NCBI GenBank assembly: GCA_040756875.1
Contig: JBFLYH010000002.1
Location: 158,526 to 222,525 of the forward strand
Direction: 5' to 3'
DNA: 64,000 nt
Source: a candidate division FCPU426 bacterium
GTDB lineage: Bacteria > Oederibacteriota > JAAXVQ01 > JAUVAV01
The notes beneath the pieces are model-generated. The model was given only the letters and a program-made list of their open reading frames with translations. It did no database searches and was not told the DNA's origin. Shown one piece after another: positions 1-64,000 of this stretch (positions are counted from its first letter, which is position 1; each line of letters begins with the position of its first letter). Both the position numbers and the translations under genes were made by a program.

Positions 1-23
1 TCAATATAGACTTCCTTGCCCAT
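1..23 (-). CDS. 5' end of a gene running off the window (MGKEVYI...)
   Basis: ATG at 23 preceded by GGAGGAG RBS on the minus strand; only 7 codons visible. Confidence 0.5.
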
Positions 24-121
24 GGCTCCTCCGGTTGCGTATTCGTTGTCTCTTTTTATCACAAGGCGCGCGGCCAATGCAATCGCTTAAGCATTATCAA
101 AACTTTTTCCTGCGGCGCCTC

Positions 122-1111
122 TCACCTTTGCCAGCGCGCCGCCTCGCCCCGCACGTCAATGTGCACGAACGGACCGTGATTGCCCCGCTCGTCGTAAACG
201 CCCAACCCGCCCACCTTGTCCTGGTGCCTGGGCTCGCCCTCGATGTGCTCCACCATGCTCCGCAGCGCTTCCACGTCCCCCAGGTCGCTTTTGCCGTTGT
301 GGTTCAAATCGTCCATTTTGCCGTCGCCGTCCGCGTCCACGGCCACGTCCGCGGCCTGGCCCCATTGGTGGAGGCTGAATTCAGCCTGTTTGAGCAGCCG
401 GTTGTAGTGGGGCGTACGAAACGCCGAGGAAATGCTCAGCGTGCGGCAGGGATGGCCTTCCAGGTTGACTTTGGCCAGCAGCTCCTCCAGCTTGACCAGC
501 AGCCGCTCGTCCAACACCAGGTATTTCGGGAAATCGCCGGCCTGACGGCAGAGGAACTGCTGCAGCTGGAAATGGGGGCTGACCCAGGTCTCCAGATTGT
601 CCTCCCGGACTTCCACGAATCCGCGGGGAGGCCCAAAGCCGTTGAAGGAATTGGAACGGGGCTCGGGATAACTGCCGATGAGGTAGCCGTTCAATACGCC
701 GCCAACCATGTGGTCGTACGGCACCAGCACCAGGGCCAGCAGCTGCACGGAATCCCGGTCCGGCAGGCGGTGGATGGTCACCAGGCATTCGCCCGGCTGG
801 TCCGGCGCGGTCCAGCGCCAGTGCCTGGGGTCCAGGCTTTCCATGGTTCCTACCTGAGCTTCAAGGCGGAATTGCTTGTCCCAATCCGCGTCCAGCGCCT
901 CCACGTCGACTGTCTCGGAAGGCAGCACGGTCACGGCCTGGAGCCGGTAGCCGGCCACCAGGTTTTGGCAGCGGACGCTGAAGCTCGCGCGGCCGGAATC
1001 GAATTTCGGTTTCCGTCTGGCTTCAGTCGGGTTGGCCAGGGTCAGGGCTGCCAGCAGAGCGAGAGCCGTTGCTATTGAAAGCGCGTTTCTAGCTGGCACG
1101 GGTTTGGCCAC
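122..1111 (-). CDS. Exported peptidase M15A-like (D-Ala-D-Ala carboxypeptidase-type) Zn metallopeptidase
   Basis: Signal-peptide-like N-terminus; SAFRTPHYN, SLHQWGQAAD and FVHIDVRG motifs; EF-hand-like DADGDGKMDDLN insert. Confidence 0.8.
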   Translation of the reverse strand: MAKPVPARNALSIATALALLAALTLANPTEARRKPKFDSGRASFSVRCQNLVAGYRLQAVTVLPSETVDVEALDADWDKQFRLEAQVGTMESLDPRHWRWTAPDQPGECLVTIHRLPDRDSVQLLALVLVPYDHMVGGVLNGYLIGSYPEPRSNSFNGFGPPRGFVEVREDNLETWVSPHFQLQQFLCRQAGDFPKYLVLDERLLVKLEELLAKVNLEGHPCRTLSISSAFRTPHYNRLLKQAEFSLHQWGQAADVAVDADGDGKMDDLNHNGKSDLGDVEALRSMVEHIEGEPRHQDKVGGLGVYDERGNHGPFVHIDVRGEAARWQR

Positions 1112-1114
1112 CGG

Positions 1115-2047
1115 TTATCCCTGGGGTTCGGCGCCGGCTTTGGGCTTCCAAATGACCGAGGCTAAAATGGAAACAGCCAGCACCACGGCAATAAAACCCA
1201 ATGCCAGTTGGATGGGCATGTGATACAGGTCGGAGAGAGTCATCTTGACGCCGATGAAGGCGAGGATCACAGCCAGGCCGTAATTCAGGTAGTGGAACAT
1301 CCGCATAAAACCGGACAGCGCGAAATACAGGGAGCGCAGGCCGAGAATGGCGAAAATGTTGGAGGTGTAGACCAGGAACGGGTCCGTGGTGATGGCCAGG
1401 ATGGCGGGGATGGAATCCAGGGCGAAAATCACATCCGTGCTCTCCACCACTAGCACCGTGACCAGCAGCGGTGTGACCAGCCAGCGCCCTCCCTGGCGCA
1501 CGAAAAAGCGGCTGCCTTCGAACTGGGATGTCACGGGGAAAAACCGGCGCAAAATCCTCACGAAAATATTTTTGTCCGGCTCCAGTTCCTTTTTCTCTTT
1601 CTGCCAGGCCAGGCGCAGGCCGGTATAGATAAGGAAAAGGCCGAACAAATAAATCAGCCAGTGGAACCGGTGGATCAGGGTCACTCCGGTCGCGATGAAC
1701 AAGCCGCGCATGACCACCGCGCCCAATATGCCCCAAAACAGCACCTTGTGCTGGTATTGGCTCGGCACGCGGAAGTAGGAAAAGATGATGATAAAAACGA
1801 AGAGGTTGTCGACGCTGAGGGATTCCTCGACCAGATAGCCGGTCAAGAACAGCAAGGCAGACTCCTGGCCCCGCCACCACCACACGCCCAGGTTGAACAA
1901 CAGGGCCAAAGAAATCCAGATTGCGCTCCAGGTCAGCGCCTCGCGGAAGCTGACCTCATGGGCGCGGCGGTTGAATACGCCCAGGTCCAGGGCCATCATA
2001 ATCACGATGACAGCGCCAAATACCATCCACGCCAAGGTCTGTCCCAC
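1115..2047 (-). CDS. TerC/Alx family metal homeostasis membrane protein
   Basis: GYLVEESLSVDNLFVF, DVIFALDSIPA and FLVYTSNIFAILGLRSLYF signatures; multiple TM helices. Confidence 0.93.
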   Translation of the reverse strand: MGQTLAWMVFGAVIVIMMALDLGVFNRRAHEVSFREALTWSAIWISLALLFNLGVWWWRGQESALLFLTGYLVEESLSVDNLFVFIIIFSYFRVPSQYQHKVLFWGILGAVVMRGLFIATGVTLIHRFHWLIYLFGLFLIYTGLRLAWQKEKKELEPDKNIFVRILRRFFPVTSQFEGSRFFVRQGGRWLVTPLLVTVLVVESTDVIFALDSIPAILAITTDPFLVYTSNIFAILGLRSLYFALSGFMRMFHYLNYGLAVILAFIGVKMTLSDLYHMPIQLALGFIAVVLAVSILASVIWKPKAGAEPQG

Positions 2048-2141
2048 GCTGTATCTCCTATGCTTTTTGGGATTCCCAAGCTCTATTCGTTCCCAAGTTC
2101 AATACCAGATATTAGTGCGTTTGTAAAATTAAATTGGACAA

Positions 2142-2669
2142 TCAGATTACAAATACCGGCGGGAGAAACAGCGCAGCCAATGTTCCCAGGAAAATAAAGG
2201 CAGCATACGGCAGGGCGTCCTGTTCGGAAAACGGGGCGGGTTTTCGTTTGGAACCGAGCATGGAACCTATCCAGAGGAGCAGGTTCTTGAGGGTGGCGAT
2301 CAACTTGCCTTTGATGATCAGGGCTGCTACGGCCCAGAGCCCGCCGGCCACGGCCGTGTAAAACCAGGCCTGCAGGACAAAACCCGCTCCGCCGAAAGCG
2401 CCGACCACGGCCATGAGTTTGATGTCGCCGGCGCCCATGCCTTCCACCAGCAGGAAGGGCAAAAACAGCAGACCGCCGACCACCAGGCCTAATAAACCAA
2501 ACCCCAGGCCTGGCCAGCCTGCTCCGATTGTATTGATCGCCACTCCCAGGACTAGAGCAGGAAGCGTCAGCCAGTCATAGATTTTTCGCCGAACAAGATC
2601 AGTGATTGCAGCTATTAGCAATACTGACAAAAGAAAGATTCCGTTTATCGAAGACATCCAGTCATGCAA
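2142..2669 (-). CDS. cpaA: A24 family prepilin peptidase (CpaA/TadV-like)
   Basis: TD..RRKI.D motif and GMGAGDIKL catalytic motif; directly downstream of Flp pilins. Confidence 0.9.
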   Translation of the reverse strand: MHDWMSSINGIFLLSVLLIAAITDLVRRKIYDWLTLPALVLGVAINTIGAGWPGLGFGLLGLVVGGLLFLPFLLVEGMGAGDIKLMAVVGAFGGAGFVLQAWFYTAVAGGLWAVAALIIKGKLIATLKNLLLWIGSMLGSKRKPAPFSEQDALPYAAFIFLGTLAALFLPPVFVI

Positions 2670-2671
2670 TT

Positions 2672-2857
2672 TTAATCAGGATTTTCGATGGCATTATTCA
2701 ACTTATCTTGCGTGTTCCCAAACCAGCCTTGAATCTGTTTGCCAAACCCTTTCAAAACCACGATGGCCAAAACCGCCACGATGGCAATGATCAGAATGTA
2801 TTCCACCAATCCCTGCCCCTTCTCATTTTTGAACATTTTCCGCATTTTTTGCAGCAT
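2672..2857 (-). CDS. flp: Flp family type IVb pilin
   Basis: KNEKG/QGLVEYILII cleavage and Flp motif followed by hydrophobic helix; start placed at MLQKM after GGAGG RBS. Confidence 0.9.
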   Translation of the reverse strand: MLQKMRKMFKNEKGQGLVEYILIIAIVAVLAIVVLKGFGKQIQGWFGNTQDKLNNAIENPD

Positions 2858-2905
2858 CAATGGTTCACCCCTCCGAAGGATTGCGGACCCAGCCACAGGC
2901 TGCGA

Positions 2906-3115
2906 TTACCGCGTTTTGCTAATGACCTGGGCCACAGCATTCAGAAACTTGGCCAATGGCCCGTTCCAGGTTCCCAGCACCAGCCCAAAAGCCAGGGCTA
3001 CGAACGCAATAACCAGAATATACTCGGTCAAGGACTGCCCCTGCTGATTACCAACCAGCATGCAAGCGCGCAGTTTCATCTTTTTCCACATGGAAAAGCC
3101 GCTCATAGCAGTCAA
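2906..3115 (-). CDS. Second Flp-like pilin (start uncertain)
   Basis: QQG/QSLTEYILVI Flp motif plus hydrophobic helix. Confidence 0.75.
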   Translation of the reverse strand: MTAMSGFSMWKKMKLRACMLVGNQQGQSLTEYILVIAFVALAFGLVLGTWNGPLAKFLNAVAQVISKTR

Positions 3116-3172
3116 AGTATTAGACCGGTTATCAGTATTTTTTCATGCGGTTTTTTTTGCGGGGCAACCGCG

Positions 3173-3201
3173 TTGACCGGCCATGTATGGCACTATATAA
3201 T
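3173..3201 (+). promoter_or_regulatory. Sigma70-type promoter
   Basis: TTGACC-N17-TATAAT, 51 nt upstream of the ATG at 3253. Confidence 0.7.
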
Positions 3202-3252
3202 AGCCCGGAAAGTGGAATCAAGCACAATATCTGGAATGAGACGGAGGCAACC

Positions 3253-4194
3253 ATGCTCTCCCAGCTTTCCCGCCGCGCAACCGTGGCACTTGGCGTTGGA
3301 CTTCTGGCCTTGCTGCTGCAATGGCTGGTCCTGGCCTACCTCAACCAGCTTTCCCAGAGCCAATTTGCGGACACTAGCCGCAAGCTTCTCACTCAAATCG
3401 CCAGGGACTTGGGCGACCAGCTCTCCCGCGCCCTGACGGCCGGCGACGACCTGGCCGCGCTCTCGGTCCTCAAAGCCGGCAGAAACATCCATCCCCAGCT
3501 GCAAAAAGCCGAAGTTTTCGACCGCCAGGGAAAAATCATCCTGCATTCTGACCCGGGCATGCTCGGGCAAAAAACCCGCAGCCTTAGCGGGCCCAGGCCC
3601 ATGGTGCCTGAACTCAGCCTGGCCCGCCAGGAAGGCCGGCCTTTTGCCGTAGTGCTGGTCCCCCTGCCCCACGACGAGGACTTGCTCCTGCGCGCCTACT
3701 TCGACGAAACCTCCATGCTGCAAAGCCGCCGGGTCTATATCGTGCGCTTCTACGTGTTGCTCCTGCTGACCTCTTTGCTGCTCAGCCTGTTCGTCTATTT
3801 CCGGCTGGGGCGTTTCGAATTGCTGGACCCGCGCGAACGGGCTGAAAACTCCCCTTCCGCCGGCGCGGCGCTCCCGGCCCGCCTGGCCGGGCTGCTGCTG
3901 GCTGATTTTCCAGCCGCGGCTTTAGCCGTGAACCGCAACAACCGCATCGTGGCCGGCAATGCCCTGGCCTGCGAGCTGCTGAATTGCCGTCCCGAGGAGC
4001 TGGAAGGCCTGCACGTGCTGCAGGCGCCGCTGCCTGCCGGCCTGCAGGAACTGTACCGGGAAGCCCTCCGCACCCCGGAACGCGGGGCCGAGGCCAAGCT
4101 CAACCTCAAGCCCAAGGAACCCGGACTGCTGGTCAAAATCCGCTGCACACCCGCTTCAGCCGACTGGGAACTGGCCCTGGTGCAACTGGGATGA
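3253..4194 (+). CDS. Membrane sensor-like protein (TM, extracytoplasmic domain, TM, C-terminal PAS-like domain) with no kinase or output domain
   Basis: Two hydrophobic segments; AVNRNNRIVAGN..ACELL...PEELEG PAS-like motif; GGAGG RBS before 3253. Confidence 0.7.
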   Translation: MLSQLSRRATVALGVGLLALLLQWLVLAYLNQLSQSQFADTSRKLLTQIARDLGDQLSRALTAGDDLAALSVLKAGRNIHPQLQKAEVFDRQGKIILHSDPGMLGQKTRSLSGPRPMVPELSLARQEGRPFAVVLVPLPHDEDLLLRAYFDETSMLQSRRVYIVRFYVLLLLTSLLLSLFVYFRLGRFELLDPRERAENSPSAGAALPARLAGLLLADFPAAALAVNRNNRIVAGNALACELLNCRPEELEGLHVLQAPLPAGLQELYREALRTPERGAEAKLNLKPKEPGLLVKIRCTPASADWELALVQLG

Positions 4195-4643
4195 AACCCG
4201 TCCGTCGTAACGAGCAGGGCCAGGCCGTGGTGGAACTGGCGCTGGTGGTCTTCCTGTTCGCGTTCTTTGCCACGGGCATCATCCAGCTGGTCTGGATCGG
4301 CATGGCGCAGTTGCGGTGCCAGACCGCGGCCCGCGAAGCCGCCAAGCTGGTCAACCTTTTCAATAATACCAACATGCGAGGTTTTTCCGATCACGTCCCT
4401 TATCTCCTGCCAGGCTGCCGCCTGGACACCTCGGCCCCGGGAAACAGCGACGACGAAGGCCGCGTGGTCACGGTCCGTTACACGGTCCAGCCCATCGGGT
4501 TCTTCCGCCTGCTGCGGCCCCAGGGGTTCGAGGTGTCGGCCAAGAGCGCGGTCATCGCCAAAATCCAAACGCCCAAAGCCGCGGAGCTTATCCGCCGGGG
4601 GTTTGACGCGCTTCAGGATTTAGTCAACGAATTGAAAAATTAA
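4191..4643 (+). CDS. tadE: TadE family pseudopilin
   Basis: EQG/QAVVELALVV and AAREAA motifs; ATGA overlap with the upstream gene. Confidence 0.85.
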   Translation: MKPVRRNEQGQAVVELALVVFLFAFFATGIIQLVWIGMAQLRCQTAAREAAKLVNLFNNTNMRGFSDHVPYLLPGCRLDTSAPGNSDDEGRVVTVRYTVQPIGFFRLLRPQGFEVSAKSAVIAKIQTPKAAELIRRGFDALQDLVNELKN

Positions 4644-4821
4644 CAGGGTGCTGAAAAACCCATATATGTTCCTTTAGCACCCTGCACTGGCCCTCTTTGG
4701 CAAATAAGGCTAGCAGGGCCAGCACCTGACGGTTACCCCATGAAAAACCTCTGATTTTTCATGGGGTATTCCATGCGATGCAATCGAAAAAGACCGCTCT
4801 GCGGGATTTTTCATCAGCCTA
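4644..4821 (+). mobile_element. MITE family A, copy 1
   Basis: Imperfect 15-bp terminal inverted repeats (CAGGGTGCTGAAAAA / TTTTTCATCAGCCTA); internal palindrome TACCCCATGAAAAA..TTTTTCATGGGGTA; homologous to 13887-14175 and 19117-19229. Confidence 0.85.
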
Positions 4822-4876
4822 CTAAACGGCGGGAATGGCGTATCTGCCGCAGGTCTGCAACGCCGGCTGGCGGGTG

Positions 4877-5383
4877 CTACCTGTCGTGGTGCCGCTGTTT
4901 CATCCGCTGGCGCAGTTTCTGGCGCTCTTCCGGAGACAGATTGCGCCAGTGATGGTAGCGTTTCAGCCAGCGCTGGCGCTGCTCGGGGCTGAGCTGGCGG
5001 AAACGCTCATAGTTGTTGTGGATCCGTTCCCGGCGCTCGGGCGGGAGCTTTTCCCATTCCGCCCAGCGTGCGCGCAGGGCTTTGCGCTCCTCGGGCGTCA
5101 GTTGGGAGTAGCGGTGGAACGCGCCGCGGACCTGTTTCTGCCGGTCAGGCGGCAGGTTGCGGAAATGCTCCCAGCGCGCGCGCAACGCCTTGCGTTCCTC
5201 GGGCGAGAGTTTCTCCCAGGCGCGGTGGCGCTCCCTCAGGGTTTGCCGCTCGGCCGGAGTCAGCTTCTGCCACTGCTCCCGCTTCTGCTCCGCAGGCGCG
5301 GCGGTTTCGGTTTCGGCCCAAACCGCCGGACCGGCGGCAGCCGCACATGCCGTCAGGATGAGGATCATGCTCAGTCGGCGCAT
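4877..5383 (-). CDS. DUF3106-like exported protein with W..L.PE(E/Q)R repeats
   Basis: Signal peptide; about 7 Arg-rich WxxLxPEER-type repeats; ECF/anti-sigma context. Confidence 0.8.
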   Translation of the reverse strand: MRRLSMILILTACAAAAGPAVWAETETAAPAEQKREQWQKLTPAERQTLRERHRAWEKLSPEERKALRARWEHFRNLPPDRQKQVRGAFHRYSQLTPEERKALRARWAEWEKLPPERRERIHNNYERFRQLSPEQRQRWLKRYHHWRNLSPEERQKLRQRMKQRHHDR

Positions 5384-5384
5384 A

Positions 5385-5624
5385 TTATTTCGCCTCCTTT
5401 TCCAAAGCGGTCCATTGTTCCGGGGTCAGGGCTTCCAGCATTTCCAGGTTCTCCATGAATTCCATGTCCTCCAGCAGGGCCAGTTCCTGCAACAGTTCCG
5501 CTTCTTCGGCCACAGCCGCATCCTCGGGCGTCGCCACGGGCTGCGGGGCCTGGCCGGCAGCCTGGGCCGCCTGCGTCCAGGCGAAAATCCCGCCTAATGC
5601 CAGGGCCAGCCAGCGCGCGCTCAC
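5385..5624 (-). CDS. Small exported acidic protein (MSARWLALALGG...LEDMEFMENLEMLE)
   Basis: GTG start overlapping the anti-sigma stop (GTGA) with AAGGA RBS; signal peptide; abuts the next gene. Confidence 0.7.
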   Translation of the reverse strand: MSARWLALALGGIFAWTQAAQAAGQAPQPVATPEDAAVAEEAELLQELALLEDMEFMENLEMLEALTPEQWTALEKEAK

Positions 5625-6103
5625 GACGGTTCCTTGGCCGAAGGATCCACGGACTCGATTTCTTCCCAGTGTTCGAACAAATCCAGATCTTCGAGCAAGT
5701 CCAGGTTTTCGTACAAGTCCAGGTCCTGGGCCAGGGCCACTTCGAACGCTTCCCGGCCGGGCCGCACCTCCGCGCGCCACGGCCACCACCACACCGCGGC
5801 CCCGACGGCCACGACCAAGCCGGCAGCCGCGCCCAGCCAGGCCGGCTGCGCGTACCACGCCCTCCGCCTGCCCAGCCGGGCCTGGGCTTCGCGCACGCGC
5901 GCGGCCAGGCGGGTTTCGAAACCGGGCGAGGCGGCCGGGACCTGCCAGGCGGACAGGGCGGCGTGCAGTTTGCGCACCTGTTCCAGTTCCTCGCGGCAGC
6001 CAATGCATCCCTCCAGATGGCGTTCGAACGGTTCGGCGTTTTCGGGCGCCAGACTGCCCTTAAGGTAGGCTTCCATGTGTTCGCGGCACTGATTGCAGTT
6101 CAT
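5621..6103 (-). CDS. zf-HC2 anti-sigma factor, membrane anchored
   Basis: MNC..C...HLEGC..C ZAS motif, one TM helix, acidic C-terminus. Confidence 0.9.
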   Translation of the reverse strand: MNCNQCREHMEAYLKGSLAPENAEPFERHLEGCIGCREELEQVRKLHAALSAWQVPAASPGFETRLAARVREAQARLGRRRAWYAQPAWLGAAAGLVVAVGAAVWWWPWRAEVRPGREAFEVALAQDLDLYENLDLLEDLDLFEHWEEIESVDPSAKEPS

Positions 6104-6124
6104 GGCACCCTCCTGATCTTCACG

Positions 6125-6718
6125 TTATTTCTGCACGTACGCGGCCAGGCTGATCCGCAGCTTGGCCCGCGCCCGAAACAACAGCGACTTGACCGCAGGA
6201 ATGCTCTTGCGCAGCACTTCCGCAATCCGTTCCAGGGGCTGGTCCTCCCAGTGGTCCAGGATCAGGGCCATGCGCTCGTCCGGGGGCAGGCGGTCCACGG
6301 CCCTCCGCACCATGAGCGATTGCTCCTCTTCCTCCAGCACCTGGGCCGCCGGCACGGCCGCCGGATCCGCCCATTGCCTGGCCGGCGCTTCAGGATCAGC
6401 CGATACCGGCGCCTCCAGGCTCTGCGCAGGATGCCGTTTGCGGTGGCGCAGGGCGTTGAGGCAAAGGCGGTTCGCGATCGTAAAGAGGTACGAGCTGAAC
6501 TTGGCGCTCGGCCGGTAGCGGTCCCGCGCCTGGACCAGCCGGATGAACGTCTCCTGGGCAATGTCCTCGGCTTCAGTCCGGTTTTGCAGGAACCGGTACG
6601 CCACGGCTCTCACCCGCTCCCGGTATTTATTCACGAGCGCGGTCAGGGCCGTTTCATCGCCGGCCTGCCAGCGCTCGACCCAATCGATGTCTTCGTCTCT
6701 CACGATGGGACCTCTCAT
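6125..6718 (-). CDS. ECF RNA polymerase sigma factor (start may be the GTG at 6703)
   Basis: AEDIAQETF, FSSYLFTIA.N region 2; LP...R..L and VKSLLFRAR region 4. Confidence 0.93.
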   Translation of the reverse strand: MRGPIVRDEDIDWVERWQAGDETALTALVNKYRERVRAVAYRFLQNRTEAEDIAQETFIRLVQARDRYRPSAKFSSYLFTIANRLCLNALRHRKRHPAQSLEAPVSADPEAPARQWADPAAVPAAQVLEEEEQSLMVRRAVDRLPPDERMALILDHWEDQPLERIAEVLRKSIPAVKSLLFRARAKLRISLAAYVQK

Positions 6719-8013
6719 GGCTTATAACCCCGCGGCCGCGGCTTGGTTGCGGACAATTCTCCGTCCTGGCTCAGGTTCAGGCTCCCGGGCCGCAATACTT
6801 TCAACCCCCTGGCCGCCACTTTGACCACAGCCGAAGGCTTGGAAGCCAGAGGCTGGTCCGAAGCCACCAGGCAATCCGCGAAAACCCTTATTTGGCCGGA
6901 CACTTTCCGGAGCGCTGCCGGCGCGGGCTGTCCGGCGGGGTTGGCCGAGGTCACAGCCAGGGCGCCGCCGCAGCGCCGGATGATGTCCCGGGCCAGGCCA
7001 TGGTCCGGAACCCGCAAGGCCACCGTGCGGCTGCCGCGCAAAAGTCGCCCCCAGGGAGTGCCGGGTTTCACCGGCAGCACCAGGGTCAATGGGCCTGGCC
7101 AGTGCCGCCGGATCAGGTCCGGCGCCTGGCCAATCAGGCGGGCGTAGCGCGAAGCCTGCGCAGGCGAAGCAAGCAGCAGGACCAGCGGATTGCCTTCGGG
7201 CCGGCCTTTGGCGCGGTACAGCAGGCTGATGCCCGCTGCATCCGGCCGGGCGGCCAAGCCGTACACTGTGTCCGTGGGAATGACCGCGAGCCGTCCCTTG
7301 CGCAGGCTCGCAACCGCGGCCGCCGCGGCCAGGCGTTTCTGGACCGGCGTGCGCGTGCGCAGCCAGGTTCCGGTCGCCGGTTGCAGCAGCCCGGGCAAAC
7401 GGTACAGATCAGACGGCCGCCCCACCAGCAGGGTGTGCATGCCCGCTTCAGCCGCGGGCGCCAGGTCCAATTCGAAGCGGTCGCCCACGGACAGGCATTC
7501 CCCGGGCGCCACGCCCAGCCGTTCCGCGCACAGCCGGTACAGCCTGGCCGAGGGCTTGAACAGGCGGGTGTCGGACAAGGCCAGCAGGTCGTCGAAGCAG
7601 TCCGCCACGCCCAGAGCCTTGAGCGTGGCAACCAGGTTGGAGCGGTGGTTGTTGGTGACCACGGCCAGCCGGAAATGCGTACGCAATTCAAGCAGGACGC
7701 GGCGCAGCCGGCGGTCGGGTTTCACGTACGCATGAGGGTTCACCCATCGGGCCGCGAGCTTGGCCCAGCGCTTATCCGAAACGCCGATCTGCGTGAGGGT
7801 GAAAAGTTTGGAAGGGGTGCGCCCCAAGCGGGCGCGGAGGCGCTGGGTGGCGGCCGTGAAACGGCGTAGGGCCTCGGCCCGGGTCACGCCCAGGACCTGG
7901 GCCGCGACCCGTTCGATGGATTCGTTGTACGCCCGGTCCAACCGGGCGTTGGTGTAAAGCGTGCCGTCCATGTCGAAAACGACGGCGCGCAGCGGCGGAA
8001 AATGCGGCGGCAT
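6715..8013 (-). CDS. tsaC: Fusion of HAD-IA hydrolase and L-threonylcarbamoyladenylate synthase (TsaC/YrdC/Sua5 domain)
   Basis: N-terminal FDMDGTL, VTNN, KP, VGD...D HAD motifs; C-terminal IPTDTVYGL, KGRP..NPL, WPGPLT, TSAN motifs in one frame. Confidence 0.88.
   Translation of the reverse strand: MPPHFPPLRAVVFDMDGTLYTNARLDRAYNESIERVAAQVLGVTRAEALRRFTAATQRLRARLGRTPSKLFTLTQIGVSDKRWAKLAARWVNPHAYVKPDRRLRRVLLELRTHFRLAVVTNNHRSNLVATLKALGVADCFDDLLALSDTRLFKPSARLYRLCAERLGVAPGECLSVGDRFELDLAPAAEAGMHTLLVGRPSDLYRLPGLLQPATGTWLRTRTPVQKRLAAAAAVASLRKGRLAVIPTDTVYGLAARPDAAGISLLYRAKGRPEGNPLVLLLASPAQASRYARLIGQAPDLIRRHWPGPLTLVLPVKPGTPWGRLLRGSRTVALRVPDHGLARDIIRRCGGALAVTSANPAGQPAPAALRKVSGQIRVFADCLVASDQPLASKPSAVVKVAARGLKVLRPGSLNLSQDGELSATKPRPRGYKP
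6723..6750 (-). promoter_or_regulatory. Putative ECF autoregulatory promoter
   Basis: GCAACC-N16-GTTATA immediately upstream of the ECF gene, inside the 3' end of the upstream CDS. Confidence 0.5.
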
Positions 8014-8025
8014 GCTGAAGCCGGG

Positions 8026-8553
8026 TTACATGGTCTCGATGTACTTGTCCAGGCCCAGTTGGGACAATTTGGCGGCTTTTTTCTCCACGCCCTGCAGCAG
8101 TTCGCCCCGGAACTTTTTCAGCGCGTCGGCGATGGGCCCGTACTTGCGCGCCAGGATCTGGGCGGCGAACAGCGCGGCGTTGGTGGCGCCGCCCTTGCCC
8201 ACGGCCATGGCCGCCACGGGCACGCCCGAGGGCATCTGCACGATGGACAGCAGCGAATCCTCGCCGTTGAAGTACAGGGTGGGCATGGGGATGCCGATGA
8301 CCGGGAGCAGGGTCTCACCCGCGATCACGCCGGGCAAGTGGGCCGCGCCGCCGGCGCCGGCGATGATCACCTCGGCCCCGCGCTTTTCGAGCGATTGCAC
8401 CCACTCCCGCACCCTGGCGGGCGAGCGGTGCGCCGAGGCGATGGTCAGGTCATAGCCGATCCCAAGGTATTCGAGCATCTTCACGGTTTCCTGCAACACC
8501 GGCAGGTCCGAGTCGCTTCCCACCACGATTCCCACCAACGCTTTGTCCTGCAT
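8026..8553 (-). CDS. purE: N5-carboxyaminoimidazole ribonucleotide mutase
   Basis: [37 protein letters not shown]. Confidence 0.96.
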
Positions 8554-8582
8554 GTCCGTCCCTCCTTGAGTCATTCTGAAAA

Positions 8583-9872
8583 TCAGCGTGCGGCCTGCGC
8601 GCCCGCAACCAGGGCCCGCTGCGCGATGTCCCGCCGGTAGTGCATGCCTTTGAACTGGATGCGGTTCGCGGCCTGGTAGGCCCGGTTCACGGCCTGGGCC
8701 AGGGTCTCGGCCCGCGCCACCACGTTCAACACCCGGCCGCCCTGCGTGACCCAGCGGCCGTCCTGCCAGTCCGTGCCCGCGTGCCACACCGTGATCTCCG
8801 GGATCAGCTCCGCCTCGGTCAGCCCGGTGATGGCCAGGCCCTTGGGATAGGACGCCGGGTACCCGGGCGCGGCCAACACCACGCACACCGCGGCGCCGGG
8901 TTTCCACTCCACGGTCCGCCCGGCCAGCTGGCCTTTCACGCAGGCCAGGGCCAGGTCCGACAGGTCCGAGGCCAGAAGCGGCAGCACGGCCTGGGTTTCA
9001 GGGTCGCCGAAGCGGCAGTTGAACTCAATGACCTTGGGCCCGTCCGAAGTCAGCATCAGGCCCGCATACAGGACGCCGTGGTAGGGCGTGCCTTCCTTGG
9101 CCATGCCCGCCATCACGGGGTCCAGGATTTCCTGCTGCACGCGCCGCATGATCTCCGGCGTGACCGCGGGCGCGGGCGCGTAGGCGCCCATGCCGCCGGT
9201 GTTCGGGCCTTCGTCGTTGTCGAACACGCGCTTATGGTCCTGCGCCGGCAGGAGCGGCGCGGCCGTGCGGCCGTCGCACAGGGCCAGCACGCTGGCTTCC
9301 TCGCCGGCCAGGCATTCCTCGATGACCACCCGGTCGCCCGCAGGGCCGAACACGCGCGCCTCGAAAATCTGGCGCAGCGCGGCTTCAGCCTCGGCCCGGG
9401 TCGGGGCCACGGTCACGCCCTTGCCGGCTGCCAGGCCGTCGGCTTTCACCACCACGGGCAGGCCGAAGGCCTCCAGGGCCTGGAACCCTTCCTCCAGGCT
9501 GGCGACGGTCCGGGACGCGGCCGTGGGGATGCGGTATTTTTCCATGAACTGCTTGGCGAAGTGCTTGCTGCCTTCCAGGCGGGCGCAGGCGGCCGTGGGA
9601 CCGAAGGCCGGGATGCCGGCGGCTTGCAGGCGGTCCACCACGCCCAGGGTCAGCGGCAGTTCCGGGCCGACCAGCACCAGGTCAGGCTGTTCCTGCCGCG
9701 CCAGCGCCGCCAGCCCGTCCACGTCGTCCGCAGCCACGGGCAGGCAGCGGGCTTCGCGGGCCATGCCCGCGCTGCCGGGCGCGGCCAGCACCTCGTTGAC
9801 CTGCGCGGAGCGCCGCAGGGCCCACACCATGGCGTGCTCCCGGCCGCCACTGCCGATCACCATGACTTTCAT
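8583..9872 (-). CDS. purD: Phosphoribosylamine-glycine ligase
   Basis: GSGGREHA, LEGSK, KADGLAAGKGV, GPNTGGMG, EFNCRFGDPETQ. Confidence 0.97.
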   Translation of the reverse strand: MKVMVIGSGGREHAMVWALRRSAQVNEVLAAPGSAGMAREARCLPVAADDVDGLAALARQEQPDLVLVGPELPLTLGVVDRLQAAGIPAFGPTAACARLEGSKHFAKQFMEKYRIPTAASRTVASLEEGFQALEAFGLPVVVKADGLAAGKGVTVAPTRAEAEAALRQIFEARVFGPAGDRVVIEECLAGEEASVLALCDGRTAAPLLPAQDHKRVFDNDEGPNTGGMGAYAPAPAVTPEIMRRVQQEILDPVMAGMAKEGTPYHGVLYAGLMLTSDGPKVIEFNCRFGDPETQAVLPLLASDLSDLALACVKGQLAGRTVEWKPGAAVCVVLAAPGYPASYPKGLAITGLTEAELIPEITVWHAGTDWQDGRWVTQGGRVLNVVARAETLAQAVNRAYQAANRIQFKGMHYRRDIAQRALVAGAQAAR

Positions 9873-10219
9873 GAAACCGCCTCCTGGGACTCCCGCCAGA
9901 CGATGTACTCCCGAATCAGCAACTGCGCGGGTTCGGGCAGGTCCAAAAATTCCAAAGCCACGACGCGCCGCGAACGCTGGGACAGCCGCCGGACCACGCG
10001 GGCCCGCGCGTTCTCCACTTGATGGCCGTCAAGCAGCTGGAAGCTCAGGCGCAGTTCCTGGTTGACCTGAAGCGGCACCGAACATTCCAGGCGGCAGCCC
10101 GAAGCGGACAGCTCCCGGATCACGCCCGTGGCGGACTCCACCGGCTCGCCGGGCAGCTCGAAGCGGTGCACGCGCAGGTCGGCCAGGATGCGGTACTCTA
10201 TCCGCCGGTTTTGGGACAT
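9869..10219 (-). CDS. PilZ-like domain protein
   Basis: RRIEYR (RxxxR) and ELSASG (D/NxSxxG-like) motifs; ALEF near the C-terminus. Confidence 0.75.
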
Positions 10220-10238
10220 ACGTCGGCTCCTTGGGCGC

Positions 10239-11816
10239 TCAGTGCTTGAAGTGGCGCATGCCGGTGAATACCATGGCCAGGCCGTGTTCGTCGGCCGCGG
10301 CGATGACTTCTTCGTCCCTGACCGACCCGCCGGGCTGGATTACGGCCGTAACCCCCGCCTTGGCCAGCAGGTCCACGCCGTCACGGAACGGGAAGTAGGC
10401 GTCCGAGGCCACGGCCGCGCCCTTGGCCCGTTCCCCGGCCTGGCGCACCGCGATTTCCGCCGCGCCCACGCGGTTGGTCTGGCCCGGGCCCACGCCCACC
10501 GTGGCGCCGTTCCGGACCAGCACGATGGCGTTGGACTTGACGTGCTTGCACACCTGCCAGCCGAACAACAGGTCCTGCATTTGCTCGGGCGTGGGTTTCC
10601 GCTTGGTGACCACTTTGAGGTCCTCGGGTTTTACCCGGCCGCGGTCGCGTTCCTGGAGCAGCACGCCTCCGGAAACGCGCTTGATGTCCATGGAGAGCCA
10701 GGCCGGACCCGTTTCACCGGACGCCGGAGCGAGCGCGCCGATTTCGAGCAGGCGCAGGTTCTTCTTGGCCGCCAGCAGCTTCAGGGCCTCGGGCTCATAC
10801 CCCGGCGCAATGACGCATTCCAGGAAAATATCCTTCATGAGTTCAGCCACGGCCACGGAGAGCGGCCGGTTGAGGCCCACGATGCCGCCGTAAGCCGAAA
10901 GCGGGTCCGCCTGGTAGGCCTTGCGGTAGGCGTCCGCGATGTCCGCGCCCACGGCCAGGCCGCAGGGGTTGGTGTGTTTGATGATGCAGACCGCGGGCTC
11001 GGCGAACTCCTTCACCGGCTCGAGGGCCGCGTGCAGGTCCAGCAGGTTGTTGAAGGAGAGTTCCTTGCCCTGCAGTTGTTTGGCCGAGGAGAGCGTGGCT
11101 TCGGCGCCAGGGCCGGCTTGGCGGTACCAGGCGGCCTGCTGGTGCGGGTTCTCGCCGTACCGCAGGGCCTGCTGCCGCTGGAAAGTGAAGCGGATGGTTT
11201 CCGGGAAAGGCGTCTCGCCGCCGCCGAGCTTCTCCAGCAGGTAGCGGTGGATGCCTGCGTCGTATTCCGCGGTGTGGTCGAACGCCTCCACGGCCAGCTG
11301 CTTCAGGGTCTCGTCGCCCACCTGCCCCTGGGCCTTGTCCATTTCCGCGAGCAGGGCGGCGTACCGGGCCGGATTCACCACCACGGCCACGCTGCGGTAA
11401 TTTTTGGACGCGGACCGGATCATGGACGGCCCGCCGATGTCGATGTTCTCGATGGCTTCTTCCAGGTGCACGCCGGGCTTGGCCACGGTGCGGGCGAAGG
11501 GATACAGGTTCACGACCACCATGTCGATGGGCTCGATGTGCTGCTCTTTCAGCTGGCGCATATGGTCCGGGTTGTCGCGCAGGGCCAGCAGGCCGCCGTG
11601 GATCTTGGGATGCAGGGTCTTCACCCGGCCGTCCATCATTTCCGGGAAACCCGTGACCTCGGACACGTCCTTGACCTTGACGCCGGCTTCCTTCAGCGCC
11701 TTGGCCGTGCCGCCGGTGGACAGGATTTCCACGCCGTGCCTGACCAGGCCCTGTCCCAGCTCCACGATTCCGGTCTTGTCCGACACACTGATCAACGCCC
11801 GCTTGATTTTCACCAT
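10239..11816 (-). CDS. purH: Bifunctional AICAR transformylase/IMP cyclohydrolase
   Basis: [48 protein letters not shown]. Confidence 0.97.
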
Positions 11817-11839
11817 GCCCACTGCTCCTTTGAGGGTTT

Positions 11840-12472
11840 CTATGCCTTTTCCAGCACGCGCACGCGGCGGCCGGCCACGTCCAGGCGGTGTTCGCAGTAC
11901 AGCGCCACGGCCCGCGGATACAGGCGGTGCTCCTCGATCAGCACCCGCTCCGCCAGTTTGTCCGGAGTGTCGTGATCCAGCACCGGCACCACGGCCTGCA
12001 GAATGATCGGGCCGGTGTCCGTGCCTTCGTCCACGAAGTGCACGGTGCAGCCCGAAAACTTGGCGCCCGACCCCAGCACCGCCTCGTGCACGCGGTGCCC
12101 GTACATGCCCTCGCCGCCGAAAGCCGGCAGCAGGGCCGGATGGATGTTGATGATCTGCATGGGAAACTGCCGGACGAATTCCGGCGTAAGAATGCGCAGG
12201 TAACCGGCCAGGCAGACCAGGTTCACGCCCTGGCTGCGGAGCCGTCCGGCCAGCTCCAGGTCATACGCCACGCGGTTCGGATACGCGGCCGGATCCAGGA
12301 CCAGATCCGCGACCCCGGCGGCGCGGGCGCGCTGCAAGGCGCCGGCGTCGGCTTTGTTGCTCGCCACCAGGCGGATGTCCGCCTGCCCGAACTGGCCGGA
12401 CCGCCAGGCATCCAGCAACGCCTGGCAGTTGGTGCCTCCGCCCGAAGCCAAAATCGCAATGCGCGTGGTCAT
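11840..12472 (-). CDS. purN: Phosphoribosylglycinamide formyltransferase
   Basis: SGGGTN, LAGYLRIL, INIHPALLP, GCTVHFV, DTGPII. Confidence 0.96.
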   Translation of the reverse strand: MTTRIAILASGGGTNCQALLDAWRSGQFGQADIRLVASNKADAGALQRARAAGVADLVLDPAAYPNRVAYDLELAGRLRSQGVNLVCLAGYLRILTPEFVRQFPMQIINIHPALLPAFGGEGMYGHRVHEAVLGSGAKFSGCTVHFVDEGTDTGPIILQAVVPVLDHDTPDKLAERVLIEEHRLYPRAVALYCEHRLDVAGRRVRVLEKA

Positions 12473-12853
12473 GCAGCTCCCCCTGGTCCGCCCTGCGGAC
12501 TCGGAAAGGTTTAATAATCTCCGTATTTTTTTTGCCTGTCAAGCGTAAAGAACCGCGCCCGAGGACTCCGGATTCAAGAAAACTCCGCATTGGTACGAAG
12601 TATAGGGCAGCGGGTGCTCATTGCATTCCCTTCCTCCGTCCAATCTATGGAATCCGCTACTCATAAGCCTTTTACATATGGGGATTTGCTTCTACAGGCG
12701 CGCACCAGGACATTCTGGATAAGTTTGGGAAGGTTTTATGGAAGAAAATTCCCAGCCTCAACCCGGCAAAACGTCGGACGCACCCGGCTGCAAACGCGGA
12801 TTACATTTGTCATTTCCGGGTTTTATCGTCGCCAGCCTCGCCGCTTTCGCTGT

Positions 12854-12869
12854 TGGTACGGCTTATGCA
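12854..12869 (+). promoter_or_regulatory. Putative sigma54 -24/-12 promoter
   Basis: TGGTACG-GCTT-ATGCA with the GG-N10-GC spacing. Confidence 0.5.
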
Positions 12870-13028
12870 TTCCTTTCTTGACTGCCAAGCCAACCACGAC
12901 ATTGACCTTGACCAATTGAGGGCGGGGCTGCCGCGAGAACCTACTCCACCCCCCGGCATGGGTTCTTCTTCCGGAGCTTTCCGGAAGCGGCTCCGCCCTC
13001 AATGCCTTGACCAGGCAAGGAGGCCCCC

Positions 13029-13220
13029 ATGGATATGAAATCGCTAGGCAAGCTGTGGCTTGCAGGCTGGACGCTGTTCTTTCTCGGCAGCCTGCTGCTC
13101 GGATGCAGTACGCGCTGGTCGCCCACCGACCCGCGCCTGGACACGGCCGATCCATCGCAGGCCGTGGTTTTGGAACGCTGGGAGATTGGCGTGAGCACTG
13201 AAATCAATCCCACGCCCTGA
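13029..13220 (+). CDS. Small lipoprotein
   Basis: AAGGAGG RBS; hydrophobic signal peptide with LLGC lipobox. Confidence 0.7.
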   Translation: MDMKSLGKLWLAGWTLFFLGSLLLGCSTRWSPTDPRLDTADPSQAVVLERWEIGVSTEINPTP

Positions 13221-13409
13221 TCCCGGTCGGCCGGGAGTGCCCCCTCCGCCGCAATCCGCGGAGTTTCGCCCCCAACCTCCGGGACCGTCTCCCCCTCTTC
13301 CTTCCGTCTCCTCCATCTCCCTGGTCCCGGAGGGGTTTTCTTCCACCGGCTCACGCAAAGCACGGGCACGAAGATGCCCTGTCAGTATTCCGACAAGGAG
13401 GTCGGCGTT

Positions 13410-13886
13410 ATGTTTGGAACCGCGAACACCGTACCTGACGAGAAAGACGTTCTGGCCGCCAGGAGGGCCAAAAAGATCCTGGTAGTGGACGACGAGGACG
13501 CCGTGGTGCGCCTCATCCAGCTGCAGCTGAAATTCGAAGGGTACCAGGTCATTACGGCCTACGACGGGCTGGAAGCGCTGGAAAAAGTGGCGACGGAAAA
13601 ACCGGACCTGGTGGTGCTGGACATCATGATGCCCAAGGTGGACGGGTGGGTGGTGTGCCACAGCATCAAAAGCCACATGGAGACCAAGAACACCCGGGTC
13701 ATCATTCTCAGCGCCAAGACCCAGATCATGGCCAAGATCAAGGGGCTCTACATCTACCAGGCCGAATTGTACATGACCAAGCCCTTTGACCTGGACGAAC
13801 TGTCGTCGAACATCTCCAAGCTGCTCAGCATCGACGAAGAGGCCCGCGACCTGTCCAACAAGTCGCAGCAGCCCGCCGTGGCTTAA
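13410..13886 (+). CDS. Single-domain response regulator (receiver only)
   Basis: ILVVDDE, DLVVLDIMMPKVDG, LSA, KPF motifs; AAGGAGG RBS before 13410. Confidence 0.9.
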   Translation: MFGTANTVPDEKDVLAARRAKKILVVDDEDAVVRLIQLQLKFEGYQVITAYDGLEALEKVATEKPDLVVLDIMMPKVDGWVVCHSIKSHMETKNTRVIILSAKTQIMAKIKGLYIYQAELYMTKPFDLDELSSNISKLLSIDEEARDLSNKSQQPAVA

Positions 13887-14175
13887 TAGGCTGATGAAAA
13901 AGCCCGCAGAGCGGTCTTTTCGATTGCGTTGCATGGAGCCCTCCGGGCACCAACTTCGCCCCTTGTTACACACTCTTGGCGACATCCCCGAAGCAACTAT
14001 TCCGCATTCACCCCCGAGCAAGCTTGGGGTGCCCTGCGGAGGGGATGGAATACCCCATGAAAAATCAGAGATTTTTCTTGGGGTAACCGTCAGGTGCTGG
14101 CCCGACCAGCCTTATCTATCATAAAGGGCCGGTACAGGGTGCTAGCGGAACATATATGAGTTTTTCAGCACCCTG
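13887..14175 (-). mobile_element. MITE family A, copy 2, carrying a 112-bp nested insertion
   Basis: Reverse-complement homologue of 4644-4821; extra segment 13938-14049 bounded by ATGGA direct repeats. Confidence 0.85.
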
Positions 14176-14403
14176 CTAATGCCGCATCGCGCCCAGGAAC
14201 CAGACCAGGCCGCCGATGGTCAGCATCATGCCAGTCAGCATGAGGTACATCTGGAACATCGGGCCCAGGCGTGGACTCGGCTCCTGCTTGCGCAACCGTC
14301 GATACAGCCATAGATAGCCTTTGGACATCGGCTCCCTCAGCAGGCTCAGCAACGCTCCCACCACGATCAATCCCAGTGCCGTGTTGTTGGTTTCCACGTC
14401 CAT
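14176..14403 (-). CDS. Small two-TM membrane protein
   Basis: AAGGAG RBS; two hydrophobic segments. Confidence 0.65.
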   Translation of the reverse strand: MDVETNNTALGLIVVGALLSLLREPMSKGYLWLYRRLRKQEPSPRLGPMFQMYLMLTGMMLTIGGLVWFLGAMRH

Positions 14404-14441
14404 GCTCCTTTGCGGTCGATGATTTGCCGTGCAGCCGGCGT

Positions 14442-16448
14442 TCAGTCCTCCGCGGGCACGCGGATTTCAAGGCCCAGGCGCTGCTCCGCGAAGCGCTCCA
14501 CGTCCCGCCACTCCAGCAGCCGGGGGCACTCGGGCAGGGCCTCCAAAAAAGCCCGGCCCCAGGGGCGCGTGCGCACGCGCGCGTCCAGGATCGCAACCAG
14601 CCCGCGGTCCGTGCGGCTGCGGATCAGGCGGCCGAAGCCCTGGCGCAGCATCAGCACGGCCCGGGGCAGCGAGTAGGCCATAAAGGGATTCTCGCCCGCC
14701 TGTTCGAGCTGCTCGGCGCGCGCCTGGTGCAGCGGGTGCGTGGGCACGTCGAAGGGCAGGCGGGTGATGACCACGCAGCGCAGCGCCTCGCCCGGCACGT
14801 CCACGCCTTGCCACCAGGTGTCCACGCCCAGCAGCACCGCGCGGCCGCTGCGCCGGAACCGCGCCAGCAGCTCGGCCGGCGAGGCTTCGCCCTGCACCAG
14901 CCATTCCCGCTCCGGCTGCCAGGCGCGCAGCGCCTCGCCGGTGCGGCGCAGCAGCGCGCGGCTCGTCAGCAGCACGAACACACCGCCGTCGAACAGGGTG
15001 ATGAGTTCGCGCAGGGCCCGCCACATCTCCCGGGCAAAGGCGTCGCCTTCCAGGGGTTCGGGCAGATCAGGCAGGTATACGGCCGCCTGCTCCGCGTAGT
15101 CGAAGGGCGAGGCCGCCACCACCTCCCCGGCCTGCTCCAGACCCAGCCGGCTGCGCACGTAAGCGAAGCTCCCGCCCACGCTGAGCGTGGCTGAGGTCAA
15201 AATCACACCGGCCGCGTTCTCCGAGAGCAGGGCGCCGAGGCGTCCGCCCAGGTCCAGGGGCGTGAGCAGCAGCTGCACGTTCGCGCCCTGGGGCCGGCGG
15301 CTGCGCTCCAGCCAGGCCACCTGCCCGGCCGGGGTCTCCTGGTGCCACTGCCGCTGCACGGCCAGCGCCCGCTCCAGGCGGCCCTGCCACGCGGCCAGGC
15401 CCTGCGCCTCGGCCTCGCCTTCCGCCAGGGGCGCGGTTTCCTTAAGCAGGGCCGCCAGTTCGGTTGCCGGCTCAGGGGCCGGCAATTCGGGCAGCACGAT
15501 GCGCCGGTCCAAGCGCCAGGTGTCCTGGTCAGGCGGCACCAGCGCTTCCAGCGCCCGCCACCACGCCTCCTGTCCGCTCCCCACGGCCCGGGCCCGCCGG
15601 GCCAGGTCCGCGGCCTCGCGCGCCGGCACGCGCGCGAGGACCTGCAAGTAGTTGCGGCGGCCCCGCCCCGTCACTTCGGCCAGCAGGTGCCGGATCTCCG
15701 CCAGGGAAACGGTGTCGCTTAAAAACGTCGTGGCCACGTCCTCGAGCTCGTGGGCTTCGTCCACCACCAGGGCGCCGAACTCAGGCAGCACCTGCCCGGC
15801 GCTGGTCAGGTGGGCCAGCAGCAGGTGGTGGTTGGTCACCAGCACGTCCGCTTCGCGCTGCAGGCGGCGGGCGAGCTGCCAGAAGCAGTCCGTGAAATAC
15901 GCGCACCGCCGGCCCGGGCACAGTTCGGTCAGCACGCAGGCGCTGCGCCAGACCCGGTCGGGCATGGGCTGGGGCGCGTCCCACTGCAGGCCCGAGACCG
16001 GCTCCCGGCACCAGGCCAGCAGGCTGCGCAGGCTGTCCGCGTCGCCCGCGTCCAGGCCGGGCAGCGCTTCCTGGCGGCTGGTTTCCAGCAGGCGCAGCAG
16101 GCACACGTAATTCTCCGCGCCCAGGCACAGGGCCGAGCGGAACGGGCGCCCAATTACTTCGCCGGATTCGAGGCGCGGCAATTCCTGGTCCGTCAGCTGG
16201 GTTTGCAGGGCTTTGGTGTGGGTGGCGATCAAAAGGCGGGTTTCATGCTCCAGGGCCCAGGCTGCGCCGGGAATGAGGTAGGCCAGGCTCTTGCCCACTC
16301 CCGTGCCGGCTTCAGCCAGGCAGGCGCGGCCCTGTTCCAGGGTGGTTTGCACGGCCTGCGCCAAAGCCAGTTGCCCCTCGCGCAATTGGTAGCCAGGCCA
16401 GGCTTGGGCCAGCAGGCCGTTGGGTTGAAATATTTTTTCCAGGTCCAC
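14442..16448 (-). CDS. dinG: DinG/YoaA family ATP-dependent DNA helicase with Fe-S cluster
   Basis: Q motif (REGQ), EAGTGVGKS, NYVC plus C..C..C Fe-S ligands, DEAH, TSAT, GVDVPG, QGFGRLIR; GTG start with AGGAG RBS. Confidence 0.92.
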   Translation of the reverse strand: MDLEKIFQPNGLLAQAWPGYQLREGQLALAQAVQTTLEQGRACLAEAGTGVGKSLAYLIPGAAWALEHETRLLIATHTKALQTQLTDQELPRLESGEVIGRPFRSALCLGAENYVCLLRLLETSRQEALPGLDAGDADSLRSLLAWCREPVSGLQWDAPQPMPDRVWRSACVLTELCPGRRCAYFTDCFWQLARRLQREADVLVTNHHLLLAHLTSAGQVLPEFGALVVDEAHELEDVATTFLSDTVSLAEIRHLLAEVTGRGRRNYLQVLARVPAREAADLARRARAVGSGQEAWWRALEALVPPDQDTWRLDRRIVLPELPAPEPATELAALLKETAPLAEGEAEAQGLAAWQGRLERALAVQRQWHQETPAGQVAWLERSRRPQGANVQLLLTPLDLGGRLGALLSENAAGVILTSATLSVGGSFAYVRSRLGLEQAGEVVAASPFDYAEQAAVYLPDLPEPLEGDAFAREMWRALRELITLFDGGVFVLLTSRALLRRTGEALRAWQPEREWLVQGEASPAELLARFRRSGRAVLLGVDTWWQGVDVPGEALRCVVITRLPFDVPTHPLHQARAEQLEQAGENPFMAYSLPRAVLMLRQGFGRLIRSRTDRGLVAILDARVRTRPWGRAFLEALPECPRLLEWRDVERFAEQRLGLEIRVPAED

Positions 16449-16456
16449 GCGCGCTC

Positions 16457-17122
16457 CTAGGCTTTGCGCGCGGACTGCCAGGGCTTGCCCTTGCGCCGGA
16501 TGAAAAAATAAATTCGCCAGGACAGGCGGAAGAGGTAGAACAGGCCTACCACGCCCAGGGCGATGCCCGCGCCCGGTATTGCCAGCAGCCGCTGCAGCCA
16601 GCCGAGGACCGGGAAAATCCATCCCGTTCCGCCGAATCCGGGCCACAGCCACAGATGCAGCAGCCCGTAGCTGCCCATCCCCGCGACCAGCAGCCCCAGG
16701 CGCCGGTATGCGGCCAGCAGTCCGGCGTGGCCGCGCCGTTCGGCGTACCACAGCATGCCGATGCGGTCCGCGACCACGAACAGCGCCAAAAGCGCCGAGG
16801 CCAGGGCCGGGTAAGCGGCTCCAGGCAAAGGCAGGGCCTGTTGCACGGCCTGGGTGCCGGCAGCCGTGACCCGCGCCAGCAAATAGCCCCACAGCAGATA
16901 GGCTGCAACCAGGGGCCACAGCACCACGCGCCCCGGGGCCGGCGTTTTGGCGGTTGCGCGCTGGGGGCCCGAAGCCGCGGCCGCGTGCTCGGACAGGACC
17001 CTGGGGACCTCGGTCAGCACGGCGTTGGTCACGGCGAACGCCGGCACCCACAGCAGTTTATAGCCCAGATAGGCCAGGCCCAGGAGCATGGCCAAATTGA
17101 ACATCCCTGTCAGCCACGGCAT
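16457..17122 (-). CDS. Hypothetical polytopic membrane protein
   Basis: Several hydrophobic segments; fits the operon with dinG. Confidence 0.6.
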   Translation of the reverse strand: MPWLTGMFNLAMLLGLAYLGYKLLWVPAFAVTNAVLTEVPRVLSEHAAAASGPQRATAKTPAPGRVVLWPLVAAYLLWGYLLARVTAAGTQAVQQALPLPGAAYPALASALLALFVVADRIGMLWYAERRGHAGLLAAYRRLGLLVAGMGSYGLLHLWLWPGFGGTGWIFPVLGWLQRLLAIPGAGIALGVVGLFYLFRLSWRIYFFIRRKGKPWQSARKA

Positions 17123-17158
17123 GGATGAAATCCTTTCACAGCGAGCATAAAAACATGG

Positions 17159-17187
17159 TTGACCTGCGTTTCCAAACGGTTCACAAT
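17159..17187 (+). promoter_or_regulatory. Sigma70-type promoter upstream of the arfB-like gene
   Basis: TTGACC-N17-CACAAT. Confidence 0.45.
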
Positions 17188-17237
17188 TTCAGAAATTCCC
17201 ATTTCCCTCCCTCGCGGGGAGAAAAAAGGATTCCTGC

Positions 17238-17618
17238 ATGGCACTCCAGCACCGCAAAGCCGAACCCTGGCGGGAAGAAGACCTGGAAGAGCGCTTTGTC
17301 CGCGCCCAGGGCCCGGGCGGCCAGCACGTCAACAAAACCGCCACCTGCGTGGTCCTGCGCCACAAGCCCACGGGCGTGGAAGTGCGCTGCCAGGCCGAGC
17401 GTTCGCAAAGCCAGAACCGCGCCCTGGCGCGCCGCCTGCTCGCGGCTAAGCTTGAGGCCCTGCGCCAGGCCAAGCTTGCGGCTGAACGCCATACGCGCGA
17501 AAAAATGCGGCGCAAGCACCGCCGCCCGTCAGCCGCGGCCCAGGCCAGGCGCCTGGAAGCCAAACACCTTCACGCCCGGCGCAAAGCCGACCGCCGCGGC
17601 CCGCGCGAAGCGGATTAA
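17238..17618 (+). CDS. arfB: Class I release factor-like peptidyl-tRNA hydrolase (ArfB/YaeJ-type ribosome rescue)
   Basis: [17 protein letters not shown] and a basic C-terminal tail; no codon-recognition domain. Confidence 0.8.
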
Positions 17619-18269
17619 TTATAAAACTTTCTCGAACTGCCGTTTGACGCTGGGCCGCGAGAAGAACACGATCAGCAGCAGCCCGATGACCGGGATGTCC
17701 CAGAACCCATGCCCCAGGCCCAGCACCACCAGCCACCCCAGCCCCGCTGCCAGCACTTCCAGCCAGGCCAAAAACAAAACCAGGCGCCGGCTCGCGGCCA
17801 CGCAATTCAGCAGCCCCACGCCCAGGATGAACACACCCGCGCTGATGGCCAGGCACACCGCTCCCGTCCAGTTCAACAACATGCGGCTGCCTGGAATCGA
17901 ATCCAGGCTCGGCGCCACGGTTCCGGCAATGATCGCCCGGATGGGAACGGCCTGGCTGAACAGCGAAATGCCGAAAAGAAAGAGGGCGACCCCGAACAGG
18001 ACGATTCCGGCCACCATGAAACTCCAGGCCACGGTCTTCAGCCCTGCAGACGGCGCTTCGGGTTCGCGTTTGAGGACTTCGCTTTGTTCCTGGCGGCGGT
18101 GCGCCTCAGGTAGGCAGCGGGGATGGAAAACCTGGTAGCTGAACGCCACGGGATTGCATTCGCCGCATACCGGCTGGCCGCACACCCCGCACTTCCACTT
18201 GCCGGGCTGGTTGTGCTCGGTGCACTGCAAAGGGGATTCGCTGGTTGGTTGCTGTTTGGAGGTAGCCAT
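17619..18269 (-). CDS. Membrane protein with N-terminal B-box-like Zn finger
   Basis: C..H...C..C...C..C..H..C then 4 TM segments. Confidence 0.7.
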   Translation of the reverse strand: MATSKQQPTSESPLQCTEHNQPGKWKCGVCGQPVCGECNPVAFSYQVFHPRCLPEAHRRQEQSEVLKREPEAPSAGLKTVAWSFMVAGIVLFGVALFLFGISLFSQAVPIRAIIAGTVAPSLDSIPGSRMLLNWTGAVCLAISAGVFILGVGLLNCVAASRRLVLFLAWLEVLAAGLGWLVVLGLGHGFWDIPVIGLLLIVFFSRPSVKRQFEKVL

Positions 18270-18336
18270 AGTCGGTAGAGCTAAATATATATTATATAGG
18301 TAAGGTAATCAAGGCTGCTGGGGACGAAACCAAGCC

Positions 18337-18424
18337 AAAAAAAGACCCAGCCGAACCCGGGAGGGTCCGGCTGGGTTTTGCTTCAGCACCGGAGGGGTCG
18401 CTGTTGCTGAAGCAAGACTTGACA
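18337..18424 (-). ncRNA. Candidate small RNA with two C-rich (CCCUCC) hairpin loops ending in an intrinsic terminator
   Basis: Hairpins GCUUCAGCA..CCCCUCC..UGCUGAAGC and ACCCAGCCGGAC-CCUCCCGG-GUUCGGCUGGGU followed by U7; ECF-like promoter just upstream. Confidence 0.55.
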
Positions 18425-18428
18425 TTGG

Positions 18429-18455
18429 TATGACACCGGCTGCCGGTTAAGGTTC
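18429..18455 (-). promoter_or_regulatory. ECF-type promoter
   Basis: GAACC-N16-GTCATA, the same spacing as the motif at 6723-6750. Confidence 0.5.
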
Positions 18456-18506
18456 TGGTTTTTATTATTTTCAGTTGCCGGGCGGGAAGGCCGGAAAAGA
18501 TTTATT

Positions 18507-19100
18507 TTACAAGGCCGTTTCAGGCAGGTTGGCTTCGGAGCCTTTTTCCGCTTTCTTTTTTATGGCGTGCAACCACATTCTCCTGATCAGCCCGCTGCCC
18601 AGCCGGATAGCCAGCCAGTACAGGCCGAATCTCCTGCGACTCTTCTGGTCCACTGCCCAAATACGTGTTTCCGTGGAGAGCAGGCTCTGGTTGCCCTGCT
18701 TTTGCACAAGAAGATTGGCGGCCACTTTCACGGAACCAGGTGCGTTGAATTCCAAAAAAGCCTTGGCATCCTCCAGTTTCCTGACTGCCGGCACCAGGCG
18801 CCAGAATTCGCCCGCCATGCCGAACACGATCTCACAGCCCGGATTCTCCTCCAGGATGACAAAGTTCCCTGCCACCATATAATCCAAAAAGGGCCGGTTC
18901 CGCTCCCCTTCCAGCATCCGGCCTTTGCCCAGCAGCCAGGCCGGCAGGCTGCGCACTGCCAGCAGCCAAAAAATCGGGGCCGGCAGCTCGGACAGCGTGA
19001 GGCCCCGGGCAGCGGCATAAACCGCCTCAGCCGGGGCTGAAACGGCCAGGCGATGGTGCTCGCTGAAATGCGATTGCGCCAGAAACCGGTCAAGTGACAT
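18507..19100 (-). CDS. Hypothetical protein, DUF2867-like
   Basis: F.EHH...V.A, LSTETR, F..YW..IR.GSGLIRR motif. Confidence 0.7.
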   Translation of the reverse strand: MSLDRFLAQSHFSEHHRLAVSAPAEAVYAAARGLTLSELPAPIFWLLAVRSLPAWLLGKGRMLEGERNRPFLDYMVAGNFVILEENPGCEIVFGMAGEFWRLVPAVRKLEDAKAFLEFNAPGSVKVAANLLVQKQGNQSLLSTETRIWAVDQKSRRRFGLYWLAIRLGSGLIRRMWLHAIKKKAEKGSEANLPETAL

Positions 19101-19116
19101 TGAGTCTCCTCGCTAG

Positions 19117-19229
19117 CAGGGTGCTGAAAAACCCATATATGTTCCGCTAGCACCCTGCTACCCCATGAAAAATCTCTGATTTTTCATGGGGTATTCCATG
19201 CAACGCAATCGACTATAGTCATCAGCCTA
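19117..19229 (+). mobile_element. MITE family A, copy 3 (internally deleted)
   Basis: Same termini as 4644-4821; flanked by CTAG on both sides. Confidence 0.8.
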
Positions 19230-19697
19230 CTAGGCGCGAAAAGCTTTGCCGGGTTTTTCGGCTGTCCATTTCCGCAGGCAGGCTTCAAGCCCCTGGCTGC
19301 GGATATCGCGGATATGTTCGAAGTGCATTTCGCCGTTCACCTGCCTCAGTTCATCCAGCAGGGCGCAATGGAAGCACTCCGGGCATTCCCAGCAGCCCGA
19401 CAGTTGCTTGCCTTGGCAGCAGACTCTGATTTTGCAACCGCCTGATCCGCCGCCCGCGCGGCAAGGTTGCAGGCAGCGCATTTGGTCCCAGGCTTCAAGC
19501 GCCCGGCAGCACTCAGCCGCCTGCCCGAAAGCCTTCAGCTCCCCGTTCACTTCAGCCAGGCCGGGGCCCCATTTTTCGAATCCGATCTCCTTGAATTTGC
19601 CCAGCAGGGCCAGCGCCTGGTCCGCCACCCGGTCGTGCAGCAAGAAGCACGAACCGCAGTGCAGGCCGCAATAACTGACCACGTTTAAATCCGGCAT
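19230..19697 (-). CDS. DUF3795-like Cys-rich metal-binding protein
   Basis: YCGLHCGSC, C..CR, C.IR.CC, CWEC.EC motifs; GAGGAGG RBS. Confidence 0.8.
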   Translation of the reverse strand: MPDLNVVSYCGLHCGSCFLLHDRVADQALALLGKFKEIGFEKWGPGLAEVNGELKAFGQAAECCRALEAWDQMRCLQPCRAGGGSGGCKIRVCCQGKQLSGCWECPECFHCALLDELRQVNGEMHFEHIRDIRSQGLEACLRKWTAEKPGKAFRA

Positions 19698-19944
19698 GGT
19701 TCCTCCTCAAGCCGCGCTGTCAACGCAATCAGTATATCCCAATAAAATTGGTTTGCACACAGGGTTCGCATACCTATCCCGGAAGGTTTCGGCGGCCAGC
19801 AGGGGCATGAGCAGCGGGCCTCGTACGGTCCGGTCAGCGAAACCGCCGTGCATATAGGTTGCAAATGGGGTTTTACAATGGTTGTTCCGGCAAAATAGGG
19901 CGGGTTATATTGATTCCCCGCTATCCTGTCAGGCCGACGCCGAA

Positions 19945-22527
19945 TCAGCGCAACGCCAGTTTCTTGGTCCATCTCCGCAGTTCGAGACCGCCGTCGTCCA
20001 AGACCCGAATCCGGTAGTAATACACGCCGCGGGCCAGGGAGGCGGCGTTCCAATCCACGATGATTGTGCCGTTGGGAGAGCGCGCCGGTTGTTCCCTGAT
20101 GTGGGCCACCCGTTCACCGTTCGCTCCAAAAACGTCGATATCCACCCAGGCCCCGCGGCCCAAAGGCACCATAAACCGCACCCGGGCCGAGGCCGGGTTG
20201 GGGTACGCGCTCGCCTCGCTGGCCGCGAGCGGGAAGATCACGGCGGCCCCGGTCACGCCCGAGGTTTCGTCGGGTGTGGCGACGACGGTCTGCGTCGCCG
20301 TGGCCGTCGGCTCAATGGTGGGCGTTTCCGCGAGGGTGACGACGGGCGTCATGGACGACGTGGCAGTCACGGTCCGCGTGACCGTATCCGTAGGCGCGAC
20401 GGTCATGGTCGGCGTGATGGTCGGCGTCAGCGTCACGGTGCCCGTCGCGCTCGGCGTGGCGGTGATGGTCGCGGTTTCGGTGATGGTCGTCGTGTCGGTG
20501 CACGTGGGCGTCTCGGACGGCGTCGGCGAGATCGTGGCGGTCTCCGTGATCGTGCCTGTCTGCGTCGTTGTCGGCGATACGGTGGGAGTCGGCGAAATGG
20601 TCGAGGTCGGCGTTATGGTGGAGGTATCCGTGCTCGTCCGGGTGAGCGTCGCGGTCGGCGTCTCGGACGGCGTCACCGTGGCGGTCGGAGTGGGTGTCGG
20701 CAGATTCAGCAGGTAAATTTCGAATCCAGCGGTATAGTCCGCCACATAGATATAACTCCCGTTCGCAGCCACACCCCGGGCTTCTCCGGGCGTATCATAA
20801 TAAGCCACCTGGCTCGGGCTCGCCGGAAGGCTGATGTCAATGACCCGCAGGCCGGAATTGCCGTCCGCCACATAGGCGTAGTTGCCGCTCACGGCCACGC
20901 CCAGCGCTTCTCCGGGCGTATCACAATACCCCGCCTCGGCCGGGCTCGCCGGATTGCTGATGTCAATGATGCGCAAACCGTAGCTGCCGTCCGCCACATA
21001 GGCGTAGTTGCCGCTCACAGCCACGCCATTCGCGTTTCCGGGCGTATCACAATACCCCGCCTCGCTCGGGCTGGCCGGATTGCTGACATCGATAACCCGC
21101 AAAGTGTAATAATCCGCCACGTAGGCGTAACTTCCGCTTACCGCCACGCCATACGCGGATCCGGGCGTGTCATAAAAACCCGCTTCGCCCGGGCTCGCCG
21201 GATTGCTGACATTGATGATCCGCAGCCCATTCCACGTGTCCGCCACGTAGGCGTAGCTCCCGCTCACGGCCACGCCGCGGGCATCCCCGAGTGTGTTGCA
21301 GAAACCCATTCCGCTCGGGCTCGCCGGATTGCTGATATTGACGATCTGCAGGCCGCCGTCGGCGATGTAGGCGTAGTTCCCGCTCACGGCCACGCTCTCG
21401 GCGTTTCCGGCCGTAGCGCAGAAGCCCGCCTGGCTCGGATTCGCCGGATTGCCTACGGATATGACCCGTAAGCCGTTCACGTTGTCCGCCACATAGGCGT
21501 AGCTTCCGCTCACCGCCACGCTCCGTGCGTAGCTGGGGGAATAAAAATATCCGGTCTCGTACGGGTTGGCCGGATTGCTGGTGTTAACGACCCGCATACT
21601 GTAATAATCCGCCACGTAAAAGGAGTTTCCGCTCACCGCCACGCCGCACGCCTGCCCGGGCGTGTCAATGAATCCGGTTTCGGTCGGGTTGGACGGAATG
21701 CTGACATGGATGATGCGCACCCCGCTCAAGCCGTCCGCTACGTAGACATAGTGATTGCTAAACGCCGCCCCCCAGGCCTGCCCGGGCGTGTCATAAAAAC
21801 CTGTCTCGCTCGGGCTCGCCGGATTGCTGACATCGATGATCCGCAACCCGCTCGTGCCGGCCGCCAGATAGGCGTAGTTTCCGTCCACAGCCAGGCCGTA
21901 CGCATTTCCCGGAGGGTCACAAAAACCCGTCTCGCTCGGGCTCGCCGGATTGCTGATATTGATGATCCGCAGCCCGGTGCCGTCCACGACATAGGCGTAA
22001 TTCCCGCTCACGACGATGCCCCGGGCTTCCCACGCCGGATCATAAAAGCCCGCCTCGCTCGGGCTCGCCGGATTGCTGATATTGATGACCCGGACGCCGC
22101 TCGTGCTGTCCGCGACATAAGCGTAATTCCCGCTGATCGCCACGCCATAGGCCCAGCCGGGCGTATTATAGAACCCCACCTCGCTCGGGCTCGCCGGATT
22201 GCTGATATTGACGATCCGCAAGCCGCTGTCGCTGGCCGCGACATAGGCATAACCGCCGCTGACCGCCACGTCCTGGATGGTCCCTGGCGCTTGAAAGTAG
22301 CCGACTTGCACGGGATTGGACGGGTTGGAAATGTTAATGATCGAAAGGATGGCCGAGGAAACCACATAGGCGTAATTGCTCTGGGCGACCACACCCACCG
22401 GCAAGCCGCCGACAAGCTGTCCGGTCAAATTGATGTATTGCGAAGCTGCGGCCCGTGCTCCCGAGGCTGCGGCTAAGGGCAGCCCCAGAAGTACCAAAAC
22501 CATGACCAGCTGTCTTTTATGGCTCAT
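19945..22527 (-). CDS. Secreted LVIVD-repeat beta-propeller protein with Thr/Pro linker and YPNP-type C-terminal domain
   Basis: Signal peptide; about 13 repeats of GVAVSGNYAYVAD...GLRIIDISNPASP; TPT tract; AYPNPA...G.YYYR C-terminus. Confidence 0.9.
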   Translation of the reverse strand: MSHKRQLVMVLVLLGLPLAAASGARAAASQYINLTGQLVGGLPVGVVAQSNYAYVVSSAILSIINISNPSNPVQVGYFQAPGTIQDVAVSGGYAYVAASDSGLRIVNISNPASPSEVGFYNTPGWAYGVAISGNYAYVADSTSGVRVINISNPASPSEAGFYDPAWEARGIVVSGNYAYVVDGTGLRIINISNPASPSETGFCDPPGNAYGLAVDGNYAYLAAGTSGLRIIDVSNPASPSETGFYDTPGQAWGAAFSNHYVYVADGLSGVRIIHVSIPSNPTETGFIDTPGQACGVAVSGNSFYVADYYSMRVVNTSNPANPYETGYFYSPSYARSVAVSGSYAYVADNVNGLRVISVGNPANPSQAGFCATAGNAESVAVSGNYAYIADGGLQIVNISNPASPSGMGFCNTLGDARGVAVSGSYAYVADTWNGLRIINVSNPASPGEAGFYDTPGSAYGVAVSGSYAYVADYYTLRVIDVSNPASPSEAGYCDTPGNANGVAVSGNYAYVADGSYGLRIIDISNPASPAEAGYCDTPGEALGVAVSGNYAYVADGNSGLRVIDISLPASPSQVAYYDTPGEARGVAANGSYIYVADYTAGFEIYLLNLPTPTPTATVTPSETPTATLTRTSTDTSTITPTSTISPTPTVSPTTTQTGTITETATISPTPSETPTCTDTTTITETATITATPSATGTVTLTPTITPTMTVAPTDTVTRTVTATSSMTPVVTLAETPTIEPTATATQTVVATPDETSGVTGAAVIFPLAASEASAYPNPASARVRFMVPLGRGAWVDIDVFGANGERVAHIREQPARSPNGTIIVDWNAASLARGVYYYRIRVLDDGGLELRRWTKKLALR

Positions 22528-22851
22528 CGGCTTTGGCCTCGTGGAGGGTATGGAGGCTGCACAACTCTCTATACATAATTATACTTCTACTCCCATACTT
22601 TAATAGACCCATTTTAGGATATTTTAATACAGTTTTTTATGAGACATCTCGTTATAAGCGGTTTTTTCGGCTGGGTTTTAGGCTTGAAACCCACGCTTTT
22701 TGCCCCGGCGCCTAAAAACTCCATATTTGTCTGTTTTTCCGGTTTTGGTCGGCTTAAAATGCACTTGTCAGATGCAATGACATCAGGAGGTGGCGCCTCA
22801 AGGCCGCAAAGCCTGGGGTGCCCAGCGGAAAGGCTGGAGGTGGGAGCGTTC

Positions 22852-23589
22852 ATGACCCTTGGTCAATGCTTGGGAGTGGGTCTGTGTTCTGTTTCCTTGG
22901 CTGCGTTTTTACCTGTTGCTGTGACTGCGGAGAAAGGAAGCGCCATGAACCTTCAATTGGAAGCCGAAGTCGAACCGGCGGTCTGGCCTGCCAACAAAAT
23001 GCGCGACATCACCATTCGCCTGAGAATGACCAACAACTCCCCCCTGCCAGTCACCATTTACCCGGCGTATACCGCCCTGGCCTGGAAAGTATCAGTGGCC
23101 AGCATGGGCATGACCTGGGACCTCAAGTTCAAGCCCGAGGAGCCGGGCCTGAGCGCCTCGGGCCATGAGCTGCGGACCTATTACGGCCCCCCTGGCGAGC
23201 CGGTGAGCGAACTCGCCGTGCGCAAAGCCGGCAAGGTGCTCAAACCCGGGGCCGAGCACGTTACGACCTTGCAGGCTTGCTGGATTCCCCATGCACTGCT
23301 CCAGACTGAGCACTTGTCCATGCAAACGCTGGACCCGGAGGGGTTGGACAATCTCAGGTCCATACCCCAGTTCGATAAATGCTCGGTATTGGTTTTCGGC
23401 GCCAGCAGCGCGTGGATCAAGGATCATTCGAAGAGCAAGGAGATGTTACGGGGTTTTATGGTGGTTTTTTTCAGCGGTCCGGGCAGGTATACTCTGCGCG
23501 CGTCCTATCATCAAACTCCGGTCATGTGCAAGATCGTGGAGGAATTGAAAGCAGAGGCGACCGGTGTGGAAGTAGAGGCGGGAAAGTGA
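22852..23589 (+). CDS. Hypothetical exported protein (start 22852 or 22945)
   Basis: Long open frame; possible signal peptide; Ig-like PGRYTL motif. Confidence 0.6.
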   Translation: MTLGQCLGVGLCSVSLAAFLPVAVTAEKGSAMNLQLEAEVEPAVWPANKMRDITIRLRMTNNSPLPVTIYPAYTALAWKVSVASMGMTWDLKFKPEEPGLSASGHELRTYYGPPGEPVSELAVRKAGKVLKPGAEHVTTLQACWIPHALLQTEHLSMQTLDPEGLDNLRSIPQFDKCSVLVFGASSAWIKDHSKSKEMLRGFMVVFFSGPGRYTLRASYHQTPVMCKIVEELKAEATGVEVEAGK

Positions 23590-23758
23590 AACTCCCCGCG
23601 GACTTTGGTGAAGGGGGTCATGCGCTTGCGACCTCCGGGCTCAATGATACAGGTATTTCACCTCGATCTATGGTACCCTTCTAAAGGACACCAGCTCCGC
23701 CAACAAATCCCGCAAACCACTCACCGGCCAAAGGTCTTGCGGAGGGATTGAAAACCCA

Positions 23759-26700
23759 ATGGACGAAAGCACCAAGGAAAAGATCAAAAGCATCATCCAA
23801 CTCAAGCTCCGCCCTTCGCCCGGGGAGATCGCCCAGCAACTGGGGCAGGAGCAGCCGCTGCGCGCCGAGCTGTTCAGCGTCGAGCAGATGATGGAATATG
23901 CCAAGAAGCTGGTCCAGCTGCATGCACTGGAGAGCGCGCGCGGGCCGGACCGCCTGCTGCCGCGATTGAACGAAAACGAGAAGCTGCTGCTGGAAGCCCA
24001 TCAGTCCCTGGAGGACAAAGCCGCAAAAAAGCCGTCCCTGCTGCCGGCCGAAGAATGGTTTCTGGACAATTTCCACCTCATCGAAGAACAAATCCGCATC
24101 ATTCGCAAACATTTTCCCAAAGCCTACAGCCGCGAACTGCCATTGCTCAAAGCCGGCAAGGCCGCGGGGTTTCCCCGGGTTTATGATATCGCCCTGGAGG
24201 TTATTTCCCACGGCGATGGCCGGGTGGACGCGGGCAGCTTGAGCGCGTTTGTGGATGCGTATCAAACCTCAACCGCTTTGAAATTAGGCGAACTGTGGGC
24301 CATTCCCATCATGCTGCGCCTGGCCTTGGTCGAAAACCTGCGGCGCGTGGCAGCCCGCATCACGGCCGGCAAACTTGACCGCCAGCAGGCCGGGTACTGG
24401 GCCGCCCGCATGACCCGGATCGCGGCCAAGGACCCCAAGAATCTGGTCCTCGAGATGGCGGATATGTCCCGTTCAAACCCGCCCATGTCCAGCGCGTTCG
24501 TGGCCGAGTTGACGCGGCGCCTCCAGGGCCAGGGGCCGACCCTGGCCCTTCCCCTGACCTGGCTCGAACAGCGGCTGAGCGAGACCGGTTCGAGCATTGA
24601 ACAGCTGGTGCGCCTGGAGAACCAGCGCCAGGCCGAGGACCAGGTATCCATCAGCAACAGCATCGCCAGCCTGAGGTTTCTCAACGCCATGGATTGGCGC
24701 GAGTTTGTAGAGACCATGAGCCGGGTGGAACAGAACCTCGCCCGCGATCCCGGGGACGTGCACCGGCGCACGGATTTCGCCACCCGCGACCGGTGCCGGC
24801 ATCAGGTGGAATTCCTCGCCCGGCGCAGCGGCCGGTCCGAAACGGAGATCGCGGATCAGGCTGTGGAACTGGCCCGCACGGCGGCCCGCGTCCACGGCCG
24901 GGACGACCGCGTTGCGTACGTCGGCTATTATCTGCTGGATAAAGGCCTGGCTGAGTTGGAACGGCTGGTGAAACCGCGGATCACCCTCGGGGAACGGATC
25001 GGGAGGCTCATCCGGCGGTTCCCCCTGTTCTTCTACCTGGGAACGATCATGCTCCTGACGCTGGCTGCGACCGGATGGGTCCTGGGCTTCCTGCGCGAGG
25101 CGCCGGCCGGGGTCCTGGTCGGGGCCGGACTTCTGCTTCTGATCGGCGCCAGCCAGCTGATGACTTCCCTGGTGAATTGGCTGGGCACCCTGGCGGTTCA
25201 GCCCGACCGGCTGGCGCGCATGGATTTTTCCAAAGGCCTGCCTCCCGAGGTCCGCACCCTGGTCGTGGTCCCCTGCATGCTGTCGAACCCGGAGACCGTG
25301 ACCGCCTTGCTGGAAAACCTGGAGGTTCTGTATCTGGCCAACCGCGACCTGTACCTGCATTTTGGCCTGGTCACCGACCTCCCCGATGCGCCCCGGGAAC
25401 ATCTCCCCGAAGATGACGGCGTGCTGGCGGCGGTCAGGGCCGGCATCGAGGGGTTGAACGCCCGCTATCCCCACGAACAAGTCGACCGGTTCTACCTCTT
25501 CCACCGGCCCCGTACCTGGAATCCGAAAGAAGGGTGCTGGATGGGCAAGGAACGCAAGCGCGGCAAGCTGGAGAATCTGAACCACCTCCTGAGCCAGGGC
25601 GCCCCGGAACCGGGCACCCTGATCGTCGGCGAGCCGGCGGTGCTGGGTCAGATGAAATACGTCATCACGCTGGACACCGACACGCAGATGACCCTGGATT
25701 CCGCCCGGATGCTGGTGGCGACCTTGGCCCACCCCCTGAACCGGCCCCGCTACGATTACGTGTCCAACCGGGTGTGCGAGGGGTACGGCATCCTGCAGCC
25801 GCGCATGGGAACCAGTCTGGCGGATGCGCGGCGCTCCTGGTTCGTGCGCCTGTTCGGCAGCGAAGTGGGCCTGGACCCGTATACGCTGGAAGTGTCCGAC
25901 ATCTACCAGGACCTGTTCCGGGAAGGCTCGTTCGTGGGCAAGGGCATCTATGAAGTGGCGGCCTTTCAAAAGGTGTTGTCAGGCCGTTTTCCCGAGAACC
26001 GGATTCTTTCGCACGATCTCTTGGAAGGCGGATATGTCCGGTCCGGACTGGTCAGCGATATCGTCCTGTATGAGAGCCACCCGGCCAATTATTTGGCGGA
26101 CGCCCGGCGGCGCCACCGCTGGATCCGGGGAGATTGGCAAATCGCCCGCTGGATTTTGCCCCGGGCGCCCGGGCCTGCGTCCCGGGTCCGAAACCCGCTC
26201 ACCCTGCTCTACCGCTGGAAGCTATTGGACAACCTGCGGCGCAGCCTGGTGTCGCCGGCTTTATTCGCGCTGCTGCTGTGGGGATGGCTGACCGGGCCCT
26301 GGTCCGCCGTTCTCACGGCTTTTGTCGCCGCCGTGATCTTCCTCCCGGCCCTGCTCAAGTCGGCTTGCGAGCTGTGGTTCCAAAGGCCGCGGGAGATGCC
26401 GTTTGAGCTCCATGCCCGCGAAACGGGCCACAGCCTGGTCAAGCAGCTGGCCATGGAAGCCGTCCGGCTCGTGCTTTTGCCCTTTAAAGTCCACAGGGAC
26501 CTGGATGCGGTTTTTCGCACCCTGTTCAGGCTGCTCGTCACGCATAAGCATCTTTTGAAATGGACCACGGCCAGCGATGGCAGCCGTCTGGCCGCGGCGG
26601 AGGTCAAAGACTTTTGGAGGGCCATGGCCGTTGCCCCGCTCCTGGCGGTGGCTTCCGGGGCGGCGGTCTGCTGCCTCAATCCGGGTGCGTTCTGGATGGC

Positions 26701-29700
26701 CGGCGGGGTGTTGCTGGCGTGGTTCCTCTCCCCCCTCGCCGCCTGGTTCATCAGCCGGCCGCTGGCCCCGCGTCCGTTGCGGCTTTCGTCCGGCCAGGAC
26801 GATTTTTTGCGCAAGCTGGCGCGGCGCACCTGGCGCTTTTTCGAAACCTTTACCAACGAGGCGGAGCACTGGCTGCCTCTCGACAATGTCCATGAAAAGC
26901 CCGTCTTTCTGCAAAGCCACCGCACGTCGCCCACGAACATGGGTCTGTCCCTGCTCTCAAGCCTGTCGGCCTATGATTTCGGATACCTTTCCACCGGCCA
27001 GCTGATCTTCCGGCTGACCCGCAGCCTGCACACCATGGAGGAGCTGGAGCACTTCCGCGGTCATTTTTACAATTGGTACGACACGCAGACCCTGAAACCC
27101 CTGAACCCTTTGTATATTTCCACCGTGGACAGCGGCAACCTTGCCGGGCACCTGCTGGTTCTCAGGCAAGGCTTGCTGGCTATGTGCGACCACCCGCTGG
27201 TCCCGGACCGGGTGTTCCAGGGCTGCGCGGACGCGCTGGCGGTCCTGGAGGAGGCCGTGCACGGAACGGAATACAAACTCTCCCCGGAGCTCAAGGGAAA
27301 GCTCAAGCACCTCCGGGAGCAGGTGAACGAAAAACCGCGCGCCCTGAAGGAAACGTGGGACCGCCTGCAGCGGCTGGAAAGCATGTGCCGTGATCTCGAA
27401 CCGGGTCTGGCCGGGAACCCCGAGGCCGGGTGGTGGGCCGGCGCGCTGGCGCGCCAGTGCCGGGGGCATTGGGATGACATCGATTTCATCGCGCCCTGGC
27501 TGAAACTGTCTCCGCCCGAAGAAAGATTCTGGCAGTCCGCCGGCGGCGCGGAGGAGGGCCAGTGGCTGCAAAGCGTAAGAACCGCGTGGGAGGGGCTGCA
27601 CGCCGGCCCGACCCTCCGCGAGGTGGCGGACCTGGGCAAGCACCTCCTGCCGCTGATCGACCAGCTGTACTCCGCGCGGCAGGATTCCGCCCGCCGGGAA
27701 TGGCTGGCCCAGTTCCGGCAGATCGTGGTCGAGGCCGGAAACCAGGCGGCCGGCAGGATCGCGGCGATAGAGAAACGGGCCCAACAGTGCGGCCGCATGG
27801 CGGAAATGGAGTATGATTTTTTATACGACCACGCCAGGCACCTTTTGACCATCGGCTACGATGTCGGCGAACGCCGCCGGGAAGACAGCTTTTACGACCT
27901 GCTGGCCTCCGAGGCCCGGCTCGGGAGCTTTGTGGCCATCGCCCAGGGACGCCTGCCCCAGGAGCATTGGTTTTCCCTGGGGCGGCTGTTGACCGTGGCC
28001 GGCGGCCGGTCGGTCCTGCTGTCCTGGGGCGGGTCCATGTTCGAATATTTGATGCCGCTGCTCGTCATGCCGTCGTACGAGAACACGCTTCTGGAGCAGA
28101 CCGCCAAGGCCGTGGTGGCCCGCCAGATAGAATACGGCCAGAAGCGCGGCGTGTGCTGGGGCATCTCCGAATCCGGTTACAACCTGACGGACGCAAACCA
28201 CAATTACCAATACCGGGCCTTTGGCGTGCCGGGCCTGGGCTTCAAGCGGGGGCTGGCCGAAGACCTGGTGATCGCGCCCTATGCCTCGGGATTGGCCTTG
28301 CTGGTGGAGCCCGAGGCGGCGGTGGAAAACCTCATGCACCTGGCCGAGGCCGGTCTGCTGGGACCCTATGGCATGTACGAGGCCGTGGACTATACCCCGG
28401 CGCGTTTGTCCCGCGGGCAGACCTCGGCCGTTGTCAGTTCGTACCTGGCCCACCACCAGGGCATGCTGTTTTTGTCGCTGGCCTCCTGCCTGCTGGACCG
28501 GCCCATGCAAAAGCGTTTCGAGTCCCAGCCGGAGTTTCAGGCCGCCAGGCTGCTGCTTCAGGAACGGGTCCCCAAGGAGGCGCCGGAGCACCTGCAGACC
28601 TCCGAGGCCTTGGAACGCGGCTGGCGCGCCACCGAGCACCAGGCGCTCATGCGCGTATTTACCACGCCCCACACGCCGGTTCCGGAAGTCCACCTGCTGT
28701 CCAACGGCCGGTATTATGTGATGGTCACCAATGCGGGCGGCGGGTACAGCCACTGGAAGGACCTGGTCCTGACCCGCTGGCGCGAAGATGCGACCCTGGA
28801 CAGCCAGGGGTTGTTCTGCTATCTGCGGGATGTGGAACGCAACGAAACCTGGTCCGCCGCCTTCCATCCGGCCCAGAGGCCGGCCAAGCAGTACGAGGCG
28901 ATTTTTTCCCAGGCCCGGGCGGAATTCCGGCGGCGCGATCTGGACCTGGACACGCACACCGAAATCGCGGTCTCGCCCGAGGATGACATCGAACTGCGCC
29001 GCATCCGCATCACCAACCGTTCCCGCGCCCCGCGCACCCTGGAATTGACCTCCTACGCCGAGGTGGTGCTGGCGCCGCCCGGCGCCGAGGACACGCATCC
29101 GGCTTTCAACGGACTTTTCGTCCAAACCGAAATCATCCGCGACCGGGATGCCATCCTCTGCAGCCGCCGCCCCCGCTCGGCCGAAGAGCAGCCGCCCTGG
29201 ATGCTGCATCTGATGGTCGTTCAGGCCGGCCAGGAGCTCGAGACGTCCTTCGAAACCGACCGGCAGAAGTTCATCGGCCGGGGCCGGAGCGTTTCGTCCC
29301 CGGCGGCGCTGGAGACCCGGGAGCTTTCGAACAGCGAAGGGGCGGTCCTGGACCCGATCGTGGCCATCCGGCGCCGGATCACGATCGAACCCGAAAGCAC
29401 CGCGATCGTGAACATCATTCTGGGGGCGGTGGAAAGCCGCGAACGGGCCCTGGGGCTGATTGAAAAATACCACGATTGGCGGCTGACGGACCGGGTGTTT
29501 GAACTGGCTTTCAGCCACGGCCAGGTGGTTCTGCACCAGCTGAACGCCACCGAGGCGGACGCCCAGGTCTACGGCCGTTTGGCCGGGTCGGTCATTTATG
29601 TCAATCCGGCCCGCCGGGCCCTGCCCGGGGTTATCCTCAAAAACACCCGCGGCCAGTCGGATTTATGGAGCTACGGGATTTCCGGCGACCTGCCCATCGT

Positions 29701-32518
29701 GCTGCTGCGCATCTCCGACCCGGCGAACATCGACCTGGTGCAGCAGCTGGTGCAAGCCCACGCCTATTGGCGGTTAAAAGGGCTGGCCGCGGACCTGGTC
29801 ATCTGGAACGAGGATGTGACCGGGTACCGCGACCTGCTCCACGACCGCATCATGGGCCTGATCTCGGTCGGTTCGGAAGCCCACAACGTGGACCGGCCGG
29901 CGGGCATTTTCATCCGGCGCATGGACCAGATTCCCGAAGCGGACCAGGTGCTCATGCAGACCGTCGCCCGCGTGATCATCACCGACCAGGGCGGGACGCT
30001 GGAGGAGCAGATGAGCCGCCGCGTCCAGCTGCCGGAGGGCGTGCCGGCTTTTTCGCCTTTCCGGACGCGGCGCCTGCTGGCGGACAAGACCGGCGATTTG
30101 ACGCGCCGGGACCTTATTTTCTTCAACGGCCTGGGCGGGTTTACCCAAGACGGCAAGGAATACATCGTAACCACCACGGCCGATCAAATGACGCCCAAGC
30201 CCTGGTCGAACGTGCTCGCCAACCCCGAGTTCGGGACCGTGGTGACCGAGAGCGGCTCGGCCTACACCTTCAGCGAAAACGCGCACGAGTTTCGCCTGAC
30301 CCCCTGGCACAACGACCCCGTGTGCGATCCCAGCGGGGAAGCCTTCTACCTGCGCGACGAGGAGAGCGGCAGATTCTGGTCGCCCATGCCCTTTCCGGCC
30401 CGGGGCGGCAAGCCTTACACCTGCCGGCACGGGTTTGGCTACAGCATCTTCGAGTACACGGATTTCGGGATCACGTCCACGCTGACCACGTACGTCGCCC
30501 CGGACGCGCCCGTCAAATTCTGGGTGCTGAAAGTCCGCAACGTGTCGGGCAGAACCCGCCGCCTTTCGGCCACCGGATACGTGGAATGGATCTTGGGGGA
30601 GTTGCGGCACAAGTCGATGATGCACGTCGTGACGGAGATGGACCCGGAGTGCAAGGCCGTGTTCGCCCGCAACCCCTTCAACATCGAATTTGCCAGCCGC
30701 GTGGCGTTCATGGATGTGGATGATCCCCAGCGCAGCCTGACCTGCGACCGCTCGGAGTTTATCGGCCGCAACCGCAGTTTGAAGAACCCCGCGGCCATGG
30801 GCCGGCTGCGGCTGTCCAACAAGGTCGGGCCCGCCCTGGACCCCTGCGCGAGCCTGCAGGCCCGGTTCGATCTGGAGGACGGCCAGGAAAAAGAGCTGGC
30901 CTTCATTCTGGGCGCGGGCCGCACGGCCGAGGAGGCCCGGGACTTGGTCCGGCGGTTCAAAGGAACCGGCCCGGCGCATGCGGCGCTGGAGAGCGTGTGG
31001 GACTATTGGAACCGGACCCTGGGCGCGGTCCACCTGGAAACGCCCGATCGCAGCACGGATATTCTGGCCAACGGCTGGCTGCTCTATCAAACCCTGGCCT
31101 GCCGCCTCTGGGCCCGCAGCGGCTATTACCAATCCGGCGGGGCGTTCGGCTACCGCGATCAACTGCAGGATGCGCTGGCCTTGACGCACGCCCAGCCGCA
31201 GCTGCTGCGGGCGCAACTGCTGCGCTGTGCGGAGCATCAATTCCCGGAAGGCGACGTCCAGCATTGGTGGCATCCCCCCCTGGGGCGCGGGGTGCGCACC
31301 CGCTGTTCGGACGATTACCTGTGGCTGCCCTACGCGGCCTGCCGCTATGTGGCCGCGACCGGGGATACCGGCGTGCTGGACGAGATGGCCGGATTCATCC
31401 AGGGCCGGCCGCTCCAGCCGGAGGAAGACTCGTACTACGACCTGCCCGTCCGTTCCGAAGAGAAGGCCACGCTTTACGAACACTGCGCCCGGGCGGTCCG
31501 GCACGGCCTGAGATTCGGCGCGCACGGCTTCCCGCTCATGGGAAGCGGGGATTGGAACGACGGCATGAACCGGGTGGGGATTCAGGACAAGGGCGAGAGC
31601 GTCTGGCTGGCCTTCTTCCTCTGCGCGGTGCTGGACCCGTTCCGGGCGCTCGCCCACAGCCGGCAGGATGTTCAGATGGCCGAGACCTGCCGGACCGCGT
31701 CCGAACACCTGCGGCAGCGGATCGCCGCCGACGCGTGGGACGGCCAGTGGTGGCTCCGAGCGTTTTACGACAACGGCCAGCCCCTGGGCTCGGCCGCGAA
31801 CCCGGAATGCCGCATTGATTCGCTGCCGCAGAGCTGGGCGGTCCTGTCAGGCGCCGGGGCTCCTGCGCGCAACCGCACGGCCCTGCAGGCCGTGGACCGG
31901 CATTTGGTGGTCCCCGGACTGGGCCTGATCCAGCTGTTGGACCCTCCCTTCGACAAGACCGACCAGGACCCGGGCTATATCCGCGGTTACGCTCCGGGCG
32001 TCCGGGAGAACGGCGGGCAGTACACCCACGCCGCGGTTTGGGCGGTCATGGCCAAGGCCGCGTTGGGAGAGGGGCAAAAAGCCTGGGAATGGTTCGCCGG
32101 ACTCAATCCCATCCGGCACGCCGGAACACCCGAACAGATGGCCAGATACCAGACCGAGCCGTATGTGATGGCCGGGGATGTGCATTCCCGGCCTCCCCAC
32201 ACCGGCCAGGGCGGCTGGACCTGGTATACCGGGTCAGCCGGCTGGATGTATCAGTGTGTCCTGGAATCCCTGCTGGGGCTTAAACTGGCGGTGGACAAGC
32301 TCAGCTTTGCTCCGTGCTGGCCGGAGGGCTGGGAGTCGTTCAAGGTTCATTACCGTTTTCGCGAGACCCTGCACCATATTACCGTGATCAAAACGGCTGC
32401 TGCCGCTGACCAGGTGACCGTGGACAGCCGGGAGCGGCCCGAGCCCTTTCTGCGCCTGGCGGACGACCGGCAGGAACACTGGGTGGAATACCGCTGCGGG
32501 GCGGAAAAAGGAGCTTGA
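23759..32518 (+). CDS. ndvB: Cyclic beta-1,2-glucan synthase (Cgs/NdvB/ChvB: GT84 plus C-terminal GH94 phosphorylase)
   Basis: 2919 aa; ERKRGK, ITLDTDT, LSHDLLEG, RHRWIRGDWQ, WGISES, SGGAFGYRDQLQD, GDWNDG, RENGGQYTH, WTWYTGSAGW. Confidence 0.93.
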   Translation: MDESTKEKIKSIIQLKLRPSPGEIAQQLGQEQPLRAELFSVEQMMEYAKKLVQLHALESARGPDRLLPRLNENEKLLLEAHQSLEDKAAKKPSLLPAEEWFLDNFHLIEEQIRIIRKHFPKAYSRELPLLKAGKAAGFPRVYDIALEVISHGDGRVDAGSLSAFVDAYQTSTALKLGELWAIPIMLRLALVENLRRVAARITAGKLDRQQAGYWAARMTRIAAKDPKNLVLEMADMSRSNPPMSSAFVAELTRRLQGQGPTLALPLTWLEQRLSETGSSIEQLVRLENQRQAEDQVSISNSIASLRFLNAMDWREFVETMSRVEQNLARDPGDVHRRTDFATRDRCRHQVEFLARRSGRSETEIADQAVELARTAARVHGRDDRVAYVGYYLLDKGLAELERLVKPRITLGERIGRLIRRFPLFFYLGTIMLLTLAATGWVLGFLREAPAGVLVGAGLLLLIGASQLMTSLVNWLGTLAVQPDRLARMDFSKGLPPEVRTLVVVPCMLSNPETVTALLENLEVLYLANRDLYLHFGLVTDLPDAPREHLPEDDGVLAAVRAGIEGLNARYPHEQVDRFYLFHRPRTWNPKEGCWMGKERKRGKLENLNHLLSQGAPEPGTLIVGEPAVLGQMKYVITLDTDTQMTLDSARMLVATLAHPLNRPRYDYVSNRVCEGYGILQPRMGTSLADARRSWFVRLFGSEVGLDPYTLEVSDIYQDLFREGSFVGKGIYEVAAFQKVLSGRFPENRILSHDLLEGGYVRSGLVSDIVLYESHPANYLADARRRHRWIRGDWQIARWILPRAPGPASRVRNPLTLLYRWKLLDNLRRSLVSPALFALLLWGWLTGPWSAVLTAFVAAVIFLPALLKSACELWFQRPREMPFELHARETGHSLVKQLAMEAVRLVLLPFKVHRDLDAVFRTLFRLLVTHKHLLKWTTASDGSRLAAAEVKDFWRAMAVAPLLAVASGAAVCCLNPGAFWMAGGVLLAWFLSPLAAWFISRPLAPRPLRLSSGQDDFLRKLARRTWRFFETFTNEAEHWLPLDNVHEKPVFLQSHRTSPTNMGLSLLSSLSAYDFGYLSTGQLIFRLTRSLHTMEELEHFRGHFYNWYDTQTLKPLNPLYISTVDSGNLAGHLLVLRQGLLAMCDHPLVPDRVFQGCADALAVLEEAVHGTEYKLSPELKGKLKHLREQVNEKPRALKETWDRLQRLESMCRDLEPGLAGNPEAGWWAGALARQCRGHWDDIDFIAPWLKLSPPEERFWQSAGGAEEGQWLQSVRTAWEGLHAGPTLREVADLGKHLLPLIDQLYSARQDSARREWLAQFRQIVVEAGNQAAGRIAAIEKRAQQCGRMAEMEYDFLYDHARHLLTIGYDVGERRREDSFYDLLASEARLGSFVAIAQGRLPQEHWFSLGRLLTVAGGRSVLLSWGGSMFEYLMPLLVMPSYENTLLEQTAKAVVARQIEYGQKRGVCWGISESGYNLTDANHNYQYRAFGVPGLGFKRGLAEDLVIAPYASGLALLVEPEAAVENLMHLAEAGLLGPYGMYEAVDYTPARLSRGQTSAVVSSYLAHHQGMLFLSLASCLLDRPMQKRFESQPEFQAARLLLQERVPKEAPEHLQTSEALERGWRATEHQALMRVFTTPHTPVPEVHLLSNGRYYVMVTNAGGGYSHWKDLVLTRWREDATLDSQGLFCYLRDVERNETWSAAFHPAQRPAKQYEAIFSQARAEFRRRDLDLDTHTEIAVSPEDDIELRRIRITNRSRAPRTLELTSYAEVVLAPPGAEDTHPAFNGLFVQTEIIRDRDAILCSRRPRSAEEQPPWMLHLMVVQAGQELETSFETDRQKFIGRGRSVSSPAALETRELSNSEGAVLDPIVAIRRRITIEPESTAIVNIILGAVESRERALGLIEKYHDWRLTDRVFELAFSHGQVVLHQLNATEADAQVYGRLAGSVIYVNPARRALPGVILKNTRGQSDLWSYGISGDLPIVLLRISDPANIDLVQQLVQAHAYWRLKGLAADLVIWNEDVTGYRDLLHDRIMGLISVGSEAHNVDRPAGIFIRRMDQIPEADQVLMQTVARVIITDQGGTLEEQMSRRVQLPEGVPAFSPFRTRRLLADKTGDLTRRDLIFFNGLGGFTQDGKEYIVTTTADQMTPKPWSNVLANPEFGTVVTESGSAYTFSENAHEFRLTPWHNDPVCDPSGEAFYLRDEESGRFWSPMPFPARGGKPYTCRHGFGYSIFEYTDFGITSTLTTYVAPDAPVKFWVLKVRNVSGRTRRLSATGYVEWILGELRHKSMMHVVTEMDPECKAVFARNPFNIEFASRVAFMDVDDPQRSLTCDRSEFIGRNRSLKNPAAMGRLRLSNKVGPALDPCASLQARFDLEDGQEKELAFILGAGRTAEEARDLVRRFKGTGPAHAALESVWDYWNRTLGAVHLETPDRSTDILANGWLLYQTLACRLWARSGYYQSGGAFGYRDQLQDALALTHAQPQLLRAQLLRCAEHQFPEGDVQHWWHPPLGRGVRTRCSDDYLWLPYAACRYVAATGDTGVLDEMAGFIQGRPLQPEEDSYYDLPVRSEEKATLYEHCARAVRHGLRFGAHGFPLMGSGDWNDGMNRVGIQDKGESVWLAFFLCAVLDPFRALAHSRQDVQMAETCRTASEHLRQRIAADAWDGQWWLRAFYDNGQPLGSAANPECRIDSLPQSWAVLSGAGAPARNRTALQAVDRHLVVPGLGLIQLLDPPFDKTDQDPGYIRGYAPGVRENGGQYTHAAVWAVMAKAALGEGQKAWEWFAGLNPIRHAGTPEQMARYQTEPYVMAGDVHSRPPHTGQGGWTWYTGSAGWMYQCVLESLLGLKLAVDKLSFAPCWPEGWESFKVHYRFRETLHHITVIKTAAAADQVTVDSRERPEPFLRLADDRQEHWVEYRCGAEKGA

Positions 32519-32596
32519 GCGGCTTCGGCGGGCGGAGCGCGGAGAAAAAACGGCCTCGGCGATCGTGCCGGCGAAACGGAAGCCAGCCGCCTGATT

Positions 32597-33631
32597 TCAT
32601 TCGTACTTCGGCTTGGTCATTTTAAAGATATTGCTTCTGATCGCAAAGTAAATGTACTTGTCGTCCACTGTCATGCAACGGCACCTCTGATCCTTCGTGT
32701 CTTCCACCAGCTTAATGCTGTCAGCACCGGTTTTCTTGAACCACACCCCGGACGTGGCCGAAACATACACCTGTTCCTCATCACAGGCAATACTATTGGC
32801 ATAAATGTCCGCGTCGCCGAACTGGGAAAACGTCGGGATCGGATAAGAGATTATCTTTTTATCCTCCAATCGAACCTCAACTAATTCGTCATTACCCACG
32901 CTCTTGGTATCGGCATAGTAAAAAGCCTTTTCATTGCCGGACATCGAGTAACACAAATAAATGCTTCCAAGGGTATAGATATCTGCAATATCCCGTTCTT
33001 TATCGCGCATATAGACCGTCGATCCTGCCGACCAATAAATGGTGTTTTCATCGACCCAAAGGGGCGCATCAATAAACGGCATATTGCCTACGATGCTGAT
33101 AATATCCCCGCCGGCTTTGGGGACCTTTATCAGGCTCATACTGACAACGCAATATACATTGTCATCATCAACGGTCAGTTTCGTGGGTATTTTGACATTA
33201 AGCTTTGTGTCGGCCGTATCCGCAAATTCGCTTGTTTCACCGCCGGATATCGGCATTTCGTAGATTTTCGTACTGTCATAATGCGTAAAGTATATTTTAT
33301 CGACATCCATGGCAAATCCTTTGATGGTTGCCGCAGATGACACTAGCGCTTCCAATTTCCCGCCATTCACACTCATGCGGGCTATATGCGATCGCAGAAT
33401 GACATAGAGATATTCTCCGCGGACATATAGTTGGTGGATTTCTTCAGGTGACTGACCGATGATCTTCGGATAACGGTACTTGTCTTTGGGTTTACCAGTC
33501 TTCGCCTTTGCATCACCCGCTGTTTTCCCTGCCCCGGCTTGGCTGGTTGCAGCCAGCGCGGGGATCGCGTGCATTGAAATCAAGCCCATTAAAACTACAA
33601 TCAGCCCTGCCAGTTTCCACACTCTGTTCAT
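32597..33631 (-). CDS. Exported beta-propeller-like hypothetical protein (lower GC)
   Basis: Signal peptide; repeated VDD..IY(F/W) and P..GG motifs; AGGAGG RBS. Confidence 0.7.
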   Translation of the reverse strand: MNRVWKLAGLIVVLMGLISMHAIPALAATSQAGAGKTAGDAKAKTGKPKDKYRYPKIIGQSPEEIHQLYVRGEYLYVILRSHIARMSVNGGKLEALVSSAATIKGFAMDVDKIYFTHYDSTKIYEMPISGGETSEFADTADTKLNVKIPTKLTVDDDNVYCVVSMSLIKVPKAGGDIISIVGNMPFIDAPLWVDENTIYWSAGSTVYMRDKERDIADIYTLGSIYLCYSMSGNEKAFYYADTKSVGNDELVEVRLEDKKIISYPIPTFSQFGDADIYANSIACDEEQVYVSATSGVWFKKTGADSIKLVEDTKDQRCRCMTVDDKYIYFAIRSNIFKMTKPKYE

Positions 33632-33751
33632 GTCAGCCTCCTGGTTTGGCAACCGCGTAGTTGTCTTTGGTTGCTAATCCCTTAGACTGGCAGGCAGGTT
33701 TTTCTATGCGGATTATTTTGTGGGGGATTTAGGGCGCGAGACGTTTCCGCT

Positions 33752-34579
33752 TTACGCTGATAAAAGGGCGATTTCCTCGGCGAACTTGGCGTTTAGCGCG
33801 CTGACCAGGTCGTCCTGATCGCCTGGCGGATACAAGGCAGCCGCTGCCATGGCCGCGAGTTCATGGGGCGAAAAGCCGGCCTCGATTCCAGCCTGTTTGG
33901 CCAGGCTGTCAGCCGCCCTGACCAGGCGCACCAGGGCGTCCTGCGCCGAGGGATCGTGGTGCTGGCGGACGACGTTCACCATGCTGTCCGGCAGCCGCCA
34001 GCGCGAGGCGATTTGCTCGCCCAGTTCGACGTGGTCCACCCGGGCGATCTTTCGCTCGGCCTCCGGAACAGTCAGGGCCCCGGCTTCCACGGCTTCGGCG
34101 ATCAGGCGGCGATAAGCGGCAAAACCCAGGGACCGGGCGATAAGGATCTTGCCGATGTCGTGGATGATGGCGGACGCAAAAGCCCCGGCAGGGATGGCGG
34201 GGTGGTAGCGCTGGCCGATCAGGTCGGCGGCCACGGCCGTGGCCACGCTGTGGCGCCAGATGTCGTTTTCCGCGGGATCGATGCCGCCGACCAGCTTGCG
34301 CACATTGGCCTGCAAATGGAAGGCAAAGGACAATTGCATGATATTGCGGGTCCCCAGGCGGACGACCGCATCGTGGACCGAGGTGATGCGCTCCGCGCTT
34401 TGGCTGTAGGCTGAATTCGCCCAGCGCAGGACGCTGGCAGTCAGGATGGGGTCCAGGGCAATCACCCTGGCGTAGGACTTGATGTCCGCGTTCGGGTCTT
34501 CCAACAGATTGGCCAACTGCAGCATGGACATGGGCAGCGGCGGCAGGCTGATGATGTCTGAGGTTTTTATTTCGGCCAT
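33752..34579 (-). CDS. Stand-alone HDOD domain protein
   Basis: LPPLP, DP.L...VLR.ANS, AV.RLG, WRHS, HDIGK, DH..LG....W.LP. Confidence 0.9.
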   Translation of the reverse strand: MAEIKTSDIISLPPLPMSMLQLANLLEDPNADIKSYARVIALDPILTASVLRWANSAYSQSAERITSVHDAVVRLGTRNIMQLSFAFHLQANVRKLVGGIDPAENDIWRHSVATAVAADLIGQRYHPAIPAGAFASAIIHDIGKILIARSLGFAAYRRLIAEAVEAGALTVPEAERKIARVDHVELGEQIASRWRLPDSMVNVVRQHHDPSAQDALVRLVRAADSLAKQAGIEAGFSPHELAAMAAAALYPPGDQDDLVSALNAKFAEEIALLSA

Positions 34580-34704
34580 AACGCTTTTCCGCCCTCTGGA
34601 CTGAATAAGGAAGCTTTAGCAGAGTATCGGCGGAAAAGCAGGGAGAAATTACACGAATTCTTTCATCGCTCCTGCCGGCAGGGCGAGGGAAAGAGCCGCC
34701 CCGT

Positions 34705-36834
34705 TCACCTGACCACGGCGAATTTGGCCGTGCAGTGCTTGCCCCCGGTCAGGAAGACGTGGGCCAGATAGACGCCGGTTGCGGCTTGGCTGCAATCCCA
34801 CGTTAAAACCAGGGTTTCCCCTGCCGCCACCCCGCTGAGGCTCGCCGCTTTGTCCCCGGCCACATTGTAAATGTCTATTTTCACTTCGCCCGGGGCCCGC
34901 AGTTTCACCAGGAACGCGGCTTGATTCTGCGCGGGGTTCGGGTAAACCAGCGCGGTATCCGCCGGAATGTCCATGGCCTTGGTGGGCAGGGGCGTGCTCG
35001 TGGTGGTCGGGCTGACAGTCGAGGTCGGGCTGATCGTCGATGTGGGGCTGATGGTCGAAGTCAGCGTAATGGTGGGCGAGGGCGTAATGGTCCGCGTGAC
35101 CGTGCGCGTCAGCGTGATGGTCGGCGTGGGCGAGATCGTGGCAGAAGGCGTGCGGGTCGGCGAGATGGTCGCGGTTGGCGATATGGTGGGAGTCGGGCTA
35201 ATGGTAGGCGTCAGGGTAATGGTCCGGGTGCTGGTCGCAGAGGGAAGGACGCCGCCATACTCATACGCGCCGATGTCCCACGCCGTGCTCTGGGGGCGCG
35301 TGACCCCGTCAAAATCCGTGGTAAACAGGGAGCTGAGATCCGTTCCGCCGTTGACCGCGTTGGCTGTCGCCTTAAGATGGAAATTGTAGGCCGACGAATC
35401 CACGAACGGGTCGGACGTCTCTGTATCAACCGGGTCGTACGGCCCGTAGATATTGTTGTAGTAGCCGGTATTGGTCATAGGCGGCCACAGGGTCCGGGTA
35501 TCCGTGAAATAGCCGTTCACCCAAATATTGTTTCTCGCGATGGTGCCGGTCGCATCCGAGGGCGTGACAATATTAATGGCCGCCTTCCCGATGTTATAGA
35601 ACGTGTTGTTGTCCATTTCCGCATAGGTAATCGAATTCCCGGCCGAGGAATAAATGGAGGTCGCCAGAAAATAGGCTGAGCGGCAAGGCACATAAAAGTA
35701 GAATTCGTCTCCTGCCTCGTTGAGCGCCCCGCCGGACATGCCGCCGGCTATGGCGAGGGTGGTCGTGCCGACCGAGGTAATGACGCCGGTGGCGCCTTTG
35801 GTGACATTGGTCAGCGTCCGGCCCAGCAGGTCCTCGTAATTGGAGAACATCCGGTACAATTGCGCAATGCTCGTGGCGGTTCCGGTGTCCGCCAGGCCGT
35901 AGACAATGCCGTCGCCGTTGTCGCTGTAGAAGATGTTGTTGTAAACCCTGATGTAGGTCGTGGTCACGCCGCCGAGGATCGAAATAAACGCCTGGCCGGT
36001 GGCATTGCGGAAGATGTTGTTCCTGAAGATCCCGTAGCTCAGCGGCCGCATGTAGAACTGGATCGTCTGGCCGTGGACATTGGGATACCGCATCCCCACT
36101 CCCCCGTTCCTTTCGATGACATTGTTTTCGATCAGGAGACCGTAATCAGAATAACTGGTCCCTTCGATGGTGCCCAGAGTGATCCCGTTTCTCGGGATTT
36201 CATGGATCCAGCAGTATTGAATGGTAAAGCCTTTCGAGCCGGCAATGGCCGAGTTCCAGTAAATGCCGTCGCCGCCCGTGGAGCCGTAATCAAATCCCGG
36301 CCCCTGGACGTCCAAATGGCGGAAAAGCCTGGGGCTGGCCGTGCCGGACGAAAGGGCAATGACCGCATTGAACCCTGTCCGGTCGCTGTCGAGGTGGATT
36401 TTGATCCCATGCCCCGTGGTCCCCGAGCCGGTCACGCCGTCAATTTCGACATATCCATTGTAGATCGACAAACGGCCGTTGATGACCGCCTGGTCCGCGG
36501 CGTAGGCCGCATTCCAGTCCGGATCGCTGCCATTGTCAGCGGCATTGGCTTTTTTAATGATGATCCAACTGGCGCCGGATTCAGAGGTGGGGATGAGCAC
36601 ATCTCCGTTGTAAGTTCCGCCGGCCAGATAATAGGTGTCGCCCCGGGTCCAGGTGACCGAGCTGAACGTCGTCCAGGCATTGGTCCAGCTGGAGCCATTG
36701 TTGCTGCCGCCGGCAGCAGCGCGGATATAATGGGTGGCCCCAAAAGCAGGCACATTCAGCAAAAGGATGGCAGACAGAACGATTAGTGTGCGGAATTGAG
36801 AAACCGGGAAACCGGGCGATTGAAAGCTCATCAT
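34705..36834 (-). CDS. Secreted parallel beta-helix protein with Thr/Pro linker and YPNP-type C-terminal domain
   Basis: Signal peptide; G.SW.NAW start; NN-rich beta-helix repeats; D..G..RP....WDIGAYE; TPT tract; VYPNPA. Confidence 0.85.
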   Translation of the reverse strand: MMSFQSPGFPVSQFRTLIVLSAILLLNVPAFGATHYIRAAAGGSNNGSSWTNAWTTFSSVTWTRGDTYYLAGGTYNGDVLIPTSESGASWIIIKKANAADNGSDPDWNAAYAADQAVINGRLSIYNGYVEIDGVTGSGTTGHGIKIHLDSDRTGFNAVIALSSGTASPRLFRHLDVQGPGFDYGSTGGDGIYWNSAIAGSKGFTIQYCWIHEIPRNGITLGTIEGTSYSDYGLLIENNVIERNGGVGMRYPNVHGQTIQFYMRPLSYGIFRNNIFRNATGQAFISILGGVTTTYIRVYNNIFYSDNGDGIVYGLADTGTATSIAQLYRMFSNYEDLLGRTLTNVTKGATGVITSVGTTTLAIAGGMSGGALNEAGDEFYFYVPCRSAYFLATSIYSSAGNSITYAEMDNNTFYNIGKAAINIVTPSDATGTIARNNIWVNGYFTDTRTLWPPMTNTGYYNNIYGPYDPVDTETSDPFVDSSAYNFHLKATANAVNGGTDLSSLFTTDFDGVTRPQSTAWDIGAYEYGGVLPSATSTRTITLTPTISPTPTISPTATISPTRTPSATISPTPTITLTRTVTRTITPSPTITLTSTISPTSTISPTSTVSPTTTSTPLPTKAMDIPADTALVYPNPAQNQAAFLVKLRAPGEVKIDIYNVAGDKAASLSGVAAGETLVLTWDCSQAATGVYLAHVFLTGGKHCTAKFAVVR

Positions 36835-37037
36835 TCCAACCCCCTTAGGGTGATTACTTTTAAGTATATCTTATATATTTTATCCAAGAGGCTAAAAATG
36901 ACGTGGAAGTGGGGAGATTATTTCAATGCGCGCAGAGCTTGAATAAAGAAAGCAACGAGGGAGTTAATTGGGATTTCCAAACGCGCCCCCATTCATTTAA
37001 TCGCCCCCTGCGCGTGTGTGAGGGCCAGGGTGTTTCA

Positions 37038-37319
37038 TTATGAAAAAGTACGGTTTGAATAAAGCTCCCTTTTCAGCATCTCTGCAATATATATTTTGAC
37101 CAGCGACTGATAGGGAACGTCTTTTTTATTGGCCAGCATTTTCAACTCGGCCAGCATGATCTCCGGCAAGCGGAGAGATATTGTCTTGCTTGAAGGCTTT
37201 AAATTCGGGAATACAACCTTCCGGCCTTTTTTCCAATTGATATACCGGGTCGAGTCCGCTTTCGACCAAAATTCCCTTTCTTGGTCTTCCTGGTTAAAGT
37301 GCTTGGCTTTCTTTTTCAT
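37038..37319 (-). CDS. BrnA-like/CopG-type antitoxin
   Basis: EREFW...DS, LKPS.K.ISLRLP, A.K.DVPYQSL; overlaps the brnT stop. Confidence 0.85.
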   Translation of the reverse strand: MKKKAKHFNQEDQEREFWSKADSTRYINWKKGRKVVFPNLKPSSKTISLRLPEIMLAELKMLANKKDVPYQSLVKIYIAEMLKRELYSNRTFS

Positions 37320-37621
37320 GACGCGCGATATTCCTTTCTTTCGTTTCTGTTCATATTCCGCGCTGAAATGACTCGTAATTTCCTGCCGCGAATCGTGAAT
37401 ACGACAAACAGCAGCCGTTTTTCATCGGTTTTCCCCAGCGCATAATAGCGTTTTTCCTGACCCGAATGGTTTTCATCGTCCGTCACCACCAGCGGCTCGT
37501 TGAAAAATACCTGCTCACATTCAATAGGTTTTACTCCGTGCTTCTGCCAATTCTTTTCAAAATTGCCTTGATCCCATTCAAATTCCGTACAATCCAGCAG
37601 AATGTCGTATTTGTCTGCCAT
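37316..37621 (-). CDS. brnT: BrnT family toxin
   Basis: FEWD.GN..KN..KHGV, HS..E.RY..LG, FT.R...RVISAR. Confidence 0.92.
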   Translation of the reverse strand: MADKYDILLDCTEFEWDQGNFEKNWQKHGVKPIECEQVFFNEPLVVTDDENHSGQEKRYYALGKTDEKRLLFVVFTIRGRKLRVISARNMNRNERKEYRAS

Positions 37622-37627
37622 GGTCTT

Positions 37628-37656
37628 AGTATATTCCTCCCATATACAGTTGTCAA
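37628..37656 (-). promoter_or_regulatory. Sigma70 promoter of brnTA
   Basis: TTGACA-N17-TATACT, 6 nt before the ATG. Confidence 0.7.
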
Positions 37657-37893
37657 CCCGGGACAATCCCTTTCAATTACCCTCTTCGCCAAAGGTTGTT
37701 TATGGGATTAGACGGAGCACACACGTTTTTCATGCGTTTTTCCATTGCCCTTACGGGGGAGACCGGGGCTTAACGGCTATTTAACCGTGTTTTGTTTTTT
37801 TCGAAGGGAGAGGGTGGAAAGTCATTTTTACATTCGAACAACGTCCCGGTTCACATCTATACATCCCCGTTCAGAGGGGCGCGTTTTGTGAGC

Positions 37894-38229
37894 CTATGCC
37901 GCATGGATTATTTTTGCAGATTTATTTTTATCGATGGTGAATGTCAGATTCATCCCCAGACAGCGAATGATTTTAAGGATGCTGCCGAGACTAGGATTCC
38001 CTTTTTTTGACGTTATATGATACAGGTTGTTTCTCGACATTTTGCAACTCTTCGCAAGTTCGGTCATATTGCCATGCGCCTGGGCGACGTTTCTCAAGGC
38101 AATACAAAGCACTTTTTGATCCCCGCCTGCCAAGGCGGCATTTAAATACTCCGCCGCCGCTTCCGGGTCCTTAAGGTAGTTGACCAGGTCTTTTTGAAAA
38201 CCAGCCTTATACGGCTTCAATGATTTCAC
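37894..38229 (-). CDS. Addiction module antidote, HTH XRE (HI1420-like)
   Basis: YL.AAL..GD....ALR.VA.A.G.M..LA....SR..LY.....GNP.L. Confidence 0.88.
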   Translation of the reverse strand: MKSLKPYKAGFQKDLVNYLKDPEAAAEYLNAALAGGDQKVLCIALRNVAQAHGNMTELAKSCKMSRNNLYHITSKKGNPSLGSILKIIRCLGMNLTFTIDKNKSAKIIHAA

Positions 38230-38243
38230 GAAAGCACCTCTTA

Positions 38244-38576
38244 TTAATCGTTGATTCTATCTTTATAATCACGCCAATATTCACCCGCAGTTTCAATATC
38301 CTTCTTCTGCGTTTTCTTGTTCCCTCCGCAGAGCAGGAGAATGATCGCCTTGCCGGTATGGGCGTAATAAATTCGATATCCAGGCCCGAAATCTATCCTC
38401 AACTCGCATACTCCCCGGCCCAGCGCTTTGTAATCCCCGGGATTTCCGACGCTCAATCGGTTTAAGCGTTCAATAACGATGCTTTTAGTCTTTTTCTCCA
38501 GGGACCCGCAATATAACCAATCGCGAAAAGGCAATCTCCCGTCCGGGGTTTGGTAATAAAGAAGTTGTTTTTCCAT
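38244..38576 (-). CDS. RelE/ParE family addiction module toxin (HI1419-like)
   Basis: G..PF..W, GN.GD.K, ELRIDFGPGYRIYY, LLLCGG.K.TQ..DI. Confidence 0.92.
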   Translation of the reverse strand: MEKQLLYYQTPDGRLPFRDWLYCGSLEKKTKSIVIERLNRLSVGNPGDYKALGRGVCELRIDFGPGYRIYYAHTGKAIILLLCGGNKKTQKKDIETAGEYWRDYKDRIND

Positions 38577-38594
38577 GCAAGCGATTACCTCTTA

Positions 38595-38623
38595 ATTGTA
38601 TTATATATATTACACTCAGTCAA
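38595..38623 (-). promoter_or_regulatory. Sigma70 promoter with overlapping near-palindromic operator of the TA operon
   Basis: TTGACT-N17-TACAAT; TGTAATATATATAATACA near-palindrome overlapping the spacer and -10 element. Confidence 0.6.
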
Positions 38624-38783
38624 GCTACCTTCCGAGGCTTGTTATTTGTATTTGACTTGTCTGCCGATTATTTAATGCGGGTAAAGTGGGGTTATTTTGA
38701 CAAGGAATTGGTACGCGCAGGATGTCGTGGCTGGCACCGGGTTAGTACAGTCATTTTGACATTTAAACAACGTCCCGGTTCAT

Positions 38784-39737
38784 TTATGAGTGGCTTATGG
38801 TAATAGCCACCCCTCCGGTTTTATGCCCTTCCTCAACATATTTATGTGCTTCGACTATTTTTTCGAGAGGATACGTTTTGTCGATGATGGGTCTGATTTT
38901 TCCCGCTTCGATCAATTGTGTTATAAAATCCAACCGCTTTGAATTTAACTTCAAGGCACCATCATCAATGGATATATACTTTCCTTTTTCAGTTAGCGCC
39001 TTTTTGCAGGCTTCTTTAAGCTTCGAGGTTCTATATTTACCCACCGAGTCCAAAATATAATCATATTTGACATTCGCCGCTAAAGAATCCGTGGTTGTAT
39101 AGTCCATTACATAATCTGCTCCGAGTGATTTAACTAAAGCCAGGTTTTTTCCGCTGCAAACACCCGTTACCTTAGCCCCTAAATATTTCCCATACTGTAT
39201 GGCGATGGTACCCGATGTGCCTGAAGCTCCATAAATTAGTATGCTTTGGCCTTTTTCAATATGACCCATATCCATGTATTGCAGAGCTAAAGAACCGCCG
39301 TACACTGCTGAAGTTGCTTCTTCAAACGATATATTTTTAGGTTTAATAGCCACACACCCCGTAGTGGAATCCGTCTCTTTTATGCAGGTGTACTCGGCAT
39401 ACGCGCCCAAATTAAATCCAGTCATTCCATAGACCTCATCGCCGGGTGAAAACCGCTTGATAGCCCTGCCGACTTTTTTTACTATACCCGAAAATACCAG
39501 ACCTATAATCGGCTTTCGCGGCTTGAAAATACCGATCATTAATCGAAACGGAATGATGATGGGAAAGGGCATTTTGGAGCTTCGTATAAATATATCGCTG
39601 TTGGTTACAGCAGAGGCTTTAATATTTATGAGCAGTTCATTATCTTTAGGCGAAGGTATTTCTACTTCAGCCAGATGAAGCACCTCGGCTGGACCGTATT
39701 GATTGCAAACCACCGCTTTCATTTTATTAACATCCAT
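38784..39737 (-). CDS. NAD(P)-dependent MDR family oxidoreductase (quinone reductase-like)
   Basis: MKAVV...YG..EVL, GAYAEY, ILIYGASG..G, P.ID..YPL...AH.YVE.GH. Confidence 0.9.
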   Translation of the reverse strand: MDVNKMKAVVCNQYGPAEVLHLAEVEIPSPKDNELLINIKASAVTNSDIFIRSSKMPFPIIIPFRLMIGIFKPRKPIIGLVFSGIVKKVGRAIKRFSPGDEVYGMTGFNLGAYAEYTCIKETDSTTGCVAIKPKNISFEEATSAVYGGSLALQYMDMGHIEKGQSILIYGASGTSGTIAIQYGKYLGAKVTGVCSGKNLALVKSLGADYVMDYTTTDSLAANVKYDYILDSVGKYRTSKLKEACKKALTEKGKYISIDDGALKLNSKRLDFITQLIEAGKIRPIIDKTYPLEKIVEAHKYVEEGHKTGGVAITISHS

Positions 39738-39917
39738 ATATGGCTCCTTGGTGCAGGTTTTACGCAGGCCGCAGCAGCGGCGGACCCCACAGGTAGCTGT
39801 TTCGTTAAATAGGTGACTGGCACCATTTATCCGGGCAACATTTTGACATTTAAACTACGTCCCGGTTTTTTTTAAACAACATCCCGGTTTAGTTCCGGTT
39901 TACCGGTTCATTCCGGC

Positions 39918-40670
39918 TCAAAAAGTCGCGGTCACGCCGATCACAGCGTAGTGAATCGCAGCAAAGCTGTAAACCTCCGCATTGTCCCCGCCTCCCTCCA
40001 CAAACCGGTACCCCAGCTTTAAACGCCAATGCTCGTCCGCTTGATATGTCGTGGCCAGCAATACATCCTCAGCGCGGCCTTGGGGCGCAGCCAGGGCTTC
40101 GGCCTCCAGGAGCAAGCCCCAGGGATGGGCAAACGTCCAGTCCGCGCGCAGATAAACCAAAGGGACAAATCCCACGTTCGTTTTGCTCGCCTTGGTGCCG
40201 TTGCCTTCCAAGCTGATCTCCGCATCGCGGATTTTGGCCGTCAAGCCGATATACGCCCGGGCTTGGGGTTCATGCCAGCAACGGTAGCGGTAGGTCAGGC
40301 GGTAGGAGTTAAAGCGGTAGAGCGCTTGCAACCGCGTGCCGGCTGGAAACCGCTGGCCGGCAAAATCGACCGGCGCCGAGATCTCGCCTTCGCCGCGCAA
40401 GCTCAACGGCGCTGCCAGCGCGCCCAGGGCCTGCGTTTCGGTAAAAGCGTAAAACAGCCGGATGCGGTAAAACGGCGACGGGGCGATTGCAAATGCATCT
40501 GACAGGGATATCTGCGTGCCGGTTTCGCCCGGAATGCGCGCAATGTTATATCCGCTATTTACGCGCCCGGTTTCCAGATCGCCTTCCCAGCTGCCGGCCC
40601 AGGCCTGGAGCGGCGCTCCCATCAGCATTCCGCACAAGATGACGATTGCATCCACCTTGATCATCCGCAT
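39918..40670 (-). CDS. Exported, probable outer-membrane beta-barrel protein
   Basis: Signal peptide; alternating beta-strand pattern; C-terminal Phe. Confidence 0.7.
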   Translation of the reverse strand: MRMIKVDAIVILCGMLMGAPLQAWAGSWEGDLETGRVNSGYNIARIPGETGTQISLSDAFAIAPSPFYRIRLFYAFTETQALGALAAPLSLRGEGEISAPVDFAGQRFPAGTRLQALYRFNSYRLTYRYRCWHEPQARAYIGLTAKIRDAEISLEGNGTKASKTNVGFVPLVYLRADWTFAHPWGLLLEAEALAAPQGRAEDVLLATTYQADEHWRLKLGYRFVEGGGDNAEVYSFAAIHYAVIGVTATF

Positions 40671-40821
40671 GGTTCCACCTCGCTTTGCGGGCTGCAACCC
40701 GCAACTCAGGATCATGATTTGTTATAGATTATTAACGTTAGCCCAATGGTTGGCAATGATTTTCCGCGCCACCCGCGCCTATCCGTACGTGCAGCGGAGG
40801 GATTAAAAGTCACTTTAAGCT

Positions 40822-41120
40822 CAGTTGAGTCTTTTCTAACACTCCTCACTCATTTTAAACCTCGAATGAAGTATTTGTAATTGAAGCTGCTCTGATGGGG
40901 ATAAAGGCGAGGGCGTCATCCGGACATTCGAACAACATTCCGGTTCATGTGATTTTAATACTTATATACTTATCTACGTCCCAGTTCACACCACAGTTGA
41001 GTCTTTTCCAACACTACTCACTCATTTTAAACTTCGAATGGAGAATTTATAATTGAAGCTGCTCTGATGGGGATAAAGGCGAGGGCGTCATCCGGACATT
41101 CGAACAACATTCTGGTTCAT
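40822..41120. repeat. 127-bp direct duplication (40822-40948 and 40994-41120)
   Basis: Two near-identical copies with a few substitutions; each ends in the 34-bp repeat. Confidence 0.95.
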
Positions 41121-41157
41121 TAAGTTAATAAGTCAACTCCGGCCCCGATCACCGTCT

Positions 41158-42081
41158 TCATTTGCCTTTTCTACAATCAACTGGTCTTTGTTGAGTTAGG
41201 ATTATTACATCACTTTCATTGTGAAATGAAGTAGTTACCATTTCCATGCGCCATTTTTGATATTCCCGAACTAAAGCTTCAATACCAGGCACCTCATTGA
41301 ATATCACATTTTCTTCGGCACATTTCACAACAAGGCTATTAAGCTCTCCTATTTTATCATCCTTTATTAATCTCATATCATCTGACTCTTTTACTTCATT
41401 ATGCGTCGGATGAATGAATAATGCTGTGCGAGGTGTCAAAGGGCAATAAAAATCGCAATATGGATTGCCTTCCCAATATTTCAGGCATACCGGATTATCG
41501 CTCGTAATAAAAGCCGTGGCCGACTTATTTATGAGGATCAGCCAAGGATATCCAATTAACTTCTGTCGCATTTTATCTAGATTTGATATTCCAAGCGCCT
41601 TAGCGAAATCTCTATCTACATCGACAGTAATTCCACCAGCCTCTCGTATTTTCTCAATAGCATCTTTATATTTAGAGTTGGGATTGAGTAATTCTTTCTG
41701 CTCAATTAAAGTTGCAGTCTGTTTTATTATTTCTGCCAATTGATTTTGGCCGAGTCTGGCCGCCGTGGGTGTATAAACTCTCAAAAAGGCAAGATAGCCA
41801 GCAATTGTTGATTTTAACTGATTATTAAAATTCCCCGTTTCTATCTTCTCAATACAATTTAGCCATTCGGGTTCGAAGTGTTCCAAATAGTCTTCAACAA
41901 TTCGAGGATTCGCCGGATAATAATTATTAGTACTCCAGTGATTTGGGCAACAGATCGTATTAATTGGGATAGAGTCCAATTTCTTTAAATCGCTTTTTCT
42001 TATTATGTTAACGTATCCAACATTACCAGGAATACTAAAACTCCTTAAATACGCTTGGGAAATATAGTGATCTCTAGGCAT
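41158..42081 (-). CDS. DUF4238-like protein
   Basis: N-terminal HYISQAYLR.F and FITSDNPV / PLTP..AL motifs; AT-rich. Confidence 0.8.
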   Translation of the reverse strand: MPRDHYISQAYLRSFSIPGNVGYVNIIRKSDLKKLDSIPINTICCPNHWSTNNYYPANPRIVEDYLEHFEPEWLNCIEKIETGNFNNQLKSTIAGYLAFLRVYTPTAARLGQNQLAEIIKQTATLIEQKELLNPNSKYKDAIEKIREAGGITVDVDRDFAKALGISNLDKMRQKLIGYPWLILINKSATAFITSDNPVCLKYWEGNPYCDFYCPLTPRTALFIHPTHNEVKESDDMRLIKDDKIGELNSLVVKCAEENVIFNEVPGIEALVREYQKWRMEMVTTSFHNESDVIILTQQRPVDCRKGK

Positions 42082-42200
42082 ATTCAGATTCAATCCCGGC
42101 TCTACTGTCAGTTGGTACCAATACCGCTCTTGGGATGAGTACCATCTCCAACATTTGATATCAGGGGGCACAATGCTTATTTAACCAACCTAGTCAGGAA

Positions 42201-43121
42201 TTAAGTATGTTGTCCCCCCGGAATCTGTGTTAAGTAATAAGCCCGTTCATACATAGATTCAACAATACTTCGCAAGCTGGGAAACAATGTATCCCTTGAT
42301 ATATTATGTGACTTAAGATACTCCAATACATCCACAGCAAACTTAATAGGGATCTTGTATTGAGTCATGGCATTAGTAATTCCAACTATTTCCTCATACC
42401 CTTTTCGTTGCGTTTCATCATCGGTATTAGCTAAAAAAGTATTTTTACCTTTCTGCGCGGACAGGTTCGGATTAAGGCTTCCTTGAATTGGAAATATGCT
42501 AACTTTTCCTTCTTCTAAAAGTTGCCTGTCTAATCGACAGACATAGAAAAACTCGGTTTTATGGTTCGCGCGACTTTTTTCAGCCATTTTATTATGTACA
42601 ATGGCATCACTCGCGGCAAAATACAAAGCCACATAAGAATAACTCGACCAATCAAGATATCTCGTCGGTAATCCGTAGTGTTGCGCCAAAGCGAATACTG
42701 CATTCCATGTAGCCTTTGGTTCGGAAAATTTAGGCCAACTTTGAAATCTAAGTTCAATACTTTGTGGGGTATCTGATGTACGTAAACTTAATAAATCATC
42801 GCGAAATCGCGAATCGTCACCAGGCAATGGCACTCCCGCATCATCAGTTAAATGAATAAATCTATTAATAATGCGAAATTCTATGTAATTTTGTTGAACT
42901 TGTGGGTTAAGTTGCGCGTATCTATCTCTTTCTTTTTGAGTATCAAGAATTAAGGGTTTTAATAGTTCAATTTTACTATCCGCGTCAGTTCTTAATGAAG
43001 ACGGAATAAGCTTTTTATCTGTTCCCTGACCCCTATATAGGAACTGATCCGATATCGGAACTTCGGGTTTTAATTTAGTAAAAATAGCTTCAAAAGTATC
43101 AAAATTATCATCTGTAATCAT
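42201..43121 (-). CDS. FRG domain protein
   Basis: LYRGQ, L.PS, AQHYGLPTRYLDWS...VALYFA, N.N..AQ.G, LFP. Confidence 0.9.
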   Translation of the reverse strand: MITDDNFDTFEAIFTKLKPEVPISDQFLYRGQGTDKKLIPSSLRTDADSKIELLKPLILDTQKERDRYAQLNPQVQQNYIEFRIINRFIHLTDDAGVPLPGDDSRFRDDLLSLRTSDTPQSIELRFQSWPKFSEPKATWNAVFALAQHYGLPTRYLDWSSYSYVALYFAASDAIVHNKMAEKSRANHKTEFFYVCRLDRQLLEEGKVSIFPIQGSLNPNLSAQKGKNTFLANTDDETQRKGYEEIVGITNAMTQYKIPIKFAVDVLEYLKSHNISRDTLFPSLRSIVESMYERAYYLTQIPGGQHT

Positions 43122-43239
43122 TTTAATACGCCTCCAACGCCTCTTAAATCGCCTTACTAAGACACGGGACACCATACCTTATCCAAGAATAATAAAAGGT
43201 GATCCAGCATTTTATTTTAAATATATTTCCTACGTCTAC

Positions 43240-43842
43240 CTATTTATCAAGATACCTCTTCATGTCTTTTCGCATTAATAGCGGTATTTTCTCATTCAAT
43301 AATTTAACCTTAATGGAATCGGGATCATCCAATATTACGTTTTGTGCTATTTTATTTTCAATTAGCTTTTTCGACCATTCCGGTGTTTTATCAATTACTT
43401 TTTTCATCGATCTAATATATTCATCAATAGTCTCATATAATTCTTGGGAACATATTATTTTGAGTTTTGAAAAACTATTATTTAATTTGTTTATTAATCT
43501 ATTTGTTTCTATTAATGAGCTCACTAAATAATTTCCACTAAAATCTTCTAAAACCGCCTCAACATTTTCACCTTTTAATATTCGAGAAATCATTCCTGAT
43601 ATTCCTTGCGAACTTTTTTTAGTAGATTCTTCAAGTAGGATATTTATTTCCTCAAACACTCCTAGTGTTTCTGTATATTTTTGATAACGAATGTCAAATG
43701 TTCGTCTCCGCTTCTCTTCTATTTTATTGAACCACCAACTTATAAAAGCGCTCACTACTACACTAATAATCAATGGAACCAATCCACTAGTAATCAATGG
43801 AACCAATATTTCTTTCAATATTTCTGTTGTTTCTTCACTCAT
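43240..43842 (-). CDS. Hypothetical N-terminally anchored helical protein (very AT-rich)
   Basis: One TM segment followed by a coiled/helical region; AGAGG RBS. Confidence 0.7.
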   Translation of the reverse strand: MSEETTEILKEILVPLITSGLVPLIISVVVSAFISWWFNKIEEKRRRTFDIRYQKYTETLGVFEEINILLEESTKKSSQGISGMISRILKGENVEAVLEDFSGNYLVSSLIETNRLINKLNNSFSKLKIICSQELYETIDEYIRSMKKVIDKTPEWSKKLIENKIAQNVILDDPDSIKVKLLNEKIPLLMRKDMKRYLDK

Positions 43843-43943
43843 ACTTATAATACCTCTCTATTTGGGAATATTTATTAGAAGGCTATATTTCTCCCTAACT
43901 TTTTCCCGCATTATACTCCCCTCCCCCTCAATTTCTACCACTA

Positions 43944-44108
43944 ATGGAGCCCCCCGACCGGGTGTTCAGGTCCGGGGCACCGAAGTCGGCCATACGTACT
44001 CATCATGGCCGACCGGCGACATCCCCGTAGCAGATAAGTCCAATATACCTCGGGCATCAACCCCGAGGTCTTCTGCGAAGGGGACCACGTGCACAGCCCT
44101 GCGGAGGG
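43944..44108. other. Structured element B, homologous to the insertion at 13933-14049
   Basis: Shared blocks ATGGAGCCC, GGGCACC, GGCGACATCCCCG.AGCA and GCCCTGCGGAGGG in the same order. Confidence 0.7.
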
Positions 44109-44161
44109 CGTAGGGCAGAGGAGCAGAGCAGCAGAACAGCGGAGCAGGTGATAGGGTTGCA

Positions 44162-44250
44162 GTCATTGCGAGGAGTCCCCAGGGGGGCGACGCGGCAATC
44201 TGATTATGAACGGCAAGATTGCTTCGCACCAATTTCGCGCTCGCAATGAC
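44162..44250. repeat. GTCATTGCGA...GCAATC/GATTGC...TCGCAATGAC palindromic repeat; second copy at 45979-46061
   Basis: Nested inverted repeats; two homologous copies. Confidence 0.8.
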
Positions 44251-44257
44251 ATTTACT

Positions 44258-44371
44258 ATGAGGGGACCTATTGTGCGCGCCAATAAATTCCTTGGGGATT
44301 TCATGTTTCGGCTTAGTTATAAAGAGTTTTCCGCTTTGATATCACGTTTTGTGATATCAAATATAGTTTAG
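44258..44371 (+). pseudogene. ORF6N-domain gene fragment
   Basis: Translates to ...NKFLGDFMFRLSYKEFSALISRFVIS, resembling the ORF6N 'RFP.DFMFQL..EE...L.SQ.VTS' motif; only 37 codons. Confidence 0.6.
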
Positions 44372-44560
44372 GAGCATTTCGGTAGGACAAGCTTTATTGG
44401 TACATCACACGATAAAAATAGACCCTCTCCCCTAGCCTCCTTGGATTTCCACCCTCTCCCTTCCCCTCTCCCCTCAAGGGAGAGGGGATAAAGAGAAGTA
44501 AGGATTAATTGAGTAGGTAATTAGTTCAAGAGAGGATAACCATAGTTACTACTGCGAAAT

Positions 44561-45304
44561 TCAGGCGGTTTTTTTAGGAGTGTTGACGACTACCGGCAGT
44601 TTGCCTTTCCAATCAGCCCACATCTTCGGATTCACCACCAGCTCGCACATCACATGCGCCACGTTGGCCATGTTGGTACTACCTGGCTTGAAAAGGCTAT
44701 CCACCAGACCCTCATGCAAGGAGTACTCCGAGACCTCGCCTTCCAGGAGCGAGTCAGGCCGGACTGCCACCCACTGAATAAAAGCATTATTCTGCCCGAT
44801 CTTTTTGATCAGGAAGTCCGCGGCCTGCTGGTTGTCTTTGGCAGGGGGCAGCACGTTGCAGAGCAGCCAGAGGAACACCCTTTCAAACGAGCCCCGGCGC
44901 GTATCGAGGCGGTTTGGGCGGTTGACCGAAACGCTGCTCATGAGGATAAACTTGACCGGCGCAGGCGGTTTAAGCGCCTCTATGCCCTGGCACAGGTGCT
45001 TCACTGCTTTCGTGACCAGTTTGTGCGGCGGCCCGAAGACCCCTTTAAGGCTGATATTGTGGCCAAGGCAGGAAATAACCGCATCGCAGCCAGCCAAATG
45101 CTGCTGCAGGTCCTTGGGTGGCAGGGAAAGCAGGTCAGCCTCGATCACGGTCAGGTTGGGCTTCCCTACAACCTCAGGTGGAAGCCTTTTGCCTGAGCGC
45201 ACGATGGCGCGGACATTGATGCCGCGATCCAGGAGTTGCTGCAATGCGCGCCGGCCTGTGCGTCCGGTAGCGCCGACCAGAAGAACGGTTTGCTGTGTGG
45301 GCAT
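44561..45304 (-). CDS. NAD(P)H-binding atypical SDR family protein
   Basis: VGATGRTG, DAVISCLG, WVAVRP motifs. Confidence 0.85.
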   Translation of the reverse strand: MPTQQTVLLVGATGRTGRRALQQLLDRGINVRAIVRSGKRLPPEVVGKPNLTVIEADLLSLPPKDLQQHLAGCDAVISCLGHNISLKGVFGPPHKLVTKAVKHLCQGIEALKPPAPVKFILMSSVSVNRPNRLDTRRGSFERVFLWLLCNVLPPAKDNQQAADFLIKKIGQNNAFIQWVAVRPDSLLEGEVSEYSLHEGLVDSLFKPGSTNMANVAHVMCELVVNPKMWADWKGKLPVVVNTPKKTA

Positions 45305-45359
45305 GGCCCACATTATACGTTCCTCTTGTACCAAGGGGGAATATTTTATTGGTAGATTC

Positions 45360-45389
45360 TGTAGGGGCGTTCAATTGAACGCCCCTACA
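45360..45389. repeat. GTAG-type REP-like perfect 30-bp palindrome
   Basis: TGTAGGGGCGTTCAA|TTGAACGCCCCTACA. Confidence 0.8.
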
Positions 45390-45471
45390 AATGATAATAT
45401 TTAATAAAAATAAAAGGGGCGCGGGAAAATCCCGCGTCCCTGGGACACGCTCATGCCCTTTCCAGCCAAGC

Positions 45472-45843
45472 TTATGCCTTCCCTGTTGGCTTGTGCCCTA
45501 GCCTGCCAAAGATAATGGCCGCTGACAGCAAAGCCACAACCAGCCAATAAATAATGGAGCCGATTTCCAAGGGACCGATAAAAACACTTAACCCCGTAAA
45601 AAACAGCATTTCCGTGGTTATAAAGGCCGCGGAAACCGGGGCCAGAACGCCCAGTCTCTTGAATACCGGCAGGATCAGGCCCACACTGGCAAGCAACTCG
45701 ACCACGCCCAGGCCCAGCCAAAACCCATGCGGAAGCACTTGCAAGGCTGGTATCATCTGCTCGGAATTGCCAAACTTCCAAATCGCGCCGGTCAGGGTGT
45801 GAAAAGCCAGCAAGCCTTGCAGAACCCATAATAGGATATTCAT
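45472..45843 (-). CDS. DoxX family membrane protein
   Basis: MNILLWVLQ.LLA, G..K, G.VELL...GLILP; AGGAGG RBS. Confidence 0.85.
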   Translation of the reverse strand: MNILLWVLQGLLAFHTLTGAIWKFGNSEQMIPALQVLPHGFWLGLGVVELLASVGLILPVFKRLGVLAPVSAAFITTEMLFFTGLSVFIGPLEIGSIIYWLVVALLSAAIIFGRLGHKPTGKA

Positions 45844-46094
45844 GGCACCCTCCTGCGACTGATGTCCGTACTTATTAGACACCGTCAAGGCAGAACACGC
45901 CCCCTCCCCTTCATCCCCTCTCACAAAAAATCCAGGGGAGGGGGATAAATGAGAAGGTGTGCAGTTGACGGCATTGCAGTCATTGCGAAGACCGGAGGGA
46001 CGCGGCAATCTGATTTTTCCACGGCGGGATTGCTTCGTCCCCTGCAGGGACTCGCAATGGCAATCAGGAATGCAATCGATGTTTATAATATGGA

Positions 46095-46427
46095 TCAGCG
46101 GTTTTTACGGGCAGCCAGGGCGAAGTGCATGAAGTACTTCCTCCAAGAGGCGTCAATGGCGGGGACTTGCTCGTTGCCAATGTAATCACCCAGGAAGGTT
46201 TCTCGCAGACGGGCAATTTCCTTCAGCCGTTTCGAGTGCTTAGGGTCAACCAGGGTTAATTCGATGAGTTCCAAGGCGCGGTTAAAAGCTTTACGGCTTA
46301 ATTCCGGATTGTTTTTCGTTCGCCAGGAGAGAAACCGCTCCACTTCACTGCCGATATTAGCCATTTGCGCGATCAAGGTCATCTGCTGCCAGCGGCCTAA
46401 AGCGAGTTCCTGGTGCTGAAAGCTCAC
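46095..46427 (-). CDS. Conserved-looking small helical hypothetical protein (H..LA.GRW...QMANIGSEV.R)
   Basis: GTG start overlapping the upstream stop; 110 aa. Confidence 0.75.
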   Translation of the reverse strand: MSFQHQELALGRWQQMTLIAQMANIGSEVERFLSWRTKNNPELSRKAFNRALELIELTLVDPKHSKRLKEIARLRETFLGDYIGNEQVPAIDASWRKYFMHFALAARKNR

Positions 46428-46765
46428 GGTTTAATCCTTTTCGCGACAATATCCAAAATCTTCCGGCGAATGCTTTCGTCTTCCACTCCGCGGCTGGGAT
46501 TACCCTGCCTGGGTCGTATGTTGATCAAAGAATCGAACTCCACTAAGTCCTGGGAAGGCAAAGCAGGATAGAGGTTAATACCCCAGATGTGCTCCTGTTT
46601 AGAACCATCCTCAATTAACAGCGCTTCCAGGTCGGCGTGTAATTCCGCATCCAGAGCGACAAGGTCACGCTGAATATCCACAACCGCTTTTACCATGTCT
46701 CCAAAGGAATGATCGGCCATGATTTGTATTTCGGCAAGCGGTATTGAGGCGGTTACGATAATCAT
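46424..46765 (-). CDS. DUF5674-like protein
   Basis: KAVVDI, ELHADLE..L...GS.Q..IWG.N, FDSLINIRP.QGN motifs. Confidence 0.75.
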   Translation of the reverse strand: MIIVTASIPLAEIQIMADHSFGDMVKAVVDIQRDLVALDAELHADLEALLIEDGSKQEHIWGINLYPALPSQDLVEFDSLINIRPRQGNPSRGVEDESIRRKILDIVAKRIKP

Positions 46766-46786
46766 AAGTATTTCCTTTTGCTAGGT

Positions 46787-47845
46787 TTAAACCAGCTTTA
46801 CTTCCCTCTTCCCCTTCCCGATCTCGCCGATCACGTACGCTTTTTCCTTGTTCTGCTTGAGGAGCTTGAGGGCGAGCGGGGCCTGGGATTTGGACACGAT
46901 CGCGACCATGCCGATGCCCATGTTGAAGGTGCGGTACATGGTGGGTTCAGGCAGCTTGGCTTTTTGGGCCATAAAAGAAAAGACCGGCAAAACGGGCCAG
47001 CTGCCTTTGCGGATGACCGCGCCAGTGCCCTGAGGCAGGATGCGCGGGATGTTTTCCAGGAATCCGCCGCCTGTAATGTGCGCCAGGCCTTTGACCGCGG
47101 CTTTTTTCAGCAGCGGCCACACGGCCGGCAGGTAGGATTTGTGCACGGCCATGAGTGCCTCGGTCACGGAGAGGCCCAGCTCGGGGATCACGGTCTTGGG
47201 CGTGAGCATGAGGTCCGAGAAAAAGATCTTCCGCGCCAGGGAATAGCCGTTGGTGTGCAGGCCCGTGGAAGGCAGGCCGATGATCACGTCGCCGGGCTTG
47301 ATGGATTTGCCGTCGATCACCCGGCTGCGGTCCACGGCGCCGACAATGGTGCCGGCCAAGTCAAAATCCTCATCCTTGTACAGCCCGGGCATTTCCGCGG
47401 TTTCGCCGCCCAGGAGCGCGCACTTGTTTTCGCGGCAGGCCTGGGCCAGGCCCTTGACCACCTGCTCCACCACCTTGGGATCGAGCTTGCCCGTGGCGAA
47501 ATAATCGAGGAAGAACAGCGGCCGGGCGCCCTGCACCAGTATGTCGTTCACGCAGTGGTTGACCAGGTCCTGGCCGATGGTGTCGTAGCGGCCGATCGCG
47601 GCGGCGATCATGATTTTGGTGCCTACGCCGTCCGTGGAAGCCACCAGCACGGGCTGTTTGAACCCTCCCGGCAGCTTGAACAGGCCGCCGAACGAACCCA
47701 CGTCGGCCAGCACCTCGGGGGTGCGCGTGGAATGCACGTGCGCCTTGATGCGTCGCACGGTCTCGTTGCCCGCGTCGATGTTCACGCCGGCCGCGGCATA
47801 GGCGTCTGGAACAGGGGCTGGTTTGCGGGGGGGATTTTTTCTCAT
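46787..47845 (-). CDS. purM: Phosphoribosylformylglycinamidine cyclo-ligase
   Basis: YAAAGV, TDGVGTK, GGETAEMPG, GLHTNG, HITGGG, TFNMGIG. Confidence 0.97.
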   Translation of the reverse strand: MRKNPPRKPAPVPDAYAAAGVNIDAGNETVRRIKAHVHSTRTPEVLADVGSFGGLFKLPGGFKQPVLVASTDGVGTKIMIAAAIGRYDTIGQDLVNHCVNDILVQGARPLFFLDYFATGKLDPKVVEQVVKGLAQACRENKCALLGGETAEMPGLYKDEDFDLAGTIVGAVDRSRVIDGKSIKPGDVIIGLPSTGLHTNGYSLARKIFFSDLMLTPKTVIPELGLSVTEALMAVHKSYLPAVWPLLKKAAVKGLAHITGGGFLENIPRILPQGTGAVIRKGSWPVLPVFSFMAQKAKLPEPTMYRTFNMGIGMVAIVSKSQAPLALKLLKQNKEKAYVIGEIGKGKREVKLV

Positions 47846-49293
47846 CGCCGGCTGAAACGCTCCTTGGACACTTCTTTTTCCTGAATGCCCTGGTTCGACC
47901 GCTCGGCGCGCTGGCCGAAATCCACGGGATAGTCGCCGGTAAAGCAGGCCTGGCAGAACTTGCGCTGCTGGTCCGGCATGGCGGCCAGCATGCCCTCTTT
48001 GGACAGGTAGGCCACGGTGTCCACGCGCAGGTAGGTGGCGATCTCCTCCATGGTGTGGGTGGCGGCGATCAGCTCCTGGCGCGTGGGAAAATCCATGCCG
48101 TAGAAGCAGGGGTGCGTGACCGGCGGCGAGGACAGGCGCAGGTGCACCTCCGCGGCGCCGGCTTGGCGCAGCATTTTGACGATCTTGCGGGAGGTGGTGC
48201 CGCGCACCAGCGAGTCGTCGATCACGATCACGCGCTTGCCCTTGACCGCCTCGCGCACCACGTTGAACTTGAGTTTGACGCCGAAGTCACGGATGTTCTG
48301 CGAGGGCTCGATGAAGGTCCGGCCCACGTAGTGGTTGCGGATGAGCGCCATCTCGAAGGGCAGGTTGGACTCCTGGGCGAAGCCGATGGCCGCGCACACG
48401 CCCGAGTCCGGCACCGGCACCACGATGTCCGCCTGGACCTTGTTCTCCCGGGCCAGCATCTGCCCCAGGCGCTTGCGCGCCTCCCAGCAGGAGTCGCCGA
48501 AGATCCGCGAGTCCGGCCGGCTGAAATAAATGTGCTCGAAGATGCAGAGCGCGCCGGAGGTGGGCACGGCGCTGAAGCGGTGGGACTGCAGGCCGTGCTT
48601 GTCGCACCACACGATTTCGCCCGGCTCCACGTCGCGCAGGTATTCGGCGCCGATCAGGTCGAAGGCGCAGGTCTCGGAGGCGAACACGTACCCTTCCTGC
48701 ATGCGGCCGATGGCCAGGGGCCGGAAGCCGTAGGGGTCGCGGATGGCCACCACCGCGTCGTCGCGCAGCAGCAGGTACGAATACGCGCCCTGCAGCTGGC
48801 GCAGGCTGGTGGTGAGCGCGGTCAGGAAATCGTTCTCCGGCTCGTGGGCCAGCAGGTGGATCAGGGCTTCGGAATCGGACGAGGTCTGGAAGATCGCGCC
48901 CTTGGCCACCAGCTCCCTGCGGACAGTGTCCGCGTTGACCAGGTTGCCGTTGTGCGCCAGGGCCAGGTTGCCGCGCCGGTACTCGACCACCAGGGGCTGG
49001 GCGTTTTTCTCCACCGACGGGCCGGTGGTGGAATAGCGCGCGTGTCCGATGGCCGCGCTGCCGTCCAGAGTCTGGAGCTTGGTTTCGTTGAACACGTCGG
49101 CCACCAGGCCCGCGCCGCGCACGGACATGAGGCCCTGCTGGCCGCTGGACACGATGCCCGCGCCCTCCTGGCCGCGGTGCTGGAGCGCGTGCAGCATGAG
49201 GTACACCAGGTTGGCGGCCTCGGTCAGTCCGAACACAGCCGCAATGCCGCAGGCCTCCCGGGGATGACTATCATTATACATTTCCTTGAACAT
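47842..49293 (-). CDS. purF: Amidophosphoribosyltransferase
   Basis: REA/CG N-terminal nucleophile, [26 protein letters not shown]. Confidence 0.97.
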
Positions 49294-51583
49294 ATGGCTT
49301 CAACCCTCCCTCCCAGGCGCGATACAAGGCCCGCACGCTTTCCCTGAGGATTTTTTCCCCCCGGCAGTTCCTGACCAGCAGCTGGTCACCGCCCACTGTG
49401 CCGGCCTGACGGCAGGGCACCTGGTGCTGTTGGCAGAGCGACTTCAGTTTGGGCCAGTCCGGCGGCGCGATGGAGACCACGGCCCGCGACTGCGATTCGG
49501 AAAACAAGAGGCTGAAATAATGCAGAGGCTCGGCGCACTGCACTTCGGCGCCCAGGCCCGGGTGCCCCAGAGGCTGGCCCAGGAAGGTGCTTTCCGCCAG
49601 GGCCACGGCCAACCCGCCTTCCGAGCAGTCCTGCGCCGAGCGCAGCCACTTTTTGCGCGCCGCGGCCACCAGCACTTTTTGCAGGGCCGCCTCGCGCCGC
49701 AGGTCCAGCTTCGGCGGCTTGCCGGCCTTGACGCCCTGGCACTCGTACAGCCAGGCCGAGCCGCCCAGCTCGTCGTAGGTGGCGCCCAGCACGACCACCA
49801 GGTCGCCTTCGGACTTGAACCAGGGCGTGACCATGAGGTCCAGGTGCTCGAGCAGGCCCACCACGCCGACCACGGGCGCGGGGTCCACGGCGCCCGAGGG
49901 GCTTTCGTTGTAAAAGCTCACGTTGCCGCCCGTGACCGGCAGATTCAGGGCGCGGCAGGTCTCGGCCATGCCTGTGACCGCCTGCTTGAACTGCCAGAAA
50001 ATTTCCGGGTCCATGGGGTTGCCGAAGTTGAGGCAGTCGGTCACGCCGATGGGCTCGGCGCCTGTGACCGCCACGTTGCGGCTCGCCTCGGCCACCGCGA
50101 TCCTGCCGCCCATGCGCGGGTCCAGGTACACGTAGCGGCTGTTGCCGTCCGTGGACACGGCCACGGCCTTGTCCGTGTGCTTCATGCGCAGCACGGCCGC
50201 GCCCGCGCCGGGCAGGAGCACGGTGTTGGTGCGCACCATGTGGTCGTACTGCTCCCACACGTAGCGCTTGGAGCACAGGTTCGGGCTGGCCAGCAGGTGC
50301 GAGAGCGCCGCCGCGGGCCGGTGCTTGGGCCGCAGGGCCGCGGCCGGAAGGCGCTGCGCGCGGTCCAGGTACTTGGGCCGGCGCGTAGGCCGGATGTACG
50401 TGGGATAGCCGGGATACTTGGTGTCCGCCAGCGCGCCGGCCGGCACTTCGGCCACCAGGCGGCCGTGATGGCGCACGCGCACGACGCCGTCCGAGGTGAC
50501 CCGGCCGATGTCCGCGGCGTGGAGGTTCCATTTTTTGAGGATCTGCCTGACCTTGGCCTCGTGCCCGGGCCGGGCCACGAGCAGCATGCGCTCCTGGGAT
50601 TCGGAGAGCAGGATTTCGTACGGCACCATGCCCTCCTCGCGCTGGGGCACGGCCGCCACGTCGATCTCGATGCCGGTCCTGCCCCGGGCCGCCATTTCGC
50701 TGGTGGAGCAAGTGAGCCCCGCGGCGCCCATGTCCTGGATGCCGACCAGGTGTTTGCCCCGGATGAGCTCGAGCGTGGCTTCCAGCAGCAGCTTTTCCAT
50801 GAAGGGGTCGGCCACCTGCACCGCGCTGCGCCGCTCCTCGGCCTCGGCCGAAAGCTCGTCCGAGGCGAAGGTGGCGCCGTGGATGCCGTCGCGGCCCGTG
50901 GTGGCGCCGATGTAAAACACGCGGTTGCCCACGCCGGTCGCGCGGCCGAGCGCGAGTTCCTCGCGCTTCATGAAGCCCACGGCCATGACGTTGACCAGGC
51001 AGTTGTCCAGGTAGGTGTCGTCGAACGCCACTTCCCCGCCCACCGTGGGCACGCCGATGCAGTTGCCGTAGCCCGCGATGCCGGAGACCACGCCGGCGAA
51101 CAGGTGGCGCGCCTTGGCGTGCCGCAGGCGGCCGAAGCGCAGGGAGTCAAGGCACGCGACCGGGCGCGCGCCCATGGTGAACACGTCGCGCAGGATGCCG
51201 CCCACGCCCGTGGCCGCGCCCTGGTAGGGCTCGATGGCGCTCGGGTGGTTGTGCGACTCCACCTTGAAGCACACGGCCCGGCCGTCGCCCACGTCCAGCA
51301 CACCCGCGTTTTCGCCCGGGCCCTGGATGACGCGCGGGCCCGTGGTCGGGAACAGCTTGAGCACGGGCCGGGAGTTCTTGTACGAGCAGTGCTCGGACCA
51401 CATGACCGAGAACATGCCCAGTTCGGTGTAAGTGGGCGTGCGGCCCAGGATCTTTTGGATGGTGGCGTACTCGCGGGGCGTGAGCCCGTGCTCTTTCACG
51501 ACCTGCGGCGTGATGGCCGGGTCGTGCGGCAGGGGCGCGGGGCCCTGGGAGGCGGTCTTGGTCTTACGGGTGCTGCGTTTCAT
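49274..51583 (-). CDS. purL: FGAM synthase subunit PurL (small form)
   Basis: [37 protein letters not shown]. Confidence 0.97.
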
Positions 51584-51586
51584 GCT

Positions 51587-52291
51587 TCACCTGCTCTGGC
51601 GGCTGAACCGCAGGGCCAGCAACGTGCGGATGGCGGTCAAACCGTCGGTCCAGCGGATTTTTTTGCCTTCCAAAACGGAACGGGGAGAGTAGGAAATCGG
51701 GACTTCCAGGATGGGAATTCCCTGCCTCAGCAGCCTGGCCGTGACTTCGGGGCAGAACTCGAAACCGTCCCCGGACAGCGGCAGGCCGCGCAAAACGTCG
51801 CTGCGAAATACCTTGTACCCCGTGGCAACGTCGGTCATTCTAGCACCGTAGAGCAGGCGGGTCAACCAGGATAAAAAACGGCCGCCCCAGTAGTACGCGG
51901 GCGCGGACACGCCGAAACGCCGCCCTGCGCGCTTGCCCAGCAAGCGCGACCCGTACACCACCTGGGCGCGGCCCTCCTGGAAGGGCGCGAGCAGGGCCGG
52001 ATAGTCCGTGGGGTCGTATTCCAGGTCCGCGTCCTGGATCAGGATCACGTCGCCCGTGGCCTGGGCCAGGCCGGCCCGGAGGGCCGAGCCCTTGCCCCGG
52101 CCGGGCGACAGCCGCACCAGCTTGACGCCCGGGACCGCCGCGGCCAGCTCGGCCGTGGCGTCGGTCGAGCCGTCGTCAATGACGATGATCTCGCCCTCGA
52201 TGAATTCGAACTCCGCCTGCACGCGCCGCAGCAGCTCCACGATCGTAGCCTGCTCGTTGCGCGCGGGGATGAGCACGGACACTCTTATCAC
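51587..52291 (-). CDS. GT2 glycosyltransferase (polyprenol-phosphate glycosyltransferase/DPM synthase-like)
   Basis: IPARNE, DDGSTD, GKG, QDADLEY.P, VYGSR, EVPISY.PR...GKKI; GTGA overlap. Confidence 0.9.
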   Translation of the reverse strand: MIRVSVLIPARNEQATIVELLRRVQAEFEFIEGEIIVIDDGSTDATAELAAAVPGVKLVRLSPGRGKGSALRAGLAQATGDVILIQDADLEYDPTDYPALLAPFQEGRAQVVYGSRLLGKRAGRRFGVSAPAYYWGGRFLSWLTRLLYGARMTDVATGYKVFRSDVLRGLPLSGDGFEFCPEVTARLLRQGIPILEVPISYSPRSVLEGKKIRWTDGLTAIRTLLALRFSRQSR

Positions 52292-53214
52292 GCGTTCCGC
52301 TCCTTCCGTGCCAGCAAGTGCAGCTTGTCGTACGGGTTGACGTACACCACACTGGCCTCCTGCCCCAGCCAACGAGCCAGCGCGGCAGCCAGGCGGCTGG
52401 CCCCGTACAGGACGCCGTCGCCGGGCTTGAAGCGAGAAAACGCGAATTGCAGGCTGGCGTATTTGCCCTCGTAGCGGCCGGCTTTCACCTGCAGGCCCAG
52501 GTCCGCCAGCAGGCGCCTGAGCTGTCGGCCGGTGAAATAGTGCAGGTGCTCCCTGGGCTTTTTGAACTCCTCCCAGGCCGGGCCCAGGAAGCGGGCCAGC
52601 CAGGAGCCCGCGTCCGGAATGATCAGGGACAGCCAGCCGCCCGGGTTCAGGAGCCTGGCCCACTGCTCCAGTTCGGCGCGCGGGTTCAGCGAATGCTCCA
52701 GGTAGTCCCAGGCTGTGACGCAGTCCAGGCTCCCTGGCGGCAGGCGCAGGTCTTCCAGCCGGGCCGCGATCCGGCCGCGGACTTCCGGGGGCGCGGACTG
52801 CCGGGCGTGTTCAGACCACTCCACGCCCCAGACGTCCTTCCAGCCCGCGGTCCGCGCCGTATCCAGCAGAAAGCCGCTGGCGCAGCCCATGTCCAGCAAA
52901 TTCCCCTTGGCGGGCAGCACGCGCCCCAGCCAGCGCCAGCGGCGCCTGAAGGTGCGGCGGATGTTGGCCTCGTCGCCCGCGTAGTCGAAGTACCCGCGCT
53001 GCACGGAATCCGCGCTCTTCCAGTAGGCCGGGCCATAATACGCTTGCAAAGCGCCCACGGTCAAGCGCGGCGACACCCGCAGCACGCGGCAGGCCGGGCA
53101 GCGGACAATGGCAAAACCCTCGGTGGTGAACGCCGGCTCGCCGGGCTCGGCTGAGCCGCAGGCGCCGCACGCCGCCGCTTCAAGGGGTTCGTCAGCTACA
53201 GGCTTGGCAATCAT
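52288..53214 (-). CDS. Class I SAM-dependent methyltransferase with N-terminal CxxC..CxxC
   Basis: LLDMGCASG motif I, GVE, LEH, L.PGG, EHL.YF. Confidence 0.88.
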   Translation of the reverse strand: MIAKPVADEPLEAAACGACGSAEPGEPAFTTEGFAIVRCPACRVLRVSPRLTVGALQAYYGPAYWKSADSVQRGYFDYAGDEANIRRTFRRRWRWLGRVLPAKGNLLDMGCASGFLLDTARTAGWKDVWGVEWSEHARQSAPPEVRGRIAARLEDLRLPPGSLDCVTAWDYLEHSLNPRAELEQWARLLNPGGWLSLIIPDAGSWLARFLGPAWEEFKKPREHLHYFTGRQLRRLLADLGLQVKAGRYEGKYASLQFAFSRFKPGDGVLYGASRLAAALARWLGQEASVVYVNPYDKLHLLARKERNA

Positions 53215-53265
53215 GCACTCAGCCTTTCCTTTCTTTTCCTCTCTTTTCCTTGCTCTGCTTTTTAA

Positions 53266-53407
53266 TACGGCTGGCAGCGCCGGTTTTTCAAGGCGTGCCG
53301 AAAAACCCGTTCAAATGATGCGGGTCGAGCGGCCTGGGCAAACCCTGGCCGCGCTTTGCAGACGCCATCGGCGTTCACGACTTGAAAAACCGGCGCCGCC
53401 AGCCGTA
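53266..53407. mobile_element. MITE-like element with 27-bp terminal inverted repeats
   Basis: TACGGCTGGCAGCGCCGGTTTTTCAAG ... CTTGAAAAACCGGCGCCGCCAGCCGTA (1 mismatch), next to a TAA stop. Confidence 0.75.
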
Positions 53408-53408
53408 A

Positions 53409-55919
53409 TTACTTCCCTTCCAACCGCTCCAGGTTTTCCCTGGCCGCGGCCAGGTCCGGCTGCATGTCCAGGGCCTGGCGGAAACAGCGCTTGGCTGCCT
53501 CCGGGTCGTTGTGCCGCAGATACAGCACGCCCAGGTTGTTGTACGAACCCGCGTCCAGGTCCAGCAGGCGGTCAGCTTGCTGATAATAGGCGAACGCCTG
53601 TTCCTGCTGCCCGGTCTGCAGGCTGAGCCAGCCCAGGTCCGCGTACGGCTTGCCCCAGTCCGGCGCCATTTCAGTCAGTTTCTGCCAGCGGACCCGCACG
53701 CCTTCGTAGTCGCCCTTTTGCAGCACGGCCAGGGCCTGCTGGTAGCCCCACATCAGTTTCCCCACCAGCTCCGGGTCAAAGGTGAACAGCGGCTTGCCGG
53801 CTTTGACCGGCCGGCTCAGGTCCGGCTGCTCGCGCACGCTAAACAGCCGCAACTGGCCATAGGCGCTGGTTTCGCGCCAATAGCGGGCCGCGAGTTCCTG
53901 CCAGCGCTGCACAGCCGCGTCGTTCCAGCGGTAGGGTTCGTAACCGCGCGTGCGCGCGGCCTCGGCCTCGTGCACCAGCACGTGGGTGTAGCCTTCCTGC
54001 TTCAGCCGCCGCCAGACCGTTTCCGCCGAATCCGCGGCGGCGATCCATTCCAAGAGCGGATTGTAGTCGTACACCGTGGCCGCGGTCACCGGCCGCTCGA
54101 AATAATAGGAACGCGTCTCCCCGAAAATCAGCACGCGGCTTTCCGGCGGCAGGGCGTTCACCTGCCGGGCCATGGGCGCGTAGGTGTTCATGAGCCGCCG
54201 GTCCAGGTACGCCCAGCGCGGCTCCCGGCCCAGCAGCACGCCGAAGGGATCGTAATTCGGGAGGCAGATGCCCAGGGTGACGCCGAAGCTCCAAATCCAG
54301 AAGCCCAGCACGCCGGCCAGTCCCAACATGCCCAGCACGCGGTGCCGCGCCTGCCAGCGGCTCAGGACCACGCCCGCCAGCACGGCCAACACCGGAAACA
54401 CGGGAATCAGGTAGCGCGTAATCTGCGTCTGGCTGCTCCACGCCAGCACGGCCAGCAGGGCCGTGGCCAGGAAGCACCACAGCCCTGGCGGCCCCCGGCG
54501 GCCGGCCCAGGCCAGGATCAGGAGGCCGGGCAGGATGAACAAAAACGTCTGGCCGATGTAGGAATTGCTGGTGGGCTGGTAAAAGGTCAGGTCCCACGGC
54601 TGCCGCAGGTATTGCACCCAGGTGCGCCGGCCGTACTCCTTGAAGCCGTCCATCTGCTGCTGCATTTTTTCCGGGTGCAGGTGGCGGCTGGGCAGCCAGC
54701 GGTACAGGAAAGGATACACCGGGTTGCCGGTATAGACCGCGCTCTTGGCCATCCACGGCAGCACCAGGATGGCGGCCGCCGCGCCGGTCATCAGCGCGGC
54801 CCGCAGGAGCCGGGGCCAGGCCCGGCCCTGGCGCCAGGCGATGAACAGCCCGGACAGCACGGCCGGGGCCAGCAGGAAAACCGAATTGTACTTCACGCCC
54901 AGGGCCGCGCCCATGAGCAGGCCCGCGACCAGCAGGCCGGGCCGCGATTCCGCCTCAGGCGCTTCGGGGCCCAGGGCCCAGGCCCAAAAGCGGTTCACGC
55001 CCAGCACCAGGAAGAACACGGCCGCCACGTCCACGCCTGAAACCAGCTGGTTCATCACCACCACCGGGATGGCCAGGAAGAGCCCCATGGCCCACAGCCC
55101 GACCCAGCGGCCGAACCAGCGCCGGCCCAGGCTAAAGGTGGCCAGGCCGGCCAGCCAGCCCAGGGCCGCGTGCAGCAGGCGGCACAGGCTCTCGTCCGAG
55201 AGCAGGAGGCTGCCGGCGTAGAGCACTTCCATGCCCATGGGAAAATTGGAGAAGAAATTGTAAGGCAGGAGCGCGAACCCGTGCCGCTGGATCCAGGCTT
55301 CGGGCACGGCCAGGTGGTACACCAGGGAGTCGAAAAAGACTTCGGGCGTGAGGGCCATGGCCGCGACAAAGAGGCCGAAGAGGGCGACGACCATTGCCAC
55401 TCCCCTCTCGGCCCAGCCCGGCCTGCCCAGGAGCCAGCCCGGACGGGGCTGCCAGCGGCTGCGCTCGCGCCATGCAAGCCACGCGCCCCAGGCCGCGGCC
55501 GGAAGCAGCAGGCAGGCCATCAGCCAGGAATAATACAGCCCCAGCGCGCCCAGGATGAACAGCAGCAGCATCCACGCGGCCAAGCCCAGGCCGAGGCTTT
55601 CCAGCGCCTCCTCCAGGCGGGGCGCCGGAACGGGCAGCAGCCGCCTGAGGGGCAGTCCGACGCCCCAGGCCGCGGCCAGCCAGGCCAGAGCCAGGAAAAT
55701 ATTTTTCAACAGCACCAGCAGGTGCGGGCCTGCCAGGGACCAGGCCAGGGGCCCGAAGCGGTCGAGCTGGAAAACCGGAAGCCAGGCGTGGAGATACGTC
55801 GGATGCACGCGGAAGGTATAGTACGCCAGCACGGCCAGCCAGGCGGCCAGGAGCAGGGTCAGGAGGAGGGGAAACGGTTGTTGTTTGCCGGGGCTGACAG
55901 GAGTAGGCTTGCGGGTCAC
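53409..55919 (-). CDS. GT-C fold (ArnT/PMT-like) polytopic glycosyltransferase with C-terminal TPR repeats
   Basis: Many TM helices; P...FDSL.YHL, GNPVYP, RYL.P motifs; YNNLG..Y...A...F..AL...P TPRs. Confidence 0.78.
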   Translation of the reverse strand: MTRKPTPVSPGKQQPFPLLLTLLLAAWLAVLAYYTFRVHPTYLHAWLPVFQLDRFGPLAWSLAGPHLLVLLKNIFLALAWLAAAWGVGLPLRRLLPVPAPRLEEALESLGLGLAAWMLLLFILGALGLYYSWLMACLLLPAAAWGAWLAWRERSRWQPRPGWLLGRPGWAERGVAMVVALFGLFVAAMALTPEVFFDSLVYHLAVPEAWIQRHGFALLPYNFFSNFPMGMEVLYAGSLLLSDESLCRLLHAALGWLAGLATFSLGRRWFGRWVGLWAMGLFLAIPVVVMNQLVSGVDVAAVFFLVLGVNRFWAWALGPEAPEAESRPGLLVAGLLMGAALGVKYNSVFLLAPAVLSGLFIAWRQGRAWPRLLRAALMTGAAAAILVLPWMAKSAVYTGNPVYPFLYRWLPSRHLHPEKMQQQMDGFKEYGRRTWVQYLRQPWDLTFYQPTSNSYIGQTFLFILPGLLILAWAGRRGPPGLWCFLATALLAVLAWSSQTQITRYLIPVFPVLAVLAGVVLSRWQARHRVLGMLGLAGVLGFWIWSFGVTLGICLPNYDPFGVLLGREPRWAYLDRRLMNTYAPMARQVNALPPESRVLIFGETRSYYFERPVTAATVYDYNPLLEWIAAADSAETVWRRLKQEGYTHVLVHEAEAARTRGYEPYRWNDAAVQRWQELAARYWRETSAYGQLRLFSVREQPDLSRPVKAGKPLFTFDPELVGKLMWGYQQALAVLQKGDYEGVRVRWQKLTEMAPDWGKPYADLGWLSLQTGQQEQAFAYYQQADRLLDLDAGSYNNLGVLYLRHNDPEAAKRCFRQALDMQPDLAAARENLERLEGK

Positions 55920-55986
55920 GGACGTTTTGACCTCGCAGGCAGGACGCTCGGCATATAAAGCGGCGCGTGGCGATTCAGTATAAACA

Positions 55987-56116
55987 TTCCTTTCCCCTGG
56001 TGGGAGAGGAAGAAGGCGAGGGGGAATTTATATAAATGCAAATCTTTTGCCCCCTCCCCTAACCCCTCTCCCAAGACCCCTGGGACCTAGGGGCCGCCAT
56101 TACCTGGGGAGGGGAA
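55987..56116. repeat. CCCTCTCCC..GGGAGAGGG palindromic repeat family (also ~44423-44487, ~45900-45945, ~57276-57393, ~61220-61248)
   Basis: Recurring intergenic CCCTCTCCC / GGG(A/C)GAGGG hairpins. Confidence 0.7.
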
Positions 56117-56133
56117 TATTTTGTGGAGTGGTC

Positions 56134-56229
56134 CCCCGGACTAAAGTCCGGGGCTCCCTCCCTCCGCATAAAATCCTGCAAATCCTCTCCCCGGGCTGAA
56201 GCCCGGGGATTCCTGCGGAGGGATTAAAA
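56134..56229. mobile_element. IS200/IS605-like end remnant (two hairpins, no transposase)
   Basis: CCCCGGACTAAAGTCCGGGG and CCCCGGGCTGAAGCCCGGGG hairpins followed by TGCGGAGGGATTAAAA. Confidence 0.6.
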
Positions 56230-56235
56230 CGCTCC

Positions 56236-56937
56236 TCATCCCAATACCGCAGCGGCTTCAGCCAGCAGCGAACGGAACAGTTCCCGGCCGTCCGTGGAGC
56301 CCATGGCCGGTTCCATGCAGCGTTCGGGATGCGGCATCATGCCCACCACGTTGCCCGCGGTGTTGCAGATGCCGGCGATGTGGTCCAGGGAGCCGTTGGG
56401 GTTGTGCGCGGGCCCAGTCTCGCCGTCCGGACCGCAGTAGCGGAAGAGGATCTGGTTGTTGGCCCGCAGGCGCTCCAGCGTGCCGGGGTCGCAGAAGTAA
56501 TTGCCCTCGCCGTGCGCCACCGGAATCCTCAGCACCTGGCCCTCGGCCAGGGCGCGGGTGAAGGGCGAGCGCCGCGATTCCACGCGCAGGTGCACGTAGC
56601 GGCAGACGAAATGCAGGTCGCGGTTGCGGAGCATGGCGCCGGGCAGCAGCCCGGCTTCGAGCAGGATCTGAAAGCCGTTGCAGATGCCGATCAGCGGCCG
56701 GCCGCGCTCTGCGTGGCGCCGCACCGCGGCCATGACCGGCGAAAAGCGCGCGATGGCGCCGGTGCGCAGGTAGTCGCCGTAGGAGAAGCCGCCGGGCAGG
56801 ATCACGCAGTCCACGTCCGGCAGCGAACGCTCGCCGTGCCAGATGAAGCGCGCGGGCTGCCCCAGCACGTCGCGGACCGCGGCGTAGCAGTCGTGGTCGC
56901 AGTTGCTGCCCGGGAACACGACAATGCCGAATTTCAC
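56236..56937 (-). CDS. purQ: FGAM synthase glutaminase subunit
   Basis: [37 protein letters not shown]. Confidence 0.97.
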
Positions 56938-57224
56938 GGTTTGGCCTCCCGGCCGCGGTCTTCGGCCACGGTCAGCCGGTACTGCTCGATGACCGGGTTG
57001 ACCAGCAGCTTGTCGCACATGCGGCGGGCCTGCTGCTCCACGGCTTTGCGGCTCAGGCGGCCGCGAAACGTTAGCTGCAGGTACTTGCCCAGCCGCGCGG
57101 CGGTCAGGTCCGCGTAGCCCATGGACTCCAGGGCGCGCTGCACGGTGGCGCCCTGGGGGTCGAGGACGCTGGGCTTCAGGGTGACCAACACGTCGACCTT
57201 CCAAGCTTTGCGGGTTGCGGGCAT
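56934..57224 (-). CDS. purS: FGAM synthase subunit PurS
   Basis: [21 protein letters not shown]. Confidence 0.95.
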
Positions 57225-57419
57225 TATATCTTCTCCTTGACGTTCTTGTGTCTCTTGCGCAGGACGATTCCTATTCCCCTCTCCCTTTTCAATTGATAGG
57301 GAGAGGACGGGGGTGAGGGTGAATCAATCCCGTTTGCATGATTAAATTGGCCCCCTCACCCGCACCCTCTCCCCGCTGTTGCGGGGCGAGGGGAAAGTCG
57401 GTGAGGGTGGGTATAAACC

Positions 57420-58718
57420 TCAGCGCCCCAGCTTGAGGGCGCGGAAAATGCGGGGGATGTGCTTGGTGTGGTAGCGCAAATCGAAGCAAGCGCGCAGTGC
57501 CGCGGGGCTCAAGCGCTTGCCAATGACCGGGTCCTGCGCCACCAGCCGCCGGAAATCTTTTTCCTCGGACCAGGCCCGCATGGCCAGGGCCTGCACGCGG
57601 CGGTAGGCTTCGTCCCGGTCCAGGCCCGATTCCACCAGGGCCAGCAACACCTGCTGCGAGTGCACCAGGCCGAAAGTCAGGTCCAGGTTGCGGCGCATGC
57701 GTTTGGCGTCCACGCGCAGAGTCTCCAGCACCCGGGCCGCGAGGCTGAGCTGGTATTCCATGACCGCGGTGGCGTCCGGAAGGATCATGCGCTCCACCGA
57801 GGAGTGCGAAATGTCCCGCTCGTGCCACAGGGCCATGTTCTCCAGCGCGGACTGGGCGTAGCCCCGCAGCAGGCGGGCCAGGCCGGTGATCCGCTCGCAC
57901 AGGATCGGGTTGCGCTTGTGCGGCATGGCCGAGGAGCCCTTCTGCCCCTTGGCGAAAAATTCCTCCACCTCGCGCACCTCGGTGCGCTGCAGGTGCCGGA
58001 TTTCGACCGCGATGTTCTCCAGCGTGCCGCCGATCTGGGCCAGGCAGCACAGGTACTCGGCGTGGCGGTCGCGGGCCGCGACCTGAGTGGCCGGCACTTC
58101 CGGCGTCAGGCGCAGCTGGCGGGCCACCGCCGCTTCCACGCGCGGGTCCTGGTTGGCGTAGGTGCCGACCGCGCCCGAGAGCTTGCAGATTTCCACGGTC
58201 CTCCGGGCGCGGGCAAAGCGCTCCTGCTGCCGCCGCACCTCGGCCAGGAACACCGCGAGCTTGAGGCCCCAGGTGATGGGCTCGGCGTGCACGCCGTGGG
58301 AGCGGCCGATCATGACCGTGCCGCGGTGGCGCTGGGCCTGGCGGGCCAGCACGCGCTCCAGGCGGCCGAGCTGCGCCGCGATCAAATCCGAGGCCTGGCG
58401 CAGCCGCAGGGACTGGGCCGTGTCCACCACATCGCTGGAGGTGAGGCCGAAATGCAGGTAGCGGCCGGACGCGCCCATGCGGGCCGCGGTCGAGGACACG
58501 AAGGCGATCACGTCGTGGTTGGTGACGCGCTCGATGGCTTCGGCCCGGCGCCGGTCCACGCGCGCCCGCTGCTTCATCTGGCGGTAAGCCGCGCGCGGGA
58601 TGATGCCCAATCGGGCCTGGGCCTGGGCCACGGCCAGTTCGACGGCCAGCCAGGAAGCCAGCTTGGCGTCTTCGGACCAAATGCGCCACATGGCGGCCGA
58701 GGTGTAACGTTCGATCAT
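57420..58718 (-). CDS. purB: Adenylosuccinate lyase
   Basis: [41 protein letters not shown]. Confidence 0.97.
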
Positions 58719-58887
58719 GGCAAACCTTCCTTCAGGGGTTCTCCCGCCGCACAGGGCAATGCCCGCCTCTGCGGTCGGGAGCGAATGCTTCGGCGTTGAA
58801 ATACGCGAAAGGGGGCGAAAAAGAAGGCTGATTATATGCCGGAACAAACCGGCTGGTCAAGGTTTTTTGAAGGCAGGGGCTGGGGGG

Positions 58888-59904
58888 TTATTTGCCGGCC
58901 AAGGCCAGGGTCCTGGCCCAGCCGCGGGAAAGCCAGATCTTGCCAGCCGCGTCCTTGATCAGGCACTCGGCGCCCGGAATGCTTTCCACCAGGGCCACCG
59001 CCTGTTCGGGCGGCAGGAGCATGAGCGCCGAAGCCGGCAGTTCGAGCTTGGGCTGTTCCGGCAGCAGCAGGGTGCCGCCCTGGCTGTGGCGGGCCGGCTT
59101 GCCGGTGCGGGGATCAAGGTAGGGATAGTACGCCAGGCCGTCCTGTTCGAAAATTTTCTCGAACACGCCCGCGGACAGCAGCCGGCCGCGGTTCAGGTCC
59201 ACGACGGCCAGGATCTGCTTGCGGTCCTTGGGATCGCGGATCGGTTCCCGCCAGGTCTTGGCGTCCGGCGGCCTCCCCCAGACCGCCAGGTTGGGGCCCA
59301 GGTCCAGGCGGCCGGCTTCGGTGCCTTTGGCCGCCTGCCGCAGGCGGTTGAGCGCGTAATTGACCAGAATGTCGTCCAGGTCGATCTGCATGCCCTGGCG
59401 CTTGAACAGCACGATCCGGTCCTTGGGGTAAAGGTCGAGGAAGGTATAGCTGACCATGGTCTTGATCTGATCCAGGCGCAGGTCCGTGGGCACGTGGTAC
59501 TCCTGCTGCCTGAATCCGTACTGCCATTTGAAGGCCGCGGTGGTCGGGTCCAGGGCGCCGCTGGTCTTCCCCGCCAGTTTGAGCGCCCATTGCAGCAGGC
59601 TCAGGGTCTCCAGGTCCACGGTCACCGGTTTTTCGCCCGTGGTCTGGTTCAGAAGGCTGACCATGCTGCCCGGCCGCAGGGGCGAATACTGCTGGTGCAG
59701 CCGCTCGGCCTCGGCGGCCACGGCGGCCAGCGCCTGGCCGGCGGAAGCCTGATCCTTGGCCCAGACCGTCACGCCGAGCGGCATGCCGTTGAGCGCGTAC
59801 GTTCCTGTGGCGCTCGCCCAGGCCTCCAGGGCGTGCGCCGCCGGCCCGGGCGCGAACAGCGCGGCCAGCAGCAGGGCTCCGGACAAAAACGCGGCCGGCC
59901 TCAT
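58888..59904 (-). CDS. apbE: ApbE-like FAD:protein FMN transferase (divergent)
   Basis: Signal peptide; S.VS.LN, T.GALDPT, I.DP and LDPRTG.P motifs; the usual GIAKG and TSG motifs are degenerate. Confidence 0.7.
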   Translation of the reverse strand: MRPAAFLSGALLLAALFAPGPAAHALEAWASATGTYALNGMPLGVTVWAKDQASAGQALAAVAAEAERLHQQYSPLRPGSMVSLLNQTTGEKPVTVDLETLSLLQWALKLAGKTSGALDPTTAAFKWQYGFRQQEYHVPTDLRLDQIKTMVSYTFLDLYPKDRIVLFKRQGMQIDLDDILVNYALNRLRQAAKGTEAGRLDLGPNLAVWGRPPDAKTWREPIRDPKDRKQILAVVDLNRGRLLSAGVFEKIFEQDGLAYYPYLDPRTGKPARHSQGGTLLLPEQPKLELPASALMLLPPEQAVALVESIPGAECLIKDAAGKIWLSRGWARTLALAGK

Positions 59905-60440
59905 GCCGCCGGGCCGCCGATAACCGAAAGGTCGTCGTTCCACAGCACCAGCGCGTCCTCCTGGTTGTCCACGTAGTAGCCGCGCCGGACCGCGGCCAGG
60001 CGGAACCCGAACTTGGCGTACAGCCGCTGCGCGGCTTCGTTGCCCGCCCGGACTTCCAGGGTGGCCCGCTTGGCGCCCAGGCGCGCGGCCGCTTGGAGCA
60101 CGGCCTGCACCAGCTGCTCGCCGATCCTGCGGCGGCGGAAGGCGGGGTGCACGGCCAGGTTGGTGATGTGCGCCTCGTCCAGCACCAGCCAGAAGCCCAT
60201 GTAGCCCACCACGTGATCCTGGAAGTGCGCGACCAGGAAGTGGCTGAGGTCCGGATGCTTGAATTCCTCTTCGAACAACTGGCGGGTCCAGGGGGTGCGG
60301 AAGGAGCTTTTTTCCACCCAGAGGATCTCCTCCAGGTCTTCGGGACGCATGGGCTCCAGGCGGATCTTCGCCGCCGTTTCGGCGGAGGTCGACGGAGCTC
60401 CGGCATCGGGCGCGGCCATGGGCGCTGGGAACAGGCTCAT
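59901..60440 (-). CDS. rimI: Ribosomal protein S18 alanine N-acetyltransferase
   Basis: F..PW, EAHITNLAVHP, TLEVRAGN..A..LY.KFGF...R.GYY...EDA. Confidence 0.92.
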   Translation of the reverse strand: MSLFPAPMAAPDAGAPSTSAETAAKIRLEPMRPEDLEEILWVEKSSFRTPWTRQLFEEEFKHPDLSHFLVAHFQDHVVGYMGFWLVLDEAHITNLAVHPAFRRRRIGEQLVQAVLQAAARLGAKRATLEVRAGNEAAQRLYAKFGFRLAAVRRGYYVDNQEDALVLWNDDLSVIGGPAA

Positions 60441-61159
60441 CGTTTCGGATCCGTGGCCCGCTGCCGCTGGTCGCGAAGCTCCTCGGCCTGGGTTTTGCGA
60501 AGGTAGATGGGCTTGATGTCGCCGAGCGGCATGCCGCCGCGCGTCAACTGCCCGGCGTGCGGGCTGGACAGCGTGCCGTCGGCAAGGCGGGTAAGCACTT
60601 CGGCGCTGGGCGTGGCATGGTCCTCGGGCAGCAGGGTGAGGCCCGGCCGCTGGACCGAGAGAAAGGCGAAAAACTGGCGCGCCCCCGGCCCGGCCACGGC
60701 CCAGGGCCCGGCAGGCAGCAGGCCGGGCAGGTCGGGCAGGTAACACAGCTGTTCGGGCAGCAGGGTCTCCCATCCTTGCGGCCCGTGCTGGAAAGCGGCC
60801 GCGTACACCGCTTCCTGCAGGGCGTCGGCCAGCACCAGCACGCGGTCCGCGGACGTGCCCGCGGCCACGGCCAAAAAACTCGAAATGCCCACGGCCGGAA
60901 TGTCCAAGGCCTGGGCCAGGCCCAGGGCCGTGGCAATGCCCACGCGCACCCCGGTGAATGACCCCGGCCCCATGCCCACGACAATGCCCTGCAAGGCCTT
61001 GGGCGGCCGGCCCACGCCGGCCAGCAGGCGCTCCAGGGCCGGCAGAATGGCCTCGTTGTGGCGCCGCTCGAGCTGTTCGTGGCTGTGCGCCAGGCTGCGT
61101 CCGTCCTGGCGCAGGGCCAGGGACAGCCAGTTGGTGGAAGTATCAAGGCCGAAGATCAT
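60437..61159 (-). CDS. tsaB: t6A biosynthesis protein TsaB
   Basis: LDTST, GPGSFTGVRVG, P.YLR. Confidence 0.93.
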   Translation of the reverse strand: MIFGLDTSTNWLSLALRQDGRSLAHSHEQLERRHNEAILPALERLLAGVGRPPKALQGIVVGMGPGSFTGVRVGIATALGLAQALDIPAVGISSFLAVAAGTSADRVLVLADALQEAVYAAAFQHGPQGWETLLPEQLCYLPDLPGLLPAGPWAVAGPGARQFFAFLSVQRPGLTLLPEDHATPSAEVLTRLADGTLSSPHAGQLTRGGMPLGDIKPIYLRKTQAEELRDQRQRATDPKR

Positions 61160-61283
61160 ATGATCCTCCTCTTGCCGCTCATTTTACGAACAATAAACCT
61201 ACAAGAAGCTGCTTTTCCACCCTCTCCCCGCTATCGCGGGGCGAGGGAGAACGATCAATAGGATAATGGGTGTCATCTCACCC

Positions 61284-61724
61284 TCAGGGAATATCCCTGC
61301 CTTTCGGCGCCTGGATGCACACGCGGCGCGATCCGGCGTCCGCGATTTCAAAACGCACGGCCCAATGCGCGGCCGGCAGCAGGCTGCCGGCGCGTTCCGC
61401 CCATTCCAGCACGCACACGCCGTTGCCGGCGCTGTATTCCTCCCAGCCCAGGTCCTCGAGTTCCTGCGCGGACTTCAGGCGGTACAAGTCGAAATGGTAC
61501 ACCGGCAGCGGGCCCGCGTATTCGTGCAGCAGGTTGAACGTGGGACTGGTGACCGGGCCCGAAGCGCCCAAGCCCCTGGCCAGGCCGCGCGTCAGACAGG
61601 TCTTGCCGCTGCCGAGTTCTCCGGTCAGGGCCACCACGTCCCCCGGCCGCAACTGCGGCGCCAGCAATTCGCCGACCGCCTCGGTTTCGGACTCGCTGGC
61701 CGTGGAAAAACATTTGTTGTCCAT
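61284..61724 (-). CDS. tsaE: t6A biosynthesis ATPase TsaE
   Basis: GELGSGKT, SPTF, HFDLYRL, EW. Confidence 0.95.
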   Translation of the reverse strand: MDNKCFSTASESETEAVGELLAPQLRPGDVVALTGELGSGKTCLTRGLARGLGASGPVTSPTFNLLHEYAGPLPVYHFDLYRLKSAQELEDLGWEEYSAGNGVCVLEWAERAGSLLPAAHWAVRFEIADAGSRRVCIQAPKGRDIP

Positions 61725-61734
61725 GCGGCCCCTG

Positions 61735-62835
61735 CTACCGGTGCAGAATGACCAGCTTGCGCAGGCCGAAGTCCCTGCGTCCGGCGGACGCGTTCAGCGT
61801 CAGGCGGTAAAAATAGATGCCCGGCGCCACGTTGCGGATGTCCCAGGCCAGGCGCTGGTAGCCCGCGCCGGCGTGGCTTTGGGTCAATGTCATGCCGGGT
61901 TCGCCGGCCACGTTGAACAGCTCCACCTTGGCTTCGGCCGGGCCGTCGGTGGCGTAATAGAACCACAGGGTGTCGCCCTTGCCGGGCGAGGGATAGACGA
62001 TCACTTCATCCGAGCCGAGCAGGTACGGCGTGCGGGTGGAAGTGGCCGTGGTGTTCACCGTGGGCGTGGGCGTGACAGTCAGGGTGATGGTGGGTGTGTT
62101 GGTTTTGCTCGGCGTCATGGTAAAGGTCCGGGTCATGGTGACGGTCGGAGATTCGGTGGACGTCGGCGTGATGGTATACGTGGGCGTAAAGGTGCGTGTG
62201 GGCGTGGGTGTGCGGGTAAACGTCGACGTGGGCGTGGCCGTGCGCGTGGGCGTGGCCGTGCGGGTGTAGGTCGGCGTGGCCGTGGCCGTGGGCTCCGCCG
62301 CCGGCCCCTCGACATACAGCGAAAACTGCCAGGCCATGGCGTTGGTCGAGGTGCCGAAGGGATCCGGGAACCCGCTGGCCGCGCTCTGTTCCCAACTCAT
62401 GCCGCCCACCGTGCTCACGGCCGCCGTGGCGCTGTCTTCGAACCACAAGGCCAGATAATACTCGTTTCCCATGGTAATAGGCACGGCCGGAGTGATGTAA
62501 ATATCATTCCATGAAACCGCGGTCATCCCGTGCGACGAAGAGCTCCACAGCAGGTTCACGGGATAATGCAGGACCGGGTCCGATGAATAGATGGCCACGC
62601 GCATGGTGGCGCCCGGAGCAACCGGGGCCGGCAGGTAAACGTAAAAGTGGGTGGCATAAAAGGAAGTGGCAGCCACAAACTCCGTGCCCTTGATCAGGTC
62701 CACAAACACGTCGGTCGAGGTGCCGGTGCCCGTATAGCCCATGATGTCCGCCCGGGCCAGTAGCGCCGGTCCTGAAACGCTGATCCAAAGTCCCAGGCAT
62801 GCGATGGCAATCCGCCGCAATCCCCGCACGTTCAA
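61735..62835 (-). CDS. Secreted protein with Thr/Pro linker and YPSP-type C-terminal domain
   Basis: Signal peptide; TPT tract; VYPSP...FNVAGE...APGIYFYR...KLVI. Confidence 0.82.
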   Translation of the reverse strand: MNVRGLRRIAIACLGLWISVSGPALLARADIMGYTGTGTSTDVFVDLIKGTEFVAATSFYATHFYVYLPAPVAPGATMRVAIYSSDPVLHYPVNLLWSSSSHGMTAVSWNDIYITPAVPITMGNEYYLALWFEDSATAAVSTVGGMSWEQSAASGFPDPFGTSTNAMAWQFSLYVEGPAAEPTATATPTYTRTATPTRTATPTSTFTRTPTPTRTFTPTYTITPTSTESPTVTMTRTFTMTPSKTNTPTITLTVTPTPTVNTTATSTRTPYLLGSDEVIVYPSPGKGDTLWFYYATDGPAEAKVELFNVAGEPGMTLTQSHAGAGYQRLAWDIRNVAPGIYFYRLTLNASAGRRDFGLRKLVILHR

Positions 62836-62938
62836 ACTCCTTGGCAGTTTAAATGGGCGCGCTGCCGGAACATCCGGCCCTGGCCATCCCGTTAATTATA
62901 TCAAAACCTTCCGGCTGATTCCGGCTGAAATCCGTTTT

Positions 62939-63943
62939 TCAGCGGTTGTGCTCCCAGCCCCGCGGCCAGGGCCGGAGGCGGCCGTGGCGCAACAGTTTCA
63001 GGCCGCTCCGGGCCGGCGTGACTTCGCCGATCACGGCGCACGACACCCGGGCCAGGGCCCGCAATTGCCTGGCAATGTGCTGGGCGTCCGCGGCTCTGGC
63101 TGCAAACAGGAGTTCAAAGTCCTCGCCGCCGGACAGGGCCCAGTCCAGGGGGTCGCGCTGCAGGGCTTGGGCGGCCCGGCGCACCAGGGTGGAAACCGGC
63201 AGCCGCTCGGCATGCACGGTCAAACCCACGCGGCTGGCCTCGGCCAGCCGCCGCGCGTCGCCGGCCAGCCCGTCGGAGAGATCCAGGGCCGCATGCACGC
63301 GGCGGGTATGCGCCAGCACGCGGCCCGCGGCCAGCAGCGGCACCGGACGCACAAGGCGCCGGACCAGCGGCGCAAAGGCGGGCGACACGCGCCTCCGGGA
63401 GCGCAGCCAGGCCAGGGCCGCGGCCGGAGCGCCGAGATTTCCCGTGACCAGCAGCAGATCGCCCGGACGCGCGCCGCGCCGCGTCAGCCATTCGGAGCGC
63501 GGGAGGCTGCCCTGCAGGGTGAGGGTCGCGGTCAGGGGCCCGGGCGTGGCCACCGTGTCGCCGCCGAGCAGGCGCGCGCCGTGGCGGCGCAGTTCCCGAA
63601 CCACGCCCGCGGCCAGCCGGTGCGCGTTGGCCGCGGAAAAATTCCGGGGCAGGGCCAGGGACAGATAGGCCCGCTCGGGCGTCGCGCCCATGGCCGCGAG
63701 ATCCGACAGGTTAACCGCCGCTATTCTCCGGCCCGCGGCCTCGGGGCCGCACCAGTCTCCTGACCAGTGCACGCCTTCCACCAGCGTGTCGCAGGTGACC
63801 GCTTCCCAGCGCCCGGACGCGGCCGGGCGGTAGACCGCGGCGTCGTCGCCGATGCCCAGGCAGTCCGGCGGCCGCACGGGCCCGGCCAGGCGCCGGATGT
63901 CTGCGATCAGCGGAAACTCGCGCCAGCGGCCGGGAGAAGTCAT
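62939..63943 (-). CDS. thiL: Thiamine-monophosphate kinase
   Basis: EF.LI, GIGDDAA, NLSDLAAMGA, GGDT, DLSDGL, GGEDFEL, GWEH. Confidence 0.95.
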   Translation of the reverse strand: MTSPGRWREFPLIADIRRLAGPVRPPDCLGIGDDAAVYRPAASGRWEAVTCDTLVEGVHWSGDWCGPEAAGRRIAAVNLSDLAAMGATPERAYLSLALPRNFSAANAHRLAAGVVRELRRHGARLLGGDTVATPGPLTATLTLQGSLPRSEWLTRRGARPGDLLLVTGNLGAPAAALAWLRSRRRVSPAFAPLVRRLVRPVPLLAAGRVLAHTRRVHAALDLSDGLAGDARRLAEASRVGLTVHAERLPVSTLVRRAAQALQRDPLDWALSGGEDFELLFAARAADAQHIARQLRALARVSCAVIGEVTPARSGLKLLRHGRLRPWPRGWEHNR

Positions 63944-64000
63944 TCGCCCCAGCGGCGGATGCCCTCGGGCTGGACGTTGCCCTCGAGCCGCTGCAACTGC
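63940..64000 (-). CDS. 3' end of an upstream gene (...EGIRRWGE*)
   Basis: Open frame ending in TGA overlapping the thiL ATG (ATGA). Confidence 0.4.
   Translation of the reverse strand, partial: QLQRLEGNVQPEGIRRWGE

Follow-up and report, generated by a model that had tools for sequence, protein, structure and literature searches.

Solo transposase ends at the joints between foreign gene modules: hints of transposase-driven gene stacking

Introduction

The question raised by this locus is what kind of site is represented by a 34-base repeat that recurs in one orientation between unrelated genes, and whether the enzyme to which it belongs also stacks those genes. The initial annotation of the 64-kb stretch of DNA considered here (the window) had proposed a gene-capture array built on a site that is neither attC nor CRISPR and served by an enzyme encoded elsewhere, either a tyrosine recombinase or a RAYT/HUH transposase. 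As set out below, the repeat is very probably a solo terminal inverted repeat (TIR), hereafter TIR-1, of a TIRtron, a unit in which two inverted TIRs enclose the gene for a TIR-associated tyrosine transposase (TIRYT), a RAYT-like Y1/HUH enzyme with a DnaA-C-like helix-turn-helix at its C-terminus, and such stray TIRs at the joints between foreign gene modules hint at gene stacking driven by a transposase.

Repeats and cargo genes of the window

A repeat search found five full copies (37820-37853, 38749-38782, 39836-39869, 40914-40947 and 41086-41119) and one partial copy (39858-39891) of the repeat in the window, all on the + strand, the six being 65-100% identical to copy 1. When up to three mismatches were allowed, a degenerate pattern of 22 nt recovered the same six sites, again on the + strand only, and had no match in any of 100 shuffles, so that the five same-orientation copies first noticed are borne out. 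Successive copies are spaced by 929, 1087, 22, 1056 and 172 nt and enclose whole genes. The features of the region are the following.

23588-46786, no strand: hypervariable zone beside purM, flanked by conserved DNA, containing a 2919-aa ORF (23759-32518) and a low-GC island
37038-37666, - strand: BrnT/BrnA (CopG antitoxin) toxin-antitoxin pair, inward of copy 1
37817-37855, + strand: TIR-1 copy 1 (nhmmer E 6.6e-8); written strand CATTTTTACATTCGAACAACGTCCCGGTTCA
37856-37876, + strand: putative truncated TIR-like head outside copy 1, as read from the sequence; minus strand TGAACGGGGATGTATAGATG
37894-38576, - strand: cargo module 1, Gp49-like toxin (38244-38576) and HI1420-type HTH antitoxin (37894-38229)
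38749-38784, + strand: TIR-1 copy 2 (nhmmer E 2e-9)
38784-39737, - strand: cargo module 2, zinc-type alcohol dehydrogenase/oxidoreductase (GC 0.42)
39833-39868, + strand: TIR-1 copy 3 (nhmmer E 1.2e-7)
39858-39891, + strand: partial repeat copy, 3' half (repeat search)
39871-39920, + strand: series of ever shorter TIR heads, AAACAACATCCCGGTTTA, TCCGGTTTA, ACCGGTTCA and TCCGGCTCA (nhmmer E 0.056 for 39871-39893)
39918-40715, - strand: cargo module 3, 265-aa protein with no Pfam family (GC 0.60)
40911-40948, + strand: TIR-1 copy 4 (nhmmer E 2.7e-7), closing the first 127-nt unit (40822-40948)
40950-40990, - strand: TIR-3 head, TGAACT GGGACGT AGATAAGT ATATAAGT, a repeat type different from TIR-1
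41083-41122, + strand: TIR-1 copy 5 (nhmmer E 1.2e-6), closing the second 127-nt unit (40994-41120)
41120-41147, + strand: TIR-2 copy TTAAGTTAATAAGTCAACTCCGGCCCC, second repeat family, abutting TIR-1 copy 5
41158-43175, - strand: cargo past the array, DUF4238 gene (41158-42171) and FRG-domain gene

The minus-strand genes flanking the repeats are those originally named, namely the HI1420-type pair, the oxidoreductase abutting a repeat and the DUF4238 gene. The antitoxin stop lies 38 nt from the outer end of copy 1, which faces it; the TAA of the dehydrogenase adjoins copy 2 with a single nucleotide between them (TAA-A-TGAACC); and the series of shortening heads lies in the interval from copy 3 to the stop codon of the 265-aa gene. 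The product of the latter, a putatively secreted protein, begins with a signal-like stretch and ends in Phe (...TATF); it is plausibly a beta-barrel. PADLOC labels the DUF4238 gene DUF4238-Pers and the FRG-domain gene PDC-S15, which makes both candidate defence genes. The visible difference in GC content holds for the four cargo genes flanking the repeats (0.45, 0.42, 0.60 and 0.38), as does the GTG(G/A) motif before two copies, which is read in the window as GTGGCTGGCACC at 38727 and GTGACTGGCACC at 39813. Two other points were revised: the gene-less unit of ~170 bp is present, but is really one part of a 172-bp tandem duplication whose two 127-nt units are 94% identical, and the supposed scar at 40975-40990 is no partial TIR-1 copy but belongs to the TIR-3 head. 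The TIR-3 type is an orphan in this genome (G000), and a 33-nt stretch of it is 97% identical in an island beside purM in a congener (G001).

A Y1 transposase gene framed by the repeat

The whole genome contains two Y1_Tnp matches. One of them, TIRYT-1 (336 aa), is encoded by an intact gene outside the window (C1:1033652-1034659) and is flanked by inverted TIR-1 copies at C1:1033666-1033694 (-) and C1:1034706-1034739 (+), which form an inverted repeat of 26 nt with the arms GGGGACGTTGTTTAAATGTCAAAATG and GGGGACGTTGTATAGATGTCAAAATG. The protein matches PF01797 (E 8.4e-11), carries HVH and RYIHLNP motifs and reaches 79.8 bits against NF047646 REP_Tyr_transpos, whose cut-off is 80. Its C-terminus resembles Bac_DnaA_C at 26.9 bits (E 4.8e-6; Pfam cut-off 31.5), and residues 246-302 match the DnaA profile TIGR00362 (E 2e-4). 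The second paralogue, TIRYT-2 (C1:1039807-1040787), is 42% identical to TIRYT-1 and is flanked by its own TIR-2. NF033573 transpos_IS200 gave no match to TIRYT-1, and 16.2 bits for TIRYT-2 against a cut-off of 55. Since the repeat is the TIR framing a Y1/HUH transposase gene, the RAYT/HUH option among the enzymes presumed to be encoded elsewhere is upheld.

Read on the GGGAC strand, TIR-1 has TRAWNN as its outer motif, then GGG(G)ACG as the conserved head, and lastly a pair of 7-8-mers in tandem (AAATGTC-A-AAATGTC); the heads of TIR-1 and TIR-2 are GGGGACGT and GGGGCCGG, respectively. This architecture is not confined to one genome. Among 42 homologous loci of other phyla, 34 include GGGAC in their best flanking inverted repeat, as do at least 11 of 18 loci of the same bacterial family; tandem 6-8-mers, mostly of period 8, follow the head in 24/35 TIRs, the best match averaging 4.5 for TIRs vs 2.2 for shuffles. 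TIRYT homologues were found in Elusimicrobia, Omnitrophota, Desulfobacterota, Actinomycetota and Chlamydiae, and direct clusters of solo TIRs recur in Pelotalea chapellei (three direct copies in 0.6 kb) and in a Desulfatiglandales MAG (three copies in 4.4 kb).

These results bear on two explanations based on tyrosine recombinases. That the repeats are unusual attC sites of an integron integrase, as in a CALIN, would agree with unrelated same-strand cargo including toxin-antitoxin pairs and candidate defence genes, and with repeats lying 3' of genes; it is nevertheless extremely improbable, because a genome scored 100% complete has only two tyrosine recombinases, XerD at 341 bits and XerC at 326, and because the gene framed by the repeat encodes a Y1 transposase. 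No integron integrase was found in the genome with TIGR02249, whose best scores were 136 bits (XerD) and 125 bits (XerC) against a cut-off of 265; ten single-stranded DNA folds (five copies, both strands) gave no attC-like hairpin, with z -1.1 to +1.4 vs shuffles; and the repeat search found no inverted partner beside the window copies. With no IntI, no inverted partner and no stable or conserved hairpin, attC was rejected, and CRISPR was rejected on the irregular spacing (22-1087 nt) with genes inside; the original verdict of neither attC nor CRISPR is therefore sound. Modules can also be inserted and excised by XerC/XerD at dif-like sites, as in IMEX elements and pdif modules. It speaks for such sites here that XerC and XerD are the sole tyrosine recombinases of the genome and that the 17-mer GACATTTAAACAACGTC is partly dyad-symmetric (5/8 positions pair). 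However, a canonical dif, AAGTCGCATAATATATATTATGTTAACT, was located at C1:787911, some 78 kb away from the maximum of the GC skew, the core ATAA-N6-TTAT is missing from TIR-1, whose copies occur at ~10 loci rather than at dif, and the TIR architecture is common to Y1 transposase loci across phyla, so that a Xer origin is scarcely credible.

Distribution, junctions and comparison with a congener

Across the whole genome nhmmer detected 29 TIR-1 copies, 27 solo and two framing the TIRYT-1 gene, all of them in flexible DNA of low GC, where they form clusters of direct repeats. Some of the DNA here is duplicated in tandem (172, 472 and ~86 bp), and clustered copies are not independent events. The initial annotation had set the array apart from ordinary REP-like dispersal, whereas the genome-wide scan gave a dispersed family of REP/TIR type at ~10 loci on three contigs and both strands. 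The placement of copies 3' of genes stands in part: as scored with a crude longest-ORF caller, the outer end lies opposite the stop of an antisense ORF in 19/29 copies (gaps of -5 to +209 nt), but eight or nine of the 29 show the other gene arrangement. Neither circles nor joints left by excision were observed, the sole sequencing run with the locus being stored as contigs that end at the repeats.

TIR outer ends are sharp junctions where gene modules differ, both between copies and between congeners. In nine of ten pairs of TIR-1 copies homology stops at the outer end, TRAWNN|GGGAC: it ends 0-8 nt from that point and extends for 34-821 nt on the inner side. Likewise, yhcG paralogues are homologous from exactly the outer end of a TIR-1 up to a TIR-2, by which one copy is truncated. 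In the comparison with the congener, the purM flank is 84% identical, and the purM site holds 23.2 kb in G000 vs ~10 kb of unrelated DNA in G001, in agreement with the expectation that cargo varies among relatives. The G001 island contains nine direct copies of that genome's own TIR family, and TIRs point away from purM in 9/9 cases there and in 6/6 in the window. G001 has a single TIR-1 copy and lacks any TIRYT above 42% identity; its own TIR has 18 copies in G001 and at most three weak matches in G000, one being a TIR-2 copy. The abundance of a TIR thus follows the presence of its enzyme. The two congeners amount to a natural experiment, with two TIR families, each abundant only with its own enzyme, that have a common polarity at a shared hot spot and both sit exactly at joints between unrelated gene modules.

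One further difference is less simple. In G001 a TIR-1 is followed directly by a segment X, whereas in G000 6.5 kb lie between the two, the break falling at GGTT(C/T)A|. No TIR was found at the far end of this 6.5-kb difference, and a simple circle model of one TIR plus one gene fails here for that reason; an adjacent deletion in G001 would fit equally well.

Array building or passive spread

The anatomy of these junctions makes gene capture by recombination at the repeat plausible. We lean slightly towards the view that TIR outer ends are the break and join points that build the array. Catalysis by TIRYT-1 itself is a possible, rather more doubtful step, in which the enzyme would act in trans on solo TIRs, its putative HTH tail reading the tandem 8-mers and its HUH domain nicking one strand at the outer end. 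If same-strand TIRs were broken and rejoined in this way, the intervening DNA might be added, deleted or duplicated, and direct TIRs would therefore frame gene-sized modules. Whether TIRYTs run a second, HUH-based gene-cassette system, parallel in function to integrons, is a more tentative proposition still: a one-strand nick at the outer end of a solo TIR would release the inter-TIR DNA as a single-stranded circle, which would be re-inserted at another TIR, and hot spots such as the purM site would gather and shuffle toxin-antitoxin, defence and surface-protein modules.

The rival explanation, which we consider to be on the unlikely side, is that solo TIRs are passive 34-nt non-autonomous elements, like REP singlets, which do not move genes; that they spread by themselves into permissive AT-rich intergenic DNA of islands acquired by other routes; and that their direct orientation comes from a strand or replication bias and the duplications from slippage or RecA recombination between 34-bp repeats. 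TIR-1 copies at C1:109102, C2:197274 and C3:159038 are identical over 31-34 nt with neither flank shared (copy 2 of the window is 100% identical to the first over 34 nt and to the third over 32 nt), which fits a TIR moving alone, like a miniature element. TIR types are also stacked head-to-tail and gene-less in the window, in the order TIR-2, TIR-1, TIR-3, TIR-1 (41146->40911, minus strand), gene orientation around TIR-1 copies is mixed, and the 172-, 472- and 86-bp duplicates are those expected from unequal crossing-over between direct repeats. The GGGAC strand is the lagging-strand template in 19/27 solo copies, a further point in favour of passive spread, and polarity against replication direction is only about 5/9 at cluster level (both by GC skew and manual count). 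Passive spread nevertheless leaves unexplained why the homology of longer copies stops at the outer end in 9/10 pairs, why a TIR-2-headed segment replaces, rather than interrupts, the 3' part of a yhcG paralogue, and why, in two congeners, the TIR arrays of the same hot spot belong to different families and yet have one polarity. Whether TIRYTs mobilise anything can be tested directly on the basis of these data, the substrates being defined: TIR-1, its tandem 8-mers and the junction TRAWNN|GGGAC. Should TIRYTs mobilise nothing, the repeat would be an ordinary, though new, family of a known class.

Comparison with known systems

The TIRtron/TIRYT class with its solo TIR families has been known since 2013, and the available portions of the original description (Di Nocera, De Gregorio & Rocco 2013, PMC3733652) report solo TIR families of moderate abundance and TIRs of the GGGGWSAS type, the motif applying to no more than "some" of them. 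In the portions available of a later survey, TnpA-REP subclass 2.1, whose HTH tails are of the Bac_DnaA_C, HTH_23 or HTH_28 type and which is present in 14.9% of strains, is probably equivalent to the TIRYTs (Quentin et al. 2018, PMC6006769). The same portions of both papers mention neither a tandem 8-mer TIR body, nor direct arrays framing cargo in strain-variable islands, nor a TIR polarity common to two congeners at a single hot spot (PMC3733652, PMC6006769); within them, no TIRYT is shown to be active, and what these widespread TIRYT/RAYT-like Y1 transposases move is not stated. The present system resembles TIRtrons in its Y1/HUH transposase longer than RAYTs and with a putative C-terminal HTH, in a gene placed between non-palindromic inverted repeats that begin with a GGGG-type motif, in solo TIRs moderately abundant as singles, dimers and groups, and in having several paralogues in one genome, every one with a separate TIR. 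It differs in the head, which is GGGGACG(T/G) rather than GGGGWSAS, the TIR-1 head fitting the first six letters but not the last two.

REPs are hairpin-forming palindromes, mostly arranged as inverted doublets in hundreds of copies, and the repeat of REP/RAYT systems is an imperfect palindrome with a stable hairpin and a GTAG or CGTC tag. REP/REPIN-RAYT systems, reportedly described by Nunvar in 2010 and by Bertels and Rainey in 2011, share with the present one a domesticated-looking Y1 transposase inside inverted short repeats and a dispersed intergenic repeat lying mostly downstream of genes. In contrast, TIR-1 folds no better than shuffles, has 29 copies and forms direct clusters. Its pairing is limited to a stem of 6 bp in GACGTTGTTTAAATGTC that includes a G·T pair, and CGTC is present inside AACGTCCC; REP identity was rejected, as none of the ten folds gave a stable hairpin (z -1.1 to +1.4).

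Elements of the IS200/IS605 group that move by "peel and paste" (IS608, ISDra2) have direct ends with subterminal hairpins and a small TnpA, frequently accompanied by tnpB, and their ends are flanked by motifs such as TTAC or TTGAT. Similarities include the Y1 HUH enzyme, two ends direct on one strand and a short motif beside the end (here TRAWNN), and insertion beside a specific short sequence could give same-orientation stacks. The TIRYT-1 locus, however, is without subterminal hairpins or tnpB and has inverted ends and a putative extra HTH domain; IS200/IS605 identity was rejected on the inverted ends around the gene, the absence of a hairpin and the lack of a match between TIRYT-1 and NF033573.

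Integron arrays and CALINs consist of same-orientation repeats between unrelated small genes. The likeness extends to the toxin-antitoxin pairs and candidate defence genes and to variability among relatives, whereas the differences lie in the absence of IntI and of attC structure, in a repeat that belongs to a transposase end, and in its position, which by junction anatomy is the 5' edge of the following module rather than the 3' end of the preceding gene. If a cassette system of this kind were real, it would give a first function to the large orphan class of "domesticated" Y1 transposases, and it would be built on a transposase end instead of attC and IntI.

The repeat array and its cargo

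The ~34-nt direct repeat that the initial annotation took to delimit a cassette-like gene array, here termed TIR-1, has its outer end on the side of a GGGAC head. A 22-nt degenerate pattern allowing ≤3 mismatches recovered the same six places as the same-strand matches, all on the + strand, and nothing in 100 shuffles, which confirms the direct array. These copies and the features around them are as follows.

37820, + strand, TIR-1
38749, + strand, TIR-1
39836, + strand, TIR-1
39858, + strand, TIR-1 (3' half only)
40914, + strand, TIR-1
41086, + strand, TIR-1
37856-37876 and 39871-39920, TIR-head remnants on the outer side of TIR-1 copies
41120-41145, copy of a second end-repeat, TIR-2, abutting TIR-1 copy 5
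40911-41147, stacked TIR heads of three types with no intervening gene

Every ORF neighbouring the copies lies on the minus strand, and these ORFs bear out the family names first given to them: a Gp49/HI1420-type pair, an oxidoreductase of the zinc-ADH type (its TAA stop and the repeat are 1 nt apart), a 265-aa product that has no Pfam family, and DUF4238. Their GC contents are 0.45, 0.42, 0.60 and 0.38, respectively, against 0.59-0.62 for the contigs. A supposed unit of about 170 bp without a gene does exist and does lack one, but it represents a tandem duplication of 172 bp, in which the duplicated segment is 127 nt long, ends in the repeat and is 94% identical between copies.

At 41158-43175, PADLOC models matched the DUF4238 protein to DUF4238-Pers (E 9.5e-9) and the neighbouring FRG-domain protein to PDC-S15 (E 2.2e-26), making both genes candidate phage-defence cargo. 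Two TIR-1 copies have, 12-15 nt to their inner side, a motif G(G/A)CTGGCACC (38727-38738, 39813-39824), which is found likewise inward of one TIR-2 copy elsewhere in the same genome (G000:C1 ~110050). Its opposite strand, GGTGCCAG, is similar to the GGTGCCGG head of a TIR family in a congener, G001, and the motif could be a TIR head that has degenerated, or else a -24 box resembling that of sigma-54.

A Y1 transposase framed by the same repeat

The genome holds two Y1_Tnp matches, and one of these genes is located exactly between inverted TIR-1 copies at C1:1033666-94 (-) and C1:1034706-39 (+). The encoded protein, TIRYT-1, has 336 aa, a PF01797 match and a weak Bac_DnaA_C match, and scores 79.8 bits against the cut-off of 80 set for the NCBIfam model of REP-associated tyrosine transposases. 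A paralogue with 42% identity lies 6 kb away, between copies of another inverted repeat, TIR-2. The initial guess of an enzyme of the RAYT/HUH class was therefore right. Only two tyrosine recombinases occur in the genome, whose completeness score is 100%; they score as XerD and XerC and far under the integron-integrase cut-off. The genome has no match to the serine recombinase PF00239 or the IS110 transposase PF02371. Rfam at gathering thresholds gave no match in the window.

A canonical dif-like site, AAGTCGCATAATATATATTATGTTAACT, is present at G000:C1:787911-787938, ~78 kb away from the peak of the cumulative GC skew on that contig. About 90 nt outside the downstream (3'-side) TIR are nearly identical in both transposase units (…CGACCCCTCGGCTGATGTAGTAGATGGCGAGG…GGCACCCCC; positions 1560-1660 and 7670-7760 of the extracted locus L052, G000:C1 ~1033.6 kb and ~1039.7 kb), so that both transposase genes occupy equivalent positions beside duplicated secreted-protein operons.

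Anatomy of the end-repeat

TIRYT-1 homologues with 34-58% identity occur across many phyla. In 34 of the 42 homologous loci with enough flank, GGGAC is part of the best inverted repeat surrounding the transposase gene, typically ~50-130 nt upstream of its start. Within the bacterial family to which the window belongs, all 11 genomes carry 1-8 paralogues, each with its own TIR, and none of the 11 uses TIR-1. Past the head, 24 of 35 TIRs contain two tandem 6-8-mers, mostly with a period of 8; TIR-1 itself reads GGGGACG-TTGTTT-AAATGTC-A-AAATGTC. The six bases outside its head fit TRAWNN (TGAACC, TGAATG, TAAATG and others), and TGAAT is found at the corresponding outer place in the TIR family of G001.

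Single-strand folds of five window copies on both strands gave z-scores from -1.1 to +1.4, not above shuffles, so the site is neither an attC nor a REP hairpin. Since the folds fail to beat shuffles and the tandem 8-mers are the feature conserved in the family, a TIR-1 hairpin (GACGTT...AATGTC, including G·T pairing) was set aside as the principal recognition element; the HTH tail of the enzyme may recognize these 8-mers. The original exclusion of attC thus holds, there being no attC-like fold and no tyrosine recombinase besides XerC and XerD, and that of CRISPR was also correct.

Di Nocera et al. 2013 (PMC3733652) gave such units and their enzymes the names TIRtrons and TIRYTs; some of the TIRs share GGGGWSAS, and "moderately abundant families of TIRs" are found singly, as dimers or in groups. 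Most TIRYTs belong to TnpA-REP subclass 2.1, with Bac_DnaA_C/HTH tails (Quentin et al. 2018, PMC6006769). The class is already described, and the TIR-1 family is new. The passages on TIRtrons and TIRYTs in these two papers, the only ones on the subject among the matches listed, make no mention of a tandem-8-mer TIR body, of direct TIR arrays delimiting cargo, for which the supplements may list similar "grouped" cases, or of different TIR families forming parallel arrays at a hot spot common to two congeners. The matches listed, as far as their text was available, likewise included nothing on an HUH-transposase gene-cassette system with direct repeats in islands.

A dispersed family with sharp outer junctions

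A strict pattern found 14 copies in the genome (reversed-pattern controls, 0). A profile built from 26 copies gave 30 matches; 29 with E <0.1 were retained and one at E 3.0 was left out. TIR-1 is a dispersed family rather than a local array, spread over about ten loci on three contigs.

Distribution of TIR-1 in the genome (G000)
C1:109-116 kb: 8 copies, all on one strand
Window: 6 copies, + strand
C2:398.5 kb: 3 copies in tandem
C3:156-167 kb: 5 copies
Remaining loci: singles or pairs

GC over ±1.5 kb is 0.40-0.59 around all 29 copies. Replication-strand bias as the cause of the direct orientation is not decisive, given agreement for 19 of 27 solo copies but only ~5/9 clusters (hand count), copies inside one cluster being non-independent events. 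At C2:398509-398714, three tandem ~86-bp units lie upstream of a 784-aa ORF; in each, a TIR-1 copy is accompanied by a GCCCTGCGGTGCAGGGC hairpin and a purine-rich stretch. In foreign records, GACATYYRAACAACGTCCC gave 6 single matches in genome_contigs and 8 in metagenome_contigs, none convincing past the 19-nt pattern, and no TIR-1 array was found in either collection, from which near relatives of this genome may be missing; judged from these scans, the new family appears confined to this lineage.

Of ten copy pairs with similarity beyond the core, nine lose it 0-8 nt from the outer end, the exception being a tandem array; inward, homology extends over 34, 57, 82, 127, 467 or 821 nt. The longest case concerns two yhcG-type modules, 85% identical over 821 nt starting exactly at the TIR-1 outer end, without nucleotide homologues in 10 related genomes; the shorter copy is truncated where a TIR-2-headed segment with a GNAT gene starts. 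Several ORFs stop in or against the junction (gaps of -5, -3, -2 and -1 nt), and TRA of the outer motif gives TGA or TAA in one frame. Genome-wide, the outer end points toward the stop of an antisense ORF in 19 of 29 copies, with the reverse relation or none in eight or nine. One sequencing run, probably the source sample, contains the locus in the form of contigs alone, which end at the repeats; its single joint, 38776>41124, is uninformative on excision, since the shorter side has 25 letters and ends in repeat sequence.

Parallel arrays in a congener

The window array zone is bounded by purM/purF and window ~23587. The purM/purF flank is 84% identical between G000 and G001, whereas the zone itself measures 23.2 kb in G000 versus ~10 kb of unrelated DNA in G001, in line with the expectation of variable cargo among relatives. 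Relatives of purM reach no more than 60% identity and come from a wide range of phyla. The G001 zone contains nine direct copies of that genome's own TIR family (enzyme at G001:C2:98339-99355), all nine directed away from purM, the polarity of the six window copies, and its genes run in both directions. TIR abundance follows enzyme presence: TIR-1 has 29 copies in G000 and 1 in G001, and the G001 family ≤3 weak matches in G000 and 18 in G001. The G001 homologue of the gene for the 265-aa protein, a putative beta-barrel gene (69% identity, extracted locus L054), lies in DNA of ordinary composition (GC 0.6), and no TIR is close to it. Beyond this phylum, direct solo-TIR clusters occur in Pelotalea chapellei and a Desulfatiglandales MAG.

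The strain-variable zone also contains a 2919-aa ORF (23759-32518), whose 3' end (30001-32518) has no nucleotide match in G001. A 709-aa protein bearing a T9SS C-terminal sorting domain is encoded by a gene that contains imperfect 18-nt periodic repeats at 35005-35230 (7 copies of a 76-nt register). A hairpin repeat CCCCTCTCCC...GGGAGAGGGG has two copies in the window (44440-44492, 45897-45957) and is multi-copy in G001, also within its purM island. Long palindromic repeats GTCATTGCGAG...CTCGCAATGAC with a GCAATC...GATTGC core (44160-44252, 45976-46065), dispersed in G001 too, are a separate repeat family. A perfect 30-nt palindrome, TGTAGGGGCGTTCAATTGAACGCCCCTACA (45360-45390), recurs with 100% identity on either strand at several sites in G001 and may be a bidirectional terminator common to both genomes or else a further mobile hairpin.

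Gene capture and the likely mechanism

The most likely mechanism is that TIRYT-1 would bind solo TIRs in trans and nick one strand at the outer junction, and that rejoining of nicks at two same-strand TIRs would delete, duplicate or transfer the DNA in between. This would explain the sharp outer junctions, direct arrays, tandem duplicates and outer-side TIR-head remnants. The chief alternative has the 34-nt TIR spreading passively into permissive DNA of the islands, plus homologous recombination among its copies; three copies have only 31-34 identical bases in common, as though the TIR had moved on its own.

Such apparent solo movement, together with the gene-less stack at 40911-41147, argues against a true cassette system, as do the mixed gene orientation at the copies and in the G001 array and the non-independence of clustered copies. 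A second shared locus points both ways. There, G001 has TIR-1 directly followed by a segment X, and G000 has TIR-1, 6.5 kb of genes (GC 0.28-0.45) and then X. The break, at GGTT(C/T)A|, links the repeat to the gene modules, but the far end of this difference bears no TIR, and an adjacent deletion in G001 explains it equally well as an insertion in G000. Of the original interpretation, the enzyme class and the separation from attC and CRISPR survive; gene capture stays a sensible interpretation of this family of TIRYT end-repeats, though one short of proof.

HUH replication initiators free the stretch that separates two direct origins; IS200/IS605 enzymes connect a pair of ends located on a single strand. 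The mechanism proposed for TIRYT-1 would resemble the former in freeing DNA between direct sites, and the latter in joining two ends on the same strand.
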